Origin: an uncultured delta proteobacterium
Lineage (GTDB): Bacteria; Myxococcota_A; Polyangia; Polyangiales; Polyangiaceae
Length of the DNA stretch: 64,000 nt
Assembly: GCA_963841435.1 (NCBI GenBank)
Contig: CAWJCS010000005.1
Span: forward strand, 1,782,844-1,846,843
Reading direction: 5' to 3'
Of this stretch, positions 1-64,000 are shown in pieces. Made by a program: the position numbers and the translations under genes. Numbering within the stretch: the first letter of the stretch is position 1; every line of letters starts with the position of its first letter. A model generated the notes under the pieces. The model did no database searches, had not been told where the DNA came from, and was given only the letters and a program-made list of their open reading frames with translations.

Positions 1-1115
1 ACGAGGTCCTTCACGGCGGCGTAGTCGCCGCCGAGCATCACGGCGAGCGTGTTGCGCCAGTGCTTCTCGATCTCGATGCGACCGATGGGGACGTCGTTGC
101 CCTGCAGGTTTGCAATCAAATTGTTCGACTCGACGTCGAAGCGTTTCACCCGGCGCCACGTCTCGAGCACGAAGTCGAGCTCCACGTCGAATAGCTCGCG
201 CTCGCCCTCGAGGTGCCGGTAGCGCGCACCGGCGCGGGCCGTGAGCGGCAGCGGGAAGGTGATGCTCACGTCGTCGGCCGGAATCCCGTCACGCTTGAGC
301 GTGATATCGCCCGCAACGTCGGGGTCCACGGCGGTCGTCGTCAGCTTGCTCTTGGTTTTCACGTCCGCCGGGATGATCTGCCCCGACAGCGCGAGCTCGA
401 GGAACGGCGCCGGTCGATACCAGGTGCCGAGCACGGCGTTCGGCGTGAAAAGGTCCGAGCCGTCCGTCGTGGCATGGATGTCGAGCTCGCTCGAAACCGG
501 GTAAGCATTGCCGCCGATCGATGAGCCCTGGATGACGAGGTCGTAGCGGAGCTTCGGCACGGCGACCCAGACGAGGCTCACTCCGGCGCCGAACACCTCG
601 CGATAGTGATAGGCGGCCGTTGCCGCGTAGTTCACGATCAGCGCCTCGCGGCTCAGCATCATGTAGCGCTGGCCGCCGGTGATCGGAAACTCCTCGCGGC
701 TCGCTCCGGTGACGGCGACCGCCGCGAGCGCAAAGCGAAAGTCCGGGAGGCCGAAGTCGGTCGCCACGCCGAGCAGCGGATCGAGAACCTGCCAGGGCTT
801 CTCGTTGTCCACCGTCGCAAACTCCACGTACGGCGGCACGGCATCGCTCGAGCCCCAGTCGAGCGTCGGCGCGCGCTTGTACGAGAGCGCATTGTACGAA
901 AAGCGGTTCCCGAGCTGCAGCAGGGTTCCATGCCCGTGGGCGAGACCCGCGGGATTGATGATGACGGCGCTGATATCGTCCGCCTTGGCGACGAACGCCC
1001 CGCCGCGCCCCGAAGCCTGGGCGCCGTTCGGCCCGTAGAAGTAGCCGCCCGCGAGCGCCGGGGTGGCCAAGCCCACGAGCGTGCCGAAGACCGACAGGGC
1101 AAAGAGTGACCTCAT
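1..1115 (-). CDS. FadL/TodX-family outer-membrane hydrophobic-compound transporter (3' end outside window)
   Basis: Manual translation from ATG at 1115: MRSLFALSVFGTLVGLATPALAGGYFYGPNGAQASGRGGAFVAKADDISAVIINPAGL; signal peptide plus GRGGA..A.ADD.SA...NPAGL FadL motif; ATGA overlap with upstream gene. Confidence 0.8.
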   Translation of the reverse strand, partial: MRSLFALSVFGTLVGLATPALAGGYFYGPNGAQASGRGGAFVAKADDISAVIINPAGLAHGHGTLLQLGNRFSYNALSYKRAPTLDWGSSDAVPPYVEFATVDNEKPWQVLDPLLGVATDFGLPDFRFALAAVAVTGASREEFPITGGQRYMMLSREALIVNYAATAAYHYREVFGAGVSLVWVAVPKLRYDLVIQGSSIGGNAYPVSSELDIHATTDGSDLFTPNAVLGTWYRPAPFLELALSGQIIPADVKTKSKLTTTAVDPDVAGDITLKRDGIPADDVSITFPLPLTARAGARYRHLEGERELFDVELDFVLETWRRVKRFDVESNNLIANLQGNDVPIGRIEIEKHWRNTLAVMLGGDYAAVKDL

Positions 1116-2506
1116 GGCTCGCTCTTCGGCACTCGGCTCGCGCTCGAGTACAGGGAATTCGACTTCGTGAGCGTGTGGTAACCGAACGACCAATCGCTCG
1201 GCGCTTCGACTCGCCACAGCGACTCGTCGTCCTCGTTGACGAGCTCGAGGCGACCGGCAGAGCCCCAGCTCACGAACCAATCGCGATTCGGCAGGCGTGT
1301 CGGCTCACCGAACGCGTCGACATGGACGCTCGGGTCAGGCAGTAGCACACGCGTTTCTGCGACGGTCATCGCCGTGAGGTCGAGCTGGTACTCCACGACG
1401 CGCGACTCGTCCGCGTTGGCGTCGTTGTCCATCACGAGCAGGCGATCGCCGTAGGCCGCGAACTGGTGCTGATGCAGGAAAGGGGTCGAGCCGTCCGCGA
1501 AGTCGAGCGTGCCGCCCGTCGCGCCGACCACCCAGTCGCAGCTCCCCGTTTGGCGATCGACGCGCGCGATGCTGCTCAGGTTTTCGAGGCTCACGTAGTA
1601 AACGTCCTCGTCGGCGGTCTCCGAATAATCGAGCGCGTTCGCAAACGTCCAGACCGCGCCCGTGCTGTCGCCGACGTCGACCGCAGGATCGAAACAGTCT
1701 GCCGTCGTGAAGACCGTCGAATTGTCGCCGCCGGGAGCAATCTCGACGATGCGGTCGCCCCGCGGATCGCTGCCAGAGGGCTCCTCCATCGCGATCGCGG
1801 CGATGGTCCCGTCAGCGCGCTCCACGAAATCTCCCGCGAGGTACGGCACCGAAAACGACTCCTTCTCCTCACCGTCCAGCCCCACGCGCACGATCTCGGA
1901 GTCGGGCGTCGAGTCCTCACCGAGCAGGCTGGCGTCGTAGAGCACGCTGGTGCCGTCGACGGAGAGCACGGCTCGGTGGATTTCGAGTCCCCGGTCGTCT
2001 TCGTGGTACCAGACGATCTGCCCGTCCGTGTCGATGATCGCGACGGTAGGCGCGCCGCCCTGAAGCGGCACGACGACGTAGCGCTCGAGCCCGCCGCCCT
2101 CGAGCGAGAGCGCGGGCAGCTTCGACGGTAGCGAGCCGGTGCGAAACGTCAGGATTTCGCTCGCGCCCGCGTCGTCGCCGTCCCAGGTGACGACGCGGTA
2201 GTAGTACGTCGTATCGGCCTGCAAACCGAGCAACATGTCGGCGTGGGCGACGGCCGGGTCGGTCTCCATGGGTGTCGAGTACGCCATGGAGGGTGTGGGC
2301 CCGTACTCGACGTAAGCCGTACTAGCTTCCGTCGTGCCAAACGTCACGGTCACGAGCGTCGCGATGTCAGGGCTCTTTTCGACGGATACGCCCGTCGGAC
2401 GGCGCGCGGCGAGCTCGTCGCCACACGCGCTCACCGCGAGCGCGGCGCCGCAACACGAAATGGCCAGCCGCCGGCCGACGCCGCCGAACGGACCAGTCGC
2501 ACTCAC
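1112..2506 (-). CDS. Arylsulfotransferase (ASST)-like lipoprotein with FN3-like N-terminal domain
   Basis: Lipobox AVSAC; 'LGLQADTTYYYRV'; 'DTDGQIVWY', 'FANALDY', 'FLHQHQF', 'LLVMDND'; probable GTG start overlapping the upstream stop. Confidence 0.65.
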   Translation of the reverse strand: MSATGPFGGVGRRLAISCCGAALAVSACGDELAARRPTGVSVEKSPDIATLVTVTFGTTEASTAYVEYGPTPSMAYSTPMETDPAVAHADMLLGLQADTTYYYRVVTWDGDDAGASEILTFRTGSLPSKLPALSLEGGGLERYVVVPLQGGAPTVAIIDTDGQIVWYHEDDRGLEIHRAVLSVDGTSVLYDASLLGEDSTPDSEIVRVGLDGEEKESFSVPYLAGDFVERADGTIAAIAMEEPSGSDPRGDRIVEIAPGGDNSTVFTTADCFDPAVDVGDSTGAVWTFANALDYSETADEDVYYVSLENLSSIARVDRQTGSCDWVVGATGGTLDFADGSTPFLHQHQFAAYGDRLLVMDNDANADESRVVEYQLDLTAMTVAETRVLLPDPSVHVDAFGEPTRLPNRDWFVSWGSAGRLELVNEDDESLWRVEAPSDWSFGYHTLTKSNSLYSSASRVPKSEP

Positions 2507-3543
2507 GGAGCGCTCGGGTTGAGCTCGGAGAGCACGAGAGGCTGCGGGTTCTGGCAGTTGTTGCAGCGCAGGGCGACCATCCAACTGCCCGTCCCCTGGC
2601 CGTCGAAACCGTCGAACGCGTTGCCGTCGGCATCGCGTGCCGCCTCCAGGTTCATGCTCTTGGTCGCCGCTGGGACGCTCACCTTCCAGAGCGGGTCAGC
2701 ATTGATCTCAACGTCGAAGAAGTCGTCCTGGACCTGGGTGGGCGTCATGTTCGGGTAGAACCCGACCAACAGCTCGTTGATGAGATTGAACGCAGTGGGG
2801 TTCCCCAGCGAGTCCACCTTGACGTCGCCCCAGCTCGCGACCCACGGGCCGTTCATGGGAGCGTCAACGGGCGTTCCGAGCGAAGCCTCGAAATCGAGCA
2901 GGCCGCAGCCGGTCTCGACGTCCACCTGATCGACGACCGAGCTGTCCGACGGCTTGAGGAAGGCCATGGTGCTCGTGCCGATGCCCGGGCTCTTCGTGGT
3001 ACCGGCCGCGACCAGATAAATCAGATTGCTGTCCGTCGTGAAGTCGGACTCGAGATCGATTGGCGTGCCACCGAGACTTTTGAAGGCGTCGAGCGAAACG
3101 CACGGCGACGACTGATCCGTCTCGTACGTCCACACGGCGTCGAAGTCGCTCTGGCTCAGCGTACCCTTGGTGAGGACCTGGGCCGCCTCCTCTTCGGTCA
3201 CGTCCTTGAAGCGAAGCAGCGTGAGGAGCTTGATGCCGCTCACGTCAACCGCGTGGCACTGAATGTCGTCCATGATGCTGTCGAGGCAGACTTCGACATT
3301 CGTACCCGCAACCGTGGGGTGACTGACGGGTGTCAGCACGCTCTTCACGGTCGTGTAGTTGTTCGCTTGCGACAGCACGATGGTCGCCTGCGTCGAAGGA
3401 CCTGGATTGGGTCCACTGTCGTCATCGCCACCACCACAGCCCAGCGCGAGGCAAGCTGCGTAGGCCGCGGAAACTAAAAGAGAAATGCGCGGGCCCTTCG
3501 AAGCGCGCGCGAGGGAATGAACGTGTGACGAACGGCTCGACAT
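2503..3543 (-). CDS. Hypothetical lipoprotein
   Basis: Lipobox LALGC followed by GGGDDD linker; coupled to downstream gene. Confidence 0.7.
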   Translation of the reverse strand: MSSRSSHVHSLARASKGPRISLLVSAAYAACLALGCGGGDDDSGPNPGPSTQATIVLSQANNYTTVKSVLTPVSHPTVAGTNVEVCLDSIMDDIQCHAVDVSGIKLLTLLRFKDVTEEEAAQVLTKGTLSQSDFDAVWTYETDQSSPCVSLDAFKSLGGTPIDLESDFTTDSNLIYLVAAGTTKSPGIGTSTMAFLKPSDSSVVDQVDVETGCGLLDFEASLGTPVDAPMNGPWVASWGDVKVDSLGNPTAFNLINELLVGFYPNMTPTQVQDDFFDVEINADPLWKVSVPAATKSMNLEAARDADGNAFDGFDGQGTGSWMVALRCNNCQNPQPLVLSELNPSAP

Positions 3544-3892
3544 GGTCGCGGAAGTAGAGCCCAAAGCGCGACGTTGCGCCAGCCGATCCGAGCACATTTT
3601 CGGCTCGAATCATGCGATCAGCGGCTGGGTGCGCGGCCGGTCGGTACACAAATCGAAACAACAATTTGGTCTGAAAAGTGCGCGCAAGACTTTGTCCGGG
3701 CATCTCTGGTTACAGTTCGCTCTGTCCCCATCGCATGGTCGTGCTCTTGAACTTTTCCGTTGGCGTCGCGCTTTCGCGAACGGTTTTGCAGTGAGACTGC
3801 CCGAATACTATGATGGAGCACGCACGGCGGCGCGGTCGCGCGCACCCGCGAGGTGACGCGCGTGACCCACCGTCCCGCCACGGAGATCCCCA

Positions 3893-4949
3893 TTGAGCCT
3901 ACCCGAACTCTACGTGTCGCGACCGGGCATCAGCCACCCTGCAGCACGCGTCGACAACCAGGAAATTCTGCGGCGGGTGCACGAGCGCTACCGAGGCGAC
4001 GAGGCGGACTGGCCGACCGTCGAATCCGCCATCACGCACGTCTTTGGGCTGTGCAACACGAAGGTCCGCTACCTCGAGGATGATCCGAATGCGCGCGTCG
4101 CCGACTACGCCGTGCAGGCAGCGCAGCGTTGCCTCAAGATCAACGGCGTCACGGCGAGCGAGGTCGACATCGTGATCAGCGGCGGCATCGCCCGGCAGTA
4201 CTTCGAGCCCGCCACGGCCATGGAGATCGCCGCGAAGCTCGGCCTGAAGCGCACGCACGCGCTCGAACGTCACGGCCGCCTGCGTCGGCCACCTCGAAGC
4301 CATCCAGGCGGCCGCCGGCTACTTCGCGATCCATGACGACTACCAGACGGCGCTCGTCTGCGCGTCCGAGCTCTTCGGTCACTACCTGAGCTACGACATC
4401 CAGACGGTCAAGGACCTCTACATGAAGTCCGCGGGCCTCACGGTCGGCAACGCCGCGGCCTGCGTCCTGCTCCGACGGGTGCCGTGGCCAGGTGGTGGCA
4501 TTCGCCTGATCAAGATCGACTCGTATACGGCGCCTGATCACTGGCACCTCTGCCAGGTGCCCATCGATCGCACCTTCGAGTCGTCGTCCGTCGAGATGAT
4601 GCGGCTGAGCAAGCTCATCCCGCCGTGGCTCAAAGACCGCCTGGAGACGCTCGGGTGGACCCCGCAAGAGGTCAACCACTACGTCTTCCATCAGCCGAGC
4701 GAAATGATGGTGAGAAAGCTATTGGAAGACGTGGGCGCGGATCCCGAACGGGGCGTCTACACCCACTCGCTCTACGGCAACACGGCGAGCGCCGCCGTGG
4801 GCGTCACGTACCACCGGCTGCTGGAATCGCGGCAGGTGAAAGAGGGCGACAAGCTCGTGCTCGGCAGCGCCGCTGCCGGGTTTTCAATGGTATTTTCGGC
4901 TGGCATTTGGACGGGACCGAGCGTCGGTCCAACGGAGAATTCAGCATGA
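3893..4949 (+). CDS. 3-oxoacyl-ACP synthase III (FabH/OleA-like); apparent +1 frameshift at ~4266
   Basis: ORFs 3893-4336 and 4422-4949 join as ..HALDVTAACVGH.. if one A is removed from TCGAAC (4263-4268); catalytic Cys, HQPS and GNTASA motifs. Confidence 0.8.
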
Positions 4950-6670
4950 GCTCGTGCGCGCTCGTCTCGCCGCCATGGCGGCGCGGGCATCGTTTCACGC
5001 TCCTCGGAGCGCTTTCGGTTTTGGGGGGTCTGGTTTTCGTCGCGAACGATGCGCGCGCGCAAGCCGCGCCGGCGGCCCCTCCCGCGGCGCCCGCTCCAAC
5101 GACCCCGGCGCCGCCCGTGGCGGCCCCGCCAACTGCGGCGCCCGTTGCGCCGGCGGCGCCAGTGCCGAGCCCTTCGACGGAACCTTCGGCAGGAGCTCCC
5201 GCCGAGGGCACCGAGCCTGCGACGACCGAAGCCGAGCCGCCCCCCGCCGAGGCCGAGGCTTCGTCGGGGAGTGAAAGTGCGGCGACGGATACGGGCTCGG
5301 GCCTCTTCGAGAGCAGCTTGTCGGGAAGTGACGACGCCGGCTCTGTAGCTGGAGGCGGCGGTGCAACGGGCATCGACCTCGGGGGCTACGTTCGCGGTGA
5401 CGTGTTCGCAGGGATGGTGCCCGACTCCAAGCGCTACGAGATGAAGGCCGCCTACGGCGAGCTAGCGCTCAAGGTCACCGCCAAAAAGGAGCACCTCGGG
5501 ACCGCGTTCGCCGAGGCGCGCTTCATGTACGGGCGCGTCGGCGACGACGTGGGGCCGACAATAAACCTGCGCGAAGCGTACGTGAGCACGTATCTCGGCC
5601 CGCTCGACCTCCGCCTGGGCCAACAGATCGTCGTGTGGGGTCGCGCCGATGCCTTCAACCCGACGAATAATCTGACGCCCTTTGATCTGCGCGTGCGTTC
5701 TCCCGCCGAGGACGACCGTCAACAGGGTAACGTTGGCGCTCGCGCCTCACTCAACTTGAGCCCCATCCGGATCGAGGGCGTGTGGATGCCGCTCTACCGG
5801 CCGGCGCAGATCCCGTTCATCGTTCCCTGGTACGCGAGGCTGGTGGACGATACTCCAGAGCCCGATCTCGCGCACGGTACGCAGGGCGCGCGGGTGCACT
5901 TGGAGTTGCCGGCCTTCGAGATGTCTGCGTCGTACGTGTACGGCTACGCGCCGCTTCCGGGGTTCACGTACCACCACCTGATTCACGCCAGCGACGAGCC
6001 CAGCGAAACCGCTGCGAGGCCGTGGCAGCTCGAGATCGGGCGAACGCCGTACCAGCATCACGTAGTCGGCTTCGATTTCTCCACGGCCATCGGCGATGTG
6101 CTCGGCTTGCGTGGCGAGGCCGCCTACCGCTTCCCCATGCATTTTCGCACCCGGTACTGGGAGCCGCGCCCGGACCTCCAATACGTGGTTGGGGTCGATC
6201 ACAATTTCGGCTCGGTGAGTGTCATTGCGCAGTACATGGGCCGCGTGGCGTTTCATTGGAGCAAGGTCGAAAAGCCGGAGCTTCCCGCGATTGTTAACGG
6301 CGACCTCGATACGTTCCTGACCAACGAGATCCTGCCGACCTTCGCGGCGGCCGACATCGCGGCGTACGCTCCCGACGACCTCGCGTTCCGAAACCAGATG
6401 CTCTTCGGCCAGCTGCACGAGGTGCAGCACCTTGCCTCGCTGCGCGTCGAGTGGCTCACCCTGCACGACACGCTCTCGCTCTCGGCGCTCGGCATGGTGA
6501 ACTTCACCACGCAGGAGTGGCTCGCGTTTCCGAAGGTGCTCTATCACCTGACCGATGCCCTGAGCACTTCGGTGGGCGCGGAAATCTACGCTGGCCCCAC
6601 GGGCACCCTGTTCGGTCTCATCGACGAGGAGCTCAGCGCCGTCTACGGCGAGCTCCGCGCGAGCTTCTGA
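4946..6670 (+). CDS. Outer-membrane beta-barrel protein (DUF1302-like)
   Basis: Signal peptide, Pro/Ala-rich linker, 'LREAYV..LRLGQQIVVWGRAD', C-terminal Phe. Confidence 0.7.
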   Translation: MSSCALVSPPWRRGHRFTLLGALSVLGGLVFVANDARAQAAPAAPPAAPAPTTPAPPVAAPPTAAPVAPAAPVPSPSTEPSAGAPAEGTEPATTEAEPPPAEAEASSGSESAATDTGSGLFESSLSGSDDAGSVAGGGGATGIDLGGYVRGDVFAGMVPDSKRYEMKAAYGELALKVTAKKEHLGTAFAEARFMYGRVGDDVGPTINLREAYVSTYLGPLDLRLGQQIVVWGRADAFNPTNNLTPFDLRVRSPAEDDRQQGNVGARASLNLSPIRIEGVWMPLYRPAQIPFIVPWYARLVDDTPEPDLAHGTQGARVHLELPAFEMSASYVYGYAPLPGFTYHHLIHASDEPSETAARPWQLEIGRTPYQHHVVGFDFSTAIGDVLGLRGEAAYRFPMHFRTRYWEPRPDLQYVVGVDHNFGSVSVIAQYMGRVAFHWSKVEKPELPAIVNGDLDTFLTNEILPTFAAADIAAYAPDDLAFRNQMLFGQLHEVQHLASLRVEWLTLHDTLSLSALGMVNFTTQEWLAFPKVLYHLTDALSTSVGAEIYAGPTGTLFGLIDEELSAVYGELRASF

Positions 6671-6792
6671 CGGAGGTCCGGCACGTCGCCTTTTTGCCTT
6701 CGAAAATTTTCGTCGCCGGCGAGGAAGATCCTCGACCGAGCCACCGTCTAATCGTATTGGAAATACCCCCGCTAAAGGAGCCCGGACCACCG

Positions 6793-7617
6793 ATGAACCA
6801 GCTCAGAATCCCGCGCAGAACGGCAACTTTGGCCCTCGTTGCAGCCGCTTCGTTCGGCTTGCTCGCCGGGGCACGGGACGCGGAGGCGGGCCCCTCCCCC
6901 CGCGAGATCATGGACAAGGTGGCCCTCACCCGGAAGCTCGCCGGGTCGGAAGCCGTCGTGAAGATGACCATCGTCAACGAGAAGGGCCAGACGCGGGAGC
7001 GCAAGATCTCGCTCGCCACCAAGCTCTTCGACGGCGGCAAGACCGAGAAGCGCGTCTACCAGTTCCTCGCCCCGGCCGACGTGAAGGGCACCGGCGTGCT
7101 CGTCTTCGACTACGACGACAAGTCGGACGACACGTGGATCTTTCTCCCCGCTCTACGCAAGACGCGCCGCATCGTGAGCTCGCAGCGGTCGCAGGCCTTC
7201 ATGGGTAGCGAATTTTCCTTCGGCGACCTCGCCGTGCCGGCGCTCGACGACTTCAACTACAACCTCTTGAAGGAAGAGGCCGCGGGCGGCGAGCCCTGCT
7301 GGGTCATCAACGTCATTCCGAAGAACGACGACGTGAAGAAGAGCGACGGCTACTCCAAGAAGACCTACTGGGTGAGCAAGGACAAGTTCTCCGTCCGCAA
7401 GGGCGTCTACTACGACATGGGCGGCAAGCTCCTGAAGGAGCTTGCGACGAGCGATCTGAAGCTCCTCGACCCGAAGAACAAGCGCTACCGCCCCATGAAG
7501 ATGGAAATGACCAACAAGCAGAACGGTCGCCGCTCCGTCTTCCAGTCCGAGAAAATCAGCTTCGCCCCCGACACGAAGGACGACTACTTCACGACGGCGT
7601 TCCTCGAGCGGACGTAG
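6793..7617 (+). CDS. Outer membrane lipoprotein-sorting (LolA-like) protein
   Basis: 'FLAPADVKGTGVL', 'WIFLPALRKTRRI', 'FMGSEFSFGDL'. Confidence 0.8.
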   Translation: MNQLRIPRRTATLALVAAASFGLLAGARDAEAGPSPREIMDKVALTRKLAGSEAVVKMTIVNEKGQTRERKISLATKLFDGGKTEKRVYQFLAPADVKGTGVLVFDYDDKSDDTWIFLPALRKTRRIVSSQRSQAFMGSEFSFGDLAVPALDDFNYNLLKEEAAGGEPCWVINVIPKNDDVKKSDGYSKKTYWVSKDKFSVRKGVYYDMGGKLLKELATSDLKLLDPKNKRYRPMKMEMTNKQNGRRSVFQSEKISFAPDTKDDYFTTAFLERT

Positions 7618-8630
7618 CGCGACGCGCTGTCCGGCGACTGCTGCGCGAGCGCGCCGCGCTCACGCGCCGGATCCGAGCCGGGCTGCACGGCGAAGCGTTC
7701 AGCCGTCGAAACGCCCCGCAAATCGAGCTGGTGCGCGACGTACGTGAGCTCGCCGCGCTCGACCTGCGCGCGCCGCGTGCGGAGCCAAGCGTCGAGCGTG
7801 GCGCGGTCAACGCCGGGGTCCGCTTCGAGCGCTTCCTCGATCGTCCTCAGAATGTGGAAGAGGAAGAACGCTTCATTCTCCGGATAGCGTCCGTCGCTCG
7901 GGAAGACGACCCAGTCGGAGCTCCCCGCCGCGAGGACCCGCGCGCCTGCCGCGTGAAGCTGGGCGAATAGGTGTCGACCGGCGCGGCTCTCGCCCGCCCT
8001 GTGGCCGAAGCGCACGCGCTCGTCCATCGTCCGGTGGAACGCCGCCATGAGCGCGTCGTCGGCCGGGTGATCGGGCTGGAAGATCGACTCGCCGTCGAAG
8101 TTGATCGTGAACCAGAAGACGCCTCGCGGCGCGAGCCGTGCAAGCAGCGTCGGCAGCACGGCGGGCACGTCGACGAGGTCGAGCACGGCGTTCGCGACGA
8201 GCAGATCCACACCGTGTGCGTCCGCTGGCCGCCCGGCGAAATCCTGGAGCTCCGCCTGCGTGCTCAAGACGTCGATCGTGGTGCCGTCGTCGGCCCGTAT
8301 CCGCGCGGCTGCGCCTTCCACCTCGACCTTGCGCCTCGTCCCAACGGCCCAGCTCTGGAGCCAGCGGTGAAGGTCGCCGAGCAGCCGCGCGTCAACGTCG
8401 AGAGCGACGTATTCACCCGCGCGGAGCACCCTCCAGTCGACGAGCCTGGTCAGCATCGTCCCGACGCCCGCGCCGATCTCGAGCACACGCGCCGTCGGTA
8501 GCGGTGCGAGCGCGCTCCGCACGGTCTCGAGCACGTGGCGGTTCAGCGCGCGATCGTCAACGGAGATCTTGGAGAGCAGGTACCGGGTCTCGCCGTAGGT
8601 CGCAGGGTCCGAGGCGAAATCCGGCAACAT
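7584..8630 (-). CDS. Class I SAM-dependent methyltransferase (true stop probably ~7699)
   Basis: VLEIGAGVG motif I; the C-terminal run into the convergent gene suggests an indel after HQLD. Confidence 0.75.
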   Translation of the reverse strand: MLPDFASDPATYGETRYLLSKISVDDRALNRHVLETVRSALAPLPTARVLEIGAGVGTMLTRLVDWRVLRAGEYVALDVDARLLGDLHRWLQSWAVGTRRKVEVEGAAARIRADDGTTIDVLSTQAELQDFAGRPADAHGVDLLVANAVLDLVDVPAVLPTLLARLAPRGVFWFTINFDGESIFQPDHPADDALMAAFHRTMDERVRFGHRAGESRAGRHLFAQLHAAGARVLAAGSSDWVVFPSDGRYPENEAFFLFHILRTIEEALEADPGVDRATLDAWLRTRRAQVERGELTYVAHQLDLRGVSTAERFAVQPGSDPARERGALAQQSPDSASRYVRSRNAVVK

Positions 8631-8680
8631 CGCTTCGTCTCCGCGCCGTTAGGCGCGCTGGGCTTCGCGCCGCGCGGCGC

Positions 8681-9826
8681 TCAAGCGGACGCCGCCGGTT
8701 GCGCGCCGTTCGTCACTTGCGCGGGCGGCTGCCAGGGCGGGAGGAACGTGTCGTAGAAGAACGCGCAGTCTTTCCGGATCTGGGCTTCGTCGAGGCCGAA
8801 CTTGGCGAGATCGTACTGGTGCTCGGACTCGTACTTGCGCTGCTTTTCGGCGCGCTTCTTCACCGTGGCGCGAAGCTCGGGCGTCATCTCGTGGTTCAGG
8901 AACGTGCACATCTCTTCCATCACGTTCTCGAAATCCATCATCATCCGATCGTAGCGCACGATGAACACGCGCTCGTGATCGATGGCACCGCTCTGCCACT
9001 CCTCGTGGAACCGCTCGAGCAGTGAGACGAGGGCGCGGTACATGCGTTCGAGCCAGCGCTTCCTGATTTCCTCGGGCTGCGACCAGAAGCCGAAGGCCCG
9101 GTCGAGCACGCCCGTGACGAGGCTCATGGCGCTCGGCAGGACCGCGATGGGATCGCGGGCCATGTAGAGGATCTGCGCTTCGGGGAAGCGCTCGAGGAAT
9201 TGTGGCAACCGCACGGCGAGCGAGAAGAGCTTCGCGACGTTACGCTTCGACTCGTGGAGCACGAGGCTTCGGCGCCACAGCTTGTCGAGCCACTCGAAGT
9301 CGCGCTTCGACGTGTCGCGGACGCGCGGGTCGAACTCGAGATACGGGTCGTTCTCCTCGAACGACAAGAAGAAGCCGTAGAGGAAGAAACCGTCGAGGTA
9401 GCGAAAGAGCACGCCCACGTCGTCGGTCTCGACCGAGCTCAGGCTCGTTTCGTGAGCCTTCGTCGAGTGAAACTTCGCGGGGCTCAGCCTCTCGAGCAAC
9501 GGCAGGATGGGCCGCAAGAGCTTCTGGAGAAACAGCGACGGATAGAGCATCAAGAAGAGCTCCATGCCCGAGCCGAAGCCCTCGTCCGAGAGGAACCGCT
9601 GCAAGAACGTCGTGCCGGTGCGCGGATTGCCGACGAGCACGATGGGCCGATTCGCGCGCGTGCGCGCGAGGCGCGGAAAGAACACGTGATCGAGCGTCAT
9701 CGCGACGGCGACGATCGTGCGGAGCAGTCCGAACAAGCACGCCAAGAACAGCGGCACGACGTACACGTGGTGCGGACGCCGGAGCACGCCGTAGATGCGA
9801 CCCATTCGGGAGAGGATGCTGTTCAT
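8681..9826 (-). CDS. PAPS-dependent sulfotransferase
   Basis: 5'-PSB motif 'GNPRTGTTFL', 3'-PB motif 'YMARDP...S', 'VRYDRM'. Confidence 0.85.
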   Translation of the reverse strand: MNSILSRMGRIYGVLRRPHHVYVVPLFLACLFGLLRTIVAVAMTLDHVFFPRLARTRANRPIVLVGNPRTGTTFLQRFLSDEGFGSGMELFLMLYPSLFLQKLLRPILPLLERLSPAKFHSTKAHETSLSSVETDDVGVLFRYLDGFFLYGFFLSFEENDPYLEFDPRVRDTSKRDFEWLDKLWRRSLVLHESKRNVAKLFSLAVRLPQFLERFPEAQILYMARDPIAVLPSAMSLVTGVLDRAFGFWSQPEEIRKRWLERMYRALVSLLERFHEEWQSGAIDHERVFIVRYDRMMMDFENVMEEMCTFLNHEMTPELRATVKKRAEKQRKYESEHQYDLAKFGLDEAQIRKDCAFFYDTFLPPWQPPAQVTNGAQPAASA

Positions 9827-9913
9827 GCCACCTTAGGGCTGGGAGTGATGGGCGACTCGGACGCTAGCATGCCGCTCGCGCCGGAGGGCTCGTGATCGGC
9901 GCGCCTCGACGCG

Positions 9914-10669
9914 TCAGAGACCGCTCGACTTCAAACTTTCGTCCTCGGCGACGCGCGGCAAGTGGATGCCGCACTCGCTGTGCACGCCGAGCCTTCGACC
10001 GGCGCGCGGGTCCTCGCCTTCGAGTGTGGGCGTCGTCGAGTGAATGTCGCCGATCGAGCGATATCCACGGCGGTAGAGAGGATGAAAGGGGAGGTCGTTT
10101 TTCCGCATGTAGTGGTACAGGTCCTCCTCGTTCCAGCCGAGGATCGGGTGCACTTTCACGATGTCGTCTTGCAGCTCGACCTTGCGCAGGCCCGCGCGAA
10201 ATTCGTTCTGATTGCCACGTAGCCCGGCGATCCAAGCGCGGGGCTGAAGCTCGCGGAGCGCGCGATCCATAGGCTCGATCTTGTTGAGCTGCATGTACTT
10301 TTCGAGGTCCTCTTCCCACAGCTTGCCGTAGAGAGCCTCTTGACGAGCGGCCGTCATGCGCGGCGAATAGACGCGAAGGTCGAGGCCGAAGCGCTCCGTG
10401 AGCTGCTCGGCGAAGCGATACGTTTCGGAGAACAGGTAGCCCGTGTCGAGAAACACGACGGGCGCGTGCGGTACGACCTGGCTCGCGAGGTGCAGCATCA
10501 TCGCGGACTCCGCGCCGAAGCTCGAAGTGAGGATCAGTCGATCGCCGAACGTGTCCTTCGCCCAGGCGAGCACGGCCGCCGGCGAGGCTTGCTCGAGCTG
10601 CGCGTTGACGGCATCGAGATCGATGCTGGGAGTCGGGCTCGCTTCGACGAGCTTGAGCGGCTGGGCCAT
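9914..10669 (-). CDS. cysH: PAPS/APS reductase
   Basis: 'SSFG', 'LDTGYLF', 'GYRSIGD', 'ECGIH'. Confidence 0.92.
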   Translation of the reverse strand: MAQPLKLVEASPTPSIDLDAVNAQLEQASPAAVLAWAKDTFGDRLILTSSFGAESAMMLHLASQVVPHAPVVFLDTGYLFSETYRFAEQLTERFGLDLRVYSPRMTAARQEALYGKLWEEDLEKYMQLNKIEPMDRALRELQPRAWIAGLRGNQNEFRAGLRKVELQDDIVKVHPILGWNEEDLYHYMRKNDLPFHPLYRRGYRSIGDIHSTTPTLEGEDPRAGRRLGVHSECGIHLPRVAEDESLKSSGL

Positions 10670-10788
10670 GGCGACAAACGTGCGCCTCTATGCCTAGATG
10701 TCAACTAGGCTGATTCTTGAACTGCCAAATCCTCGGTAAAGATGCCCGAGAATTCTTGACTGTTTTTGTGCAACTCAAGACGCCTCGT

Positions 10789-11751
10789 TCAGCTCGCTCG
10801 AAACTGCGCTTCGAAGTCGCTCGCGAAGCCTTCGAGATCGGCTGTCGGCAGATGATTGATGCCACCGGCCGTGCGGCGGCCACCGCCCGTGGGGAAGCGT
10901 CGGCAGAAGGCTTCAGCCGGCACCACTGCATCGCGTGGAACCCGCACGCTCACGACGAACCCGCCGGCCTTCTTCGGAGAAGCGATGGCAACGGCACTCT
11001 TTAGGTTTGCCTTCGAGAGATCGTTGGCAAGCGTGCCGATCACGCGGCGAGCCCACGCTTCGTCCGGCATCACGTACAAGATGGCGCCCGGCGTTTTTCG
11101 CGCCGGCTCGAGCCGCTCGGCAAGCTCCATGTCTTTCCGATATCCCGCCGCGAGCCCGCGGTACGCCTCCGAGCTCCGCGCGAACTCGAGTGGATCGACG
11201 AAGGGCAGCATGGCCGCCGCGAGCTCGGTGGGGGGAACGTGCAGGTCGGTGACCGTCTCACCGTAGGCGTTGTAGTTGAGCGTGACGCCCAGCGTTTCCA
11301 GGGTCTTTTCGGATTCCGGGGCGAGGCCGAGCTCGCGCCCGAGTGCCTTCGCTTCCTCGACGAGGCTGTCGCCGAACGCACCCGTGACTGCCCAGGCGCG
11401 CGCGCGCCCGCCGAGCTGGCGGTCAACGAGAATGCTCGTGCAGACCGTGGCGCTCTCGTCGATGTGATGCTCGAGCCGGTCGCTCGCCGGGATTTCTCCC
11501 GCATGATGATGATCGAAGTAGCGTACCGAGGCGCCCGCTTCGAGCAGCGCCACGAGCCCGTCGCGGTTCACGTCGAGCGATACGTCGAGCACGGTGACGC
11601 GGTCGCCGGGCGCCGCCTTCACGCGGCCGAGCAAGGCGATGTCGCGTTTGACGCCCGTGACGAGCTCGAAGGGGCCGTCCTCGACGAGCCGGAGCTGTTG
11701 CAGGGCGCAGAGGCCGTCCGCGTCGCCGTTGAAAGCAACCGTGTGCGTCAT
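10789..11751 (-). CDS. DHH-family phosphoesterase
   Basis: 'NGDADG', 'LDVS', 'YFDHH', C-terminal 'GGGR..AGG'. Confidence 0.75.
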
Positions 11752-13676
11752 GCCTCGAGGAGCCCTCGCTCTTCGAGGAACGAGACGACGGCATCGGCCG
11801 CGGCTTCGGGCGTCATCTGCGTGGTGTCGATGCGGATTTCGGGCTTCTCGGGCGCTTCGTAGGGCGAGTCGATGCCGGTGAAGTTCTTGAGCTCGCCGCG
11901 CCGCGCCTTCTTGTAGAGGCCCTTCGGGTCGCGCTCCTCGGCGACGGGAAGCGGTGTATCCACGAAGATCTCGACGAACTCGCCGTCGGCGAGCATCGAG
12001 CGCGCCATCGAGCGTTCGGCCCGGAACGGCGAGATGAACGCCGTGCTCACGATGAGCCCGGCGTCAACCATGAGCTTGCCGACCTCCGCGATGCGGCGAA
12101 TGTTCTCCACGCGATCCGCGTCGGTGAAGCCGAGGTCGCGGTTCAAGCCGTGACGCACGTTGTCGCCGTCGAGCAGGTACGTGTGGCGATGCAAGCTGTG
12201 GAGCTTCTTGTCGACGAGGTTCGCGATCGTCGACTTTCCGGCGCCCGAAAGCCCCGTGTACCAGAGCAAGCACGGCTTTTGGTTCTTGATCGACGCGCGC
12301 GCGATCTTGTTCACGTCCATCGCCTGCCAGTGGACGTTTTGCGCGCGGCGCAGCGCAAAGTGCAGCATCCCCGCGCCGACCGTGTCGTTCGTCATGCGGT
12401 CGATGAGGATGAAGGCGCCCATATCCCTGTTCTCTTTGTAGGAGTCGAAGGCGATGGCGCGGTCGAGCTGCAGGTGGCAAACGCCGATCTCGTTCAGATC
12501 GAGGCGCGGCGCCGGCTGCTGCTCGAGCGTGTTCACGTTGATGCGGTACTTGAGCGCGCCGAGCGTGGCCGTCGCCATGCGCGAGCCGAGCTTGAAGAGG
12601 TAGCTTCGGCCGCGCAAAAGCGGACTCTCGTTCATCCACACGACGGTGGCCTCGAACTGGTCGGCCACCTGTGCGGGACTGTCGGCCGCGGCGATCAGAT
12701 CGCCCCGCGAGACGTCAACCTCGTCCGCGAGCGTGAGCGTGATCGACTGGCCGACGACCGCTTCCTCCAGGTCGCCGTCCTTGGTGACGATGCGTTTGAC
12801 CTGGCTCACGCGACCCGAAGGCTGCACGCGGATCGTGTCGCCGGGGCGTACCGCGCCCGCGACGATCGTCCCGGCGAACCCGCGAAAGTCGAGGTTCGGG
12901 CGGTTGACCCACTGCACGGGCAGGCGCAGCGGCTTGTCGTGCAGGCGCATCTCGTCGACCTCGACGGTATCGAGCAGGCCCATCAACGTGGGCCCGTGGT
13001 ACCAGGGCGTGCGATCCGAGCGTTCGATGATGTTGTCGCCGTTGACGGCGGACATCGGGATGCACATGAAATCGTGGATGCCGATCTGCTTGGCGAACTC
13101 GCGGTAGTCGGCCTCGATTTTCGCGAAGACCTCCTGCGAGTAGTCGACGAGGTCCATCTTGTTCACGGCCAGGACCACGTGTTGGATGCCGAGCAGCGAC
13201 ACGAGGAACGAATGCCGCTTGGTCTGGGTGAGCACGCCCTTGCGGGCGTCGATGAGGATGACGCTGAGATCGGCGGTGGAAGCGCCGGTCACCATGTTGC
13301 GCGTGTACTGCTCGTGACCGGGCGTGTCGGCGACGATGAAGTTGCGGCGCTCGGTCGAGAAGAAGCGATACGCAACGTCGATCGTGATGCCCTGCTCGCG
13401 CTCTGCCGCAAGGCCGTCGAGCAAAAGCGCGTAGTCGATCTCGCCGCCGCGCGTGCCCACGGACTTCGAGTCGCGCGCGAGCGCGTCGAGCTGGTCGTCG
13501 AAGAGCGCCTTCGAGTCCCAGAGCAAGCGCCCGATCAGCGTGCTTTTGCCGTCGTCGACGCTGCCGCAGGTGTTGAAGCGGAGCAGGCCGCGCTGCAGGC
13601 GGCGGCGCACGTCCGCGTCGATGTCGTCGGGCGGGCTCGCGAGCGCCGCGGTGGAGGGTGCTACGGGGGCGCGCAT
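11748..13676 (-). CDS. cysNC: Bifunctional sulfate adenylyltransferase subunit 1 / APS kinase
   Basis: '[16 protein letters not shown]', '[12 protein letters not shown]', kinase '[10 protein letters not shown]', '[10 protein letters not shown]'. Confidence 0.95.
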
Positions 13677-14575
13677 CAGAAGTAACCGTCCTGCTTCTTC
13701 TTTTCCATGGACGCAGCGGCGTCGTGGTCGATGACTCGGCCCTGGCGCTCCGAAGAGCGAGCCGAGAGCATTTCCTTGATGATGAGCGGGAGCGTATCCG
13801 CCGTCGATTCGATGGCTCCCGTGAGCGGGTAGCAGCCGAGCGTCCGGAAGCGGACGACTTTCCTCATGGGCTTCTCGCCGGGGGCGAGCGGCATGCGGTC
13901 GTCGTCGACCATGATGAGTGTGCCGTCGCGCGAGACGACGGGCCGCTCGGCGGCGAAGTAGAGCGGCACGATCGGAATCTTCTCGAGATAAATGTATTGC
14001 CACACGTCGAGCTCGGTCCAGTTGGAGAGCGGGAACACGCGCATGGATTCGCCCTTGTGCTTGCGTGCGTTGAAGAGGCGCCACAGCTCGGGTCGCTGGG
14101 TCTTGGGATCCCAGCGGTGCTGCGCGGTCCTGAAGGAGAAGATGCGCTCCTTGGCGCGAGACTTTTCCTCGTCGCGGCGCGCTCCGCCGAACGCGGCGTC
14201 GAAGCCGTACTTGTCGAGCGCTTGCTTGAGCCCCTCGGTCTTCCACATGTCGGTGTGAACGGCCGACCCGTGCGTGAACGGGTTGATTCCCTTCTCGAGC
14301 GCCTCCGGATTCTTGTAGACGATGAGGTCCATGCCCGACTCGGAGGCCATGCGGTCGCGCAGCGCGTACATGTCCTGGAACTTCCAGGTGGTATCGACGT
14401 GCAGCAGCGGGAAGGGCGGTCGCGCGGGGTAGAACGCCTTCTGCGCGACGTGCAGCATCGCCGCGCTGTCCTTACCCACTGAGTACAGCATCACGGGCTT
14501 CTCGGCCTCCGCGGCGACCTCTCGTATGATGTGGATGGCTTCGGCTTCGAGGCGTTCGAGGTGGGTGAGGGTCAT
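13676..14575 (-). CDS. cysD: Sulfate adenylyltransferase subunit 2
   Basis: 'YSVGKDS', '[15 protein letters not shown]', 'FRTLGCYP'. Confidence 0.95.
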
Positions 14576-14957
14576 GAGGTGCCGGTCGCTCCTGTCCGTC
14601 TGGCGGGGTAGTAGACTAATGCCCGGTCAGAGTAATTTGCGTTGCGGGCTGCCGCCAGCGGGCCTCTCGCTTGAAACTTCTGTCGTCGCCGGAAAGTTGA
14701 CGGTTCGGGCGGGCGGCAGAGCAGGCGCGAGGTAACGACCACTGTAAATCATCCGCGAGCGCAGCAGGCGTGGCGTCACGAAATTAGAAGTGCGCCGGCG
14801 CGGCGTGCACGCGTCCGACCCTGCGCTCGAGGCCGTCGGGCCGGCCACTCCCCCGAAGATTCAGCCATCGGATCGGCCGCGGTGCCGAGCTGCCGCCGCA
14901 ACGCGTCAAGCGACCGATTCTCGCGGGGATCTCGGGTCCGTCTCGCCGAGCGTCGCT

Positions 14958-15729
14958 TCACGCGCGTCGAAACGCGGCGAGGTGTTGCCAGACGTACGCT
15001 AGCGCGCCGCCCTTCGGGTACTTGTCGTCGGCGATGCCGTAGCGGTCGGGCTTCGTCTCGGGAAGGTACGCCGTGCCGAAAAGGAAATCCCAGATCGCCA
15101 GCTTGGTCGCGAAGTTCCGGCTGGGCGAGGTGAGCTCGCGCGCGTGGTGCCAGCGGTGCATCTCGGGGCCGTTGATGACGTACTTGAGGGCGCCGCTCTT
15201 CACGTTCAGGTTCGAGTGGATGTACATGCCCCACACGGCGTCGAGCGTCGCCTTCATGAGCGCCACCTCGGGCGCGGCACCCAAGAGCACGATCGGCAAA
15301 AATTCGATCGTCTGATTGACGCAAATCTCGAGGGAGTGGGAGCGCGTGCCGCTCAGCCAGTCGAACGTCGTCCACCGAATGGTGCGCTTCGTGGATGCGC
15401 CAGAGCAGCGGTGAAGCGTGTTGCAGACGGTGAAAGCAGTAGATGTAAAAGTCGTGGGTGACGAAGAAGAACGCGAGCTGGACGGGCACCGGCCAGGCGC
15501 TCACGAGGTGGAGGCGCGAGATCTCCGTATGGCCGTCCACGAAGCGGATGAAAGCCGTGATGAGGAGCCCGAGAAAATAGCTCTGGATGAGGCCGTAGCC
15601 CACGAGATCCGTGAGGAAGCCCGCGCGGAAGAGCTTCTGATGCGGGTCGTAAGGCCAGATGCGCTCGAGCACCACGAACGAGAGCGCAACGCCGACGATG
15701 ATTGCCGGTGAGATGATTTCCCAACGCAT
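14958..15729 (-). CDS. Sterol desaturase / fatty acid hydroxylase; apparent frameshift at ~15364
   Basis: His boxes HRLQH, HEAHH, HSN, HRWHH; frames join as DDVDWLSGTRSH if one base is removed. Confidence 0.8.
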
Positions 15730-15746
15730 CAGGTGGTCTCGCCGGC

Positions 15747-16695
15747 TCAGCTCACGCGGCGTAGCTTCCGCCGGACGGGCAGCTCGCTGTCGTAAACGCG
15801 CTTCACGCCGTCCCCGAGGGCGCTTTCCACTTCGCGGATGCTCCGCACGAGCTCGCTCAGCGTGTCGATTTCGACCGACGCGGCGTGATCGCTGCCCCAC
15901 ATCGTGCGGTCGAGCGTGATGTGGCGCTCGACGAACGTGGCGCCGAGCGCGACGGCCGAGAGCGTGGGCAAGAGCCCTTCCTCGTGCCCCGAGTAGCCGA
16001 TGGGGCACTCCGCGTAGTTCTTGCGCAGCGTCTCGATCATGCGCAGGTTGAGCTCGCCCGTGGGGCATGGATAGGTCGAGGTCGCGTGAGCGATGAGCAG
16101 CTGCTCGGTGCCGATCCAGGCGACGCTCCGCGCGATTTCCTCGGCCGTCGACATGCCCGTCGAACAGGATGAGCGGTCGCCCCGTCGCGCGTATCATCGC
16201 GAGCAAGTCGAGATCCGTGAGCGACGCCGATGCGACCTTGTAGCAGGGCGGGTCGAAGCGCTCGATGAACTCGACGCTCGGCTCGTCCCAACACGACGCG
16301 AACCACGGCACGCCGAGCTCGCGGCAATGGCGCGAAAGCTCGCGCAGCTCGCGCTCTCCGAGCTCGACGCGGCGCTTGTAGTCGATGTAGCTCATGCGAC
16401 CCCAGGGCGTGTCGCGCATGACGCCCCATTGATCGCGCGGCACGCAGAGCTCCGGCGTGCGCTTCTGGATCTTCACCGCGTCGACCCCGGCGCGCGCGGC
16501 TCCCTCCACGAGGTTCTTTGCCAGCTCGAGCGAGCCGTTGTGGTTGATGCCGATCTCCGCGATCACGAACACCGGCTCGTGCTCCCCGACCCAGGCACCT
16601 CCGATGCGCACGCGACGGGTCGCCGTCGCGGGTTTCGGGCGGGCGACGGGGAGGTTTTGCAGGAGGCCGTCGAGCAGAACATTGGCCGTTGTCAT
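15747..16695 (-). CDS. neuB: N-acetylneuraminate/nonulosonate synthase; apparent frameshift at ~16163
   Basis: 'IAEIGINHNG', 'VKIQKR', 'YKVASA', L(STG)MS across the indel, 'GYSGHE', 'VERHITLDR'. Confidence 0.88.
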
Positions 16696-17228
16696 CCGTG
16701 TTCGTCTTCCTTTCTCCAGCCGAGAATCGAGTCGGCGAGCTCACGGAAAGCGCCCGCGCCGCCTTCGGCGTCGGTGCAGAAGTGGACGACCTCGCGCACG
16801 GCAGCGACCGCGTTCGCGGGCGCCGCGGCGATGCCATGCTCGGCGACGCGCACGAGCGCACCGAGATCGTTCACGTCGTCGCCGATGTAGGCGATTTCGT
16901 CGAGCGACAGGCCGCCGGCCCGCGCGAGCACGGTGTCGAGCTCGAGGGCCTTGTCCTGCACGCCCAGGTACACGTGGTCGAGGTGGAGCTTGCGGGCGCG
17001 CTGCGTGATGCTCGAGCCTCGCTCCTTCGACATCCACGCCGTCTCGATGCCGGCGTTTCTGAGCAGCTCGCTGCCCATGCCGTCTCGCACGGAAAAACGG
17101 CGAAATTCCTCGCCATACAGCGAGAAGTAGACACCGGTGTCCGTCAGCACGCCGTCGACGTCGGTGACGACGAGACGGATGCGGCGCGCACGGCGCTTGA
17201 GCTCACGGTCCTCGAGAGGTCTCACCAT
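16692..17228 (-). CDS. KdsC-family HAD phosphatase
   Basis: 'TDVDGVLTD', 'FSVRDG', 'YIGDDVND', 'GGAGAFRE'. Confidence 0.85.
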   Translation of the reverse strand: MVRPLEDRELKRRARRIRLVVTDVDGVLTDTGVYFSLYGEEFRRFSVRDGMGSELLRNAGIETAWMSKERGSSITQRARKLHLDHVYLGVQDKALELDTVLARAGGLSLDEIAYIGDDVNDLGALVRVAEHGIAAAPANAVAAVREVVHFCTDAEGGAGAFRELADSILGWRKEDEHG

Positions 17229-18031
17229 ATCGTAAAGCCTCCGTCGATCACCAGATTGGCGCCCGTCATGTAGGACGACGCGTCGCTCGCCAGGAACACC
17301 ACGGCGCCGCGGTAGTCTTCGCGACGCGCCATGCGGCCGAGCGGCGTGTGCTTCGCGTACTCGGCGACGAAGGCTTCGTCCTGACTCGCTCGCACGCCGC
17401 CGGGCGAAAGCGCGTTCACGCGGACCCCGCGCGGCCCCCAGTACGCCGCGAGGTAGCGCGTGAGCTGGAGCACCGCCGCCTTGCTCGCCGGGTAGGCGGG
17501 GCCCTTGAAGAACGTCTGGCTGCCGTCGGTTCGGCGATAGAGGTCTTGGCGCGGCGCCGTGATGCCGTACGTCGAGGCGACGTTGACGATGCTGCCCCGC
17601 CCCGCCTCGGCCATGGGCGCGCCGAGCTTCTGGCACGCGAGAAAGACGCCCGTCACGTTGACGTCGAGCTGGCGACGAAAGGCGTCGAGCGGGTAGTCTT
17701 CGAAGCGCGGGCTTTCGGCGTCGCCGACGACCTTGTCGTCGATCGCGGCGTTGTTGACGAGCACGTCGATGTGACCGAAGGCCGAGAGCGTCGCATCGCG
17801 CAGGTGCTCGACGGCCGAGGGGTCCGTGAGATCGGCTGCCAGGCCCAGCACGTCGCGGCCGGTCGTTCTGCCGAGCCGGCGCGCGAAGCCCGCGATGCGC
17901 TCGTCCTCGCCGAGATCCGTCGCGACGACCGTGGCGCCGGCGGCCGAGAGCGCCGCGCAGTGCTCCTGACCGAGCAACCCGAGCGCGCCGGTGACGATCG
18001 CCACCTTGCCTTCGAGCCCGAACGCCTGCAT
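17222..18031 (-). CDS. SDR oxidoreductase
   Basis: 'TGALGLLG', 'NNAA', 'YPASK'. Confidence 0.88.
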   Translation of the reverse strand: MQAFGLEGKVAIVTGALGLLGQEHCAALSAAGATVVATDLGEDERIAGFARRLGRTTGRDVLGLAADLTDPSAVEHLRDATLSAFGHIDVLVNNAAIDDKVVGDAESPRFEDYPLDAFRRQLDVNVTGVFLACQKLGAPMAEAGRGSIVNVASTYGITAPRQDLYRRTDGSQTFFKGPAYPASKAAVLQLTRYLAAYWGPRGVRVNALSPGGVRASQDEAFVAEYAKHTPLGRMARREDYRGAVVFLASDASSYMTGANLVIDGGFTIW

Positions 18032-19347
18032 CAGCGGGGTCTCCGTTCGGTGGTGCGGAACACCGGTTGCACGGGTCGGCCCTCGATGCGCGTCTCGAGC
18101 GTGCCATCGGCTAGCGCGTCGCGAAGGACATCGAGGGCGCGGTCGTAGGCGCCGAGCACGTGCGTCACGTCCTCGTCGCGGTGCGAAAACGAGAGGTTGT
18201 GAAAGCCCGAGAACAGCACGCCGTGCCGGATCAGCTCCTGCTGCACGAGGGACTTCTGCAAAAGCGGATCGCCTGCGGAAGCATCGAATTCGATGAGCGT
18301 GCGGCACGGCAAGCCGACGGCGCGCGTCGCGAGGCCCTTCTTGCGCGCGAGCTCGTCGTAGCCGCGCGCGAGGCGCGAACCCTGTGCCTCGAGTCGGGCC
18401 GGCACCTGCTGCTCTCGGAGCTCGAGCAGCGTCGCCTTCGCCGCCGCGAGCGACAGCGCCTCGCCGCCGAACGTCGTGAAGAAGAACACGTCCTCGTCGA
18501 GGCGGCGCATCACGTCCCTGCGGCCCGTGAGCACGCTGAACGGCATGCCGTTGGCAATCGCCTTCGAGAAGCACGCGAGGTCGGCCGTGACGTCGTAGCG
18601 CTCCTGCGCGCCGCCGAGCGCGACCCGAAAGCCCGTCCACATCTCGTCGAAGACGAGCAAGGCGCCCGCCGCTCGACAGGCGCGCGACAGCTCGTGCAAG
18701 AAGCCGTGCGCCGGCTCCTCGAACAGCACCGGCTCGAGGATCACGCAGGCGACGCTGTCGTCGAGCGCGGCCCGCAGGCCCTCGAGGTCGCCGTAGCGGA
18801 AAGCCTGCGTGAGAGCGCGGGTTCCTGCGGGGACGCCGGCGGGGCGCGGCGTCGTGCCGACGTACCAGTCGTGCCAGCCGTGGTAGCCCGAGCACAGCAC
18901 GCGCTCGCGGCCCGTGTGGGCCCGCGCGAGCCGCACCGCGGCGCTCGTCACGTCGCAGCCCGTCTTGCTGAAGCGGACCGATTCGGCGCCGGGCACCATG
19001 GCGTGGACGAGCTCGGCCACCTCGACCTCGAGCGGATGCATCAACGAGAACGTGATGCCGTCGGCGAGCTGGGCGCGCACGGCGTCGTCGACACGGGGGT
19101 AGGCGTAGCCGAGCGACAGCGGCCCGACCGCCATCGTGAGGTCGATGTATTCGTTTTCGTCCGCGTCCCACACGTGGGAGCCGAGCCCGCGCACGAGGTA
19201 CTTCGGGGCGACACCGTTGACGTACTGCGTCGGGCCCTTCGCGAGGGTTTGGGTCCCGGCCGGGATCAGTCCGCGGGCTCGCGCATAGAGCGCCTCGGAC
19301 GCCGCGATCGCGGGGAGCGGCTGGTCGTAAGCTACGTGGTTCGGCAT
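18031..19347 (-). CDS. Class III PLP aminotransferase (GSA-aminomutase-like)
   Basis: 'YHGWHDW', 'FDEMWTGFR', 'FSKAIANG'. Confidence 0.85.
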   Translation of the reverse strand: MPNHVAYDQPLPAIAASEALYARARGLIPAGTQTLAKGPTQYVNGVAPKYLVRGLGSHVWDADENEYIDLTMAVGPLSLGYAYPRVDDAVRAQLADGITFSLMHPLEVEVAELVHAMVPGAESVRFSKTGCDVTSAAVRLARAHTGRERVLCSGYHGWHDWYVGTTPRPAGVPAGTRALTQAFRYGDLEGLRAALDDSVACVILEPVLFEEPAHGFLHELSRACRAAGALLVFDEMWTGFRVALGGAQERYDVTADLACFSKAIANGMPFSVLTGRRDVMRRLDEDVFFFTTFGGEALSLAAAKATLLELREQQVPARLEAQGSRLARGYDELARKKGLATRAVGLPCRTLIEFDASAGDPLLQKSLVQQELIRHGVLFSGFHNLSFSHRDEDVTHVLGAYDRALDVLRDALADGTLETRIEGRPVQPVFRTTERRPR

Positions 19348-19367
19348 GGGCGTTCCGTCCGTGCGAC

Positions 19368-20180
19368 TCAGGCTCCCACCCAGGAAATTCCGTCGTCCGA
19401 AAGGCGTACGGAGCGCAGCTCCCCGACGTGCTTGCGCTGCCAGCTGTTTCCCGCCCAGCGCGCGTTCAAGGAGAGAAGCTCCGGCCTCTGCTCGAGCAAG
19501 CCGAGGATCGACGAGAGCGGGAAGACCGGCCGCGCGTCATCGTGGAGCGCGTCGTACACGGCGCTGATGAACGCGTAGTCCTCGGCATAGTCGAGCGTGA
19601 AGCGGTGGCTCCGCGACAGGTCGCGGCCGGCCTCCCAGCGTACGTTGAGGATGCGAAAGCGATCGGGCTGGTCCCAGATGAACGGTGTCGTGTGCTCGCG
19701 CTCGAGGGGGCGGCGGGCCTCGCGAAACGCGCGCTCGAGCACGTCGCGCGGGATCACCTCGATGTCGTTGCCGTCCGGCCAGCTCGGCGGGCAGAGGTTC
19801 GTCGCGAGGTCGCAGCCGCCACGCGCGCTGTCGAATGCACCGAGCACGCGCTCGATGGCGGCGGGATCGATGAGCGGGCAATCCGAGGGAATTTTCACGA
19901 TCGCGTCGGCTCCCGCGCGCCTTCCCGCCTGCACGTGGCGCCCGAGCAGGTCCGTCGGGTGGCCGCTCAAGCAGTTGACCGACAGCCGCTGGCAAAGCTC
20001 GCGGATGGGCTCGTCGGCGGCCTCGGTGGTGGTCGCCACGCACAGCTCGAAAAGTGCGCGCGCCGCCCGAACACGCTCGATCAGGCGCTCGAGCGCGGGG
20101 CGCCCGGCGAGCGGCATGAGCACCTTGCCGGGCAGCCGCGTCGAGCCGACGCGCGCCTGAATGACGACGAGCTTCTTCAT
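19368..20180 (-). CDS. SpsF-like cytidylyltransferase
   Basis: 'IQARVGSTRLPGKVL', 'SDCPLIDP', 'REHTTP', 'TLDYAED'. Confidence 0.88.
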   Translation of the reverse strand: MKKLVVIQARVGSTRLPGKVLMPLAGRPALERLIERVRAARALFELCVATTTEAADEPIRELCQRLSVNCLSGHPTDLLGRHVQAGRRAGADAIVKIPSDCPLIDPAAIERVLGAFDSARGGCDLATNLCPPSWPDGNDIEVIPRDVLERAFREARRPLEREHTTPFIWDQPDRFRILNVRWEAGRDLSRSHRFTLDYAEDYAFISAVYDALHDDARPVFPLSSILGLLEQRPELLSLNARWAGNSWQRKHVGELRSVRLSDDGISWVGA

Positions 20181-21184
20181 GCGACCTCCCGCAGGAGACG
20201 GAGAGGAGAGCGCGCCGCGAGCACGTCGCGACAGACCGCGGCGATGTTGCGGGCTGCCGAGCGGTTCTGCACCGGTATGAGGCGCCGCAGCGTCTCGACC
20301 GGAAAGTAGGAATGCACCTCTTTGCCGAGGGCGAGCGCCACGAAGGCGGTGGACGAATACTGCGTGATGACGACGTCTGCGTTGGCGATCATCGCGTCCG
20401 TGGGCCCGTCGGTGAGCACGCGCGCCTGAGGCAGGTACCGCGCTACCTCGCGCGTGGCTCGTTCGACGAGCTCGTTCGGATGCAGCTTGAACAGCGTGGG
20501 GCGCCCCTTCGCGATGTCGCGAGCCCAGCCGAGGAAGCGACGGCGACTATCGAACTTCAACGTTTCGCGCGTGTCGGAGCTCAGCACGAGCACGTAGCCC
20601 CTGTGGGGAAAGTCATTTCGAAGAAATGACGCGCAGTCGTCGAAATTCGGCAGGCCCGTGACGACCATGCGCTCGCGCGGTGCGCCGCGTTCAGCGAACC
20701 AATCCTTGTAGCCCTCGCTTGCAACGCAGAAGCGTTCGTAGGCACAGCTCAGCCCGGTCGCGGCCGTGCCAGCGATCCAGCGCGGAAAAATCTTGGGAAA
20801 GCGCCGCACGAGGGAAAACGCGAAGGTGTCCGGATCGAGGATTCCCTCCTGGACGGCGACGAGCGGGACGCCCGAAAGGTTCTTCGGCACGAGCACGTCG
20901 GACGACGTGACGGCGAGCTCGTAACCGCCGTTCAGACCTCGGAAATCGATCGTGAGGTCGTGCTCGCGGAGGTAGTCGAGGCAACGCCCCGTGTGCTTGT
21001 TGCCGCTGATGGTAGTCTCCAAAGCCCCGATCCGACGCAGGATTTCCGTGCCCGTGTTGCAGTAGTACGGCGAAAACGCCGCATGGACCTCGGGCAACGC
21101 GCGCGCGACCTGATGCATCTGGGTGGTCTGGTTGAGTGACCCGCAGATGAAGAGGGCCGTCGGGCGCCGCGACCTGGTCGTCAC
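20177..21184 (-). CDS. Hypothetical protein, possibly GT-B fold transferase
   Basis: 'VVTGLPNFD', 'FKLHPNE', 'VVITQYSSTA' resemble CMP-sugar transferase motifs; start uncertain. Confidence 0.5.
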   Translation of the reverse strand: MTTRSRRPTALFICGSLNQTTQMHQVARALPEVHAAFSPYYCNTGTEILRRIGALETTISGNKHTGRCLDYLREHDLTIDFRGLNGGYELAVTSSDVLVPKNLSGVPLVAVQEGILDPDTFAFSLVRRFPKIFPRWIAGTAATGLSCAYERFCVASEGYKDWFAERGAPRERMVVTGLPNFDDCASFLRNDFPHRGYVLVLSSDTRETLKFDSRRRFLGWARDIAKGRPTLFKLHPNELVERATREVARYLPQARVLTDGPTDAMIANADVVITQYSSTAFVALALGKEVHSYFPVETLRRLIPVQNRSAARNIAAVCRDVLAARSPLRLLREVA

Positions 21185-21351
21185 GTTCGAGGAACCTAAG
21201 GTGCCGAGGGGAACGTTGGGTCTCAGAACATCAACGTCCTCGTAGCAAGCGCGTGGCAATCCGCGCACGGCTGCGAGGAGGTTGTGCGACGGCACCGAAC
21301 CGTCACGAATTCTTGGCAGTGCCGTCCACTTGGGCTGGTGGACTCACTCGC

Positions 21352-23286
21352 ATGGGTGAGCAGGCGTTATCGGCGGTGACGGGTCGTATGTGCTGGGTGC
21401 CGTACCCGGAGCTCCAGAGGATCCGGGCGAGCCAGGTGGACCGTGTGGCGCGAGCAGCGCTCTTCGCGGACGCCTGTCGCCTCAACGCGCTCTACATGAT
21501 CGCGCGCGCCGGGTCGGGGCACATCGGGAGCTCCTTCTCGAGCCTCGATCTGGTCTCGTGGCTGCACTTAGAGGAGCTCCCGCGAGCGGGAGATCCCCCT
21601 GGAAACCTGTATTTTTCCTCGAAGGGGCACGATGCCCCGGGCCTGTATGCCGTGTTGCTCGGCCTCGGTCAGCTGCCCTTCGAGAACCTGCATGCCTTGC
21701 GCCGGCTCGGCGGTTTGCCCGGCCATCCCAACGTCGGCACCCCGGGCATGCCCTTCAACACGGGTTCGCTCGGGATGGGGATCTCCAAAGCGAAGGGGCT
21801 CGCCCTGGCACGTCGTCAACGGGGGCTCGGCGGGCGGATCTACGTGCTCACCGGCGACGGCGAGCTCCAGGAAGGCCAGATCTGGGAGGCGTTGCTCTCG
21901 GCGCCCCGCTCACGGCTCGAAGAGATCACCGTCCTCGTGGATCACAATAAGCTGCAGTCCGACGCTTTCGTCGAGCGAACGAGCCCGCTCGGCGATCTCA
22001 CCGGCAAGCTCGAGAGCTTCGGCGCCTGGGTCGCGCGCGTGGATGGGCACGATCTCGGAGCGTTCGCGGCGACGCTCGAGAGGGCGCGCTCACAGCGCGG
22101 GCGGTTGAAGGTGATCGTGGCCGACACCGTGAAGGGCCGCGGCGTTTCCTTCATGGAGCACACGAGCTCCGATTCGGACGTCACGCACTACCGCTTCCAT
22201 TCGGGCGCTCCAGACGCCGAGTCGTACGCTCTCGCTGTCGAGGAGCTCTCCGAGCGCTTGGCGCGCCGCGCCGATGCGCTGCGTCTGCCGCGCCCGTGCC
22301 TCGAGTGGGTCGAGCGGCCGTCACTCCCCTCGGGGCCGCCGCCGCGCGACGCGCTGATCCCCGCCTACGCCGCCGCGCTCGTCAACGTGATGGAGAGGTT
22401 TCCCAACGTCGTCGCCCTGGACGCGGATCTCGCCCACGACACGGGTCAGTCGCCGGTGCGCGAGCGCTTTCCCGGGCGGTGCCACGAATGCGGCATCGCC
22501 GAGATGGACATGGTGAGCATGGCGGGCGGCATGGCGCGCGCCGCACTCGTGCCCATCTGCCACTCTTTCGCGTGCTTCCTTTCGACGCGCCCCAACGAGC
22601 AAATCTACAACAACGCTACCGAGCGAACCAAGGTCGTGTACGTCGCGTCGCTCGCCGGGCTCCTGCCCGCGGGGCCCGGACACTCGCACCAGAGCGTTCG
22701 CGACATCTCGGCGCTCCGCGCCATCCCGGACCTCGTGCTCGTGGCGCCGAGCTCGGCCGCCGAGGTCCTTCTGGCCCTCGAATGGTGCGTGGCCCGGCCG
22801 TCGGGAAGCAGCGTGTTGCGGCTCGAGAGCGTCCCGTGCTCGGTGCCGTTCGCACTCCCGGCGGACTACGAGCTGCGCGAGGGCATCGGCGTCTCGCTGC
22901 GGCCGGGGCGTGACGCGCTCGTCGTCGGCTACGGTCCGCTCTTGCTTTCGGCCGCGGTGCACGCCGCGGAGAAGCTCGGCGAGCAAGGGCTCTCGATCGG
23001 CGTCGTGAATCTGCCGTGGCTCAATCGCGTGGACCGCGCCTGGCTCGCGAGGATCGCGGAGAGCACGCCCCATCTTTTCACGCTCGACAATCACTTCGTC
23101 GACGGCGGTCAGGGCGAAATGATCGCGGCCCAGCTCTCGGAGCTCGGCTTCGAGCGACCGCCGCGCCTCCGGCGCTTCGGCGTCGAGGGTATCCCGGCGT
23201 GCGGCGCGAACGACGAGGTGCTCCGCCATCACGCGCTCGATGCCGACAGCCTCGCCGAGCGGATGCTCGCGGCGCTTCGTGGCTAA
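21352..23286 (+). CDS. Transketolase-like enzyme (fused N and C domains)
   Basis: 'SGHIGSS', 'SKGH', 'GSLGMG', 'GDGELQEG', 'GIAEMDM', 'HSHQ'. Confidence 0.88.
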   Translation: MGEQALSAVTGRMCWVPYPELQRIRASQVDRVARAALFADACRLNALYMIARAGSGHIGSSFSSLDLVSWLHLEELPRAGDPPGNLYFSSKGHDAPGLYAVLLGLGQLPFENLHALRRLGGLPGHPNVGTPGMPFNTGSLGMGISKAKGLALARRQRGLGGRIYVLTGDGELQEGQIWEALLSAPRSRLEEITVLVDHNKLQSDAFVERTSPLGDLTGKLESFGAWVARVDGHDLGAFAATLERARSQRGRLKVIVADTVKGRGVSFMEHTSSDSDVTHYRFHSGAPDAESYALAVEELSERLARRADALRLPRPCLEWVERPSLPSGPPPRDALIPAYAAALVNVMERFPNVVALDADLAHDTGQSPVRERFPGRCHECGIAEMDMVSMAGGMARAALVPICHSFACFLSTRPNEQIYNNATERTKVVYVASLAGLLPAGPGHSHQSVRDISALRAIPDLVLVAPSSAAEVLLALEWCVARPSGSSVLRLESVPCSVPFALPADYELREGIGVSLRPGRDALVVGYGPLLLSAAVHAAEKLGEQGLSIGVVNLPWLNRVDRAWLARIAESTPHLFTLDNHFVDGGQGEMIAAQLSELGFERPPRLRRFGVEGIPACGANDEVLRHHALDADSLAERMLAALRG

Positions 23287-23522
23287 ACGCACCCCGCTCG
23301 CCTCCGCGTGCGGCAACGCCCTGCCGCCCTCGTTCCCTCCCAACTGCGGCGCGCGACCTCGACTTTCGGCGTGCCGCGGCGCCCAGAACCCACTCCGTCT
23401 CCGTTTTCGAGGTGCCGCGAGCCAAAGGTAAGGTGGTGTAGGGGCTTCTGCCGCTTTCGTGGCTTCCCGGTGCGGGGCTTGACCGCGCGCCGAGCGGACC
23501 GGCACCATGACGAATCCCGAGC

Positions 23523-24920
23523 ATGGGTGCTCGCATTTTGGTTGTCAACGACAGCCCGACCATTCGCAAGGTCGTGGGCTCGATCCTTTCGGCACGGGAT
23601 TACGAGCCCGTGCTCGCCGAGGACGGCCAAGCTGCGCTCGAGCTCCTGCAGGACCAGAGGGTCGACCTCGTCCTGCTCGACTTCGTGATGCCGCGCATGA
23701 ACGGCTACCAGTTCTGCCGCGAGCTCCGCGCCAACCCCGAGCTCAGGAACCTGCCCGTCGTGCTGATGAGCGCCAAGGGCGACAAGATCCGGGGGCACTT
23801 CGTCGAGCAGACGGGCGCCACCGACGCGATCACCAAGCCCTTCGATGCGCGCGGCCTCGTGGCCGTCGTCGAGGGGGCGCTCAAGCGTCAGGAGGAGGGC
23901 CGGGCGGGTCCCGTGCCCGACGCCGAGGCGATGCCGGCCGACGACGCCGAGCTTCTCGAGGACCTGCGGACGAGCCGGACGAGCCTGAGCGACAATCCCG
24001 CCTTGCGGCGCGTGCAGGCGGCGCAGGAGTTCGCCGGCGCGGTGGAGCGCGTGGTGTTCGCCGAGCTCAAGAAGCTCAAGACGCCAAAGGGAGCGGACGA
24101 CGTGCTCAAGACCGCCATCGAGCGCGCCATCCGTCCCGAAACGATGAGCGCGCTCGCGACCCTGCTCCGGGCACTCAGCTACGGTGAAAACACGCGGGAA
24201 GTGCTGGCCGGCGACGTGAGCGTCGTTTCGATCGCCGAGGTGCTGCAGCTCCTGGATCTGCAGCGGCAGTCGGGCGCCGTCAGCGTATTTACCCGCGACG
24301 CGGAGATCACGTTGTACCTGCGCAGCGGCCGCATCGACTTTGCCGCCTGGCGCGGGCTTCGGCACGAATTCTTGATTGGACGCTACCTCGTGGAGGACGG
24401 CGCCATCACCGGGGACCAGCTCCAGACCGTCGTCGAAAGTCAGGCCGCCACGAAGCGGTTGCTCGGCGAGGCCCTCGAGGAGCTCGGTTTCGTCGGCGCG
24501 GAAACCGTAAAGAGAGCACTCACCCGCCAAACGTCCGAGCTCGTTTACGAGGTGGTGCGCTGGAAGTCGGGGCGGTTCTCGTTCACGGTCGGCGCGGAGC
24601 ACCCGGCCGCCAGCAAAGCGGCGCTCAGCATGGAGACGAGCGGGCTCGTCATGGAGGGCTTTCGGCGCGTCAACGAGTGGCGGCTCATCGAGGGGTCGTT
24701 CGACTTCGACGACGTGCTCTACCCCGACCCCGGCACGATCGAGCGGCTCAGCCAGGAGATGCGCCTCACGGGGCGCGAGCGCGCCGTGCTCGCCGGCATC
24801 GATGGCGAGAAGAGCATCCGCGAGCTCGTGAACGAGGTGCCGGGGAGCTCGTTCGAAGTGTGCAAAATCCTCTATCAATTCCTCAATTCACGCCTCGTGC
24901 GGCGGAAGACGGCCGCATGA
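23523..24920 (+). CDS. Response regulator with DUF4388 domain
   Basis: Receiver 'LLDFVMPRMNG..ITKPF'; 'LAGDV....IAEVLQLL....QSG'. Confidence 0.85.
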   Translation: MGARILVVNDSPTIRKVVGSILSARDYEPVLAEDGQAALELLQDQRVDLVLLDFVMPRMNGYQFCRELRANPELRNLPVVLMSAKGDKIRGHFVEQTGATDAITKPFDARGLVAVVEGALKRQEEGRAGPVPDAEAMPADDAELLEDLRTSRTSLSDNPALRRVQAAQEFAGAVERVVFAELKKLKTPKGADDVLKTAIERAIRPETMSALATLLRALSYGENTREVLAGDVSVVSIAEVLQLLDLQRQSGAVSVFTRDAEITLYLRSGRIDFAAWRGLRHEFLIGRYLVEDGAITGDQLQTVVESQAATKRLLGEALEELGFVGAETVKRALTRQTSELVYEVVRWKSGRFSFTVGAEHPAASKAALSMETSGLVMEGFRRVNEWRLIEGSFDFDDVLYPDPGTIERLSQEMRLTGRERAVLAGIDGEKSIRELVNEVPGSSFEVCKILYQFLNSRLVRRKTAA

Positions 24921-25288
24921 CGACGCGAGCCGGCATTCTGCTGCGCGCGGGAGGCGAGCTCGGGTTCGTTCCCGCCAACGTCGCGCGTCAGGTCGTGCCG
25001 TTGCCGACGTTGAGCAGCGTCGCCAACACGCCGCTCGCCATGGCCATCGTGGGCGGCCAGGTGGTGCCCGTCGTGGCGCTCGGCACGGCGCGCAGCGCGC
25101 TCGTGCTCTGCGACATCGACGGTGAGATCGTCGGGTTCTCGGGGCTCGAGGTGGACCGCGTGGGACTTTTCGAAGCAGCCGAGGGCGGCGTGACGTATCA
25201 AGACCGCGTCGTGCACGATCTCGAGCTCGAGGCCGCGCTCCGCAGCCTCGAACAGGCGCTCGAGCCGCGCATCGGAGAGCCCGGATGA
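24917..25288 (+). CDS. CheW-like protein
   Basis: 'VGGQVVPVVAL'; operon context. Confidence 0.55.
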   Translation: MTTRAGILLRAGGELGFVPANVARQVVPLPTLSSVANTPLAMAIVGGQVVPVVALGTARSALVLCDIDGEIVGFSGLEVDRVGLFEAAEGGVTYQDRVVHDLELEAALRSLEQALEPRIGEPG

Positions 25289-25983
25289 CCGTGACCGTGG
25301 ACGATGCAGCCGTCGTGGCGGCGCTCGACGCCGTGCGCCAGGCGCTCGCGCAGGCGAGCGTCGTGCTCGAGAATGCGACGACGGGCGTGACGCGCGAGCA
25401 GGCGCAGCTCGAGGCCGTGAGCGACGCCGCTCGCGCCTTGCCGGGCCGCGGTCGCGACGTTCGTGCGAGCCTGCAGCTCATCCACGAGTCGCTCGAGCGC
25501 GCCAAGCTCGGCGCCCTGAACGCGGGGCTCGAGGCGGCGCGCGTCGGCGAACCGCTCGGGCAGGTGGTCATGCAGCTTTCTGCGGATCAGCGCGATCTCG
25601 TGAGCCGCGCGCTCGATTCACTCGAGGCACACGCCGCGCTGCTCTCGGAGGTCGAACGTGACCGAGATCGCTGGCTCGACGGCGTGACGACGGCACGCGA
25701 CGCCGCCGCCGCGGTCGCCGAGCAGCTCGGCGGCCTGTCGCAGCATCACCAGGAAGCCATGAGCGGTCTGCTTCGCCTCGAGCACGACCTTGGCCCCGTG
25801 CTCGGGACCGATCCGGCGACGGCGCGTCTGCTGCTCGGGCTCGCCGAGCAAGTCGAAAAGCTCGGCGCTACGATCGGCGCGCTGTCCGAGCACGCCGATC
25901 CCCGCACCGCCGAACGCTTGCGCCAGGCGCTCACGCCGCTCATGCGAGCGCTCGGGGAGGAGCCCAGGCAGGGCGGCCCGTGA
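25285..25983 (+). CDS. Soluble MCP-signalling-domain-like protein
   Basis: 'KLGALNAGLEAARVGE' degenerate MCP hairpin tip; no TM segment. Confidence 0.7.
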   Translation: MTVTVDDAAVVAALDAVRQALAQASVVLENATTGVTREQAQLEAVSDAARALPGRGRDVRASLQLIHESLERAKLGALNAGLEAARVGEPLGQVVMQLSADQRDLVSRALDSLEAHAALLSEVERDRDRWLDGVTTARDAAAAVAEQLGGLSQHHQEAMSGLLRLEHDLGPVLGTDPATARLLLGLAEQVEKLGATIGALSEHADPRTAERLRQALTPLMRALGEEPRQGGP

Positions 25984-28013
25984 CCGAGCACGACCCCGAG
26001 CTCGATCGCCTGCTGGCCGAGGAAATCGAGCGGAGACTGCCCGCCCTCGCTTCGCCGGAGACCAGCAGCGCTGACTCGCGCGCGGCGCTTCACGGCCTCA
26101 AAGGCTCGGCGGCGATGGCGGGCCACACCGAGCTCGCTCTCGTCGTCGGACAGCTCGGCGAGCGCCTGCGCGAGGGGCGCCCGGGGACGCAAGCCGCGCT
26201 GCTCGACGCGTTCACGACGGTGCTCCAGCGCCTGCGCGCCGGTAAGCCGCCCTTCGCCACGACCTGGCCCGAGCCGCCGCCGCCGCTCGAGCCGAGCCGG
26301 GTCGATCCTCGTTACGCGCTCGAATACCACGCGGCCATGCGTGATCACCTGACGGAGATCGACCGCCTGATCGCCGATGGGAGGCCCGCCGACGAGGTGC
26401 TGCAAAGCGCCCAGCGCACGCTCCACGCCATGAAGGGCGCCGCCGCAGGCGTCGGCGATGACGTCGCGAGCTGGTATTGCCACGGCCTCGAGACGCACCT
26501 CAAACAGGCAACGAGCGAGGGTACGTCGGGGGCCGCCTTGATGCGCCTCTCGCGCGATCGCATCCTGCTCGCGCTGCTGGTGGACGACGGCACCCGGGGC
26601 CTGCAGACGCTGCGAGCAGTGACGGCACGCGGCGCGCCGCGCCGCGCGCTCACGCCGACGCCGAATCCACCCTCGAGCCCGCTTTCGTCCGGGCTCTTCG
26701 CCCGCGTGCAAGACCCAGACGAGCTCGCGCTGCGCGTCGGCCCGGCCACGGTGGATCACCTGCTCGATCGGCTCGACGGCGTCAACGCGATCGGTGACGA
26801 CTTGAGCGCCGCAGCGCTCGCCGCCACGCGCATGAGCGCTCGCCTTTCGTCGCTCAGAGTCACCGTGCTCGACGCCCTGCGCCGCATCGGTCCGGCGCGG
26901 CCCTGGGGCCCGCCGCGTGCCGCGCTCTCGGATCTGGAGGGCGCGGCCGACGCGCTGCGCCGCGCCGTCGTGCGCGCGAACATCGCGGGCGTCACCTTCC
27001 GTGGCGGCGCCGATCTCGTCCGGACGCGAGCGCGGGCGATGCGCGAGGGGCTCACGGCGCTCAGGCGCACCTCGATGGGCTGGGTCTTCGACCGCGTGCG
27101 GCCCGCTGTCCTGCGCTTCGCTGATCAGCAGGGAAAATTGGTGCAAATCGTCGTCTCCGGCGCCGACGTGCCGGTGGATCGCGTCGTCGCCGAGCGGCTC
27201 GTCGAGGCCGTTCTGCAGCTCGCCAAGAACGCCGTCGCCCACGGTATTCAGTCGCCCGAGAAGCGCGAGGCGCTCGGCAGCTCCCGAACGGGGACCATCA
27301 TGCTGCGGGCTGCGCGCGACGGCGGCTGGCTGCGCGTGCAGGTGGAGGACGACGGGCGCGGCGCTGACGTCGAGCGCATTCGTCAAGTCGCGGCCGCGCG
27401 CGGATTCGCGAGTGCGGAATTGCTCGAGCGCAGCGCGGCGCCCGACCTGATGGGGTTGCTGTTGCTTCCCGGCATGACCACCGAGGAGGGCTCGGACGTG
27501 CTCGCCGGGCGCGGCATCGGCCTCGAAGTCGTGCAGGCGACGGCGCGGCGCTTCGGCGGTGCCGTTCGCCTTCACAATCGTGAGGCCGGTGGTCTGGTCG
27601 CGACCCTGGAGCTGCCGAGCGATCAGACCGTCGTCAACGTCCTTTGGATCGAGGAGCGTGGCACGACGTTCGCGTTGCCGGTGAGCTACGCAGGTCGCAT
27701 CGTACTCGAGAGCGAGCCGCGCGGCCCTCGGCTGTCGATGTGCCTCGGGGAGCGCCTGGCGACACGAGCGCGTTTCGAGGTGGAGCTCATGCTCGCCGGC
27801 GTGGGTCCCATTCCCGTCGGCATCGATCGGCTTGGCGGCATCGAGCGCGTCAGCGTGCGGGCGATTCCTCCGCGCGTGGCGGCGGCCGGCCCGTTCGCCG
27901 GGGCCGTCATGCGCGGCGACGGAACGCTGGCGCTCGTTCTGGACGGGCCAGCGCTCGCCGCGCGGGCGCGCGTGCTGGCCCCGCGCCCCCGCGCGAACGC
28001 TGCCAGCGCCTGA
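25980..28013 (+). CDS. cheA: CheA-like histidine kinase with two Hpt domains
   Basis: 'LHGLKGSA', 'LHAMKGAA', 'KNAVAHGI', 'EDDGRG', 'GRGIGL'. Confidence 0.85.
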   Translation: MTEHDPELDRLLAEEIERRLPALASPETSSADSRAALHGLKGSAAMAGHTELALVVGQLGERLREGRPGTQAALLDAFTTVLQRLRAGKPPFATTWPEPPPPLEPSRVDPRYALEYHAAMRDHLTEIDRLIADGRPADEVLQSAQRTLHAMKGAAAGVGDDVASWYCHGLETHLKQATSEGTSGAALMRLSRDRILLALLVDDGTRGLQTLRAVTARGAPRRALTPTPNPPSSPLSSGLFARVQDPDELALRVGPATVDHLLDRLDGVNAIGDDLSAAALAATRMSARLSSLRVTVLDALRRIGPARPWGPPRAALSDLEGAADALRRAVVRANIAGVTFRGGADLVRTRARAMREGLTALRRTSMGWVFDRVRPAVLRFADQQGKLVQIVVSGADVPVDRVVAERLVEAVLQLAKNAVAHGIQSPEKREALGSSRTGTIMLRAARDGGWLRVQVEDDGRGADVERIRQVAAARGFASAELLERSAAPDLMGLLLLPGMTTEEGSDVLAGRGIGLEVVQATARRFGGAVRLHNREAGGLVATLELPSDQTVVNVLWIEERGTTFALPVSYAGRIVLESEPRGPRLSMCLGERLATRARFEVELMLAGVGPIPVGIDRLGGIERVSVRAIPPRVAAAGPFAGAVMRGDGTLALVLDGPALAARARVLAPRPRANAASA

Positions 28014-28091
28014 GCCATTTGGGTTACCATTGGCCGACCGGGGCGGGCTCCGGCGTCGCGCGCCGCCTCGCACATCGGAAGGGGCACCCTC

Positions 28092-29108
28092 ATGTCGAAC
28101 GCAGTCCGTCATTCGCCGTCCGGAATCATCGAATCCCCGCGCGCCGCCGCGCTGATCGTCGCGGGCGCTGCCGGCAAGGGGCCGTACGCCGCCGGCGCGC
28201 TCGCCGTGCTCGCCGGAGACGCTCGCTTCGACGTGCGGACCGTCGTCGGCGCAAGCTCGGGGGCGCTCAACGCGGCCGTCTACGCCGCAGGGTTGCGCGC
28301 GGGTGCGGCGGCGGACGCCGCCGAGCACCTCTGCGAGCTGTGGCGCGATCGAGCGCGCTTCGAGCGCATCCTCGGCCATAAGGCGCGGGTCGGCATCGTG
28401 CTCGACGCGCTGGAGCGGTTCCGTGAGCGGCCTCGCGACCGGGCGGTCAGCCTCGAGGTGGTCGTGGCGTCGCTGCCTGGGACTCGTGATCGCTTCGGTC
28501 ACGTGCGTTTCGAGCGCGCGTTTCGCTTCCACGCCGCGGATTTCGAAGACCGGCGCCGCCTGCGTGACATCGCCGAGACCGCGGTGGCGTCGGCGGCGCT
28601 CCCCGTGCTGTTCGCGCCGCGGCACCTCGCCGGCGAGGGGCCGTTCTGGGACGGCGGCATCGTGAACAACGCGCCGATTGGTCGCGTGCTCAAGAGCGAC
28701 GACGAGATCGACCACGTGATCGTCGTCACGCCCGACGCGCTCGAGCTCGGGGGGGGCTCCTACTCGCGATTTTCGGTTGGGCGCCTGCTCACGATGCTCG
28801 TCGACGAGCGACTGGCGCGCGACCTCTACGAAGCGAAGGCGTTCAACGAAGACCTCGCCGTGCTCGAAGCGAACGGCATACGGCTGCGCGAGCTCGGTGA
28901 CCTCGGGTGGCGGATTCTCGAGCTCATCGAGATCCGCCCCGATCGCACGTTGCCGGGCAATCTGCTGTCGGGGTTCGTATCGAAGCCCCTTCGCGCGACG
29001 TACATCGAGAGCGGCCGACAGGCGGCTGGCCTCGCGCTCGAGCGCTTTCGCCCGCGGGCCCGCACCGCGGCGACCGACGACGCCGAACGGGCCGCGAGCA
29101 CGGGCTGA
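28092..29108 (+). CDS. Patatin-like phospholipase
   Basis: GASSG, 'ASAALP', DGG. Confidence 0.85.
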   Translation: MSNAVRHSPSGIIESPRAAALIVAGAAGKGPYAAGALAVLAGDARFDVRTVVGASSGALNAAVYAAGLRAGAAADAAEHLCELWRDRARFERILGHKARVGIVLDALERFRERPRDRAVSLEVVVASLPGTRDRFGHVRFERAFRFHAADFEDRRRLRDIAETAVASAALPVLFAPRHLAGEGPFWDGGIVNNAPIGRVLKSDDEIDHVIVVTPDALELGGGSYSRFSVGRLLTMLVDERLARDLYEAKAFNEDLAVLEANGIRLRELGDLGWRILELIEIRPDRTLPGNLLSGFVSKPLRATYIESGRQAAGLALERFRPRARTAATDDAERAASTG

Positions 29109-29120
29109 CGCTGCGCGCCG

Positions 29121-29270
29121 CGCCAGGCGCGGCGGGCGCGATGCGGGGTGGAACGTCCGCGGGCCGACGCCGCGCGCCGCGCCGGGCGCGATGCAGGGCG
29201 GAACATCCGCGGGCCGACGCCGCGCGCCGCGCCGGGTGCGATGCGGGGCGGAACGTTCGCCGGCCGACGC
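29121..29270. repeat. Three imperfect tandem copies of a 50-bp GC-rich unit
   Basis: Units at 29121, 29171, 29221: ..GCGCGATGC(A/G)GGG(C/T)GGAAC(A/G)T(C/T)CGC(G/C)GGCCGACGC. Confidence 0.85.
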
Positions 29271-29523
29271 GTGAAGCGGCGCACGGCCACGCCGTACTTT
29301 TCCATCGAGAACAGCGCGCGGCCGTGTGCGGACGCCGTCTCGAGCGCGTGGGCGCCGTCACCCGTCGGTGTGATGGCGAGCCACGCTCGTGAGCAGGAAC
29401 GCGGAACACCCCAAGGTGTCGGCACCGGTCCGCTCACAAGTGGCGGCCGCCATGATATATTCTAGAGTCTTGCCCTTGCTTGCGCCGGTCGTTCTCGACC
29501 GTGCCGACCGAGAAGAACCATCG

Positions 29524-30891
29524 ATGCGCCATCACTCGCTGAGCTATCTGACGAGCGTCGCTCTCTCCCTCGCTGCCTGCGGCGGCGAGGATCCTCCCGC
29601 TGCCGACACCCCCACCACGGGTGGCTCGTCGGGCTCGTCTGCCGCCGGCACGTTGGCGACCGGTGGCACGGCTGCTACGGGCGCTCAGGGTGGCACTTCC
29701 GGAACCGGTACCGGAGGCAGCATCGCCGGTGGATCCGCTGGGAATGGCACGGGCGGCACCTCGACCGCGGGCGGTGGCGGCAGCTCCGGCGCGGGCGCGG
29801 GCGCGGGCAGCGGCGGAAGCGGCGGAAGCGGTGGAAGCGGCGGCACCTTGGCGCCGACCGGCGGCGGCGCCGGCAAGGGCTCCGGCGGCGCGAGCGGTGG
29901 TCAAGCGGGAACGAGCGGCGGCAAAGGTTCGGGAGGCGCTGGCGCGGGCAGTGGCGGTAGCGCGGGATCGGCGGGCAGCGTGGGCGGCGGCGACTGCACG
30001 CCCGTGAACCCGAATGCGACCGAGCAAGCGAAGAAGCTGCTCTGCTACATCCACGGCATCTACGGCGAGAGCGTGCTTTCGGGTCAGCAAGAGACGAGCT
30101 GGGTCAACAATCCCGCCGACGACGTGAACTGGATCAACGGCCAGACCGGCAAGTACCCCGCGATCCTCGGCGGCGACTACCTCTATCCGAACGGCACCAC
30201 GAGCCGCGCCAAGGCCTACTGGGACGCCGGCGGCATCCCGATGATCCGCTATCACATGGGCGCGCCGCCGCTCTCGGACACGTACGACAACTCGAAGGGC
30301 AGCACCGACTACAACGCCGTGCTCACGGCGGGCACCTCCCAGAACAATTCCCTCAACTCGAAGCTCGACTACGTCGCGGGCGAGCTCCAAACGTTGCAGT
30401 CGGCGAACGTCGCCGTGCTCTGGGCTCCCTTCCACGAGGTGCAGCCGAACGGCTGGTTCTGGTGGGCGAAGGGCACGGGCGCACAGTTCGTATCGCTCTG
30501 GAAGTACACGTACGACTATCTAACCAACAAGAAGGGCATCAACAACGTGCTCTGGCTGCTCCCGTTCAGCGGCGATCCGGACGCCTCGTACTTCCCAGGC
30601 AAGGAGTACGTCAACCTCGCAGGCCCGGACACCTACGACCAGGGGCAACCCTTCGCGTCCATCTTCACGCGTTCGGTGGGCATCATCGGTACCACGACCC
30701 CGATCCCCCTTCACGAGACCGGGGTCATCCCCGATCCGGATGCCATGTTCCCGTCGAGCGCTCCCTGGGTCCTTTTCAGCGTGTGGGCCGGCTACGAGAA
30801 GGACACGTCGCAAAACTCGGCCGCGAGCATCAAGGCCACCTACGAAAACGCCCGCACGATCACGCGCGACGAAGTGCCCAACCTCAAATAG
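29524..30891 (+). CDS. GH26 beta-mannanase-like lipoprotein
   Basis: Lipobox LAAC, G/S/T linker, 'LSGQQE', 'WAPFHE', 'WFWW', 'LHETG'. Confidence 0.85.
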   Translation: MRHHSLSYLTSVALSLAACGGEDPPAADTPTTGGSSGSSAAGTLATGGTAATGAQGGTSGTGTGGSIAGGSAGNGTGGTSTAGGGGSSGAGAGAGSGGSGGSGGSGGTLAPTGGGAGKGSGGASGGQAGTSGGKGSGGAGAGSGGSAGSAGSVGGGDCTPVNPNATEQAKKLLCYIHGIYGESVLSGQQETSWVNNPADDVNWINGQTGKYPAILGGDYLYPNGTTSRAKAYWDAGGIPMIRYHMGAPPLSDTYDNSKGSTDYNAVLTAGTSQNNSLNSKLDYVAGELQTLQSANVAVLWAPFHEVQPNGWFWWAKGTGAQFVSLWKYTYDYLTNKKGINNVLWLLPFSGDPDASYFPGKEYVNLAGPDTYDQGQPFASIFTRSVGIIGTTTPIPLHETGVIPDPDAMFPSSAPWVLFSVWAGYEKDTSQNSAASIKATYENARTITRDEVPNLK

Positions 30892-30896
30892 GGAGC

Positions 30897-31466
30897 GTGG
30901 CAGCGCGCGTGAGGCCGCGAACCATCACCGCGATCGTCGCCGCGGGCGCGCTGTGGGCGCTGCTTGCCGTCTGGGTCGCCTGGCGGCCTGGGCGCCCTCT
31001 TTCGGACACCTCGGCAGATGCGTCCGGCGCCGCCAGCGCGCGCGTCACGGCGACGGAACCGGTCGCTTTTCCGAGCGCCGTCCCCCGTCCGGCACCGTGG
31101 CCAGCTGCGGCGTCGGCCCCGAGAGCCGCGGCGTCCGTCGTCGTGCCGGTCGCGAGCGCCGTAACGGAGCTCGACGAGCCGAAGCTCATGGCCGAGCTCC
31201 GGCCGCTCGTGGGCAAGGACCCGGAGCGCGCGCTCGAGCTCGCGCGAAAGGGCGACGCGCGCTTCCCGGACGGACCGGACGCCGCGGAGCGCTCGTGGAT
31301 CGTGGTAAAGTCCCTGACGGACGTGGGGCGCTTCGCGGAAGCGCGCGCCGAAGCGACGCGCATGGTCGCGAGGTTCAGAGGCACGTCGTGGGAAAAGGAC
31401 GTGTTTCACCATGTGCTCGAACAACCCGCTGGTCCCCCGCCGGGTGCGCGCGAAGAAAATCAATAG
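30897..31466 (+). CDS. Hypothetical membrane-anchored protein
   Basis: N-terminal TM, Ala/Pro linker, TPR-like helical C-terminus. Confidence 0.6.
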   Translation: MAARVRPRTITAIVAAGALWALLAVWVAWRPGRPLSDTSADASGAASARVTATEPVAFPSAVPRPAPWPAAASAPRAAASVVVPVASAVTELDEPKLMAELRPLVGKDPERALELARKGDARFPDGPDAAERSWIVVKSLTDVGRFAEARAEATRMVARFRGTSWEKDVFHHVLEQPAGPPPGAREENQ

Positions 31467-31526
31467 GGCCCGGCGAGCGATAGCGCGTGGCGTTCTGAAA
31501 AGGCGCGCTAGATTAGCGAGCCCAAC

Positions 31527-32438
31527 GTGACGACCCAACCCCAGCTCGCCTTCGGCACCCCGCGCAAGCTTCCGAAGCCCCAGTCGCTCGCGGGCCGCGT
31601 CGGTGTGCTGGACGTGGCGTTCGCGGGTCTCGGAAAAAGCGGCAGCTTCGAGGTCGTGACGCTGCCGTTCATCGAGGCGCTCGGCCCCCGCCTCGCTGTC
31701 TGGGTCGACCACCACGATCACGGCGAGCACGCCCGCTACGTGCGCGACCCTCGCTTCGTGCTCGCGACGAAGGCCGAGCACGGCGCCTGCCCGGAGATGA
31801 TCGATCCGCCGCTCGTCGAGCGCATCGGGCCGCTCGACACCATCGTCTGCCACACCGACTTCGACGGCCTCGCGAGCGCTGCAAAGTGGCTGCGCGGCGG
31901 CGTCGAATCGTACCCGGGCGCCGACGCGGACGCGCGCGCTATCGACACGCGTCTCGGCACGCCGAGCGCCACCGCCACGCGCTTCGATCGTGCACTGCGA
32001 GCGCGGCCCGGTGACCATGGGCTCTTCGGCGTGATCGTGCGTCACCTCACGGGCGGCCTCGCCGACGTCACGCTCTGGGAGCCCATCGATCGAGCGGGGG
32101 AGGAGCTTCTGCCCATCGAGCGCGAAACGCGTCGTGCGGCGCAGAGCTACCGGCGCTTGCCGCCGGGCGTCGCGATCGTCGACGTGGCGAGTGGCTACGG
32201 CCGCATCGACAAGACGCTCCTGCTCTTGCTCGGGCAGGAGCGCGAGCCGGTCAGCGTCGTCCTCGACCGCGACAACGTGAGCATCGCGGCCCGCTTCGAC
32301 AGCGGGCTCAATTTTCTCCACCTCTTCGATCTCGAGGGCGGCATGCCGACGCGCGTGTCGCTGCCGCGCAAGCGGCTGTCGGACGTGCTGTCGCGCCTCA
32401 AGGTCGATCCGAGTGAAATCGGGGCTCTCTTGCCGTGA
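31527..32438 (+). CDS. DHH-family phosphoesterase-like protein
   Basis: 'LDVAF', 'WVDHHDH', 'HTDFDG'. Confidence 0.65.
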   Translation: MTTQPQLAFGTPRKLPKPQSLAGRVGVLDVAFAGLGKSGSFEVVTLPFIEALGPRLAVWVDHHDHGEHARYVRDPRFVLATKAEHGACPEMIDPPLVERIGPLDTIVCHTDFDGLASAAKWLRGGVESYPGADADARAIDTRLGTPSATATRFDRALRARPGDHGLFGVIVRHLTGGLADVTLWEPIDRAGEELLPIERETRRAAQSYRRLPPGVAIVDVASGYGRIDKTLLLLLGQEREPVSVVLDRDNVSIAARFDSGLNFLHLFDLEGGMPTRVSLPRKRLSDVLSRLKVDPSEIGALLP

Positions 32439-34906
32439 TGCGCGCGCTCCGCTCGGTCGCGCTCGGTTCGTTCGCGCTCGCGGTGCTCGCGTCTCCCGCG
32501 CCCGTGCTCGCGGCCTCGGCGGGGCCCGCCGTCGCGCCCGCCGGCGCCGGCCAAGCGATGCTGGGCGTCGGCTACGACGCAAAGGGGGAGCTTCGCGCCG
32601 ACGTTTGTTCCGCCAAGCCGTGCTCCGTGGAGCGCGGCACGGCGCTCGGTCTGCCTCGCGACCTCGCGCCCAAGTCCGTGCAAGACCGCGCGCGCACTCG
32701 CATCGCAATCATCGGCATCGGCGCCGGCCGTCGCGTCGTCTGGGTCAAGGTCACGAGCACCGATTCTTCGCGCACGTTCGAGGCCGTCGTGGCAGCACCG
32801 CTCGCCGGCAACGCGCCCGTCGTCTTGTTTGCGGGGCTCACCGGCCTCGCGGAGGGGGAGGACGGCGTGCGGCACGGCGGCATGGTCATCGTGGCCGAGC
32901 CGGACGCGACCGGAGCGCGCAGCGTCGCCATCGGCCAAGAGCGCGAGGAAATCTCGTTGTGCGGGCGCCCGACCATCCTCGAGCCGCGCGTCATCGTCGC
33001 GAGCGACCTCTCGCTCCGACCGGCCAAAGTGCAGCGCCTCGCGGCCGAAGAAACCGCCGCTGCGCCGCGCCTCACGGCAACGCGCGTCACCGGGGACGCC
33101 CCGCCGGCCGCCCAGCTCCTGCGCGCCGTGAGCGCCTCGAGCGCGATTGGAGATCCCGCGGCGCTCACCGACGGCAACCCCGAGACGAGCTGGGCCGAGA
33201 ACGTCGGCGGCTCCGGCCGCGGCGAGTTCGTCGTCATGAACGCCCCGGCCGATCTTCCGCTCGAAGGCATCGAGCTCGCGGTGCGTCCCGCGCAAGCGAT
33301 CGTGCCGGGCGGCGCGGCACCGAAGCAGCTCTTCGTCGTCACGAGCAAGAGCATCTTCGCCGTCACGCTGCCCGAGGACGCCTGGAGCGCACCGGGCTCG
33401 CGCTACGCCGTGCGCTTCCCCGAGCCCGTGCGCGACGACTGCCTCGCGGTCGTGCTCGAAAGCGCCTTCGACGAGAAGCCCGACGCGCGCGTCACGCTGT
33501 CCGAGATCGCGGCGCGAACGGCCTTCGACGCAAAAACCGTCGCCGCGCTCGTGCAGGCGCTGCCGGGCGGCGGCCAGGAAGCAGAGCACGCCAAGGCGGT
33601 GCTTCGGGTGCTCGGCAGGCCCGCGCACGAGGCCGTTGCCGCCGCATTTTCCGGGCTCGACGAGGGCGGGCGTCGCGTCGCGCTCGAGGTGCTCGACGGC
33701 GCAAGCTGTGACCTAAGCGCGGCGCCGTACGTGGAAGCCCTCGGCGGCCCGTACCCCGCGCAGAGCACGCACGCGCTCGACCACCTGTCCAAGTGCGGCG
33801 CCGAGGCCGCACCCCTGCTCGCCGCGCGCCTCCAGGTCGAAAAGGGTCGCGCCTTCGCCGACCTCGCCGACCAGATCGCGCGTATTGCGCCAGCCGAGGC
33901 CGTCGGGATCTTCCTGCCGCTCATGACCGAGCGAGCGGTCTCGCGTCGCGCCGCGATGCGCACGGCCCTCGGCCGTATCGCCGGAAATCGCCTCGCACAG
34001 GCCTCCTTCCGCAGGGCGTTTGCCGACCCGGCGACACCCCGCGTCGCGTTGCTCGACCTCTTGCGCTCGGCGGGTGCCGAGGCGCCGTCGCTCGCTCCCG
34101 AATCCAAGCAGGCGCTCGGCCGGCTGAGCAGCGGCACGCTCTCGTTTCGCGAGCGCTACCTCGGCGTCGAGCCCACGTCGGCGTTGGCTGGTATTTCGAA
34201 GGAGGCGCATGCGGCGCTCGAGCGCGCCCTCGTGGCCGATCCGGACGCTCGCGTGCGCGCTGCAGCCGCTCGCTCCGTCCGCGACGCGCGTGGCTTTCAG
34301 CTCGCCCTCGTCCGCGCCCTGACCGACGACTCCATGCGCGTCCGCCTGGAAGCGACGCACGCGCTGGCGGGCGCGCCGAACGGCGTCGCGACCACGGCCC
34401 TGCTCGGCCGCCTCGACGGCGACCCGTGGCCCACGGTGCGAGCCCGCGCCGCAGCGGCGCTCGGAGCCGCCTCACCCGCCGCCGCCACCGACGAGCGCCT
34501 CGCTCGCGCGCTCGGCGACGATTCTTGGTTCGTGCGGCGCGCGGTTCTCGGTGCGCTCGGCTCGCGAGGCGCCCGCGCTCACGCGGACATCGTGCTCGAG
34601 CGGCTCGACGACGCGGAAGAGTGGCCCGACGTCCGGCGCATGGCCGCCCGCGCCCTCGGTGAGCTCTGCTACGAGCCGGCGCTCGGCACGCTCACCCAGC
34701 ACGCGCGCCGTCTCGCCGATCCGTACGCCGCGAGCGACGAACGGGGCATCGCCTTCGCCGCGCTCGGCGCGCTGCGCGACATCGCCCCGGCGGATCTCCA
34801 AAAGCGCCTCGCCCCATTGCTCGATCGCCGCGCCCCCTCCGGCGCGCGCGCGGCCGCCAGCGCCGCCGTGCAAGAACGCTCGTCGCGCTGCCGCCCGCGC
34901 CGCTGA
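32435..34906 (+). CDS. Secreted HEAT-repeat protein
   Basis: Signal peptide; 'LTDGNPETSWAE' discoidin-like motif; repeated 'D....VR..AA.AL'. Confidence 0.75.
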   Translation: MMRALRSVALGSFALAVLASPAPVLAASAGPAVAPAGAGQAMLGVGYDAKGELRADVCSAKPCSVERGTALGLPRDLAPKSVQDRARTRIAIIGIGAGRRVVWVKVTSTDSSRTFEAVVAAPLAGNAPVVLFAGLTGLAEGEDGVRHGGMVIVAEPDATGARSVAIGQEREEISLCGRPTILEPRVIVASDLSLRPAKVQRLAAEETAAAPRLTATRVTGDAPPAAQLLRAVSASSAIGDPAALTDGNPETSWAENVGGSGRGEFVVMNAPADLPLEGIELAVRPAQAIVPGGAAPKQLFVVTSKSIFAVTLPEDAWSAPGSRYAVRFPEPVRDDCLAVVLESAFDEKPDARVTLSEIAARTAFDAKTVAALVQALPGGGQEAEHAKAVLRVLGRPAHEAVAAAFSGLDEGGRRVALEVLDGASCDLSAAPYVEALGGPYPAQSTHALDHLSKCGAEAAPLLAARLQVEKGRAFADLADQIARIAPAEAVGIFLPLMTERAVSRRAAMRTALGRIAGNRLAQASFRRAFADPATPRVALLDLLRSAGAEAPSLAPESKQALGRLSSGTLSFRERYLGVEPTSALAGISKEAHAALERALVADPDARVRAAAARSVRDARGFQLALVRALTDDSMRVRLEATHALAGAPNGVATTALLGRLDGDPWPTVRARAAAALGAASPAAATDERLARALGDDSWFVRRAVLGALGSRGARAHADIVLERLDDAEEWPDVRRMAARALGELCYEPALGTLTQHARRLADPYAASDERGIAFAALGALRDIAPADLQKRLAPLLDRRAPSGARAAASAAVQERSSRCRPRR

Positions 34907-35082
34907 GCCCCCGACGCGGCCAACGCCGTCGTCGAGGAGCGTTTCGGCGCCGCCGCGCCGGTGGGCCCCGTTCGACTTCGGTCGGTTGGATTTGGAGGCG
35001 ACCGCCGGGTCACGCCGTGGCCGGTCGCGGGCCAAGCCGTTCCACGCCGCGTTCCACGCGGCGTTCCTTCTCCGCCCTCCGC

Positions 35083-35526
35083 TCACTCCTCGGCGAGCGC
35101 GAGTGCTTCGAGCGAGCTGACGACGGCGCGCATCGCAGAGCGCGCGCTGCTCTTCTTGCGCGCTTCGGCCTGCTTCTTGGTGGCGCCCGGACCAATCAGA
35201 CCGAGCCCGACGGGCTTTTTGTGCTCGAGGCTGGCCTCGACGAGCGCGCGGTGCACGACGTGCCCCATGACCTCGCCGTGGAGTGTCTCGCCGCGCTCGA
35301 TGAAACCGAGCACGACCACGGCATCAACGTCTCGCCGCCCGAGCAGCTTGCGCGTCACGAGCGGCGTCTCGTACGCCCCCGGCACGCGCACCGTGCGCAC
35401 GACGCGGGCGCCGAGCTGCTTCGCCTCGTTTGCCGCGGTAAACAGCATCGCGTCGGCCAGTGAACGGTGGAACTCCGCCACCACGAAGGCGACGCGCGGC
35501 TGCTTGACGGGGGGCACGCTCGGCAT
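35083..35526 (-). CDS. ribH: 6,7-dimethyl-8-ribityllumazine synthase
   Basis: 'VVAEFH', 'VPGAYETP', 'GETLH'. Confidence 0.88.
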   Translation of the reverse strand: MPSVPPVKQPRVAFVVAEFHRSLADAMLFTAANEAKQLGARVVRTVRVPGAYETPLVTRKLLGRRDVDAVVVLGFIERGETLHGEVMGHVVHRALVEASLEHKKPVGLGLIGPGATKKQAEARKKSSARSAMRAVVSSLEALALAEE

Positions 35527-35527
35527 G

Positions 35528-36364
35528 CTAGACGAGCCCCCGGGTCCAAGCCAAAAGCTCGGTGCTGCCGGCTTCGAGCGGCAGACCCTGCGGCGCGCGA
35601 ACGAGCTGCCAGCGCGTGGTCCAGACGGAGCTCTCTCCGGGCTCGAGCGCGATGTACGGGCCCTGCTGCTCGACCTCGACGAACAGCCCCGTGTGGTCAA
35701 CGTAAATTTCGACCTCCGCTTCCGTCGGCGCCTGCTTCTCGCGCGGCACATCGGGAAACGTCTTCAAGAACAGGAGGTCGCCGTCGAGATGGGCGAGCCA
35801 GCCCTCGGCGCCATCCGCGAAGGACTTCGCGTTCGCCGTCATGGTCGCCGGGTCGTGGCGGAGCCAGGCGACGCCGCCCAGAGGCTCGATGACGAGCGTC
35901 GACCCGGCGAGCTTCGGCCCCGCGTTCGGGTGAAAGGTAAGCCCGCCGGGTCGCACGCGCGAGTTTTGCCACGCAGCGACGCTCCGCCGCGCCCTCCCGT
36001 GGTTCGTCAGCGTGTACTCGAAGCACACGCCGCGCGGCGCGGGTCGCACGCGCTGCGTCGCCGAAAGCCCGAGCGCCGCTTCGATCTCACTTTCGAGCAC
36101 GAGCGCATCGCCGTCGAGCCGGGCTTGCCAGGGTCGCGACTCGAACGCCGCGGGGGGCGGCCAGTCCCAGTCGCGTTGCGGGCTCGGCCAGAACGACGAG
36201 CCGTAGGCCGGGCACCCCGGGGCACGCTCGACGAGCACGTTGTGTCCGTCGAGCGCGAGCTCGACCGGTCGTCCGCCGTCACCCGGGTCGATGGCGAACG
36301 AGAGCCCCGCTGTCTCGTGGCGATAGCGGTCCCCCACGAGCTCGAAGGAAGGGCTCTTCACCAT
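35528..36364 (-). CDS. DUF4380/aldose-epimerase-fold protein
   Basis: 'GSSFWPSPQ..W.WPP', 'EVEQQGPY..LEPGE'. Confidence 0.65.
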   Translation of the reverse strand: MVKSPSFELVGDRYRHETAGLSFAIDPGDGGRPVELALDGHNVLVERAPGCPAYGSSFWPSPQRDWDWPPPAAFESRPWQARLDGDALVLESEIEAALGLSATQRVRPAPRGVCFEYTLTNHGRARRSVAAWQNSRVRPGGLTFHPNAGPKLAGSTLVIEPLGGVAWLRHDPATMTANAKSFADGAEGWLAHLDGDLLFLKTFPDVPREKQAPTEAEVEIYVDHTGLFVEVEQQGPYIALEPGESSVWTTRWQLVRAPQGLPLEAGSTELLAWTRGLV

Positions 36365-36531
36365 TCGACCACGACACCATAGCCGGGTGGACCGTGAAAA
36401 CCCAAGTGCCACGGCCCACGTTCGGAGCACTCACGGCCGCGTCCGCCGTGCGCTGCCGCTCTGCTTTCACGGCCAACTCGCCCAGCGCCGGGCGCTCGAA
36501 GATGGCGCGGCGGCTCGGGTCCGCGAGCGCC

Positions 36532-36987
36532 TCACGCCTCGCTGGCGCGCCGGAGCCTCCAGCCGCCGCCGCACTGCCGCTCACGGAACGCTTCGCGGTA
36601 CTCGCTCCGCGCGTCCGTTCGCAAGAGCTCGCACGGGTCGAACCAATGCTTCGTCGTGGCGCGCGCGAGGATGGGGCCGAGCGTGCCCGAAAACTCGGGG
36701 TTCTCCGGGCAGCGCAGGTGCCAGAGCGCGGAGGCTGCGGGGACGTCGGCGAAACACGAGACTTCCTTCACGCCACCGTTGCAGTTCGTGGCGACGACGA
36801 GAATGGGCCCTGGCAAACCCTCGCTCGGTGCTCGTACGCGGATCACGACGTCGTGATGAAATTCCCCTTGCTGAAAGTGGTCGACGAGCTCGTAGCCGCC
36901 AAAGCGCTCGCGCACTCGCTCGAGCAACGCTCCCAGCACCAGCGTGTCGGCGAGCTCGCGAACCTCCCGATCACCGTGCCCGAGCAT
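36532..36987 (-). CDS. Hypothetical protein
   Basis: Coding-like ORF with 'QGEFHHD', 'TNCNGGVKE'. Confidence 0.65.
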   Translation of the reverse strand: MLGHGDREVRELADTLVLGALLERVRERFGGYELVDHFQQGEFHHDVVIRVRAPSEGLPGPILVVATNCNGGVKEVSCFADVPAASALWHLRCPENPEFSGTLGPILARATTKHWFDPCELLRTDARSEYREAFRERQCGGGWRLRRASEA

Positions 36988-37030
36988 GCTGCGAAGCATA
37001 GCAGACCCGGATGCACCTCGAGCCGGTGGC

Positions 37031-38266
37031 TCATCGCGCGTCGGGAATCGACAGCCGGCGCTCGAGCAGCTCGCGAACGTGCTCCGTGGGCGCTGTCGCG
37101 AGGGCGCGTTCGCGGTAGTCCGCGGCGCGCTCGTCGTTGCCGGCGCGGCGGTGAAGGTCAGCGAGCACGGAAGCCCAGAGGTAGCTCCCCGAAAGCCACG
37201 TCGGCGGCTCCAGGCCCGTCAGCAGCTCGAGCCCGGCATGCGGCCCGCGTGCCTCCGCGGTCGCGACGGCCCGATTCAGCGTGTGGAGCGGCGAGGGATC
37301 GATGCGCTCCAGCATGGCGTAGAGGCCCGCGATCTCGTCCCAGCGCGTCGCGGCAAACGAGGGAGCCAGGCAATGCTCCGCGGCAATGGCCGCCTCCACG
37401 TGATAGCGCCCGGGCGCCTCGCCCCCGGCCGAGCGTGCGAGCCACTGGATGCCCTCGGCAATCCGCTCGGAGTCCCACAGGCTCCGGTCCTGCTCTTCCA
37501 GGAGCAAGAGGCCGCCCGCGGCGTCGTGCCGAGACGACAGGCGCGCGTCATGCAGGTGCATCAGCGCGAGCAGCGCACACGTCTCGGGTGCAGCGCCCAC
37601 GGGGTGGGACGCGAGCAGCGTGCCGAGCCGGATGGCCTCGTCGCACAGCTCGCGGCGGACGGCCTGCTCGGCACGCGCGGACAGGTAGCCCTCGTTGAAC
37701 AGCGTGTAGATCACCGCATGCACACCGGGGAGTCGCGACCGCGACTGGTCGAGGGGCGGCGTGTCCGTTTCCAGTGCGCTCTCACGAAGTCGCTCCCGCG
37801 CGCGTGCGAGCCGCTTGTGAACGTTGGCTTCGCTCGTGAAGAGCCGGAGCGCGATCTCCGCCGTGCTGAACCCGCACAAGGTCTTCAGTGCGATGACGAG
37901 CTGCGATTCTCGCGGAATGCGCGCGTCGCAGCACACGAACAGCATTCGCAAGAGCTCGTCCTTCACTTCGGGGCCGAGCGCCGGCTCCTCGGCAGCCAGG
38001 GGTGGCGGCGCCGGCTCGTGCTCACGCTCGAGAAGGCGCGCGCGCCCCTGGGCCTTTCGGAGCGTGCCGATCAGCTGGTTGTGCGCGACGCGATAGAGCC
38101 AGGCCGAAGGCTCGGGCGGCACGCCCTTTTCGGCCCAGGCCATGAGCGCCGCGAGCAGGGCTGCCTGCACCGCGTCCTCGACCTCCTCCAAACGCTCGAA
38201 GCCCACCCGGCGCACCAGGACGGCGACGAGCTCACCGTACCGGTGACGGAAGAAGTGCTCCACCAA
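37031..38266 (-). CDS. ECF sigma-70 factor with C-terminal extension (DUF6596-type)
   Basis: 'EDAVQAAL', 'AWLYRVAHN', 'LRMLFVCC', 'LFNEGY'; follows a YciI gene; start approximate. Confidence 0.85.
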   Translation of the reverse strand: MVEHFFRHRYGELVAVLVRRVGFERLEEVEDAVQAALLAALMAWAEKGVPPEPSAWLYRVAHNQLIGTLRKAQGRARLLEREHEPAPPPLAAEEPALGPEVKDELLRMLFVCCDARIPRESQLVIALKTLCGFSTAEIALRLFTSEANVHKRLARARERLRESALETDTPPLDQSRSRLPGVHAVIYTLFNEGYLSARAEQAVRRELCDEAIRLGTLLASHPVGAAPETCALLALMHLHDARLSSRHDAAGGLLLLEEQDRSLWDSERIAEGIQWLARSAGGEAPGRYHVEAAIAAEHCLAPSFAATRWDEIAGLYAMLERIDPSPLHTLNRAVATAEARGPHAGLELLTGLEPPTWLSGSYLWASVLADLHRRAGNDERAADYRERALATAPTEHVRELLERRLSIPDAR

Positions 38267-38313
38267 CCCGGGCGGTGACGCCGGGCGGTCTGCGCCGGGT
38301 GGGCTGCCCTCGG

Positions 38314-38655
38314 TCAGCCGCTCACCATCTCGCGAATTTCGATGGACGTGCCGGGCGACTGGGTGCCCGGACAGGCGGCCGCGACCTCGGCGGCCCGTTC
38401 GTAACTCGGCGCCGACAGGATCATGAAGCCGCCCACGACCTCCTTGGCTTCCACGAAAGGTCCGTCCGCCACGCCGGCGGGCGTGAGCACGCGCCCGTCG
38501 GGCTTCAGCTTGGCCCCGAGGTCGAGGATCTCGGCCCTGAACGTCTCCATCCAGCTCTTGAACGACCCATACATCGCCTGCATCTCTTCTGGAGACGGCG
38601 CCTTTCCCTGGCCGGGCGTGCTTCGCAGCAACACCAAAAACTTCCGATTCGACAT
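38314..38655 (-). CDS. YciI-family protein
   Basis: 'DGPFVEAKEVVGGF', 'IEIRE'. Confidence 0.88.
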   Translation of the reverse strand: MSNRKFLVLLRSTPGQGKAPSPEEMQAMYGSFKSWMETFRAEILDLGAKLKPDGRVLTPAGVADGPFVEAKEVVGGFMILSAPSYERAAEVAAACPGTQSPGTSIEIREMVSG

Positions 38656-38824
38656 CGATACCTCCTGATTGACGAGCGAGCATGGTGCGTCGCTCCCTCC
38701 CAACGCGCCAGCACTCCCCGACTGGACACACTTTCCACACTTTTCAGCGGACCCCGCCCCGCCGCGGGCGCTCGCGGACGACGAGAGGACGGTTGTCGCA
38801 CAGGAGCGCGAGCGCCGCGACTCG

Positions 38825-39625
38825 TCAGGTGGCGGTGCCGCGCGCTGCCAGGGCCCGGGCTCGGAGCTCGATGGGTTGACCCTCGGGGGGCCTGAGTCGA
38901 CGTTCGAGACGCGTTCTCAGAAGCTCGCGCTGTGCCGGCTCGAGCGAGGCGACGTAGCTCGGCGCCGGTCCGCTCCGCCCCAGGAACGGCTTCCAATAGT
39001 CGTCGAAGCTCGCAAACGTGGTCGGTATGTCGAGGGTCGTCGCCTGCACGTCCGCCAATCCCGCCGAGCGAAATCGAGCCTCCATGGTGGCCGCGTCCCA
39101 ACTCCGAAAGCGCTGCCCTTCGTCGAGCGAGGCGGCATCGGCGCTCAGCGAAACGGCCTCCTCCCAGAAGTATTTCAGGAGCTCCATCCCGCCGCCGTAG
39201 TCCCAGACGTACGCGGCGACGGTGCCGCCGGCGCGGGTGCGAGCCCGCATCACGCCGAGCGTGTCCGACGGATCCGCCACGAAGTTCAACACCAGCCCCG
39301 AGACGACGGCATCGAACCCCCCGGGACGGCTCGGGAGAGCGTTCGCTCCGCTGATGACCTCGAACTCGGATGCTGGCGGCAGCGACTTCCGCGCGTGCTC
39401 GATGAAAGCCGCCGACGTGTCGCAGGCGACCACCGAAGCTGGTCGGCGATGGTCGAAGAGGGTCGCCGTGAGCGCGCCCGTCCCGCATCCGACCTCGAGC
39501 CAATGCCCTCCCTCTTTCAGGCCCAACCAGTCGAGAAATTGCCCGGCGATGAGGCGGCTCCATCGCCCCATGTAGGCGTCGTACGCGTCACCAGCCGCCC
39601 AACCGTCACCGGACGTTTCCGTCAT
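38825..39625 (-). CDS. Class I SAM methyltransferase
   Basis: 'YDAYMGRWS', 'LEVGCGTG'. Confidence 0.85.
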   Translation of the reverse strand: MTETSGDGWAAGDAYDAYMGRWSRLIAGQFLDWLGLKEGGHWLEVGCGTGALTATLFDHRRPASVVACDTSAAFIEHARKSLPPASEFEVISGANALPSRPGGFDAVVSGLVLNFVADPSDTLGVMRARTRAGGTVAAYVWDYGGGMELLKYFWEEAVSLSADAASLDEGQRFRSWDAATMEARFRSAGLADVQATTLDIPTTFASFDDYWKPFLGRSGPAPSYVASLEPAQRELLRTRLERRLRPPEGQPIELRARALAARGTAT

Positions 39626-39639
39626 CGCGCCCTTCTCGC

Positions 39640-40086
39640 TCACGCGTAGGCACCGAGGACCGGCTGCTGGGCTTTGAACTCGGCCGGCGCGTCTCGAGCC
39701 CAGGGATAGCGGCCTGCGCGGTCCGGCCAGACGCACTGCAGCGCTTCGAACTCATCGCCCTGATAGAACCAACAGGCGTAGCCGAGGAAATCCCGGTACG
39801 CGGCCCTGGGGAACGGGAGCAGCCTGCACGAATGACCTTCGAGGAGCTCGCTCGCGACGGCGCCCTGCTCGTAGCGACGCCCCGCCTTGATGGCGTCGCC
39901 CGCGAGATTCAGGACCGAATGCATCACGTCGAGTGGAAGCCCGAACATGATGAGCTCGGGGTGCCCAAAGCGTCGTGAAAGGCCGATGGTGAACGCAAAC
40001 GCGGGCCCGATCGAGTCCCCCACCACTTTGACGACGTGCCAGCCGAACACTTCGAAGTCATGCAGGATCTTCTCGTCGGGGGTCAT
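39640..40086 (-). CDS. DUF4262 protein
   Basis: 'FAFTIGL...GHPELI..GL', 'LQCVWPD..GRYPW'. Confidence 0.8.
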   Translation of the reverse strand: MTPDEKILHDFEVFGWHVVKVVGDSIGPAFAFTIGLSRRFGHPELIMFGLPLDVMHSVLNLAGDAIKAGRRYEQGAVASELLEGHSCRLLPFPRAAYRDFLGYACWFYQGDEFEALQCVWPDRAGRYPWARDAPAEFKAQQPVLGAYA

Positions 40087-40171
40087 GGCCGCGCGAGCAA
40101 CGTACCGGCGTTCAAGCGGGGGCGCCAGAGGCTCCGCCCTCAGAGCGCGCAGCAGCCATGACATAGGAGCC

Positions 40172-40822
40172 TCAGGAGCACGTCAGCTTCGTGCAGTCGA
40201 GCTCGTCCTCGCCGCCGGGGCAGTCCCTGGTGCCGTCGCAGGCTCGGCTCGCCGGGACGCTCATGGCGTTGCCGCAGTCGACCATGGCGCCCGTGCAGTC
40301 GAGCTCGTCCTCCCCGTCCGCGCAATCCAGCACGCCGTCGCATTGCCAGCCCGCCGGAATGTTCAGGCCGCTATCGCAGGTGAAAGTCCCTTCCGGGCAG
40401 TCCTCGTCCTCGCCACCCGGGCAGTCCGCGAAGCCATCGCACTGAAAGCTCGCCGGGATGCGCGAGCCGTCGCCACACACGAACTCGGGGGGCGGGAGCG
40501 CGGCCTGACAGTCGTCGAGGCACTGCGCGAAATCGTTGAAGCTAGCCGCGCAATACATCGCTTCGATCTCGGCACAGCTCGCCTTCGCGACGCAATCCGT
40601 CGCACACGGCAAGATCGCGTCGTCGTCTTCGCAACCCGCAAACCGAGTGCCGGTGACGACCCCGCAATCGGTCAGCATCCGCACGAACCGCGCACAGGTG
40701 ATCTCTCCGTTGTCAACACCGCCGTCGCTCGAGGCCTCCGGATCTCCAGGCGCGCCGGCGGAACAGGCGACGACGAGCGCCGCGCCGATCCCCGAGATCG
40801 TCCAGGCGAGTCTCGTTCGCAT
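40172..40822 (-). CDS. Lipoprotein with three LDL-receptor class A-like repeats
   Basis: Lipobox VVAC; three 'C....IP....CDG..DC..GEDE..C'-type repeats. Confidence 0.8.
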   Translation of the reverse strand: MRTRLAWTISGIGAALVVACSAGAPGDPEASSDGGVDNGEITCARFVRMLTDCGVVTGTRFAGCEDDDAILPCATDCVAKASCAEIEAMYCAASFNDFAQCLDDCQAALPPPEFVCGDGSRIPASFQCDGFADCPGGEDEDCPEGTFTCDSGLNIPAGWQCDGVLDCADGEDELDCTGAMVDCGNAMSVPASRACDGTRDCPGGEDELDCTKLTCS

Positions 40823-40847
40823 GGCAGTTTCCTGTAAGCCGGCCCGC

Positions 40848-41792
40848 CTACGGGCTTTGAATGGACGCCGTCGGGTACGCAACGTAGCCCGCCCCGGGAT
40901 CGTCCACGCTGCTCGTTTCGAAGCTCCAGCTGCCGCCGGGTGGAAGGTCCATACTCGCGGTGCTCGTCGCCATGCCGAGCGGTCGTCCGACTCGATTCAC
41001 CGGGAAGATCGAGACCGTCGGGCTGCTCGCGGTGACGTCGAGGCCGTTCGTCAGCGTTCCGGTGTACGTGGTCGCGGGGCCGCTCGTGACGGCTTTCACG
41101 TTCGTCACCTCGAGGCCCTGGATCGGAACGATGCCGTCCACGACGAAGGCCGGGAATCGGTGCTCGAGGCGGCCGAGCTCGTCGATGACGATCGAATCGG
41201 GCAGGTCGGCCGAGCCCGTCATTGCAACTTGCCCGGGGTCGATGCAGTTGATGGCTGCACCCGCGCCACCATCGAGGCGGTAGAGATGCCCGCTCTCGAG
41301 GACGCTCGCCGTGGTCGTCACGAGCGCCTCGGTCATGTCGAAGAAGCTCGTCATCATGCCGCCCTCGCAGACGGGCGTGTCGGCGTCGTTCCTGACGGCG
41401 GCGTAGAGCTCGGGGCCGTTCGAACGCTCGACCAGTGTGAAAGCGACGAGGGTGAGGCCTGCGTCTTCACCGTCCGACGGAGTGTTCGGTAGACCCTCGG
41501 GCACGAACGTCCGGTCGTCGCCGCTCGCGCCGCCCATTCCCGATAGCCCGCTCATTCCTGCTGTCGCCGATCCACCTACACCAGCGCCACTCGTCGTGCC
41601 GCCGGCGGGTTCGAGGGCACCGCCGCTCGCGGATGCTCCTCCAACGGCCGCCTGCCCCCCGTTCGCGAACGAGCCTCCACTGCCCGCCGTGCCCCCCAGT
41701 TCGTCGCCGCCGCCGCCCTCCGAGCACGCGACCGAGCACGCGAAGACCGCGAGCGCGAAAGCGCGCGTGAGGAAAAAGCCCTGCGATTGCAT
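40848..41792 (-). CDS. Hypothetical lipoprotein
   Basis: Lipobox SVAC, Gly-rich linker. Confidence 0.7.
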   Translation of the reverse strand: MQSQGFFLTRAFALAVFACSVACSEGGGGDELGGTAGSGGSFANGGQAAVGGASASGGALEPAGGTTSGAGVGGSATAGMSGLSGMGGASGDDRTFVPEGLPNTPSDGEDAGLTLVAFTLVERSNGPELYAAVRNDADTPVCEGGMMTSFFDMTEALVTTTASVLESGHLYRLDGGAGAAINCIDPGQVAMTGSADLPDSIVIDELGRLEHRFPAFVVDGIVPIQGLEVTNVKAVTSGPATTYTGTLTNGLDVTASSPTVSIFPVNRVGRPLGMATSTASMDLPPGGSWSFETSSVDDPGAGYVAYPTASIQSP

Positions 41793-42038
41793 TTTGACGG
41801 CGGAGGACGACAGCCCCGTTCCTTTTGGGAGCCTAAATCCAAAAGCGACGGCGCGGGCATAGATCAAGGCGCGTGGGTAGGTTGCTCTCGGGCGGTTTCG
41901 ACCGCACCCGTGAGGTTTATCTCGCTCCGAGATTTTCCACACCGGGCGCCGAAACTCCATTGAAGGCCGTGAACGAGAAACCTGCCGTTCGCGCGGTCGC
42001 GTGGACATGAAGTCGGTTCCGTTCGTCGTGAGGTAGCA

Positions 42039-43832
42039 ATGATTCAAACGAGGTACCTGGTCGGTCTGGGAGCACTTGCGGCGTCACTCGCCGCGTGCGG
42101 CTCGACAATCGAAGGGCCCGCGGGCGGCTCCGGCGCCATGAGCGGCACTGCCGGCACGCCGCCGGCGACGGGCGGCTCGGTCGCGACCGGCGGCACCGGT
42201 GGCTCCGCAACGGGCGGCACCGCCGGTTCGAGCACGGGCGGCAGCACGACGGGGGGAGCTGGCGGGAGTATGGCCGGCACGGGCGCCGGCGGTTCCGGCG
42301 GCGTCACGACCTGCGTTCCGGGGGTTCCCGCGTCCACGCAGATCCCGCGTTTGAGGAACACCCAGTACGACGACGTGATGAACGATCTCCTCGGTGTCAC
42401 GACGCTGGCGAGCGCTGGGAACGGGACCCCGTCTTCTTTGCTCGCCGAGGATTCCGGCGGCGCCATGACGGACATCGGGTGGAGCGCCTACCAGAACGCG
42501 GCAAACAAGCTTGCCACCGAGGTCATGGCGGGACCAAACCGGGCCAAGTTCATCTCCTGCGATCCGGCGATGCCGGCCTGCCTGACGAGCACCATCCAGT
42601 CCTTCGGTCGCAAGGCGTTCCGGCGGCCGCTCACGGATGCAGAAGTGGCCGCCTTCGAGACGCTCACGAGCGTGACTCCGGCGGGGACACCAGAGCAGAT
42701 GGCGACGGCCATTCTGTATACGTTCCTCGCGTCGCCCTCGTTCATCATGATCCCCGAGCTCGCGCAGGACACGGAAGCGGGCGCCATCAAGCTCTCGAGC
42801 TTCGAGGTGGCGGCAAGGCTTTCGTTCTTCCTCTGGAACTCCGTTCCCGACGACGCGCTGAACACCGCGGCCGACAACGGCCTGCTCGCGACCAGCCAGC
42901 AAATTCTGGAGCAGGCGCAGCGCATGGTGCTGGTTCGCGCCAAAGCGGCCCCGGTCGTCAGCGCGTTCCACCGCGCCTACGCCGACATTCGCCTGGGCTC
43001 GCACTGGGACAGCATCGATCACGACACGACGACGTATCCCAAGTACTCGCCTGCCGTGCGCACCGCGATGATGAAGGAAATCGACGCCTTCTTCGAAAAC
43101 GTCGCGTTCCAGGACGGCTCCTTCAAGGATCTTTTCCTGAGCAGCGCCGCCTACGTCAATGCGGACACCGCGGCGATCTACGGGCTCGACCCGGCCGCCT
43201 ATGGCCCGGAGCTCACCCGCGTGGCGCTCGACGCCAACCAGCGACCCGGGTTTTTGACCCGCGTCGGGTTCCTCAGCTCCTTCTCGTCACCGGGCACCTC
43301 GAGCCCGCTCCTTCGTGGCGCGTATCTCACCCGAAGCATCCTCGGTATTCACATCGACGATCCGCCAGCGGACGCCTCCAAGACACCCATCCCCCCTGGC
43401 ACCTACACGACCTACCGTCAGGCCATGGAGGCGTTGACGGCCGGTCCGAAGTGCGCCGGCTGTCACGCTCCCCTGATCAACCCGCCCGGCTTCGTGCTCG
43501 AGCACTTCGACTCGATCGGCGAATGGCAAGACACGGATCGCATGGGCGGCGCGATCGACGGAACCGCCAACGTCATGTTCAGCGAAGACCGCATCGAGAC
43601 GATCACCTCACCCCTCGAGCTCATGACGGAGATCGGAACGGGTCCCGAAGCCCAACACCTCTACGCCGAGCGTTGGGTCTCGTTCGCGACCGGCCGGGTG
43701 CCGAACCCGAACGACGCCTGCGAGGTCAACACGCTGAGCGCCAGGCTGGCTCAAAACGGCTACCGCATTCTCGATCTGGTGACGGATCTCACCCAGGCCG
43801 AGTCCTTCCGCCTCCGCACCGTTGGCAACTGA
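42039..43832 (+). CDS. DUF1592/DUF1588/DUF1595-domain lipoprotein
   Basis: 'RKAFRRPLT', 'ARLSFFLWNSVPD', 'CAGCH..INPPGF.LEHFD'. Confidence 0.85.
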   Translation: MIQTRYLVGLGALAASLAACGSTIEGPAGGSGAMSGTAGTPPATGGSVATGGTGGSATGGTAGSSTGGSTTGGAGGSMAGTGAGGSGGVTTCVPGVPASTQIPRLRNTQYDDVMNDLLGVTTLASAGNGTPSSLLAEDSGGAMTDIGWSAYQNAANKLATEVMAGPNRAKFISCDPAMPACLTSTIQSFGRKAFRRPLTDAEVAAFETLTSVTPAGTPEQMATAILYTFLASPSFIMIPELAQDTEAGAIKLSSFEVAARLSFFLWNSVPDDALNTAADNGLLATSQQILEQAQRMVLVRAKAAPVVSAFHRAYADIRLGSHWDSIDHDTTTYPKYSPAVRTAMMKEIDAFFENVAFQDGSFKDLFLSSAAYVNADTAAIYGLDPAAYGPELTRVALDANQRPGFLTRVGFLSSFSSPGTSSPLLRGAYLTRSILGIHIDDPPADASKTPIPPGTYTTYRQAMEALTAGPKCAGCHAPLINPPGFVLEHFDSIGEWQDTDRMGGAIDGTANVMFSEDRIETITSPLELMTEIGTGPEAQHLYAERWVSFATGRVPNPNDACEVNTLSARLAQNGYRILDLVTDLTQAESFRLRTVGN

Positions 43833-43847
43833 GCAGGAAACCCGACC

Positions 43848-45425
43848 ATGAACAAGCACATGAACCGAAGACTCTTTCTCCGCGGGCTCGGCGGAGCTGC
43901 CATCGCCGCGCCGTTCCTGAGCTCCGTTGCCGAACGCGCGGCGCTGTCGCAGTCGTTGCCGGTCAACATGCCGAAGCGCTTGATCGCGATGTTCACGCAC
44001 TACGGCTGCCTCACGAACCGCTGGTTTCCCACCAAGTCGCACGGGGAGCTCACGGCTGCCGACTACCAGGCGACGACGCTCAAGCATCTGGCTGACTTCG
44101 CGCCGAAGCTCCTCATGCCCCGCGGCATTCGCGCCATGAACGAGTGGAGCTTCGATGGGGCCTACGGTCAGACGACCGACCCCCACACGCAGGTCTGCGG
44201 TTCGTACCTCACCTGCTTCCCCGTCACGCCGGACAACGGTAAGTTCGACGCCAAGCCCACCGGTCGCTCGCTCGATCACATCGCGGCCGAGCAGGTCAAC
44301 CCGAGCAAGAAGCCGCTCTTCATGCAGATCGGCGGCGTCAGGGGCTCGGATAGCCTCACGCAGGACGTGATCTCGTGGGAGAAGCCGGGCGTGATTTTCC
44401 CGGGCTACGGCAGCCCCACGGCCGTCTTCAACAACCTCACGCAGATGTTCGGCAACGGCCCCGTGACGGCGGATACGTATGACCTAGTTGCGCGCGGCAA
44501 GAGCGCCGTCAACATCTTCCGCGGAGACATCGACACCCTGAAGCGGGTCCCCATGAGCTCGTCGGATCAGCAGAAGCTCGACGCCTGGATGCAGCTCCTC
44601 CACGAAACGGGTGGCCAGGTCACGGCAGAGTGCACCGAAGCGACGGCCACGGGTCTCGGCCTGACGGCGCAGACCGTGCAGGCGGCGCAGGGCAACGACC
44701 TTTCGAAAGTCACGAAGGTCATGCTCGACCTCGCGGTGCTCTCGGCCATCTGCGACACCAACCGCGTGATGGTCCTGAAGTTCCCGGGCACGTACGTGTT
44801 CAACTTCCTCGGTCTCCAGAAGGACTCGCACGGCATCTCGCACCGCATCGGCACCGCGTTCATGGGAGGCCAGTGCCTCGACGGCGTGCTCGACATGATC
44901 GCGACGATCGACGACTGGTACGCCCAGCAGTTCGCCTACCTCGTCGGCCGTCTCGACAGCTTCGACGAAGGCACTGGCAAGCTCCTCGACAACACCGCCA
45001 CCGTCTGGTTTCAGGAAATGTCCGACGGCAACAGCCACAACCTGAACAACCTGCCCATCCTGCAGGCAGGCAGCTGCGGTGGCTACTTCACGACCGGCAA
45101 GGCCGTGAACGTCGAGGGTGCAGCCACCGACATGACGGTCGGCCACAGCGAGGACGACTGCAAGAACGGCCAGTCCACGAACCTCGACGGCGTCGGCACC
45201 CCGGCGACCATCGCCACGCAGCCGATCAACAAATACTTCTGCAACCTGATGAACGCCATCGGCGTCAAAGCCGGCGCTGACGGCTTCCCCGCCGCCGGCG
45301 GCGCGGCCGAAGTCACCCACTTCGGCATGTACGACGACTCCAAGCTCTTCAAGGGCGGCGGCACGCAACCCGCATCGATCAAGAATCCCGGCGAGTACTC
45401 CGAGCTCCGCGGGACCGGCGTCTAG
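43848..45425 (+). CDS. DUF1552 protein with Tat signal
   Basis: 'NRRLFLRGLGG', 'SLDHIAA', 'LLDNT....QEMSDGNSH'. Confidence 0.85.
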   Translation: MNKHMNRRLFLRGLGGAAIAAPFLSSVAERAALSQSLPVNMPKRLIAMFTHYGCLTNRWFPTKSHGELTAADYQATTLKHLADFAPKLLMPRGIRAMNEWSFDGAYGQTTDPHTQVCGSYLTCFPVTPDNGKFDAKPTGRSLDHIAAEQVNPSKKPLFMQIGGVRGSDSLTQDVISWEKPGVIFPGYGSPTAVFNNLTQMFGNGPVTADTYDLVARGKSAVNIFRGDIDTLKRVPMSSSDQQKLDAWMQLLHETGGQVTAECTEATATGLGLTAQTVQAAQGNDLSKVTKVMLDLAVLSAICDTNRVMVLKFPGTYVFNFLGLQKDSHGISHRIGTAFMGGQCLDGVLDMIATIDDWYAQQFAYLVGRLDSFDEGTGKLLDNTATVWFQEMSDGNSHNLNNLPILQAGSCGGYFTTGKAVNVEGAATDMTVGHSEDDCKNGQSTNLDGVGTPATIATQPINKYFCNLMNAIGVKAGADGFPAAGGAAEVTHFGMYDDSKLFKGGGTQPASIKNPGEYSELRGTGV

Positions 45426-45475
45426 CTCGGCTCGATAGCCGCCAAAGCCCCGCCGAACCGACGCTCTGAGGGCGG

Positions 45476-45863
45476 CTAGTCGAGGTGCGCCTCGCCACCC
45501 AGTTGGCGCTTTCGCTCGAACAGAACGATGCCGAGCGCCACCACGAGGTTGAGGCTCTGCGTTCGTCCGTGCACCGGAATGGTCACTGCCACGGAGCTTG
45601 CCGCGACGACCTCGGAGGGCAGGCCACGGCCCTCGGACCCGAAAAGGAGCAGGTCCGTCGGCGCGAAGCGGTGCTCACCGAGCGGCACGGCCGTAGCGTC
45701 GAGAACGGTGGCGACGACGCGCCCGAACCTTGCCGTAGCGCTCGCGCACGAGGTGATGAGGGTCGAAGACGTGGCATTCACGTTGACCGAACACTTCCAA
45801 AGTCCGCGCGAGCAGGCAAAGGTTGTGGAAGTCTTCCGGCGCGTACAGAAAAACGGAGGCCAT
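45476..45863 (-). pseudogene. TrmH/SpoU-family RNA methyltransferase, disrupted
   Basis: N-part 'PEDFHNL' and C-part 'LFGSEGRGL..SLNL' lie in different frames. Confidence 0.7.
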
Positions 45864-46132
45864 CTGCGGACAACGGCGAAAGCTACCAGGTAGAGCTGGT
45901 CATACGAGGTGCGGGCGTCTGCTTCACTGGCTCGTGGGGCAGCACCGTCAGAGCTGAAAGGCTCTGCAGTAGCGGTCCCAGATCAAGGGTTCATGCTCCA
46001 GGGCGTACGATTCGGCAAAGCCCTCACCGCGGGCAGTTGAACCTGTCCGTCGCGAACCGCCGGGGCTGTCTTGCGATGCGGATGCTGCATTGGTTCAGGG
46101 GCACGGCAAGTGCTCTCGCGGGAACACGGGGG

Positions 46133-46444
46133 TTACCGGAGAATGACAAAGTACAAAAAGGCCCATGAAGCGGCGAGAATACCCCAGGCGGTCAGGACAT
46201 AGCCTAGCGGGTACGCGCGCTTGCCGGGGTGGAGCTCGGCGACGGCGACCGCGTTGCCACGAATGACCAGGCTAGCGAAGAGCAGTGGCGCGCACCACCA
46301 CGAGATGCTTGCCCAGCTCTCGCCGTACTGCTTCTGCTGGAACGCAAAGAGCGCAGTGACAGCAAGCACCACGGGCACGGTCTTACGGAGCACGGCCCTT
46401 CGAGTCTGGGGCGCCGACCGAGCGCAGGCGAGCGGGATCGCCAC
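46133..46444 (-). CDS. Small hypothetical membrane protein
   Basis: Three hydrophobic segments; start uncertain. Confidence 0.45.
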   Translation of the reverse strand: MAIPLACARSAPQTRRAVLRKTVPVVLAVTALFAFQQKQYGESWASISWWCAPLLFASLVIRGNAVAVAELHPGKRAYPLGYVLTAWGILAASWAFLYFVILR

Positions 46445-46480
46445 GAGAAAGTCGTCGAGCGTGTCGGCACCTGCCCGAGA

Positions 46481-47227
46481 TCACGCCTGATGCCCGGCGC
46501 CTGCCTCGAAGAATATGGGCTGCCCAACCGAGAGGCGCCCGCGTCGAACGACGCTGCCGTAGACCCCAGCCTTGTTGTTCCTCTCTCGAACAACCGCCTT
46601 CAGCACCTCGGGTGCGGGGCGTGCCGAGTCGGGGTCGAAGTTTACCATTGAGCAGCGCTCGTCGCGGTTGGTAACGGCTATGGAAGCGGCGTCGTTGGTT
46701 TGTCCGAAACAGAGGAGGCCACCGACCCATTCATCCTCCTCGAAGGCAAGCGACTGCGCTGACCTAATCAGGATATTCGGCCGGAATCTCCGGACGTCTG
46801 GGCTCTGCGCCGCGAGCCTCCCGACTTCCTCAACCGTGGCGCACGTAATCATGGAGATGCTCGCTTCGTCGAAGATGCCACGGTTGAGATGCATCATTTC
46901 GACCGGCGATCCATGCCGGCGACCGACATCGGCGGCGAGCTCCTGGCCGAACAGATCCAGCTCCTCTCCCCCTGGCGTGCGCACATGCGTCGGGGGACTT
47001 GCTGCGGCGTCAGCTCCCCGCCGCACCGGAGCGAACAGAATCAGCTCTGGAAGCCTGGAGGCACTTAGCCAGGGGAACCCACGACGATCGTCAATCCGAC
47101 GAAATGAAAAGCGCCGGTCACCGTCAAGACCGTGCCAGCCAAGCTCCGCTTCCTCGAGAGCTTCGCCGCCCATGGACTTCACCGGGTACCGGAACAGCAC
47201 TTCTATCGCACCAACCTTGATCGTCAT
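46481..47227 (-). CDS. MOSC-domain protein (probable distal cassette)
   Basis: 'YPVKSM', 'DRRF', 'RRFRPNI', 'RCSMVN'; starts just after an attC core. Confidence 0.88.
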   Translation of the reverse strand: MTIKVGAIEVLFRYPVKSMGGEALEEAELGWHGLDGDRRFSFRRIDDRRGFPWLSASRLPELILFAPVRRGADAAASPPTHVRTPGGEELDLFGQELAADVGRRHGSPVEMMHLNRGIFDEASISMITCATVEEVGRLAAQSPDVRRFRPNILIRSAQSLAFEEDEWVGGLLCFGQTNDAASIAVTNRDERCSMVNFDPDSARPAPEVLKAVVRERNNKAGVYGSVVRRGRLSVGQPIFFEAGAGHQA

Positions 47228-47241
47228 GCCCGATCTCGTCC

Positions 47242-47325
47242 GGCCAACGTACCAACGCTAAGCTGCGCTGGTCGAGCGTAGCGAGAGCCGCGTCTGCTTC
47301 AGCCCGGAGAAACGCAAAGTTAGGC
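47242..47325 (-). repeat. attC
   Basis: GGCCAAC...GCTAAGCTGCG...CGTCTGCTTCAGC...GTTAGGC. Confidence 0.8.
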
Positions 47326-47424
47326 AGCGTCGTCCGAGGGGCGCCACTGAAGGCGGAGTTCCTTGCGGTGCTCCGCGCAGTCTCGAAGATACATATCGAT
47401 GAGAGTTTGGTACGGAAGACCCAT
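47320..47424 (-). pseudogene. C-terminal remnant of a BrnA/CopG-like antitoxin
   Basis: Manual translation MGLPYQTLIDMYLRDCAEHRKELRLQW...*; stop lies inside GCCTAAC. Confidence 0.6.
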
Positions 47425-47460
47425 GCCACCCCGAAGGGGTCTAGGCCGAAGCCGCTCAGG

Positions 47461-47529
47461 CTCCGCTGCGGGGTGAGCGAAGCGAGCCGGCGACCGACGG
47501 CGACCGGCTGCTGCAACACCGAGTTATGC
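47461..47529 (-). repeat. Partial attC
   Basis: GGTGAGCGAAGCGAGCCGGCGACCGAC..CTGCTGCAAC..GTTATGC; the AAC end is missing. Confidence 0.7.
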
Positions 47530-48279
47530 GGCTTCGTGCAAGAGCCGTCCGTGCCATCCGTCGACCGGAGCGTACAGGATATGAAGAGCGCGGCGATGGG
47601 TGCTGCGTGTCGACGTTCCGGAGCGATGAATCACGAGCGGCTTCATGAGGAGCAGGTCGCCCGGTCCAGCGGAGCAGGGCTCGTAGGCATCGATCGGCAA
47701 GTGGGAAATCTCGGTCTCGCGAACGCGGCCGCGCAAATGGCTGCCCGGAACGACGTACAGACCGCCGCTGTTCTCGTCGGAGACGTTGAAATGAATCCGC
47801 ACGGCGAGCAATGCAGTCAAGACGGACTCTGGCGGCTCGGCATAGGTCAAGCCGTCGCGGACACGTTGTCGTCGAACTAGGTTGTCGTCGATCCCCGAGG
47901 GAACCGGCACGACAACATCTTGATGTGCGGGCACGGCCCAGTTCGCTTCGGCGTGCTTGTCGAAGAAAATGGCGTCGATCGGAAACAAGCGTCGCCCCGA
48001 GGCTTCGCTTGCGAATTGGGTGATCAAGAGGAGCTCGAGGTGCGCTGCGAGTTCGGGACAGGCGGCCAGGAGGGCACGAACGCCGTAGGTCTGGCCGGAT
48101 CGGTGACGAACAGCTCCTCGAGCCTCGTCCAAGCGCATCGCCGAGAGAAGGAAGCGCAGCTGGTCTTCGTGCAACGCGGCGGGCACAAGCGCGACTCCGC
48201 GAGCCTGCAGCAATTGTCGCACGTCGTGGGTCGCTGTCATGCCGCTCGACTCTTCGGTTTCTGGTTTTCGCAGAGGCAT
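47524..48279 (-). CDS. PhyH-family Fe(II)/2OG dioxygenase (cassette)
   Basis: 'FFDK..ANWAVPAHQD', 'VVPGSH', 'HRS...RRALH'; TAA inside attC. Confidence 0.85.
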   Translation of the reverse strand: MPLRKPETEESSGMTATHDVRQLLQARGVALVPAALHEDQLRFLLSAMRLDEARGAVRHRSGQTYGVRALLAACPELAAHLELLLITQFASEASGRRLFPIDAIFFDKHAEANWAVPAHQDVVVPVPSGIDDNLVRRQRVRDGLTYAEPPESVLTALLAVRIHFNVSDENSGGLYVVPGSHLRGRVRETEISHLPIDAYEPCSAGPGDLLLMKPLVIHRSGTSTRSTHRRALHILYAPVDGWHGRLLHEAA

Positions 48280-48288
48280 CTTACGCCC

Positions 48289-48389
48289 GCCTAACGTACG
48301 GGCGTTCAGCTGCGGGCGCCAGAGGGAGCGGGTGAGCGCAGCGAAACCGGTGACCGACGAAGCCCGTCTGCTGCAGCGCAGAGTTAGGC
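48289..48389 (-). repeat. attC (long type)
   Basis: GCCTAAC...GTTAGGC with inner palindrome. Confidence 0.9.
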
Positions 48390-48394
48390 AGCCG

Positions 48395-48622
48395 TCAGCC
48401 GGTTGAGTCGAGCGCGCGAACCGAAACAAGTTCGTCGTCGGCGGCTTCGCGAACATCAGCGGTTCGCAGCGTGACGACGGCGCGGGTCTTCCCTGAAGCC
48501 GTGAAAAACTCAACCTCCAGCCCCCCGGTTGGGTAGAGGTGCACGACAGTGCCGATGTCGCCCTTGCGCAGACCGTCCTCGGGGACATCGCGGGTGAGAA
48601 CAACTTCCTCAAGCAGCTGCAT
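48395..48622 (-). CDS. DUF4926 protein
   Basis: 'VVLTRDVP..GLRKGDIGTVVH..EVEF'. Confidence 0.8.
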   Translation of the reverse strand: MQLLEEVVLTRDVPEDGLRKGDIGTVVHLYPTGGLEVEFFTASGKTRAVVTLRTADVREAADDELVSVRALDSTG

Positions 48623-48627
48623 GGCGA

Positions 48628-48961
48628 TCAGTCAGGGTAGGCGGTAACGAAACGGAGTTGGTCGTCGCCAGCGTTCACGATCCAGATCGTTCTGACGACG
48701 GCCTCACGACCTGCGGGCCCTCGAATGGTAGCACGAACCTCGAACTTGGTTCCGAACGCGCTCTGCTGGCCCGGGTTGGCATCACCGGACCGCGCGACGT
48801 CCAGGAGCACCGAGCGAAGCGCTTCCCAGTCCGAGGCGACAAACCCCGAGCGCCCTGAAGAACGCGGGCTTGCCGCGAGCGCGCGGATTCGCGGGCGAAA
48901 GGAGAAAGTCCCGCACCTTCTCCGGTGCCACAAAGGCTCGATCCGCGCCGGGCAACTTCAC
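48628..48961 (-). CDS. DUF6883-like protein (frameshift in G run at ~48845)
   Basis: VKLPGADRAFVAPEKVRDFLL...; C-part 'FGTKFEV..RTIWI..RFVTAYP'. Confidence 0.65.
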
Positions 48962-49001
48962 ACGGCAGTCCTATCCGGATCGACGGCTCAGTGCCAAGTC
49001 T

Positions 49002-49075
49002 GCCTAACGTAGCAGGGCTAAGCAGCGCGGGTCGAGCGCAGCGAGGCCCGCGCCTGCTTCAGCCCCGAGTTAGGC
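49002..49075 (-). repeat. attC
   Basis: GCCTAAC...GGGCTAAGCAGCGCGGG...CCCGCGCCTGCTTCAGCCC...GTTAGGC. Confidence 0.92.
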
Positions 49076-49115
49076 GCCGCTTGCTCATATGTCGAAACTG
49101 ACATATCATTGAGGA

Positions 49116-49418
49116 ATGTCGCCGCGCCACAAGCCTTTGGTCTGGCTGGGCGGCGAAATCAAGACGCCCCCGCTCTCGACCCGAGCTCGAGTCGAAGCGG
49201 GTTTCCTCCTGCGAAAACTGCAAGCTGGTGAAAGCCTGACGATGCCGCACTCCCGACCGATGCCAGTGATCGGAACCCGCTGCCACGAGCTGAGGGTTCA
49301 AGACGAAGGCCGAATCTGGCGGATCATCTACCGAATCGAGCGGGACGCCGTGATCATTGCGGAAGTCTTTGCGAAAACGTCGCAGGCGACACCGAAAGCT
49401 GCGATCGAGCTCAGCTAA
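49116..49418 (+). CDS. RelE/ParE (Gp49-like) toxin with probable premature stop
   Basis: 'PHSRPM', 'CHELRV', 'WRIIYR', 'FAKTSQATP'. Confidence 0.85.
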   Translation: MSPRHKPLVWLGGEIKTPPLSTRARVEAGFLLRKLQAGESLTMPHSRPMPVIGTRCHELRVQDEGRIWRIIYRIERDAVIIAEVFAKTSQATPKAAIELS

Positions 49419-49462
49419 GACCGGCTGCGCCGGTACGACCAAGCAAGCAAGGGGCGAAGCTG

Positions 49463-49795
49463 ATGGACCGGAAGAAACAGAAGCGACTCGAAGAGGCCGG
49501 ATGGCGTCTCGGTTCGGCGTCGGAGTTCCTGAGGCTAACGAGTGCGGAAGAACAGCTCGTCGAGATGAAACTTTCGCTCGGTACGAGGCTGCGCAAGGCA
49601 CGGCAGCGACACAACCTCACGCAGGCGGCGCTTGCTGATCGAATGGGTTCCAGCCAGTCACGGGTCGCAAAAATGGAAGCCGGTGACCCGACCGTCTCGC
49701 TCGACCTTCTGGTCCAAGGGCTGCTGGCGGCCGGCGCAACTCGCCGAGAGATCGCTGACGCCCTCGCCCCAACGAAGAAGGTCGCGAGCGCCTAA
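49463..49795 (+). CDS. XRE-family HTH antitoxin
   Basis: 'LTQAALADRMGSSQSRVAKME'. Confidence 0.85.
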   Translation: MDRKKQKRLEEAGWRLGSASEFLRLTSAEEQLVEMKLSLGTRLRKARQRHNLTQAALADRMGSSQSRVAKMEAGDPTVSLDLLVQGLLAAGATRREIADALAPTKKVASA

Positions 49796-49804
49796 CGTAG
49801 CAGG

Positions 49805-51059
49805 CATAAGAAGGGGGTGGCGGAAGAATCGCGACGGGTAGCTTGGGTGGCGTTCGCCAAGGGCGTGGGGGCGAGGAGGTGCGCACTGGCGCTCGCGGCG
49901 GCGTACGCGTTGTCGCTGGGGGATCCGCTCGACGCGGCGGGAGTGGAGAGAGGATCTGGGTCCCCTATCCTGGTGTCTTCCACAACCCCGAAGAAAGGAG
50001 ACCCAGATGACCCGGTATATCGGACTCGATGCCCACGCGGAAAGCTGCACGATCGCGGTGCTCGGCCCGAGCGGCAAACGGCTGCGTCACGAGCGCCTTC
50101 AGACGAGCGCGGAGCTGCTCAAGAGCTTCATCAAGGAGGTGCCCCGGCCGCGGCAGCTGTGCATGGAGGACGGCACGTTGAGCGAGTGGCTGTTCGAGGA
50201 GCTCACGCCGATCGTGGACAAGCTGGTCGTCGTGATGCCGGATCGCACGCCAGGCAACAAGAGCGACCTCATCGACGCGTGCAAGCTGGCCGACGACCTG
50301 CGGCGCAATGCGATTCGTCGCCCCGTGTACAAGGCGCCGGGTTGCTTCCGGGCGCTGCGCGAGGCGGCGCGGACGCACTACGTGCTGCAGCGCGACAAAG
50401 TCCGCACCAAGAGTCGGCTGAATGCTCTGTGCCGCGGCTGCGGCCATGCCGAGCTCGCCAAGTCGCTCTACGCGTCGAAGACCCGAGGCCAGGCGCTGAA
50501 GCAGCTGCCCGAGCATCTGCGCCCGCGAGCAGCGCTGTTCGGGCAGCAGCTCGACGGTCTGATCGAGTGCTCGAGCCAGGCCGACAAGACTCTGCGCGAG
50601 GAGAGCAGCCGGGTGCCGATCGTGCAGAAGCTTTCAACGGCGCCGGGGATCGGGCTCGTGCGAGCGGCGTACATCGTGGCGGTGGTGATGACGCCGCATC
50701 GGTTCCGCACGGCGCGGCAGTTCTGGAGCTACAGCGGGCTCGCGGTCGTGACGCGCTCGTCGTCGGACTGGGTCTCCGAAGGCGCGGGCAAGTGGCGGCG
50801 GAGCAAGGCCATGGCCCTCGAGGCCCAACGAAGAGGATGGTGCCCGAATTCAGCACCACAGACAGGGCTTCTTCTCGGCACCGGAGCACACGCCCAGCAC
50901 CGCCTTCGCTCTCGACTCATCGGCGACACTGACAATCAACTGCGACCCAGTCCGACCGCCGACCGGACGCGCTTCGCCAAGACCGACACCATTCCGCACG
51001 GTGCAAGACCGACCGCGGATGCGCCGCGGTCCATCTTGACACCTCACCCCTCGAAGAGG
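49805..51059 (+). mobile_element. IS110/IS1111-family element A, copy 1, inserted in attC (halves 49790-49804 and 51057-51119)
   Basis: AGG on both flanks; short subterminal IR AGGGGGTG/CACCCCT; joined flanks rebuild an attC. Confidence 0.85.
50007..50820 (+). pseudogene. IS110-family recombinase, C-terminus apparently deleted
   Basis: 'YIGLDAH', 'CMEDG', 'KSDLIDA', 'PGIG', 'SYSGL..RSSS'; family-like sequence ends near aa 270 (end approximate). Confidence 0.8.
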
Positions 51060-51148
51060 TTTCGGCGGCGCCGGCCGCGCGACAGCGAGGGCGGCGTCTG
51101 CTGCAAACCGGAGTTATGCGGGGCCGTTGGGGCACGGCCATGGCGGAG

Positions 51149-51568
51149 CTATTGGAGGATCGTGAAGCGTCCGTATTCTCGAAAATGCCGGTCGAATGCA
51201 ACGGCTTCGGTGATGCCGAGTCGCTCCATCACGACAAAGCTGAGGGCGTCGCAGAGTGAGTAGGTCTTGTCCGCATGTGTTCGAACCAAGGCTTCCGCCT
51301 TGATCTCGTCATCAACGCGGATCGGCTCCACCGTCAGCGCAGCGGTGGACGCTTGAACGGCATCGAGAAACGAGATGGCAGCTCGGCGTCCGTCTCGAGC
51401 GCGAGCCAAGAGGACCGAGTAGGTCTCGATGACCACGGCGTTTGTCGTGATCAGCGCCCACCGCTCGCGGGACGCCGAGCCGAACAGCGCGGCGGCGCGA
51501 CCGTGCATCCGGTCTTCGGCGACCAGCAGGGCCACGAACCCGCTGGTGTTGACGAAGACACGCTTCAT
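51149..51568 (-). CDS. PIN-domain (VapC) toxin
   Basis: 'VFVNTS', 'VIETYS', 'SLCDALSF', 'FDRHF'. Confidence 0.88.
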   Translation of the reverse strand: MKRVFVNTSGFVALLVAEDRMHGRAAALFGSASRERWALITTNAVVIETYSVLLARARDGRRAAISFLDAVQASTAALTVEPIRVDDEIKAEALVRTHADKTYSLCDALSFVVMERLGITEAVAFDRHFREYGRFTILQ

Positions 51569-51573
51569 CCGGG

Positions 51574-51810
51574 TTATGTCTCCGGATCGAGAGCGGACGC
51601 AGCGACGTGAGCGTACTTGTTGGTCGAGAGGTCAGCAAAGACCGAGTGGACGGTGGCCGAGACGGCTAGAAGCGCTGCCAGCGGGTCGGACGCCGGGACG
51701 GCATTGCTCGGCTCCTCACGCTCAAGGGCGTCCAGTTCGCCAATCAACCGACGACGCTCGGCCGGCGAAAGGCCTCGCGCGGCGTCGATCAGCTCAGCAA
51801 GCTTGTCCAT
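51574..51810 (-). CDS. Putative antitoxin
   Basis: Small ORF directly upstream of the PIN gene in the same cassette. Confidence 0.65.
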   Translation of the reverse strand: MDKLAELIDAARGLSPAERRRLIGELDALEREEPSNAVPASDPLAALLAVSATVHSVFADLSTNKYAHVAASALDPET

Positions 51811-51956
51811 GGCCACGAAGTTGATCATAGCGCATCGCAGAAGATCGAACCACGTCCGCGTTCACGAGTGGCGCGGGGCCAGCCTCGACCTTGGAGCTCG
51901 GAACTCCCGCCCCTTCAGGGCGCCAGCACGCCGCTCACGGGTTTCGGGTCGCCTCC

Positions 51957-52056
51957 GCATAACGGCTGCGGTTTCAGTTGCAAGCGCACCACGGCAAGAC
52001 TAGTCAGGTTAAGGCAAACATTTCAGGCGCTTGGTAACTGCAAACCGGAGTTATAC
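51957..52056 (-). repeat. attC (divergent variable region)
   Basis: GCATAAC..GGTTTCAGTT...AACTGCAAACC..GTTATAC. Confidence 0.88.
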
Positions 52057-52125
52057 CGGCCGAACGCGATGTCTCGCGTCGGTGGGAGCGACCACGTACG
52101 TGCCGACTGCTTCCGTATTGCTCAG

Positions 52126-52602
52126 TTAAGTTAGGGTATGGGCGGTCAGGTTTGACGGGTCGTCGGACAGGTTGCGAATTACGAGTTGGAGCAATTCGAC
52201 GAGTCTTCTTTGGTCCGGCTCGGACACACCAGCTAGAGCCTCTTCGACGACCTTTGTCATCATATCCTTGGCATCGGCGACTGCACTTCGTGCGCGCGAA
52301 GTGAGCGCTACAAGCTGAGCCCGTGAGTCCCTAGGGTCAGGTTTGCGTGAAATGAGACGGTCGCGTTCCATTCGCTTGAGCAGCGCCGCCATCGTCGGTT
52401 GCTCGACGTGCACGAATCGCAACAGGTCCTTCTGCTGTAGGGGGCCACGCTCCTGAATCGTAATAGCAACGTGCAAGTAGGCCATCGAAAGCCCGAGTGG
52501 ACGGAGTCGCTCATCAAAGTGACGCATCAGCAACCGCGACGCGTGGTTGATCCAGAAGGTCGGGACTGAGGTCGGGTCCCAGAGCACTTGACGATTTCGC
52601 AT
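52126..52602 (-). CDS. MarR-family regulator
   Basis: 'VEQPTMAALLKRME', 'DPRDSR..LT'. Confidence 0.88.
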   Translation of the reverse strand: MRNRQVLWDPTSVPTFWINHASRLLMRHFDERLRPLGLSMAYLHVAITIQERGPLQQKDLLRFVHVEQPTMAALLKRMERDRLISRKPDPRDSRAQLVALTSRARSAVADAKDMMTKVVEEALAGVSEPDQRRLVELLQLVIRNLSDDPSNLTAHTLT

Positions 52603-52622
52603 AGCTGGATATATAGCATACT

Positions 52623-53219
52623 ATGCGAAATCGAATCATCGAAAAGCGTCCTCCGACCACCAGCGCAGACTTTGACGGCCAGTACCGCGCTCTCTTCACA
52701 TTCTGGGGAGACATCCGCATGCCACCTGAGGTGGCTGACCTTGCACGAGGCAAGCCCGCCCAGCGCATCCTCGAACTCGGCTGCGGCGTGGGTCGGTTTT
52801 CTCTCAACCTCGCGCGCGCCGGGCATCAAGTCGTCGGTGTCGACTTCTCTCCGGTGGCCATCGAGAAAGCCCGTGGGCGCGCAGCTGGTGACGCAGCTAG
52901 ACCGGAATTCGTGGTGGGTGACGTGACCGACCTACACAACGTCGAGGGGCCCTTCGACTTGTCGTTTGACGTCGGCTGCTACCACTGCCTGAATGCCGAA
53001 CAACAAACGCGCTACGCAGCGGAGGTGTACCGGCTGTTGGCCCCAGGAGGGACGCACCTGATTTGGGTGATGGACGACTCTCCAAGCGGTCTTCCGCTCG
53101 CGGCATCTGACATCCAGAGCGTGTTCGCCCCTCACTTCGTGCTGCGGAAGGAGATCTTCAAGCGGCGGCGCCTAGTGCGCTCGCACTGGTACTGGCTGGA
53201 GCGACGAGCGCAATCGTAG
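52623..53219 (+). CDS. Class I SAM methyltransferase
   Basis: 'LELGCGVG', 'FDVGCYH'. Confidence 0.85.
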   Translation: MRNRIIEKRPPTTSADFDGQYRALFTFWGDIRMPPEVADLARGKPAQRILELGCGVGRFSLNLARAGHQVVGVDFSPVAIEKARGRAAGDAARPEFVVGDVTDLHNVEGPFDLSFDVGCYHCLNAEQQTRYAAEVYRLLAPGGTHLIWVMDDSPSGLPLAASDIQSVFAPHFVLRKEIFKRRRLVRSHWYWLERRAQS

Positions 53220-53353
53220 TGGTTGCCGGACAGCACGCCCGGCATACTTTGGCTTTCCAGATCCGATCACTGTGAGCGCCATCACGTCGGTCATCGCGGC
53301 AAGGAGTCCAATACTCCGTGGCGCCCGCTTCCGCTTCCATGACTTGCGGCTCG

Positions 53354-53427
53354 GTATAACGTAGCAGGGCTAAGCTGCGCGGGTCGAGCGCAGCGAGGCC
53401 CGCGTCTGCTTCAGCCCCGAGTTGGCC
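53354..53427 (-). repeat. attC
   Basis: GTATAAC...GTTGGCC, near-identical to 49002-49075. Confidence 0.92.
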
Positions 53428-53438
53428 GGCGACCGCCA

Positions 53439-54167
53439 TCAGGGTGGCAACTTGAAGAGCCGCGCGAAGTAGGTGCTGCACGCTTCGTCGCGATCTCGAT
53501 GAAGCTCCCACAGAAGGTAGACGTTGCCGTCGGACGAGACGACTTCCGGCGGAACGGGTTGGACGGGGAACGAATGGAGCAGGGCGATGAGTGCAGCTCG
53601 ATCGAACGCTGCAGATCCGCTGTGGCGCCGAAGTCGCACGCGGGTGAGCGCGCCGGAGTGGCCATCGATGAGCAAGTCTGCCGCGGCCACGAGTGTCTTA
53701 TTGGAAAGGGGGTCGTCGGGCTGGGGTTCGAGGGAGTCCAGGAAGGACTTCGCGAAGACTGGATGCAGGCACGTGTGAACAGAGGCGAGGTACTGACCGA
53801 ATGCGATGTCGGTCGAGCCCTGCTGCAGAGCGGCGGCTGGGAAAAGCGGGGCGTCCGATGCGGCAACTCTTGCATCAGCCGTCGGGTCAGCGGTCCAATC
53901 GGGCGGTCCATCGGGGTCGCTTCCGCACACTACCCCGGACGAGTCCACTGGCGGCTGGGGGGTCACGAGCGGGGAGGCACCCGCGGAATCGGCCGAGGCT
54001 GGCGTCGTCCCAGCGCCAGCACTGGCCACCCCGGTTGGGGCACCAGGGGTGGCGCGAGGAGCCGGGCAAGGGATCGGTGGTGAGAGACACGCCATGACCA
54101 TGACCGGGGTCACCGCCACCGTCACCCACCTAAAGGGGGCAGCGTGTACCGCCAACGTTCCACGCAC
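53439..54167 (-). CDS. TonB C-terminal-domain-like protein (cassette; start uncertain)
   Basis: 'SGSAAFDRAAL', 'SSDGNVYLLWELHR...CST'. Confidence 0.6.
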   Translation of the reverse strand: MRGTLAVHAAPFRWVTVAVTPVMVMACLSPPIPCPAPRATPGAPTGVASAGAGTTPASADSAGASPLVTPQPPVDSSGVVCGSDPDGPPDWTADPTADARVAASDAPLFPAAALQQGSTDIAFGQYLASVHTCLHPVFAKSFLDSLEPQPDDPLSNKTLVAAADLLIDGHSGALTRVRLRRHSGSAAFDRAALIALLHSFPVQPVPPEVVSSDGNVYLLWELHRDRDEACSTYFARLFKLPP

Positions 54168-54187
54168 CGACAGTCCTCGTCCGCCCA

Positions 54188-55123
54188 GTCAGTATGGAAC
54201 GACCGGCTCGAGTTCACGAGGTCGTAGGTTACGTTTCGAGCGGTAGGCAAGAAAAGGAGCCGGTCGCATGATCGCCAATCGGCCGGAGGCCGTCCGGCGC
54301 TTGCTGGGGAAGCTGGGAGATCCAGCGAAGTTGAAGGTTTGCTACGAGGCGGGTCCGACGGGCTACGCGTCCGCGCGATCGTCGACGCCCTCCAGGCGTT
54401 GCGCGGCGTGGCCAAGGTCACCGCCGTCACGCTCGCCACCGAGCTCGGGTGCTTCAGCCGCTTCGAGCGGGCAGCCCAGGTCATGAGCTACACGGGCGTG
54501 GTCCCGTCGGAGCACTCGAGTGGACCGCGGACGCGCCGCAGCGGCATCACGAAGACCGGCAACTCACACCTGCGCCGAGTGCTGGTCGAGGCGGCTTGGC
54601 ATTACCGCCACCGACCGAGGATCTGCCAGCGGCAGCACGAGCTGCAAAAGGCGCTCGATCCGAAAGTCGCAGCCATTGGCTGGCGGGCGCAGGAGCGCCT
54701 GCATCGCCGCTACTGGGCGCTCGCACAGAAGAGCAAGCCGACCGGCAAGATCGTCACCGCCATCGCTCGCGAGCTCGTCGGCTTCGTCTGGGCGATCGGC
54801 GTCGAGACCGAGCAACGCACGAAGCGCTCGAAGGCAGCATGAAACGCAAGGTGAAGTGAACGAGCCAGGGGTCGAGCCGGCAACGGTAGGAGGATCCTCG
54901 AATACGTTGTGTGGCAAGACCCACGAGCCCAGTGCGAGGCAGCTCCCGACGAATGATAACCATGAAGGCGGCCCCGGCCGATCCTCGAATATCAGCGTGA
55001 TCAACCGTCGATGAAGCCCACCTCGGCCCCTGTCCCGTTCACTTCACCCGCAGCCACACGGAGCAACGAAAGAAAAAAGTGACCTGAACCTCAGCTTCGA
55101 GCTTGCAGGGTCGTTCCATATCA
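54188..55123 (+). mobile_element. IS1111-type element B, copy 1 (internally deleted), inserted in attC core
   Basis: Perfect subterminal IR TATGGAACGACC (54193-54204)/GGTCGTTCCATA (55109-55120); CA on both flanks; IS110-type C-terminus 'VPSEHSSG..ITKTGN'. Confidence 0.9.
54850..55048 (+). ncRNA. Putative bridge/seek RNA of element B
   Basis: 13-bp closing stem GGTGAAGTGAACG/CGTTCACTTCACC; internal loop carrying TACGTTG and GCCCA that match the insertion target. Confidence 0.75.
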
Positions 55124-55193
55124 ACGTACCAGGTTTCAGCTGCGCCGGCCGAGCGCACGCGAGGTCGGCGTCTGCTGCAAACCGTTGTTGGGC
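55122..55193 (-). repeat. attC (core split by element B)
   Basis: (GCC)CAACGTACCAGGTTTCAGCTG...CTGCTGCAAACC..GTTGGGC. Confidence 0.88.
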
Positions 55194-55203
55194 GGCGCTC
55201 GCG

Positions 55204-55512
55204 TCAGCGCAGGTAGGCGCGCCGGATCACTTCGGGATCCTGGCGCAGGTTGACGACCGCAAGGACCACGTCCGGTGTCTCGGCGGAGCCCGCGAGAAAG
55301 AACACGCCGAACGGAAACCGACCCATGAGGGCCCGGCGCACTGGCGCATCTACCAAGGTTGACAGTAGCGGGGCCTCCCGGATCAGCGAGGTTGTCCGTT
55401 GGAATTCATCCAAGAACGCCAGCCCCAGGTTCGGGCGCTGAGAATCATATTGCTCGGCCGCGAGCAGCACATCGGCGTGTGCGTCCGGCGTGAGCGCGGG
55501 CTCAGGTCGCAT
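55204..55512 (-). CDS. ParE/RelE-family toxin
   Basis: 'YDSQRPNLGLAFLDE', 'RRALMGRFPFGVFF'; TGATG coupling. Confidence 0.8.
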   Translation of the reverse strand: MRPEPALTPDAHADVLLAAEQYDSQRPNLGLAFLDEFQRTTSLIREAPLLSTLVDAPVRRALMGRFPFGVFFLAGSAETPDVVLAVVNLRQDPEVIRRAYLR

Positions 55513-55760
55513 CAGCGCGAGGTGCGGACTGAAAGCGCTTGTTCGATCTCCAGTCGAACTTCTGACCAAGGGCGAGCGGCGCCCGGGTTCGCCTCATGCG
55601 CAGCCAGGCGCTGACGGACCAGCTCCCGCTGCGCATCAGAGATGGGGAGGCGCTCTTGATCCTCGACAATTCGGTCCCAGAGCGCCCCGACGTAGCGAAC
55701 CTTCTCCTCCGGCGTCAGATCGTCGAAACCTGGAGGAGGGACGGGGAGCGCGCTGGCCAC
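55512..55760 (-). CDS. Addiction-module antitoxin
   Basis: 'LTPEEK...LWDRI', 'RLAAHEANP...WSEV'. Confidence 0.82.
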   Translation of the reverse strand: MASALPVPPPGFDDLTPEEKVRYVGALWDRIVEDQERLPISDAQRELVRQRLAAHEANPGAARPWSEVRLEIEQALSVRTSR

Positions 55761-55851
55761 TGAGGGAGGTTAGCCCGACTCAGCGCGAACGACAATCGGA
55801 ACACCCTACCGCCGATCGTCGGTGGGTCACATGCCAACCGTCGTCCGCCCA

Positions 55852-56904
55852 GTCAGTATGGAACGACCGGCTCGAGTTCACGAGGTCGTAGGTTACGTTT
55901 CGAGCGGTAGGCAAGAGACGCAGAGCTACACGTGAAAGGAGCCGGTCGCATGCGCAAGATTACCCGATTTGTAGGGATGGATGTACACGCGGAAACGATC
56001 GCCGTGGCGGTGACCGAGGGCCGTGACGGTGCGGCGCAGTCGCTGGGGACGATCGCCAATCGGCCGGAGGCCGTCCGGCGCTTGCTGGGGAAGCTGGGAG
56101 ATCCAGCGAAGTTGAAGGTTTGCTACGAGGCGGGTCCGACGGGCTACGCGTCCGCGCGATCGTCGACGCCCTCCAGGCGTTGCGCGGCGTGGCCAAGGTC
56201 ACCGCCGTCACGCTCGCCACCGAGCTCGGGTGCTTCAGCCGCTTCGAGCGGGCAGCCCAGGTCATGAGCTACACGGGCGTGGTCCCGTCGGAGCACTCGA
56301 GTGGACCGCGGACGCGCCGCAGCGGCATCACGAAGACCGGCAACTCACACCTGCGCCGAGTGCTGGTCGAGGCGGCTTGGCATTACCGCCACCGACCGAG
56401 GATCTGCCAGCGGCAGCACGAGCTGCAAAAGGCGCTCGATCCGAAAGTCGCAGCCATTGGCTGGCGGGCGCAGGAGCGCCTGCATCGCCGCTACTGGGCG
56501 CTCGCACAGAAGAGCAAGCCGACCGGCAAGATCGTCACCGCCATCGCTCGCGAGCTCGTCGGCTTCGTCTGGGCGATCGGCGTCGAGACCGAGCAACGCA
56601 CGAAGCGCTCGAAGGCAGCATGAAACGCAAGGTGAAGTGAACGAGCCAGGGGTCGAGCCGGCAACGGTAGGAGGATCCTCGAATACGTTGTGTGGCAAGA
56701 CCCACGAGCCCAGTGCGAGGCAGCTCCCGACGAATGATAACCATGAAGGCGGCCCCGGCCGATCCTCGAATATCAGCGTGATCAACCGTCGATGAAGCCC
56801 ACCTCGGCCCTTGTCCCGTTCACTTCACCCGCAGCCACACGGAGCAACGAAAGAAAAAAGTGACCTGAACCTCAGCTTCGAGCTTGCAGGGTCGTTCCAT
56901 ATCA
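55852..56904 (+). mobile_element. IS1111-type element B, copy 2 (internally deleted)
   Basis: Near-identical to copy 1; keeps N-terminus 'FVGMDVH..CYEAGPTG'; same central deletion. Confidence 0.9.
56631..56829 (+). ncRNA. Putative bridge/seek RNA of element B, copy 2
   Basis: Same as 54850-55048 with one C/T difference. Confidence 0.75.
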
Positions 56905-56952
56905 GCGAACCGGCGACCGACGAAGCCCGTCTGCTGCAACGCGGAGTTAGGC
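56905..56952 (-). repeat. attC half-site
   Basis: GCGAACCGGCGACCGACGAAGCCCGTCTGCTGCAAC..GTTAGGC. Confidence 0.8.
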
Positions 56953-57201
56953 GGCAACCATGCCGCGTGCTCACCTCGTCGTGACAGCCACCTACCGTCT
57001 ACCCAGTGTCTTTCTAACAGTGACGGCCTCACCAGAGAACGGCGTGACTTTCGCGCGCGAGAAGGCACGGAGCAGACAGTGGGCGAGCGCTTCGTCCTCC
57101 CCACCCTGGTCGAGGCCGGCAATACGCGCCTCACGCAGACATCCCGCTGGGCCGAAGGTTAGAACCACGCTGGCGGCGCGCTCGCCCCAGCCGCAGCTGA
57201 G

Positions 57202-58497
57202 CTGAGAGATCCCCTCATCCCCTCACGGAAAAGTTGAGGGTCTAGGAATTTGTGGTGGGGGCGTTGGGTTGAAGGGGCATGCAGGAACAAGGTCAGCCGC
57301 TTTCCCAGCCTCAAGCCGCGCACCGCTTGCGTCGGCAGCCGCCTCGTCCGACGCTTTCGCCTCGATACGTGCATCAGTTTGTCGAACGACTCATAGGAGA
57401 CGATTTTCACGCGAAGCGCGTGCTTTCCCTCGCTAACGGCGTGGTGGGTACCATCCACGCCGCCGCGTTGGCGGTTCACTTTATCGGGGAGGGTTTGGCG
57501 CTTGCGGAGGGACTCGACCCAAAGCACGCGATCAAACAGGTTGACCGTTTGCTCAGCAATCCGGCGATTTCCGTTGAGAGGTTCTTCGCCCGATGGGTGC
57601 CGTTCGTCGTTGCCGAGCGGAAAGGCTCCGGGTAGCGCTGGATGGACGAGTTCGATCGCGATGGGCAGATCACCATCGCGCTCTACCTGCTGACGAGGCA
57701 CGGGCGGGCCACCCCGTTGCTCTGGAGGACCGTCAGGAAGAGCGACCTGAAGGAGCGACAGGGGGAATACGAAGATGCTATCGTTGAACAGCTTCACAGT
57801 CTTCTCGGCGCCGATGTGCGAGTGACGCTGCTGGCCGATCGAGGCTTTGGCGACCAGGCGCGGTACGAGCATCTCGACCGGCTCGGCTTCAGCTTCGTCA
57901 TTCGTTTTCGCGAGAACATCCTGGTTGAGAGCGCCGACGGCGATTCGAAGACCGCCGCAGAATGGGTTCCGAGCAACGGCCGGCCCAAGCACCTGCGAAA
58001 AGCCAGAGTGACTGCTGACCGCGCCAACGTGGGCGCCGTCGTGTGCGTGAAATCGGCCGGAATGGCTCAGGCCTGGTGCCTCGCCACCAACCGTACCGAC
58101 CTTTCGGCGACCGAGGTCGTCGAGTTGTACGGCCGCCGCTTCACGATCGAGGAGACGTTCCGCGACCAGAAAGATCTGCGCTTTGGCATGGGGCTGTCGA
58201 GCACGCACATCAAGGACCCGGCACGGCGCGATCGCCTGCTCATGCTCGCAGCCTTTGCACAGGGGCTCCTCACGCTGCTCGGCGCTGCGAGCGAAGCGTC
58301 CGGACTCGATCGCTACTTGAAGGCCAATACTGTCAAAAAGCGCACTCACTCCCTGTTTCGTCAGGGTAGCTATTACTATGCCGCGCTCCCCAACATGCGC
58401 GATGATCGCCTGTTGCCGCTCATGGACGCCTCGGCAAGATCGTCGCCGAGCCAGGTCTCGCGCGAACTTCTCGGTGTCATATGAGGGGATGCCTCAG
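57202..58497 (+). mobile_element. IS4-family-like DDE element, transposase disrupted (57279-57635 and 57642-58484)
   Basis: TIR CTGAGAGATCCCCTCAT vs rc CTGAGGCATCCCCTCAT (15/17); 'LLADRGF', 'YGRRFTIEETFRDQK'. Confidence 0.85.
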
Positions 58498-58945
58498 CTT
58501 GCTAGCAGCTCGACGATCATCGCGAAGTGTCGGCAGTCCTTGTCTGGCACGAGCCCCAAAAGCTCACCGCCGGACTGAACAACATCTTGGATGACGTTGC
58601 AGCTTTGCACATCGGTCAGTGCATGAACAAGTACCCCTTCGACGGGCACCTTTTCGGGGAAGTCGCATCGAACAAACTCGTACGCGATCTCCGGACTCGG
58701 CCGTCCGGGCATGGGAAGTCCGCGACGACCTGGGTAACGGCGCCAGCATCGAAATCCTCGCGCAAATTCGCTGACGGCTCGCCCCAGTAAAGACCCTCAA
58801 CAGGACGCGGCGCGCTGCGATGACGACGTTATGGCTCGAATATCTCGCGTGATGTCGCCGACGAGCGCCCGCTGAAGGGAAAGCAACACTGACCTAGGTA
58901 GTTCTACGGGGACAGACGAATGGCTCATCGTGATGTGACCGGTCC

Positions 58946-59020
58946 GGCTAACGTACCAGGTTTCAGCTGCGCCGGCCGAGCGACAGCGAGGGCGGCGTCT
59001 GCTGCAAACCGGAGTTAGCC
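58946..59020 (-). repeat. attC
   Basis: GGCTAAC...GTTAGCC. Confidence 0.92.
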
Positions 59021-59051
59021 GGCACGGCCAATATCGTTGACAGTTCTTTCT

Positions 59052-59445
59052 TCAGAAAAGAGAAGGTCGAGCTTCGAGCACGGACGGTGTCAGCGCACGC
59101 CGGTGCTCAGGCTGAGCGTCTTGGTCCCCGTCCCAGCACGCAAAAAGGTGAACGATTCCGACGCGCGCCAACTCCTCGCGGAGGTATTGGGCAAACGCGC
59201 GGAGGGATCGCTCCCGAAGATCGAGTTCCTCACGATCGAGAAACGCGCGCGCGTCGGAGTCCAATTGAAAGCCGCATCCGCATCCTTCGTACGACCCAGC
59301 GTAAAGAACATGGTTCCCACGAAAGTGGCAGCGGACACGTTCCTCGTCGGGCGCCAGCGACGAGGTGTTCGCAAGCCGGAGCAGCCTCAACCCACGGGAT
59401 AGCGCGGAGGGGCTGGTCGGCGCCGATGTAGACCATCATGCACAT
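59052..59445 (-). pseudogene. Hypothetical cassette protein, frameshifted
   Basis: MCMMVYIGADQPL.. and ..YAGSYEGCGCGF..LFACWDGD in different frames. Confidence 0.55.
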
Positions 59446-59554
59446 GCAGTCATTCGAGCTTCGATCGGATTCGGCCCCTGAGGTCGGTCGGACACCCTGG
59501 TCCTCGGAAGGCGTCGCAATCCGCGTCAACTTGGGGAGCTTCTGGCTGACATCT

Positions 59555-59773
59555 TCACGGCTTCCAGCTCGCCCAAATGGAAATCGGCCAACCCAAAGAG
59601 TCATGCCGCTCGCGTCTACGCACTCCACGGCAAACGTCTCCGCCGAATAGGCGTGCACCACACTTCCGACATCGCCAGTTCGAGGCGCGCGAGCAACTCC
59701 GGGCGAACAGTGAAGAAGCGCGGTTGGTCGCCGACCCAAATGATCCGAACGAGCTGTGGTCCGCGGGCATCAT
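59555..59773 (-). pseudogene. DUF4926-like remnant
   Basis: 'GDVGSVVHAYSAETFAVECVDASG.TLW'; coordinates approximate. Confidence 0.45.
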
Positions 59774-59786
59774 CTTCAGCTCGTCC

Positions 59787-59861
59787 GGCTAACGTACCAG
59801 GTTTCAGCTGCGGGATCCGAGCGAAGGCGAGGAGCCCGTCTGCTGCAAACCGGAGTTAGCC
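59787..59861 (-). repeat. attC
   Basis: GGCTAAC...GTTAGCC. Confidence 0.92.
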
Positions 59862-60326
59862 AGCTCCCCTACGGTTTGCGATCGCGCGAAGCTTGGCGGC
59901 GTCCGCAAGATCCTTCGGGCGTCCGGATGCCAACTTGTTCTTGAGAAGCTCGTTGACGCCAATGAAGTTCACCGCGTGGCCATCGAGATCAGCGGGAGAC
60001 CGTGACGCCCAAGCCGAGTCGAATTCGACGCCAGAAATCGAGGTGAGAATATCAATACGGTTCGGGGGACGCCCGAGTTGGACGACCTGGCCCGGCTCCG
60101 TGAGGTCTGCCGCCGTAATGCCAAGGGAACCGAAGCCAAAAGCGTCCAGAGCTCGAAGCACGCGGTCCGCGTTCTCGCCAGTCGCGCGGACGAAGAAATC
60201 GATGTCGCCGGTAAAGCGAGGGTGGCCGTGGAAGGCCACGGCGTGGCCGCCCACGACGAGGTACTCAACTTTGAGAGAGTTCAACAACCCGATGAACTCG
60301 CTCAAGTCGGTCTGCAGATGCGCCAA
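59856..60326 (-). CDS. Nucleotidyltransferase-family protein
   Basis: 'VVGGHAV..HG.PRFTGDIDF', 'KLASGRPKDLAD'. Confidence 0.85.
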   Translation of the reverse strand: MAHLQTDLSEFIGLLNSLKVEYLVVGGHAVAFHGHPRFTGDIDFFVRATGENADRVLRALDAFGFGSLGITAADLTEPGQVVQLGRPPNRIDILTSISGVEFDSAWASRSPADLDGHAVNFIGVNELLKNKLASGRPKDLADAAKLRAIANRRGAG

Positions 60327-60459
60327 GCGCGCTCCGATGGCGTTCGACCAGCTCGAGCAGCAAGTCGAGCCGTTCTTGGGGTGTCAGATCGGCGTAGAAC
60401 TGATCGTCGGCCTGGTCGGCAGCCTCAAAGCTCGCGAAAACCTGAGCGACGCGCTCCAC
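60265..60459 (-). CDS. Small partner of the nucleotidyltransferase (putative TA component)
   Basis: 'LTPQERL' motif; upstream of and overlapping the NTase. Confidence 0.6.
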   Translation of the reverse strand: MERVAQVFASFEAADQADDQFYADLTPQERLDLLLELVERHRSALGASADRLERVHRVVELSQS

Positions 60460-60627
60460 AGTTCAAGTCTACCAGACAGACGACAGGCTCACCAGAAACC
60501 GCTCGCCCCCCGAGCCGCGCGCTGCGCTGGGCGTTCTCGCTCCCATGCGCGGGTGGGAGCGTCAGACAGGGCCAACGCAGGGTGTTGGGCCCCCGTCCGC
60601 CACCATGGGCGCACCCGAGTCTGGCTA

Positions 60628-61635
60628 CAGCCCCTTTCCATGATTCATGACACGTGATACGCGGTCTTCATGGCCGCGATCTCGTTGGACTTGCGCAAGC
60701 GGATCTTGGACGCGCTGTCAGAAGACAGTTCGTCATTGCGGGTGGGACGGAGGTTCGCGGTGAGCGCGAGCTTCGTTCGGAAGCTTCGGATCCAGGTTCG
60801 GGAAACGGGGGATCCGGCACCGGGAAAGGCCCCGGGCAAGGAGCGCTTGGTGAAGGGGGCGACGGAGCGACGGCTACGAAAGCTCGCTGCGAAGCGGCCG
60901 GACGCTTCCCTCGTGGAGCTGTCGGAGTTGCTGGCGAAGCAGACCGCCGTCGCGGTCAGCGAGACGACGATGTGGCGGAGCCTGCGCCGGCTCGGCCTGA
61001 CTCGAAAAAAAAGTCCCTCCAGGCCTCGGAGCGCGAGCGGCCGGACGTAGTCTGCGCCCGGGAGGTATTCTGCAAGCGTCGGCAGCGCTGGCGCAAGAGA
61101 CGCCTTTGGTTCGTGGACGAGAGTGGGGTCAACCTCGCGCTCACGCGGGCAAACGGTTGGGCTCCGCGCGGCGAGCGGCTCGTTGACCACGTTCCGGGCA
61201 GGCGCTGGGAGAACTTCTCGCTGATCGCCGCGCTGTCGCTCGACGGCGTGCATGCACCGTTGTTGCTGCCCGGCGCGATGAACACCGAGGCGATGCGCGT
61301 CTGGGCTCGGGAGTTCCTTGTCCCGCTCCTGAAGCCGGGAGACATCGTCATCTGGGACAACCTGGGCATTCACACCGACTTCGAGGTGCGCCTCGCTGTC
61401 GAGTGCACCGGCGCGCGGCTCGAGTTCCTGCCACCCTACTCTCCCGACCTCAACCCGATCGAACTGGCCTGGTCGAAGGCGAAAGCGCTCCTGCGTCGCC
61501 TTGGTGCCCGCACGTGGCGACGACTGGTCTGCGCCGTCGCCGATGCGCTTCACGCGATCACGCCGGCCGACTCCGCCGGATGGTTCGGCCACTGCGGATA
61601 CCCCTCTCCGTGATCCATCTCATTGAAAACTGCTG
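60628..61635 (+). mobile_element. IS630-family element inserted in the TA of an attC core
   Basis: TA duplication at 60626-27 and 61636-37; imperfect TIR; ORF1 60670-61050 (HTH) and DDE frame to 61613 ('FVDESG', 'WDNL', 'PYSPDLNPIE') linked by A8 slippery site 61005-61012. Confidence 0.92.
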
Positions 61636-61732
61636 TAACGTACCGGCGTTCAGCTGCGGGTGCCAGAGGGAGCGGGTGAGCGCAGCGAGCCGGCGACCGA
61701 CCAAGCCCGTCTGCTGCAACGCCAAGTTAGCC
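61636..61732 (-). repeat. attC (long type; core split by IS630)
   Basis: TAACGTACCGGCGTTCAGCTG...CTGCTGCAACGCCAAGTTAGCC. Confidence 0.88.
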
Positions 61733-62384
61733 AGCCCGTGGAAGGAGGACCTTGGCGAGTTCGGTTACCACAAGGGCGGCGTAGTCCTCATCCTTGATGG
61801 AGAACTCTCCAACGCCGTCCCGCTCGTTGAGGTTCAAGAAGACCTCCCCTTCGCCATCGGCGAGGAAGAGCTTCGCGGCGGTCCAGTTCCCCGGGGGGCG
61901 TGGACGAAAAGCTGGCGCCGATCTCCGGCTCCTCGAATCTGGTTTGGTTCGTTCCCCGTATCGCAATCGAACACGTCAGCTCCTCGGCAGCCGCGGGCCG
62001 GGGAAGTGTGCCCGAGAAAGAGAGCTCTTTTCGCCCACGTGGCGTAGGAACTCCGTACAGTCGGAACCGCCGCGGCGATGCAGCGAGAGCTTGGCGAAGG
62101 AGAACAGCCCACTACCTGTTGACTGCGAAGGGTCCTGGCGTGGCTTAAACTTGCACGATGGCGCGTCGTCGGTTGTCGCGAGGTACCGACGAGAGCCGTC
62201 TGCCTCTCCCGTGACGGCAAGATGAAATTGCGTTGGCGCGAGTCGGTGCTCCGAAGTTCGACTTGGGTACGGCAGCGGCCTCGGGCGACGACGCAACGGC
62301 ACCGGTCGTGGCCGGTCCTCGCGGAACGCGCGAGCAGGCGACCAAGATGGTCAAACAGACACCCAACCGAACTCGAGACAGCAT
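61727..62384 (-). pseudogene. Cassette lipoprotein, frameshifted
   Basis: N-terminal MLSRVRLGVCLTILVAC lipobox; C-terminus in another frame ending with TAA in attC. Confidence 0.5.
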
Positions 62385-62396
62385 GTCCCTCTGCCT

Positions 62397-62471
62397 GGCT
62401 AACGTACCAGGTTTCAGCAGCGCCGCCCGAGCGAACGCGAGGGCGGCGTCTGCTGCAAACCGGAGTTGGAC
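62397..62471 (-). repeat. attC
   Basis: GGCTAAC...GTTGGAC. Confidence 0.9.
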
Positions 62472-62785
62472 TGCCCGTGCAAACATCGTCACGCCCGCTT
62501 GCTGGCCTCGCTCGCGTGGCCGCCGGGGCCGCCTGACGGCGGCAGTCGAAGTGTGAGTGCCTCAATGACGGGAAGTGCCTTGGCGACCGCAGCGCACGCG
62601 GATTTCCTGATCGAACGGACCCGCATAGCGGAGCTGCAGGACGTAGCAGGATCCGAACGTCTTCAAATACGCATGACCGGTTCGTCCCGAGAGGCACGTG
62701 TCGAGGGCGCCGCCGCGTTGGAGCGGGGTTCCCGAACGGGCGACCGCAGTGCGGATTAGATTAGAACAGGTCGTCGCGGGGCATT

Positions 62786-63211
62786 TCAGAGAAGCCTGTG
62801 GGCTGCGCACCACAACTTGCCCCAAGCGTCGAAGACGTAACGGGCTCCAACGCCCTCGCCTTGCTCGAGACGCTCTCCAGCGCAGCCTGAAGTTCTCGCC
62901 ATTCCGGTGAGTCGTCCGTCGCCACTTTTCAACAGTCGTGGGCGAGGCTTCCATGGGGCGAGTCTTGCCACGACCGCCAGACCGATGGTGTCGAGGACCG
63001 GATCATCAAGGCGATGTTTGAGGAGGTCAGCCAACTCCACCTCGAAACGGGTGAAGAACCATTTCGGCTTCCACTGAAAGGGCGCCTTCCAGCCCGCGCG
63101 CCGGACATCGTCGAACACGAGCCACACTTTGCCGTCCGGTCGCTCCATGATGGAAATGGCCAGCCCGGTCGCCCCTCGGTTGCCGTCGTCTGTCCGTGTG
63201 TCCTCGGTCAC
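62786..63211 (-). CDS. Hypothetical cassette protein
   Basis: ORF starts about 20 bp after an attC core; C-terminus doubtful. Confidence 0.5.
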   Translation of the reverse strand: MTEDTRTDDGNRGATGLAISIMERPDGKVWLVFDDVRRAGWKAPFQWKPKWFFTRFEVELADLLKHRLDDPVLDTIGLAVVARLAPWKPRPRLLKSGDGRLTGMARTSGCAGERLEQGEGVGARYVFDAWGKLWCAAHRLL

Positions 63212-63246
63212 GCGCGCCTGGCACCTGGTCGGCCCAACGTATCAGG

Positions 63247-64000
63247 CATAAGAAGGGGGTGGCGGAAGAATCGCGACGGGTAGCTTGGGTGGCGTTCGCC
63301 AAGGGCGTGGGGGCGAGGAGGTGCGCACTGGCGCTCGCGGCGGCGTACGCGTTGTCGCTGGGGGATCTGCTCGACGCGGCGGGAGCGGAGAGAGGATCTG
63401 GGTCCCCTATCCTGGTGTCTTCCACAACCCCAAGAAAGGAGACCCAGATGACCCGGTATATCGGACTCGATGCCCACGCGGAAAGCTGCACGATCGCGGT
63501 GCTCGGCCCGAGCGGCAAACGGCTGCGTCACGAGCGCCTTCAGACGAGCGCGGAGCTGCTCAAGAGCTTCATCAAGGAGGTGCCCCGGCCGCGGCAGCTG
63601 TGCATGGAGGACGGCACGTTGAGCGAGTGGCTGTTCGAGGAGCTCACGCCGATCGTGGACAAGCTGGTCGTCGTGATGCCGGATCGCACGCCAGGCAACA
63701 AGAGCGACCTCATCGACGCGTGCAAGCTGGCCGACGACCTGCGGCGCAATGCGATTCGTCGCCCCGTGTACAAGGCGCCGGGTTGCTTCCGGGCGCTGCG
63801 CGAGGCGGCGCGGACACACTACGTGCTGCAGCGCGACAAGGTCCGCACCAAGAGTCGGCTGAATGCTCTGTGCCGCGGCTGCGGCCATGCCGAGCCCGCC
63901 AAGTCGCTCTACGCGTCGAAGACCCGAGGCCAGGCGCTGAAGCAGCTGCCCGAGCATCTGCGCCCGCGAGCAGCGCTGTTCGGGCAGCAGCTCGACGGTC
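63247..64000 (+). mobile_element. IS110/IS1111-family element A, copy 2 (runs off window); recombinase from 63448; preceded by attC half 63232-63246
   Basis: Near-identical to 49805 onward; flank GCCCAACGTATCAGG. Confidence 0.9.

Follow-up and report, generated by a model that had tools for sequence, protein, structure and literature searches.

The window analysed here, a 64,000-nt stretch of a Polyangiaceae genome, contains two defective insertion sequences, elements A and B, that lie within an array of attC sites (Table 1). The bounds of element B were set by alignment with element A, and 30 of 80 homologous loci supplied the register. Its left junction reads TCGTCCGCCC-AG-TCAGT (54177-54193) and its right junction CCATATC followed by AACGTACC (55116-55130), and its subterminal inverted repeats are set in from the ends by 7 (left) and 3 (right) bases. 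The TCGTCCG(G/C)C context of the left flank also precedes the intact left boxes at 47292 and 59838. In element A the right junction, ATATC-AG-CGAACC, is aberrant and lies 47 bp within a long-type attC.

Both elements retain only parts of a transposase. Their matches to a full-length relative, P0003, cover residues 4-66 and 218-371; the DEDD domain, corresponding to about residues 67-217, is deleted, and the N-terminal remnant comprises the first ~66 residues in element A and fewer in element B. The C-terminal segment at 56153-56623, which is identical in element B, matches PF02371 (Transposase_20; E 2e-21) and NF033542 (E 5.8e-29). P0003 carries both the DEDD and the Transposase_20 domain, and its PDB matches include the recombinases of ISCro4 and IS621 (E 9.5e-12 and 9e-10, respectively); the full-length relative L006 matches PF01548 (DEDD; E 1.1e-18), and the closest hits are Polyangiaceae MAGs. 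These domain matches place elements A and B in the IS110 family, and their long downstream non-coding region and subterminal inverted repeats are features of its IS1111 group; given the missing DEDD domain, we regard the copies in the window as deletion derivatives rather than functional members. The catalytic DEDD domain is absent from all three genomic copies, and the five genome matches to the recombinase fall without exception in these copies, the best spanning residues 185-371 of 377. Neither a full-length copy of element B nor an intact recombinase of the P0003 type was found in the genome, which is 95% complete and in which a gap interrupts the array from C5 to C1. Since every recombinase match lies in a defective copy, the guide described below is a relic in this genome, and cannot act there unless a copy hides in the unassembled gap.

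Table 1. Features of elements A and B and of the interrupted attC site (window coordinates; the caret marks the point of insertion)
Feature	Position	Strand	Remarks
Left flank of element B	54177..54186	+	attC-adjacent conserved TCGTCC plus GCCC, outer half of the split box, most likely R' (GCCC^AAC)
Element B, defective IS1111-type insertion sequence	54187..55122	+	936 bp; starts AG (54187-88), ends CCATATC
Left subterminal inverted repeat	54194..54204	+	ATGGAACGACC; reverse complement of 55109-55119
Transposase remnant	54268..54842	+	short N-terminal piece and C-terminal Transposase_20 domain only
Predicted long seek-RNA, whole	54858..55041	+	long closing stem, ~54858-54877 with 55022-55041; from folds
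Target-binding arm (predicted)	54896..54939	+	CCTCG/CGAGG stem, 10x10 internal loop, hairpin 54911-54924
5' guide (predicted)	54901..54910	+	AATACGTTGT; reverse complement ACAACGTATT; predicted pairing with the right-flank top strand, C-AA-CGTA
3' guide (predicted)	54925..54934	+	GAGCCCAGTG; same as left junction GCCC-AG-T; predicted pairing with the bottom strand
Second arm, probable donor-binding loop	54947..55010	+	matches to the element's own ends
Right subterminal inverted repeat and terminal ATC	55109..55122	+	GGTCGTTCCAT; repeat itself 55109-55119
Rest of the interrupted attC	55123..55193	+	AAC of the box most likely R', spacer GTA, body, the other box (R'') GTTGGGC at 55187-55193
Element A, second defective copy	55851..56903	+	identical target loop 56677-56720; left flank GCCC-AG

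The interrupted attC site and its orientation

Joining the flanks of element B yields GCCCAACGTA, exactly the target rebuilt in the preliminary description of the locus. The other box of the interrupted site, GTTGGGC, is the exact complement of GCCCAAC, and the IntI crossover (AA^C) falls between 55124 and 55125. The R'' side reads AACTCC.

The split box is most likely R', as judged from the strands of the cassette genes, the boundaries of a duplicated cassette, a difference confined to a left box, and the position of intI. Four of the five Pfam-supported cassette genes lie on the minus strand. The duplicated cassette (61637-62404, corresponding to C1:3870-4633) takes in its left-hand attC and stops at the left box of the next, while the near-identical attC sites at 62397 and C1:2181 are alike in body and right box and differ in the left box alone. 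The integrase gene, on the minus strand at C1:7944-8669, is located past the array's right-hand end. Among homologues of the cassettes in other genomes (L108, L110, L112, L113 and L116), no boundary coincided cleanly with an attC box. The opposite assignment would make the split box R'', with cassettes on the plus strand and the element at the attC 5' end, in sense, like the published IS1111-attC group. It would accommodate the methyltransferase cassette gene at 52623-53219, which is on the plus strand and is followed by an attC, as well as the three bulged bases that the plus strand has beside the left box; bulged bases were initially taken, from class 1 attC sites, to mark the R''/L'' side. 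However, attC hairpins bulge on both arms, so the side of the bulge is uninformative and was dropped as a criterion, and each of the four lines of evidence given above runs against an R'' box, which we regard as quite unlikely. With R' as the preferred assignment, the insertion lies 2 bp from the integrase crossover, within the 1-2 bp proposed earlier.

Eight attC sites in the window are uninterrupted, seven with TAAC and one with GGCCAAC; one of the seven, at 61636, adjoins an IS630-like element. The preliminary description had counted these sites correctly, and had argued that their deviation from GCCCAAC fits the guide. This argument is weak, as perfect GCCCAACGTA sites are unoccupied at 63232 in the window and at C1:3866 and C1:6533.

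A predicted seekRNA gene downstream of the transposase remnant

A non-coding stretch of 280 nt follows the stop codon at 54842 and extends to the right end of element B at 55122. Within it, the target-binding arm was found to follow, base for base, the order previously described: a 5' stem strand (CCTCG, 54896-54900), a 10-nt loop strand, the hairpin GTGGCAAGACCCAC, a second 10-nt loop strand, and a 3' stem strand (CGAGG, 54935-54939), with the putative guide segments TACGTTG (54903-54909) and GCCCA (54927-54931) at the positions assigned to them. The right flank of element B, CAACGTA, has its complement in the 5' loop strand, and the left flank, GCCCAG(T), recurs unchanged in the 3' loop strand. 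A second, identical target loop is found inside element A. The top-strand match lies 5' of the bottom-strand match and the two overlap at the insertion point, an order given for IS1111-type seekRNAs, together with a long non-coding region downstream of tnp, by Siddiquee et al. (Siddiquee et al. 2024, PMC11187229). In the 5' non-coding region of element IS-X, inspection by eye revealed no convincing guide match to the element's own flanks.

The stem, the 10x10 internal loop, the hairpin, and the longer enclosing stem of the preliminary description appear in the minimum-energy folds of all three spans that were modeled, with z-scores against shuffled sequences of -3.15 (282 nt), -1.59 (189 nt), and -0.34 (71 nt, the arm alone). 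Thermodynamics alone thus separates these folds poorly from shuffles. The complementarity could in principle be coincidental, and the hairpin merely a terminator or a structural part of the IS end; that the arm alone folds no better than shuffled sequence, in a genome of 69% G+C where stems are frequent, is in line with such a reading. Given the weak thermodynamic signal for the arm, we placed our reliance on comparison, which indicates that the structure is not a product of chance.

Across 12 sequences of the attC-seeking clade, the predicted pairing is preserved in 96.8% of 598 cells, against at most 40.5% in slid controls. RNAalifold recovered 50 pairs from these 12 sequences, six of them with compensatory changes on both sides, and 25 pairs, five compensatory, from 21 sequences. 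In the closing helix, both sides have changed at 5 of 17 pairs among 12 relatives, and one pair of the target-arm hairpin is UA in six and CG in six of the 12 sequences. The scaffold was recognised at 30 of 80 related loci, where the loop strands vary between invariant stems and the register of guide and flank is the same in every relative. The 5' guide is the least conserved segment of the RNA, with a mean column identity of 0.64 compared with 0.94-0.99 in the stems.

The second arm resembles the ends of the element itself. ATATCAG (54989-54995) reproduces the right end of the IS with AG added, and is kept in all 21 aligned sequences but L009 (ATAGCAG). The 5' side of the arm, TGATAACC (54954-54961), reads TGATGACC or similar in relatives. 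Its TGAC is complementary to GTCA, which comprises the G of the junction AG and the three bases that open the left end, and the 5' side tracks the left end from element to element (GGTC/ACC, CGTC/ACG, TGAC/TCA; L047 is an exception). RNAalifold pairs part of this region internally. Position 54958 is A in the window and G in each of the 11 relatives aligned with it, which points to a G-to-A change in the donor loop of the window copies.

Rfam yielded no matches over the whole window at the gathering score. Public-run data consisted of assembled contigs from four runs, none of which spans the whole stretch, and 53900-54307 is without cover. One 235-nt contig from an RNA-seq library, X20, spans 54846-55050 at ~95% identity; it derives from a relative and may represent DNA carry-over, and is not counted as expression.

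Guides and insertion sites among related elements

The preliminary description had proposed covariation of guides with flanks across homologues as a check, and such covariation is present. On the right side, the 5' guide matches its own flank at 101 of 136 positions, compared with 42.8 +/- 6.3 in shuffles, and none of 20000 shuffles reaches this value; on the left the signal is weaker, the 3' guide matching at 60 of 92 positions (47.0 +/- 3.3 shuffled; 7 of 20000 shuffles reach it). Each side was tested on 23 loci, none of them a window copy, and since these loci are kin the shuffles overstate their independence.

Rather than occupying unrelated sites, members of the attC-seeking clade share one insertion point: the right flank is known for 12 elements, and 11 of these are inserted at RYYY^AAC within attC-like sites, the twelfth being element A with its aberrant junction. 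The right flanks read AACGTA (10/12), AACGAA (1/12), and AGCGAA (1/12, element A). All 10 known left flanks are of the RYYY type followed by AG, as GCCC-AG (6), GCCT-AG (2), GGCT-AG (1), and GCCG-AG (1); the flanks come from several attC sequence types. The earlier expectation that copies would be found at GCCCA^ACGTA holds for the AACGTA of most right flanks, but on the left GCCC accounts for only six of the ten, with AG at the junction. Nor do both flanks carry the CA core previously suggested: the left C is a target base, replaced by T or G in other insertions, and the right C belongs to the IS, whose end, ATATC, invariably closes with it. The junction dinucleotide is AG on the left and canonically AA on the right (AG at the aberrant right junction of element A), such that a simple shared dinucleotide core is no explanation.

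Within the clade, C/T guide variants mostly follow the GCCC and GCCT classes of site. L144 and L150, at GCCT^AAC, carry A in the 5' and T in the 3' guide (GCCTAG), whereas the window elements, L130, and L197, at GCCC^AAC, have G and C at these positions (54909 and 54930 in the window); L130, L150, and L197 are full-length relatives from metagenomes. Guide and left flank are both known for eight distinct elements, counting A and B as one; among these, L006 and L123 agree in one guide only, L006 occupying GGCT^AAC although its guide is GGCC, and in L097 neither guide agrees at the variable position. Relatives at 45-61% identity in the C-terminal domain combine the same scaffold with other guides and sites that are not attC-like, which fits a recent retargeting inside the clade. 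The covariation over 23 loci, the matched C/T variants, the concentration of variability between invariant stems, and the single register throughout the relatives all speak against coincidental complementarity, which we consider extremely improbable.

Our preferred reading, to which we assign a probability of roughly 0.8, is that 54858-55041 is the guide RNA gene of an IS1111-group insertion sequence, a seekRNA and counterpart of the IS621 bridge RNA, that specifies GCCC^AACGTA in the R' box of attC. Guide-flank covariation and the map of other copies thus favor the IS1111-type target loop for an attC box that was originally proposed. In this mechanism, the first arm would present two 10-nt single strands. 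The 5' strand would base-pair with (C)AACGTA, the top-strand sequence that lies right of the insertion point in the target, while the 3' strand, which has the top-strand sense of the left side (GCCCAG), would have the bottom strand as its partner. Between them, the two strands would specify the R' box, which reads GTT^GGGC on the cassette strand, and the adjacent unpaired spacer, whose GTA may distinguish R' from the near-palindromic R'' side. The target sites would be those of the chromosomal integron, entered 2 bp from the IntI crossover, and the second arm would hold the donor through its matches to the element's own ends. The sequence matches, the conserved scaffold, the covariation of loops with flanks, and the common insertion point of other copies are direct observations on the aligned sequences; that the RNA is made, bound by the recombinase, and directs strand exchange is inferred from ISEc11, ISKpn4, and IS621.

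A broader interpretation, which we hold tentatively and at slightly less than even odds, is that these elements belong to a soil-myxobacterial IS1111 lineage, separate from the clinical IS1111-attC group, that has naturally exchanged ordinary chromosomal target sites for R', the crossover end of attC. The exchange dinucleotide would abut the IntI AA^C, the GTA spacer would be read to tell R' from R'', and the guide strands would track GCCC, GCCT, and GGCT. Deletion derivatives reduced to the ends and the guide gene would persist in the manner of MITEs, and IS110-type and IS630-like elements would have hit the same 15 bp in the array. If true, mobile elements compete for, and disable, the recombination sites of a chromosomal integron.

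An insertion located only 2 bp from the IntI crossover should hinder excision of the neighboring cassette, and such elements may thereby freeze parts of the array. The relatives also add a natural series of seekRNA variants, with a constant scaffold and guides that differ both between target classes and within attC; guide positions for reprogramming are defined from evidence of this kind. Moreover, they indicate that RNA-guided insertion sequences that seek attC are not limited to Pseudomonas and clinical class 1 integrons, but extend to the large chromosomal arrays of soil bacteria.

Relation to known systems

The IS1111-attC group (ISKpn4, ISPst6, ISPa21) was reportedly described by Tetu & Holmes 2008, and Post & Hall 2009 are said to be a further source. 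A recent study showed seekRNA targeting of attC by the IS1111 elements ISKpn4, ISPst6, and ISPa25 (Siddiquee et al. 2024, PMC11187229), bearing out the earlier statement that some IS1111 elements target attC. A guide programmed against attC is accordingly not novel as a concept; element B is a new example of a published principle, which our findings leave unchanged. Elements A and B share with the IS1111-attC group and ISPa25 the IS1111-type organization, a predicted RNA encoded in the 3' non-coding region, an antisense orientation to the cassettes, and two short segments that match the top and bottom strands at one end of attC. The fixed position in attC that characterizes the group is likewise seen in all elements with a known right flank except element A. 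In contrast to the group, elements A and B reside in a soil myxobacterium, as deletion derivatives.

These similarities in target class, orientation, and 3' seekRNA logic are also what would be expected of a diverged member of the published clade (ISPst6, ISPa21, ISKpn4), neither an independent lineage nor directed to a different sub-site. Against this, relatives with the same scaffold carry other guides and lie at sites that are not attC-like, and the P0003 transposase differs strongly from that of ISKpn4 in a comparison made by eye (e.g. VGLDVH and YEAGPTGY versus AVDLAK and MEACGTAHYW); within the group, the ISPst6, ISPa21, and ISKpn4 transposases share at least 74% identity in the matrix of one study (Siddiquee et al. 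2024, PMC11187229). Moreover, ISPa21 and ISPst6 are placed near the 5' end of attC, antisense to the cassettes (Leon and Roy 2010, PMC3001079), whereas element B lies at the R' (3') end, GTT^RRRY, a contrast that depends on one secondary passage. A tblastn search of a plasmid collection with P0001 and P0003 found no usable comparator of the ISKpn4/ISPa21 type, and an annotated region considered for this purpose, H34, was rejected because it is not an integron context. We view a diverged member of the published clade as unlikely; the lineage is probably independent of the published group, and at the other end of attC.

Natural retargeting has a precedent in ISEc11 and ISXne4, close relatives that are directed to different sites by replaced guide segments between conserved stems (Siddiquee et al. 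2024, PMC11187229). The attC-seeking clade and its relatives L013, L019, and L021 similarly share stems and differ in guides; here, the C/T variants for GCCC and GCCT sites suggest additional fine tuning within a single target class. With IS621 (PDB 8WT6 family), the elements described here share a homologous recombinase and an RNA with two predicted internal loops, one for the target and a probable one for the donor; flanking the exchange point, each loop would pair with one DNA strand on one side and with the other strand on the other. The bridge RNA mechanism of IS621 is reportedly that of Durrant et al. and Hiraizumi et al. 2024. Unlike in IS621, the RNA lies downstream of the gene instead of upstream in the 5' non-coding region, the guides follow each other in the opposite order, the ends carry subterminal inverted repeats, and the junctions differ, with AG on the left and AA on the right. 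By analogy, the guide RNA would work like a bridge RNA with a seekRNA/IS1111 layout. Group IIC-attC introns, as described by Leon and Roy (Leon and Roy 2010, PMC3001079), are also RNA-guided, attC-seeking mobile elements antisense to cassettes, but use a retrohoming ribozyme and reverse transcriptase and insert between a gene and its attC; they are unrelated to element B in sequence and in chemistry.

Element and RNA locus

In the 3' non-coding region (NCR) of element B (54187..55122), one of two defective IS1111-type copies on the + strand of the window, the target arm begins 54 nt downstream of the stop codon of the transposase remnant (54842), and its letters match the layout of the preliminary description exactly. 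The same loop recurs at 56677-56720 in element A (55851..56903), a near-identical second copy that lies 1.7 kb further right.

Components of the target arm in element B (window coordinates, + strand)
Feature	Position	Basis
Outer stem, 5' side, CCTCG	54896-54900	read directly
5' loop strand, AATACGTTGT	54901-54910	read directly
Hairpin, GTGGCAAGACCCAC	54911-54924	read directly
3' loop strand, GAGCCCAGTG	54925-54934	read directly
Outer stem, 3' side, CGAGG	54935-54939	read directly

The protein remnant matches the IS110-family domain Transposase_20 (E 2e-21) and NF033542, 'IS110 family RNA-guided transposase'. A deletion common to both copies removes most of the DEDD domain; element A retains 66 N-terminal residues, and element B has lost another 18 and 99 bp in two separate deletions. 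A full-length relative (L006, 1707 bp) encodes the 377-residue transposase P0003, which features both Pfam domains and matches the ISCro4 (E 9.5e-12) and IS621 (E 9e-10) recombinases in the PDB. Because of its subterminal inverted repeats (54194-54204 and 55109-55119), the 280-nt NCR downstream of the transposase gene and the order of the guide matches, the element belongs to the IS1111 group as defined in the sections of Siddiquee et al. 2024 (PMC11187229) considered here.

A second arm (54947-55010) follows the stem, loop and hairpin plan of the target arm. Its 3' side contains ATATCAG, the right end followed by AG, in all but one of 21 aligned sequences, and its 5' side tracks the left end (GGTC with ACCAT, CGTC with ACGAT in locus L034, TGAC with TCA..), locus L047 being the exception. 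Judged from these correspondences between sequences, the second arm is probably a donor-binding loop like that of the bridge RNA. The motif GCCCAC (55017-55022) was rejected as a guide; it is scaffold, conserved even in elements aimed at GCCT sites. Separately, a single DNA contig from public sequencing run X3 (depth ~2) joins 55117 back to 54989 with six letters in common (ATATCA), placing the right IS end onto the motif's other copy, in the donor loop 129 bp upstream; this join could represent a tandem duplication or a small circle.

Covariation of guide and flank

A scan with the C-terminal domain, using one genome per species, returned 80 loci, the closest in Polyangiaceae MAGs (73-80% identity) and the rest at 45 to 61%; 30 of them showed the RNA scaffold in a pattern search. 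The stems CCTCG/CGAGG and GGAG/CTCC are nearly invariant (mean column identity 0.94-0.99), and variation is greatest in the two loop strands (0.64 and 0.74). In one fixed register, the reverse complement of the 5' strand reads into the element's own right flank at every scaffold locus, e.g. AGGTCAGA vs AGGTCAGA at L064 and AGAAAGCA vs AGAAAGCA at L009. Shuffle tests covered 23 loci for each strand, leaving out the window copies, one mis-assigned L016 row (right flank) and one duplicate L016 row (left flank). The 5' strand matches the right flank at 101 of 136 positions (shuffled flank assignments 42.8 ± 6.3; reached by 0/20000) and the 3' strand matches the left flank at 60 of 92 (47.0 ± 3.3; 7/20000), figures that overstate independence in that many of the loci are kin, some with common guides. 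Guide and flank, whose covariation in homologues the preliminary description proposed as a check, covary for both strands, more weakly for the 3' strand.

RNAalifold recovers the stem, internal loop and hairpin (25 pairs, 5 compensatory, 21 sequences). For the attC-seeking clade it yields 50 pairs, 6 compensatory, from 12 sequences; here 96.8% of 598 cells pair, against at most 40.5% with partners slid, and the covariation score is 0.096 vs 0.044 ± 0.006 (reached by 0/500 shuffles). The hairpin pair 54913/54922 is U-A in six sequences and C-G in six.

NCR matches of this clade occur in 8 of 41 genomes: the window's own, 6 of 24 from the same genus and 1 of 16 others. When metagenome contigs were scanned for the pattern, 120 stretches came up; the scaffold is present in 8, and the rest are chance hits of a 16-mer. 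Genome G046, flagged as unpublished, underlies none of the claims made here. Among 12 right flanks, ten read AACGTA (B, L006, L097, L098, L104, L130, L144, L150, L157, L197), with AACGAA in L101 and AGCGAA in element A. Among ten left flanks, six read GCCC-AG (A, B, L104, L123, L130, L197), two GCCT-AG (L144, L150), one GGCT-AG (L006) and one GCCG-AG (L097). No insertion at an unrelated site, the outcome that would have spoken against a guide, appears among these 12 right and 10 left flanks. The downstream sequences span several attC types of the window, with CAGGTTTCAGCTGCGCC, CGGCGTTCAGCTGCGGG and GCAGG..CTAAGC all represented. Guides differ at one position per strand, and these variants mostly track the site: G/C guides lie in GCCC sites (window, L130, L197) and A/T guides in GCCT sites (L144, L150), only one guide agrees in L006 (A/C in GGCT) and L123 (A/C in GCCC), and neither agrees in L097 (G/C in GCCG). 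L104 (G018:C288, about 1262-1500) is a ~240-bp miniature derivative of this IS comprising left and right ends only, and sits in GCCC|AACGTAT of an attC-like site.

The shared CA core proposed in the preliminary description does not survive this comparison: the right C is the last base of the invariant IS end ..CCATATC, and the left C is a target base, replaced by T in L006, L144 and L150 and by G in L097. More distant relatives feature AG on both flanks (..CTAG|ACCAT.. and ..ATATC|AG..). In the attC-seeking clade the left junction is AG in 10/10 and the right AA in 11/12, element A with its aberrant junction being the exception. AA is encoded by the 5' guide, AG by the 3' guide; we infer that a G in the RNA could form a wobble pair with the T that faces the second A, the cut positions themselves being unreadable from sequence.

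The split attC and its array

An integron cassette array takes up the right part of the window, with 11 attC-like sites on the + strand (47292 to 62448), the hairpins of which fold strongly. The window ends with contig C5, and contig C1 opens with further attC sites, oriented alike and reaching to 7056. The genome's sole integron integrase lies at C1:7944-8669 on the minus strand (311 bits vs a cut-off of 265). Because both contig ends fall within repeated insertion sequences, a C5-C1 join, i.e. one array, is likely rather than proven. It is the 3' rather than the 5' end of intI that faces the cassettes, ~900 bp from the last attC (C1:6533-8669), so that integrase and cassettes run in the same direction in an 'inverted integrase' layout.

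Element B lies inside the left box of one attC, between the left flank ..TCGTCCGCCC and the right flank AACGTACCAGG..; the other box of this site, GTTGGGC, complements GCCCAAC exactly. Eleven left-flank bases that A and B have in common (TCGTCCGCCCA) lie outside the element, and the TCGTCCG context also lies upstream of the intact left boxes 47292 and 59838. At the right junction of element A, ATATC-AG-CGAACC (56897-56950) lies 47 bp inside a long-type attC; intact sites matching it read GCGC-AG-CGAA, resembling the target GCCC-AA-CGTA, and the junction looks like an adjacent deletion or a right end recombined with a pseudo-site.

Four lines of evidence make the left box very probably R' rather than R''. 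Cassette genes with a Pfam match lie on the minus strand in four of five cases (PhyH, MarR, DUF4926, DUF6036), the fifth being a plus-strand methyltransferase. A duplicated cassette (window 61637-62404 = C1:3870-4633) is identical from the AAC of one left box, via attC and gene region, to GGCTAACG of the next; crossovers therefore occur at left boxes. The sites attC 62397 and attC C1:2181 are alike in body and right box and differ in the outer left box (GGCT vs GTCC), and intI lies beyond the right end of the array, pointing the same way as the cassettes. Bulged bases were dropped as an argument for the opposite orientation, since folds show bulges on both hairpin arms. If the left box is R', the cassette strand is interrupted at GTT^GGGC and IntI cuts G^TT, 2 bp away, in agreement with the distance from the integrase crossover given in the preliminary description.

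Further mobile elements occupy the array. A second RNA-guided element, of IS110 type (49806-51059 and 63248-64000), comprises a ~200-nt 5' NCR and, from 50007, a tnp that encodes a DEDD domain and a partial Transposase_20 domain. It occupies two attC sites ~10 bp further in than the IS1111-type element, with flanks AACGTA(G/T)CAGG (left) and AGGTTTCGG (right), and its copy 2 leaves the adjoining perfect GCCCAACGTA intact. An IS630-like element (DDE_3, E 1.4e-29; 60625-61639) interrupts attC 61636 at the TA of its R' box; a 100% copy of the whole element lies at C1:303825-304839, and a 100% copy of most of it (window 60736-61637) at C3:1410466-1411368. In this array the same ~15 bp of attC have therefore been hit by three mobile elements unrelated to one another. 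At 57201-58499 lies a further insertion sequence (DDE_Tnp_1, E 4.1e-15), which recurs at 99% identity at C3:1540394 and C5:907272 and of which the long minus-strand ORF 57159-58349 probably represents the antisense shadow.

Activity and relation to known systems

That free sites deviate from the guide holds only for the uninterrupted sites inside the window; beyond these, perfect sites stand empty. GCCCAACGTA occurs nine times in the genome, and three of the nine are left boxes of attC sites in this array that hold no insertion (window 63232, C1:3866, C1:6533). A genome search with P0003 gave five matches, all inside three defective copies, and none of the five covers its residues 67-184. The third copy (C5:928374-929025) breaks off within the hairpin of its target arm, where the right half of another attC follows; this copy lies in a second, small attC cluster outside the window (C5:928374-930000). 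Both window copies carry A at 54958, G in all 11 relatives of alignment A3, which breaks the TGAC that complements the left end. On this genomic record, the seekRNA/recombinase system appears inactive in this genome.

According to the sections of Siddiquee et al. 2024 (PMC11187229) considered here, IS1111-type transposases co-purify with RNA from the downstream NCR, the seekRNA's top-strand match lies 5' of its bottom-strand match, the seekRNAs of ISKpn4, ISPst6 and ISPa25 target one end of attC, and ISEc11/ISXne4 provide a natural retargeting case. Because attC targeting by seekRNA was shown there, the principle is already in print. The titles listed by literature searches on seekRNA/IS1111 and attC-seeking IS included no myxobacterial or R'-end case, which does not prove absence; the lineage and sub-site of the present element may be new. 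Leon et al. 2010 (PMC3001079, in the part considered) place ISPa21 and ISPst6 close to the 5' end of attC and in antisense orientation to the cassettes; the present element is likewise antisense, but at the 3' end. The observation in the preliminary description is confirmed and its interpretation supported in substance: the element provides a new and well-documented case of a mechanism already published, and survives here as dead copies.
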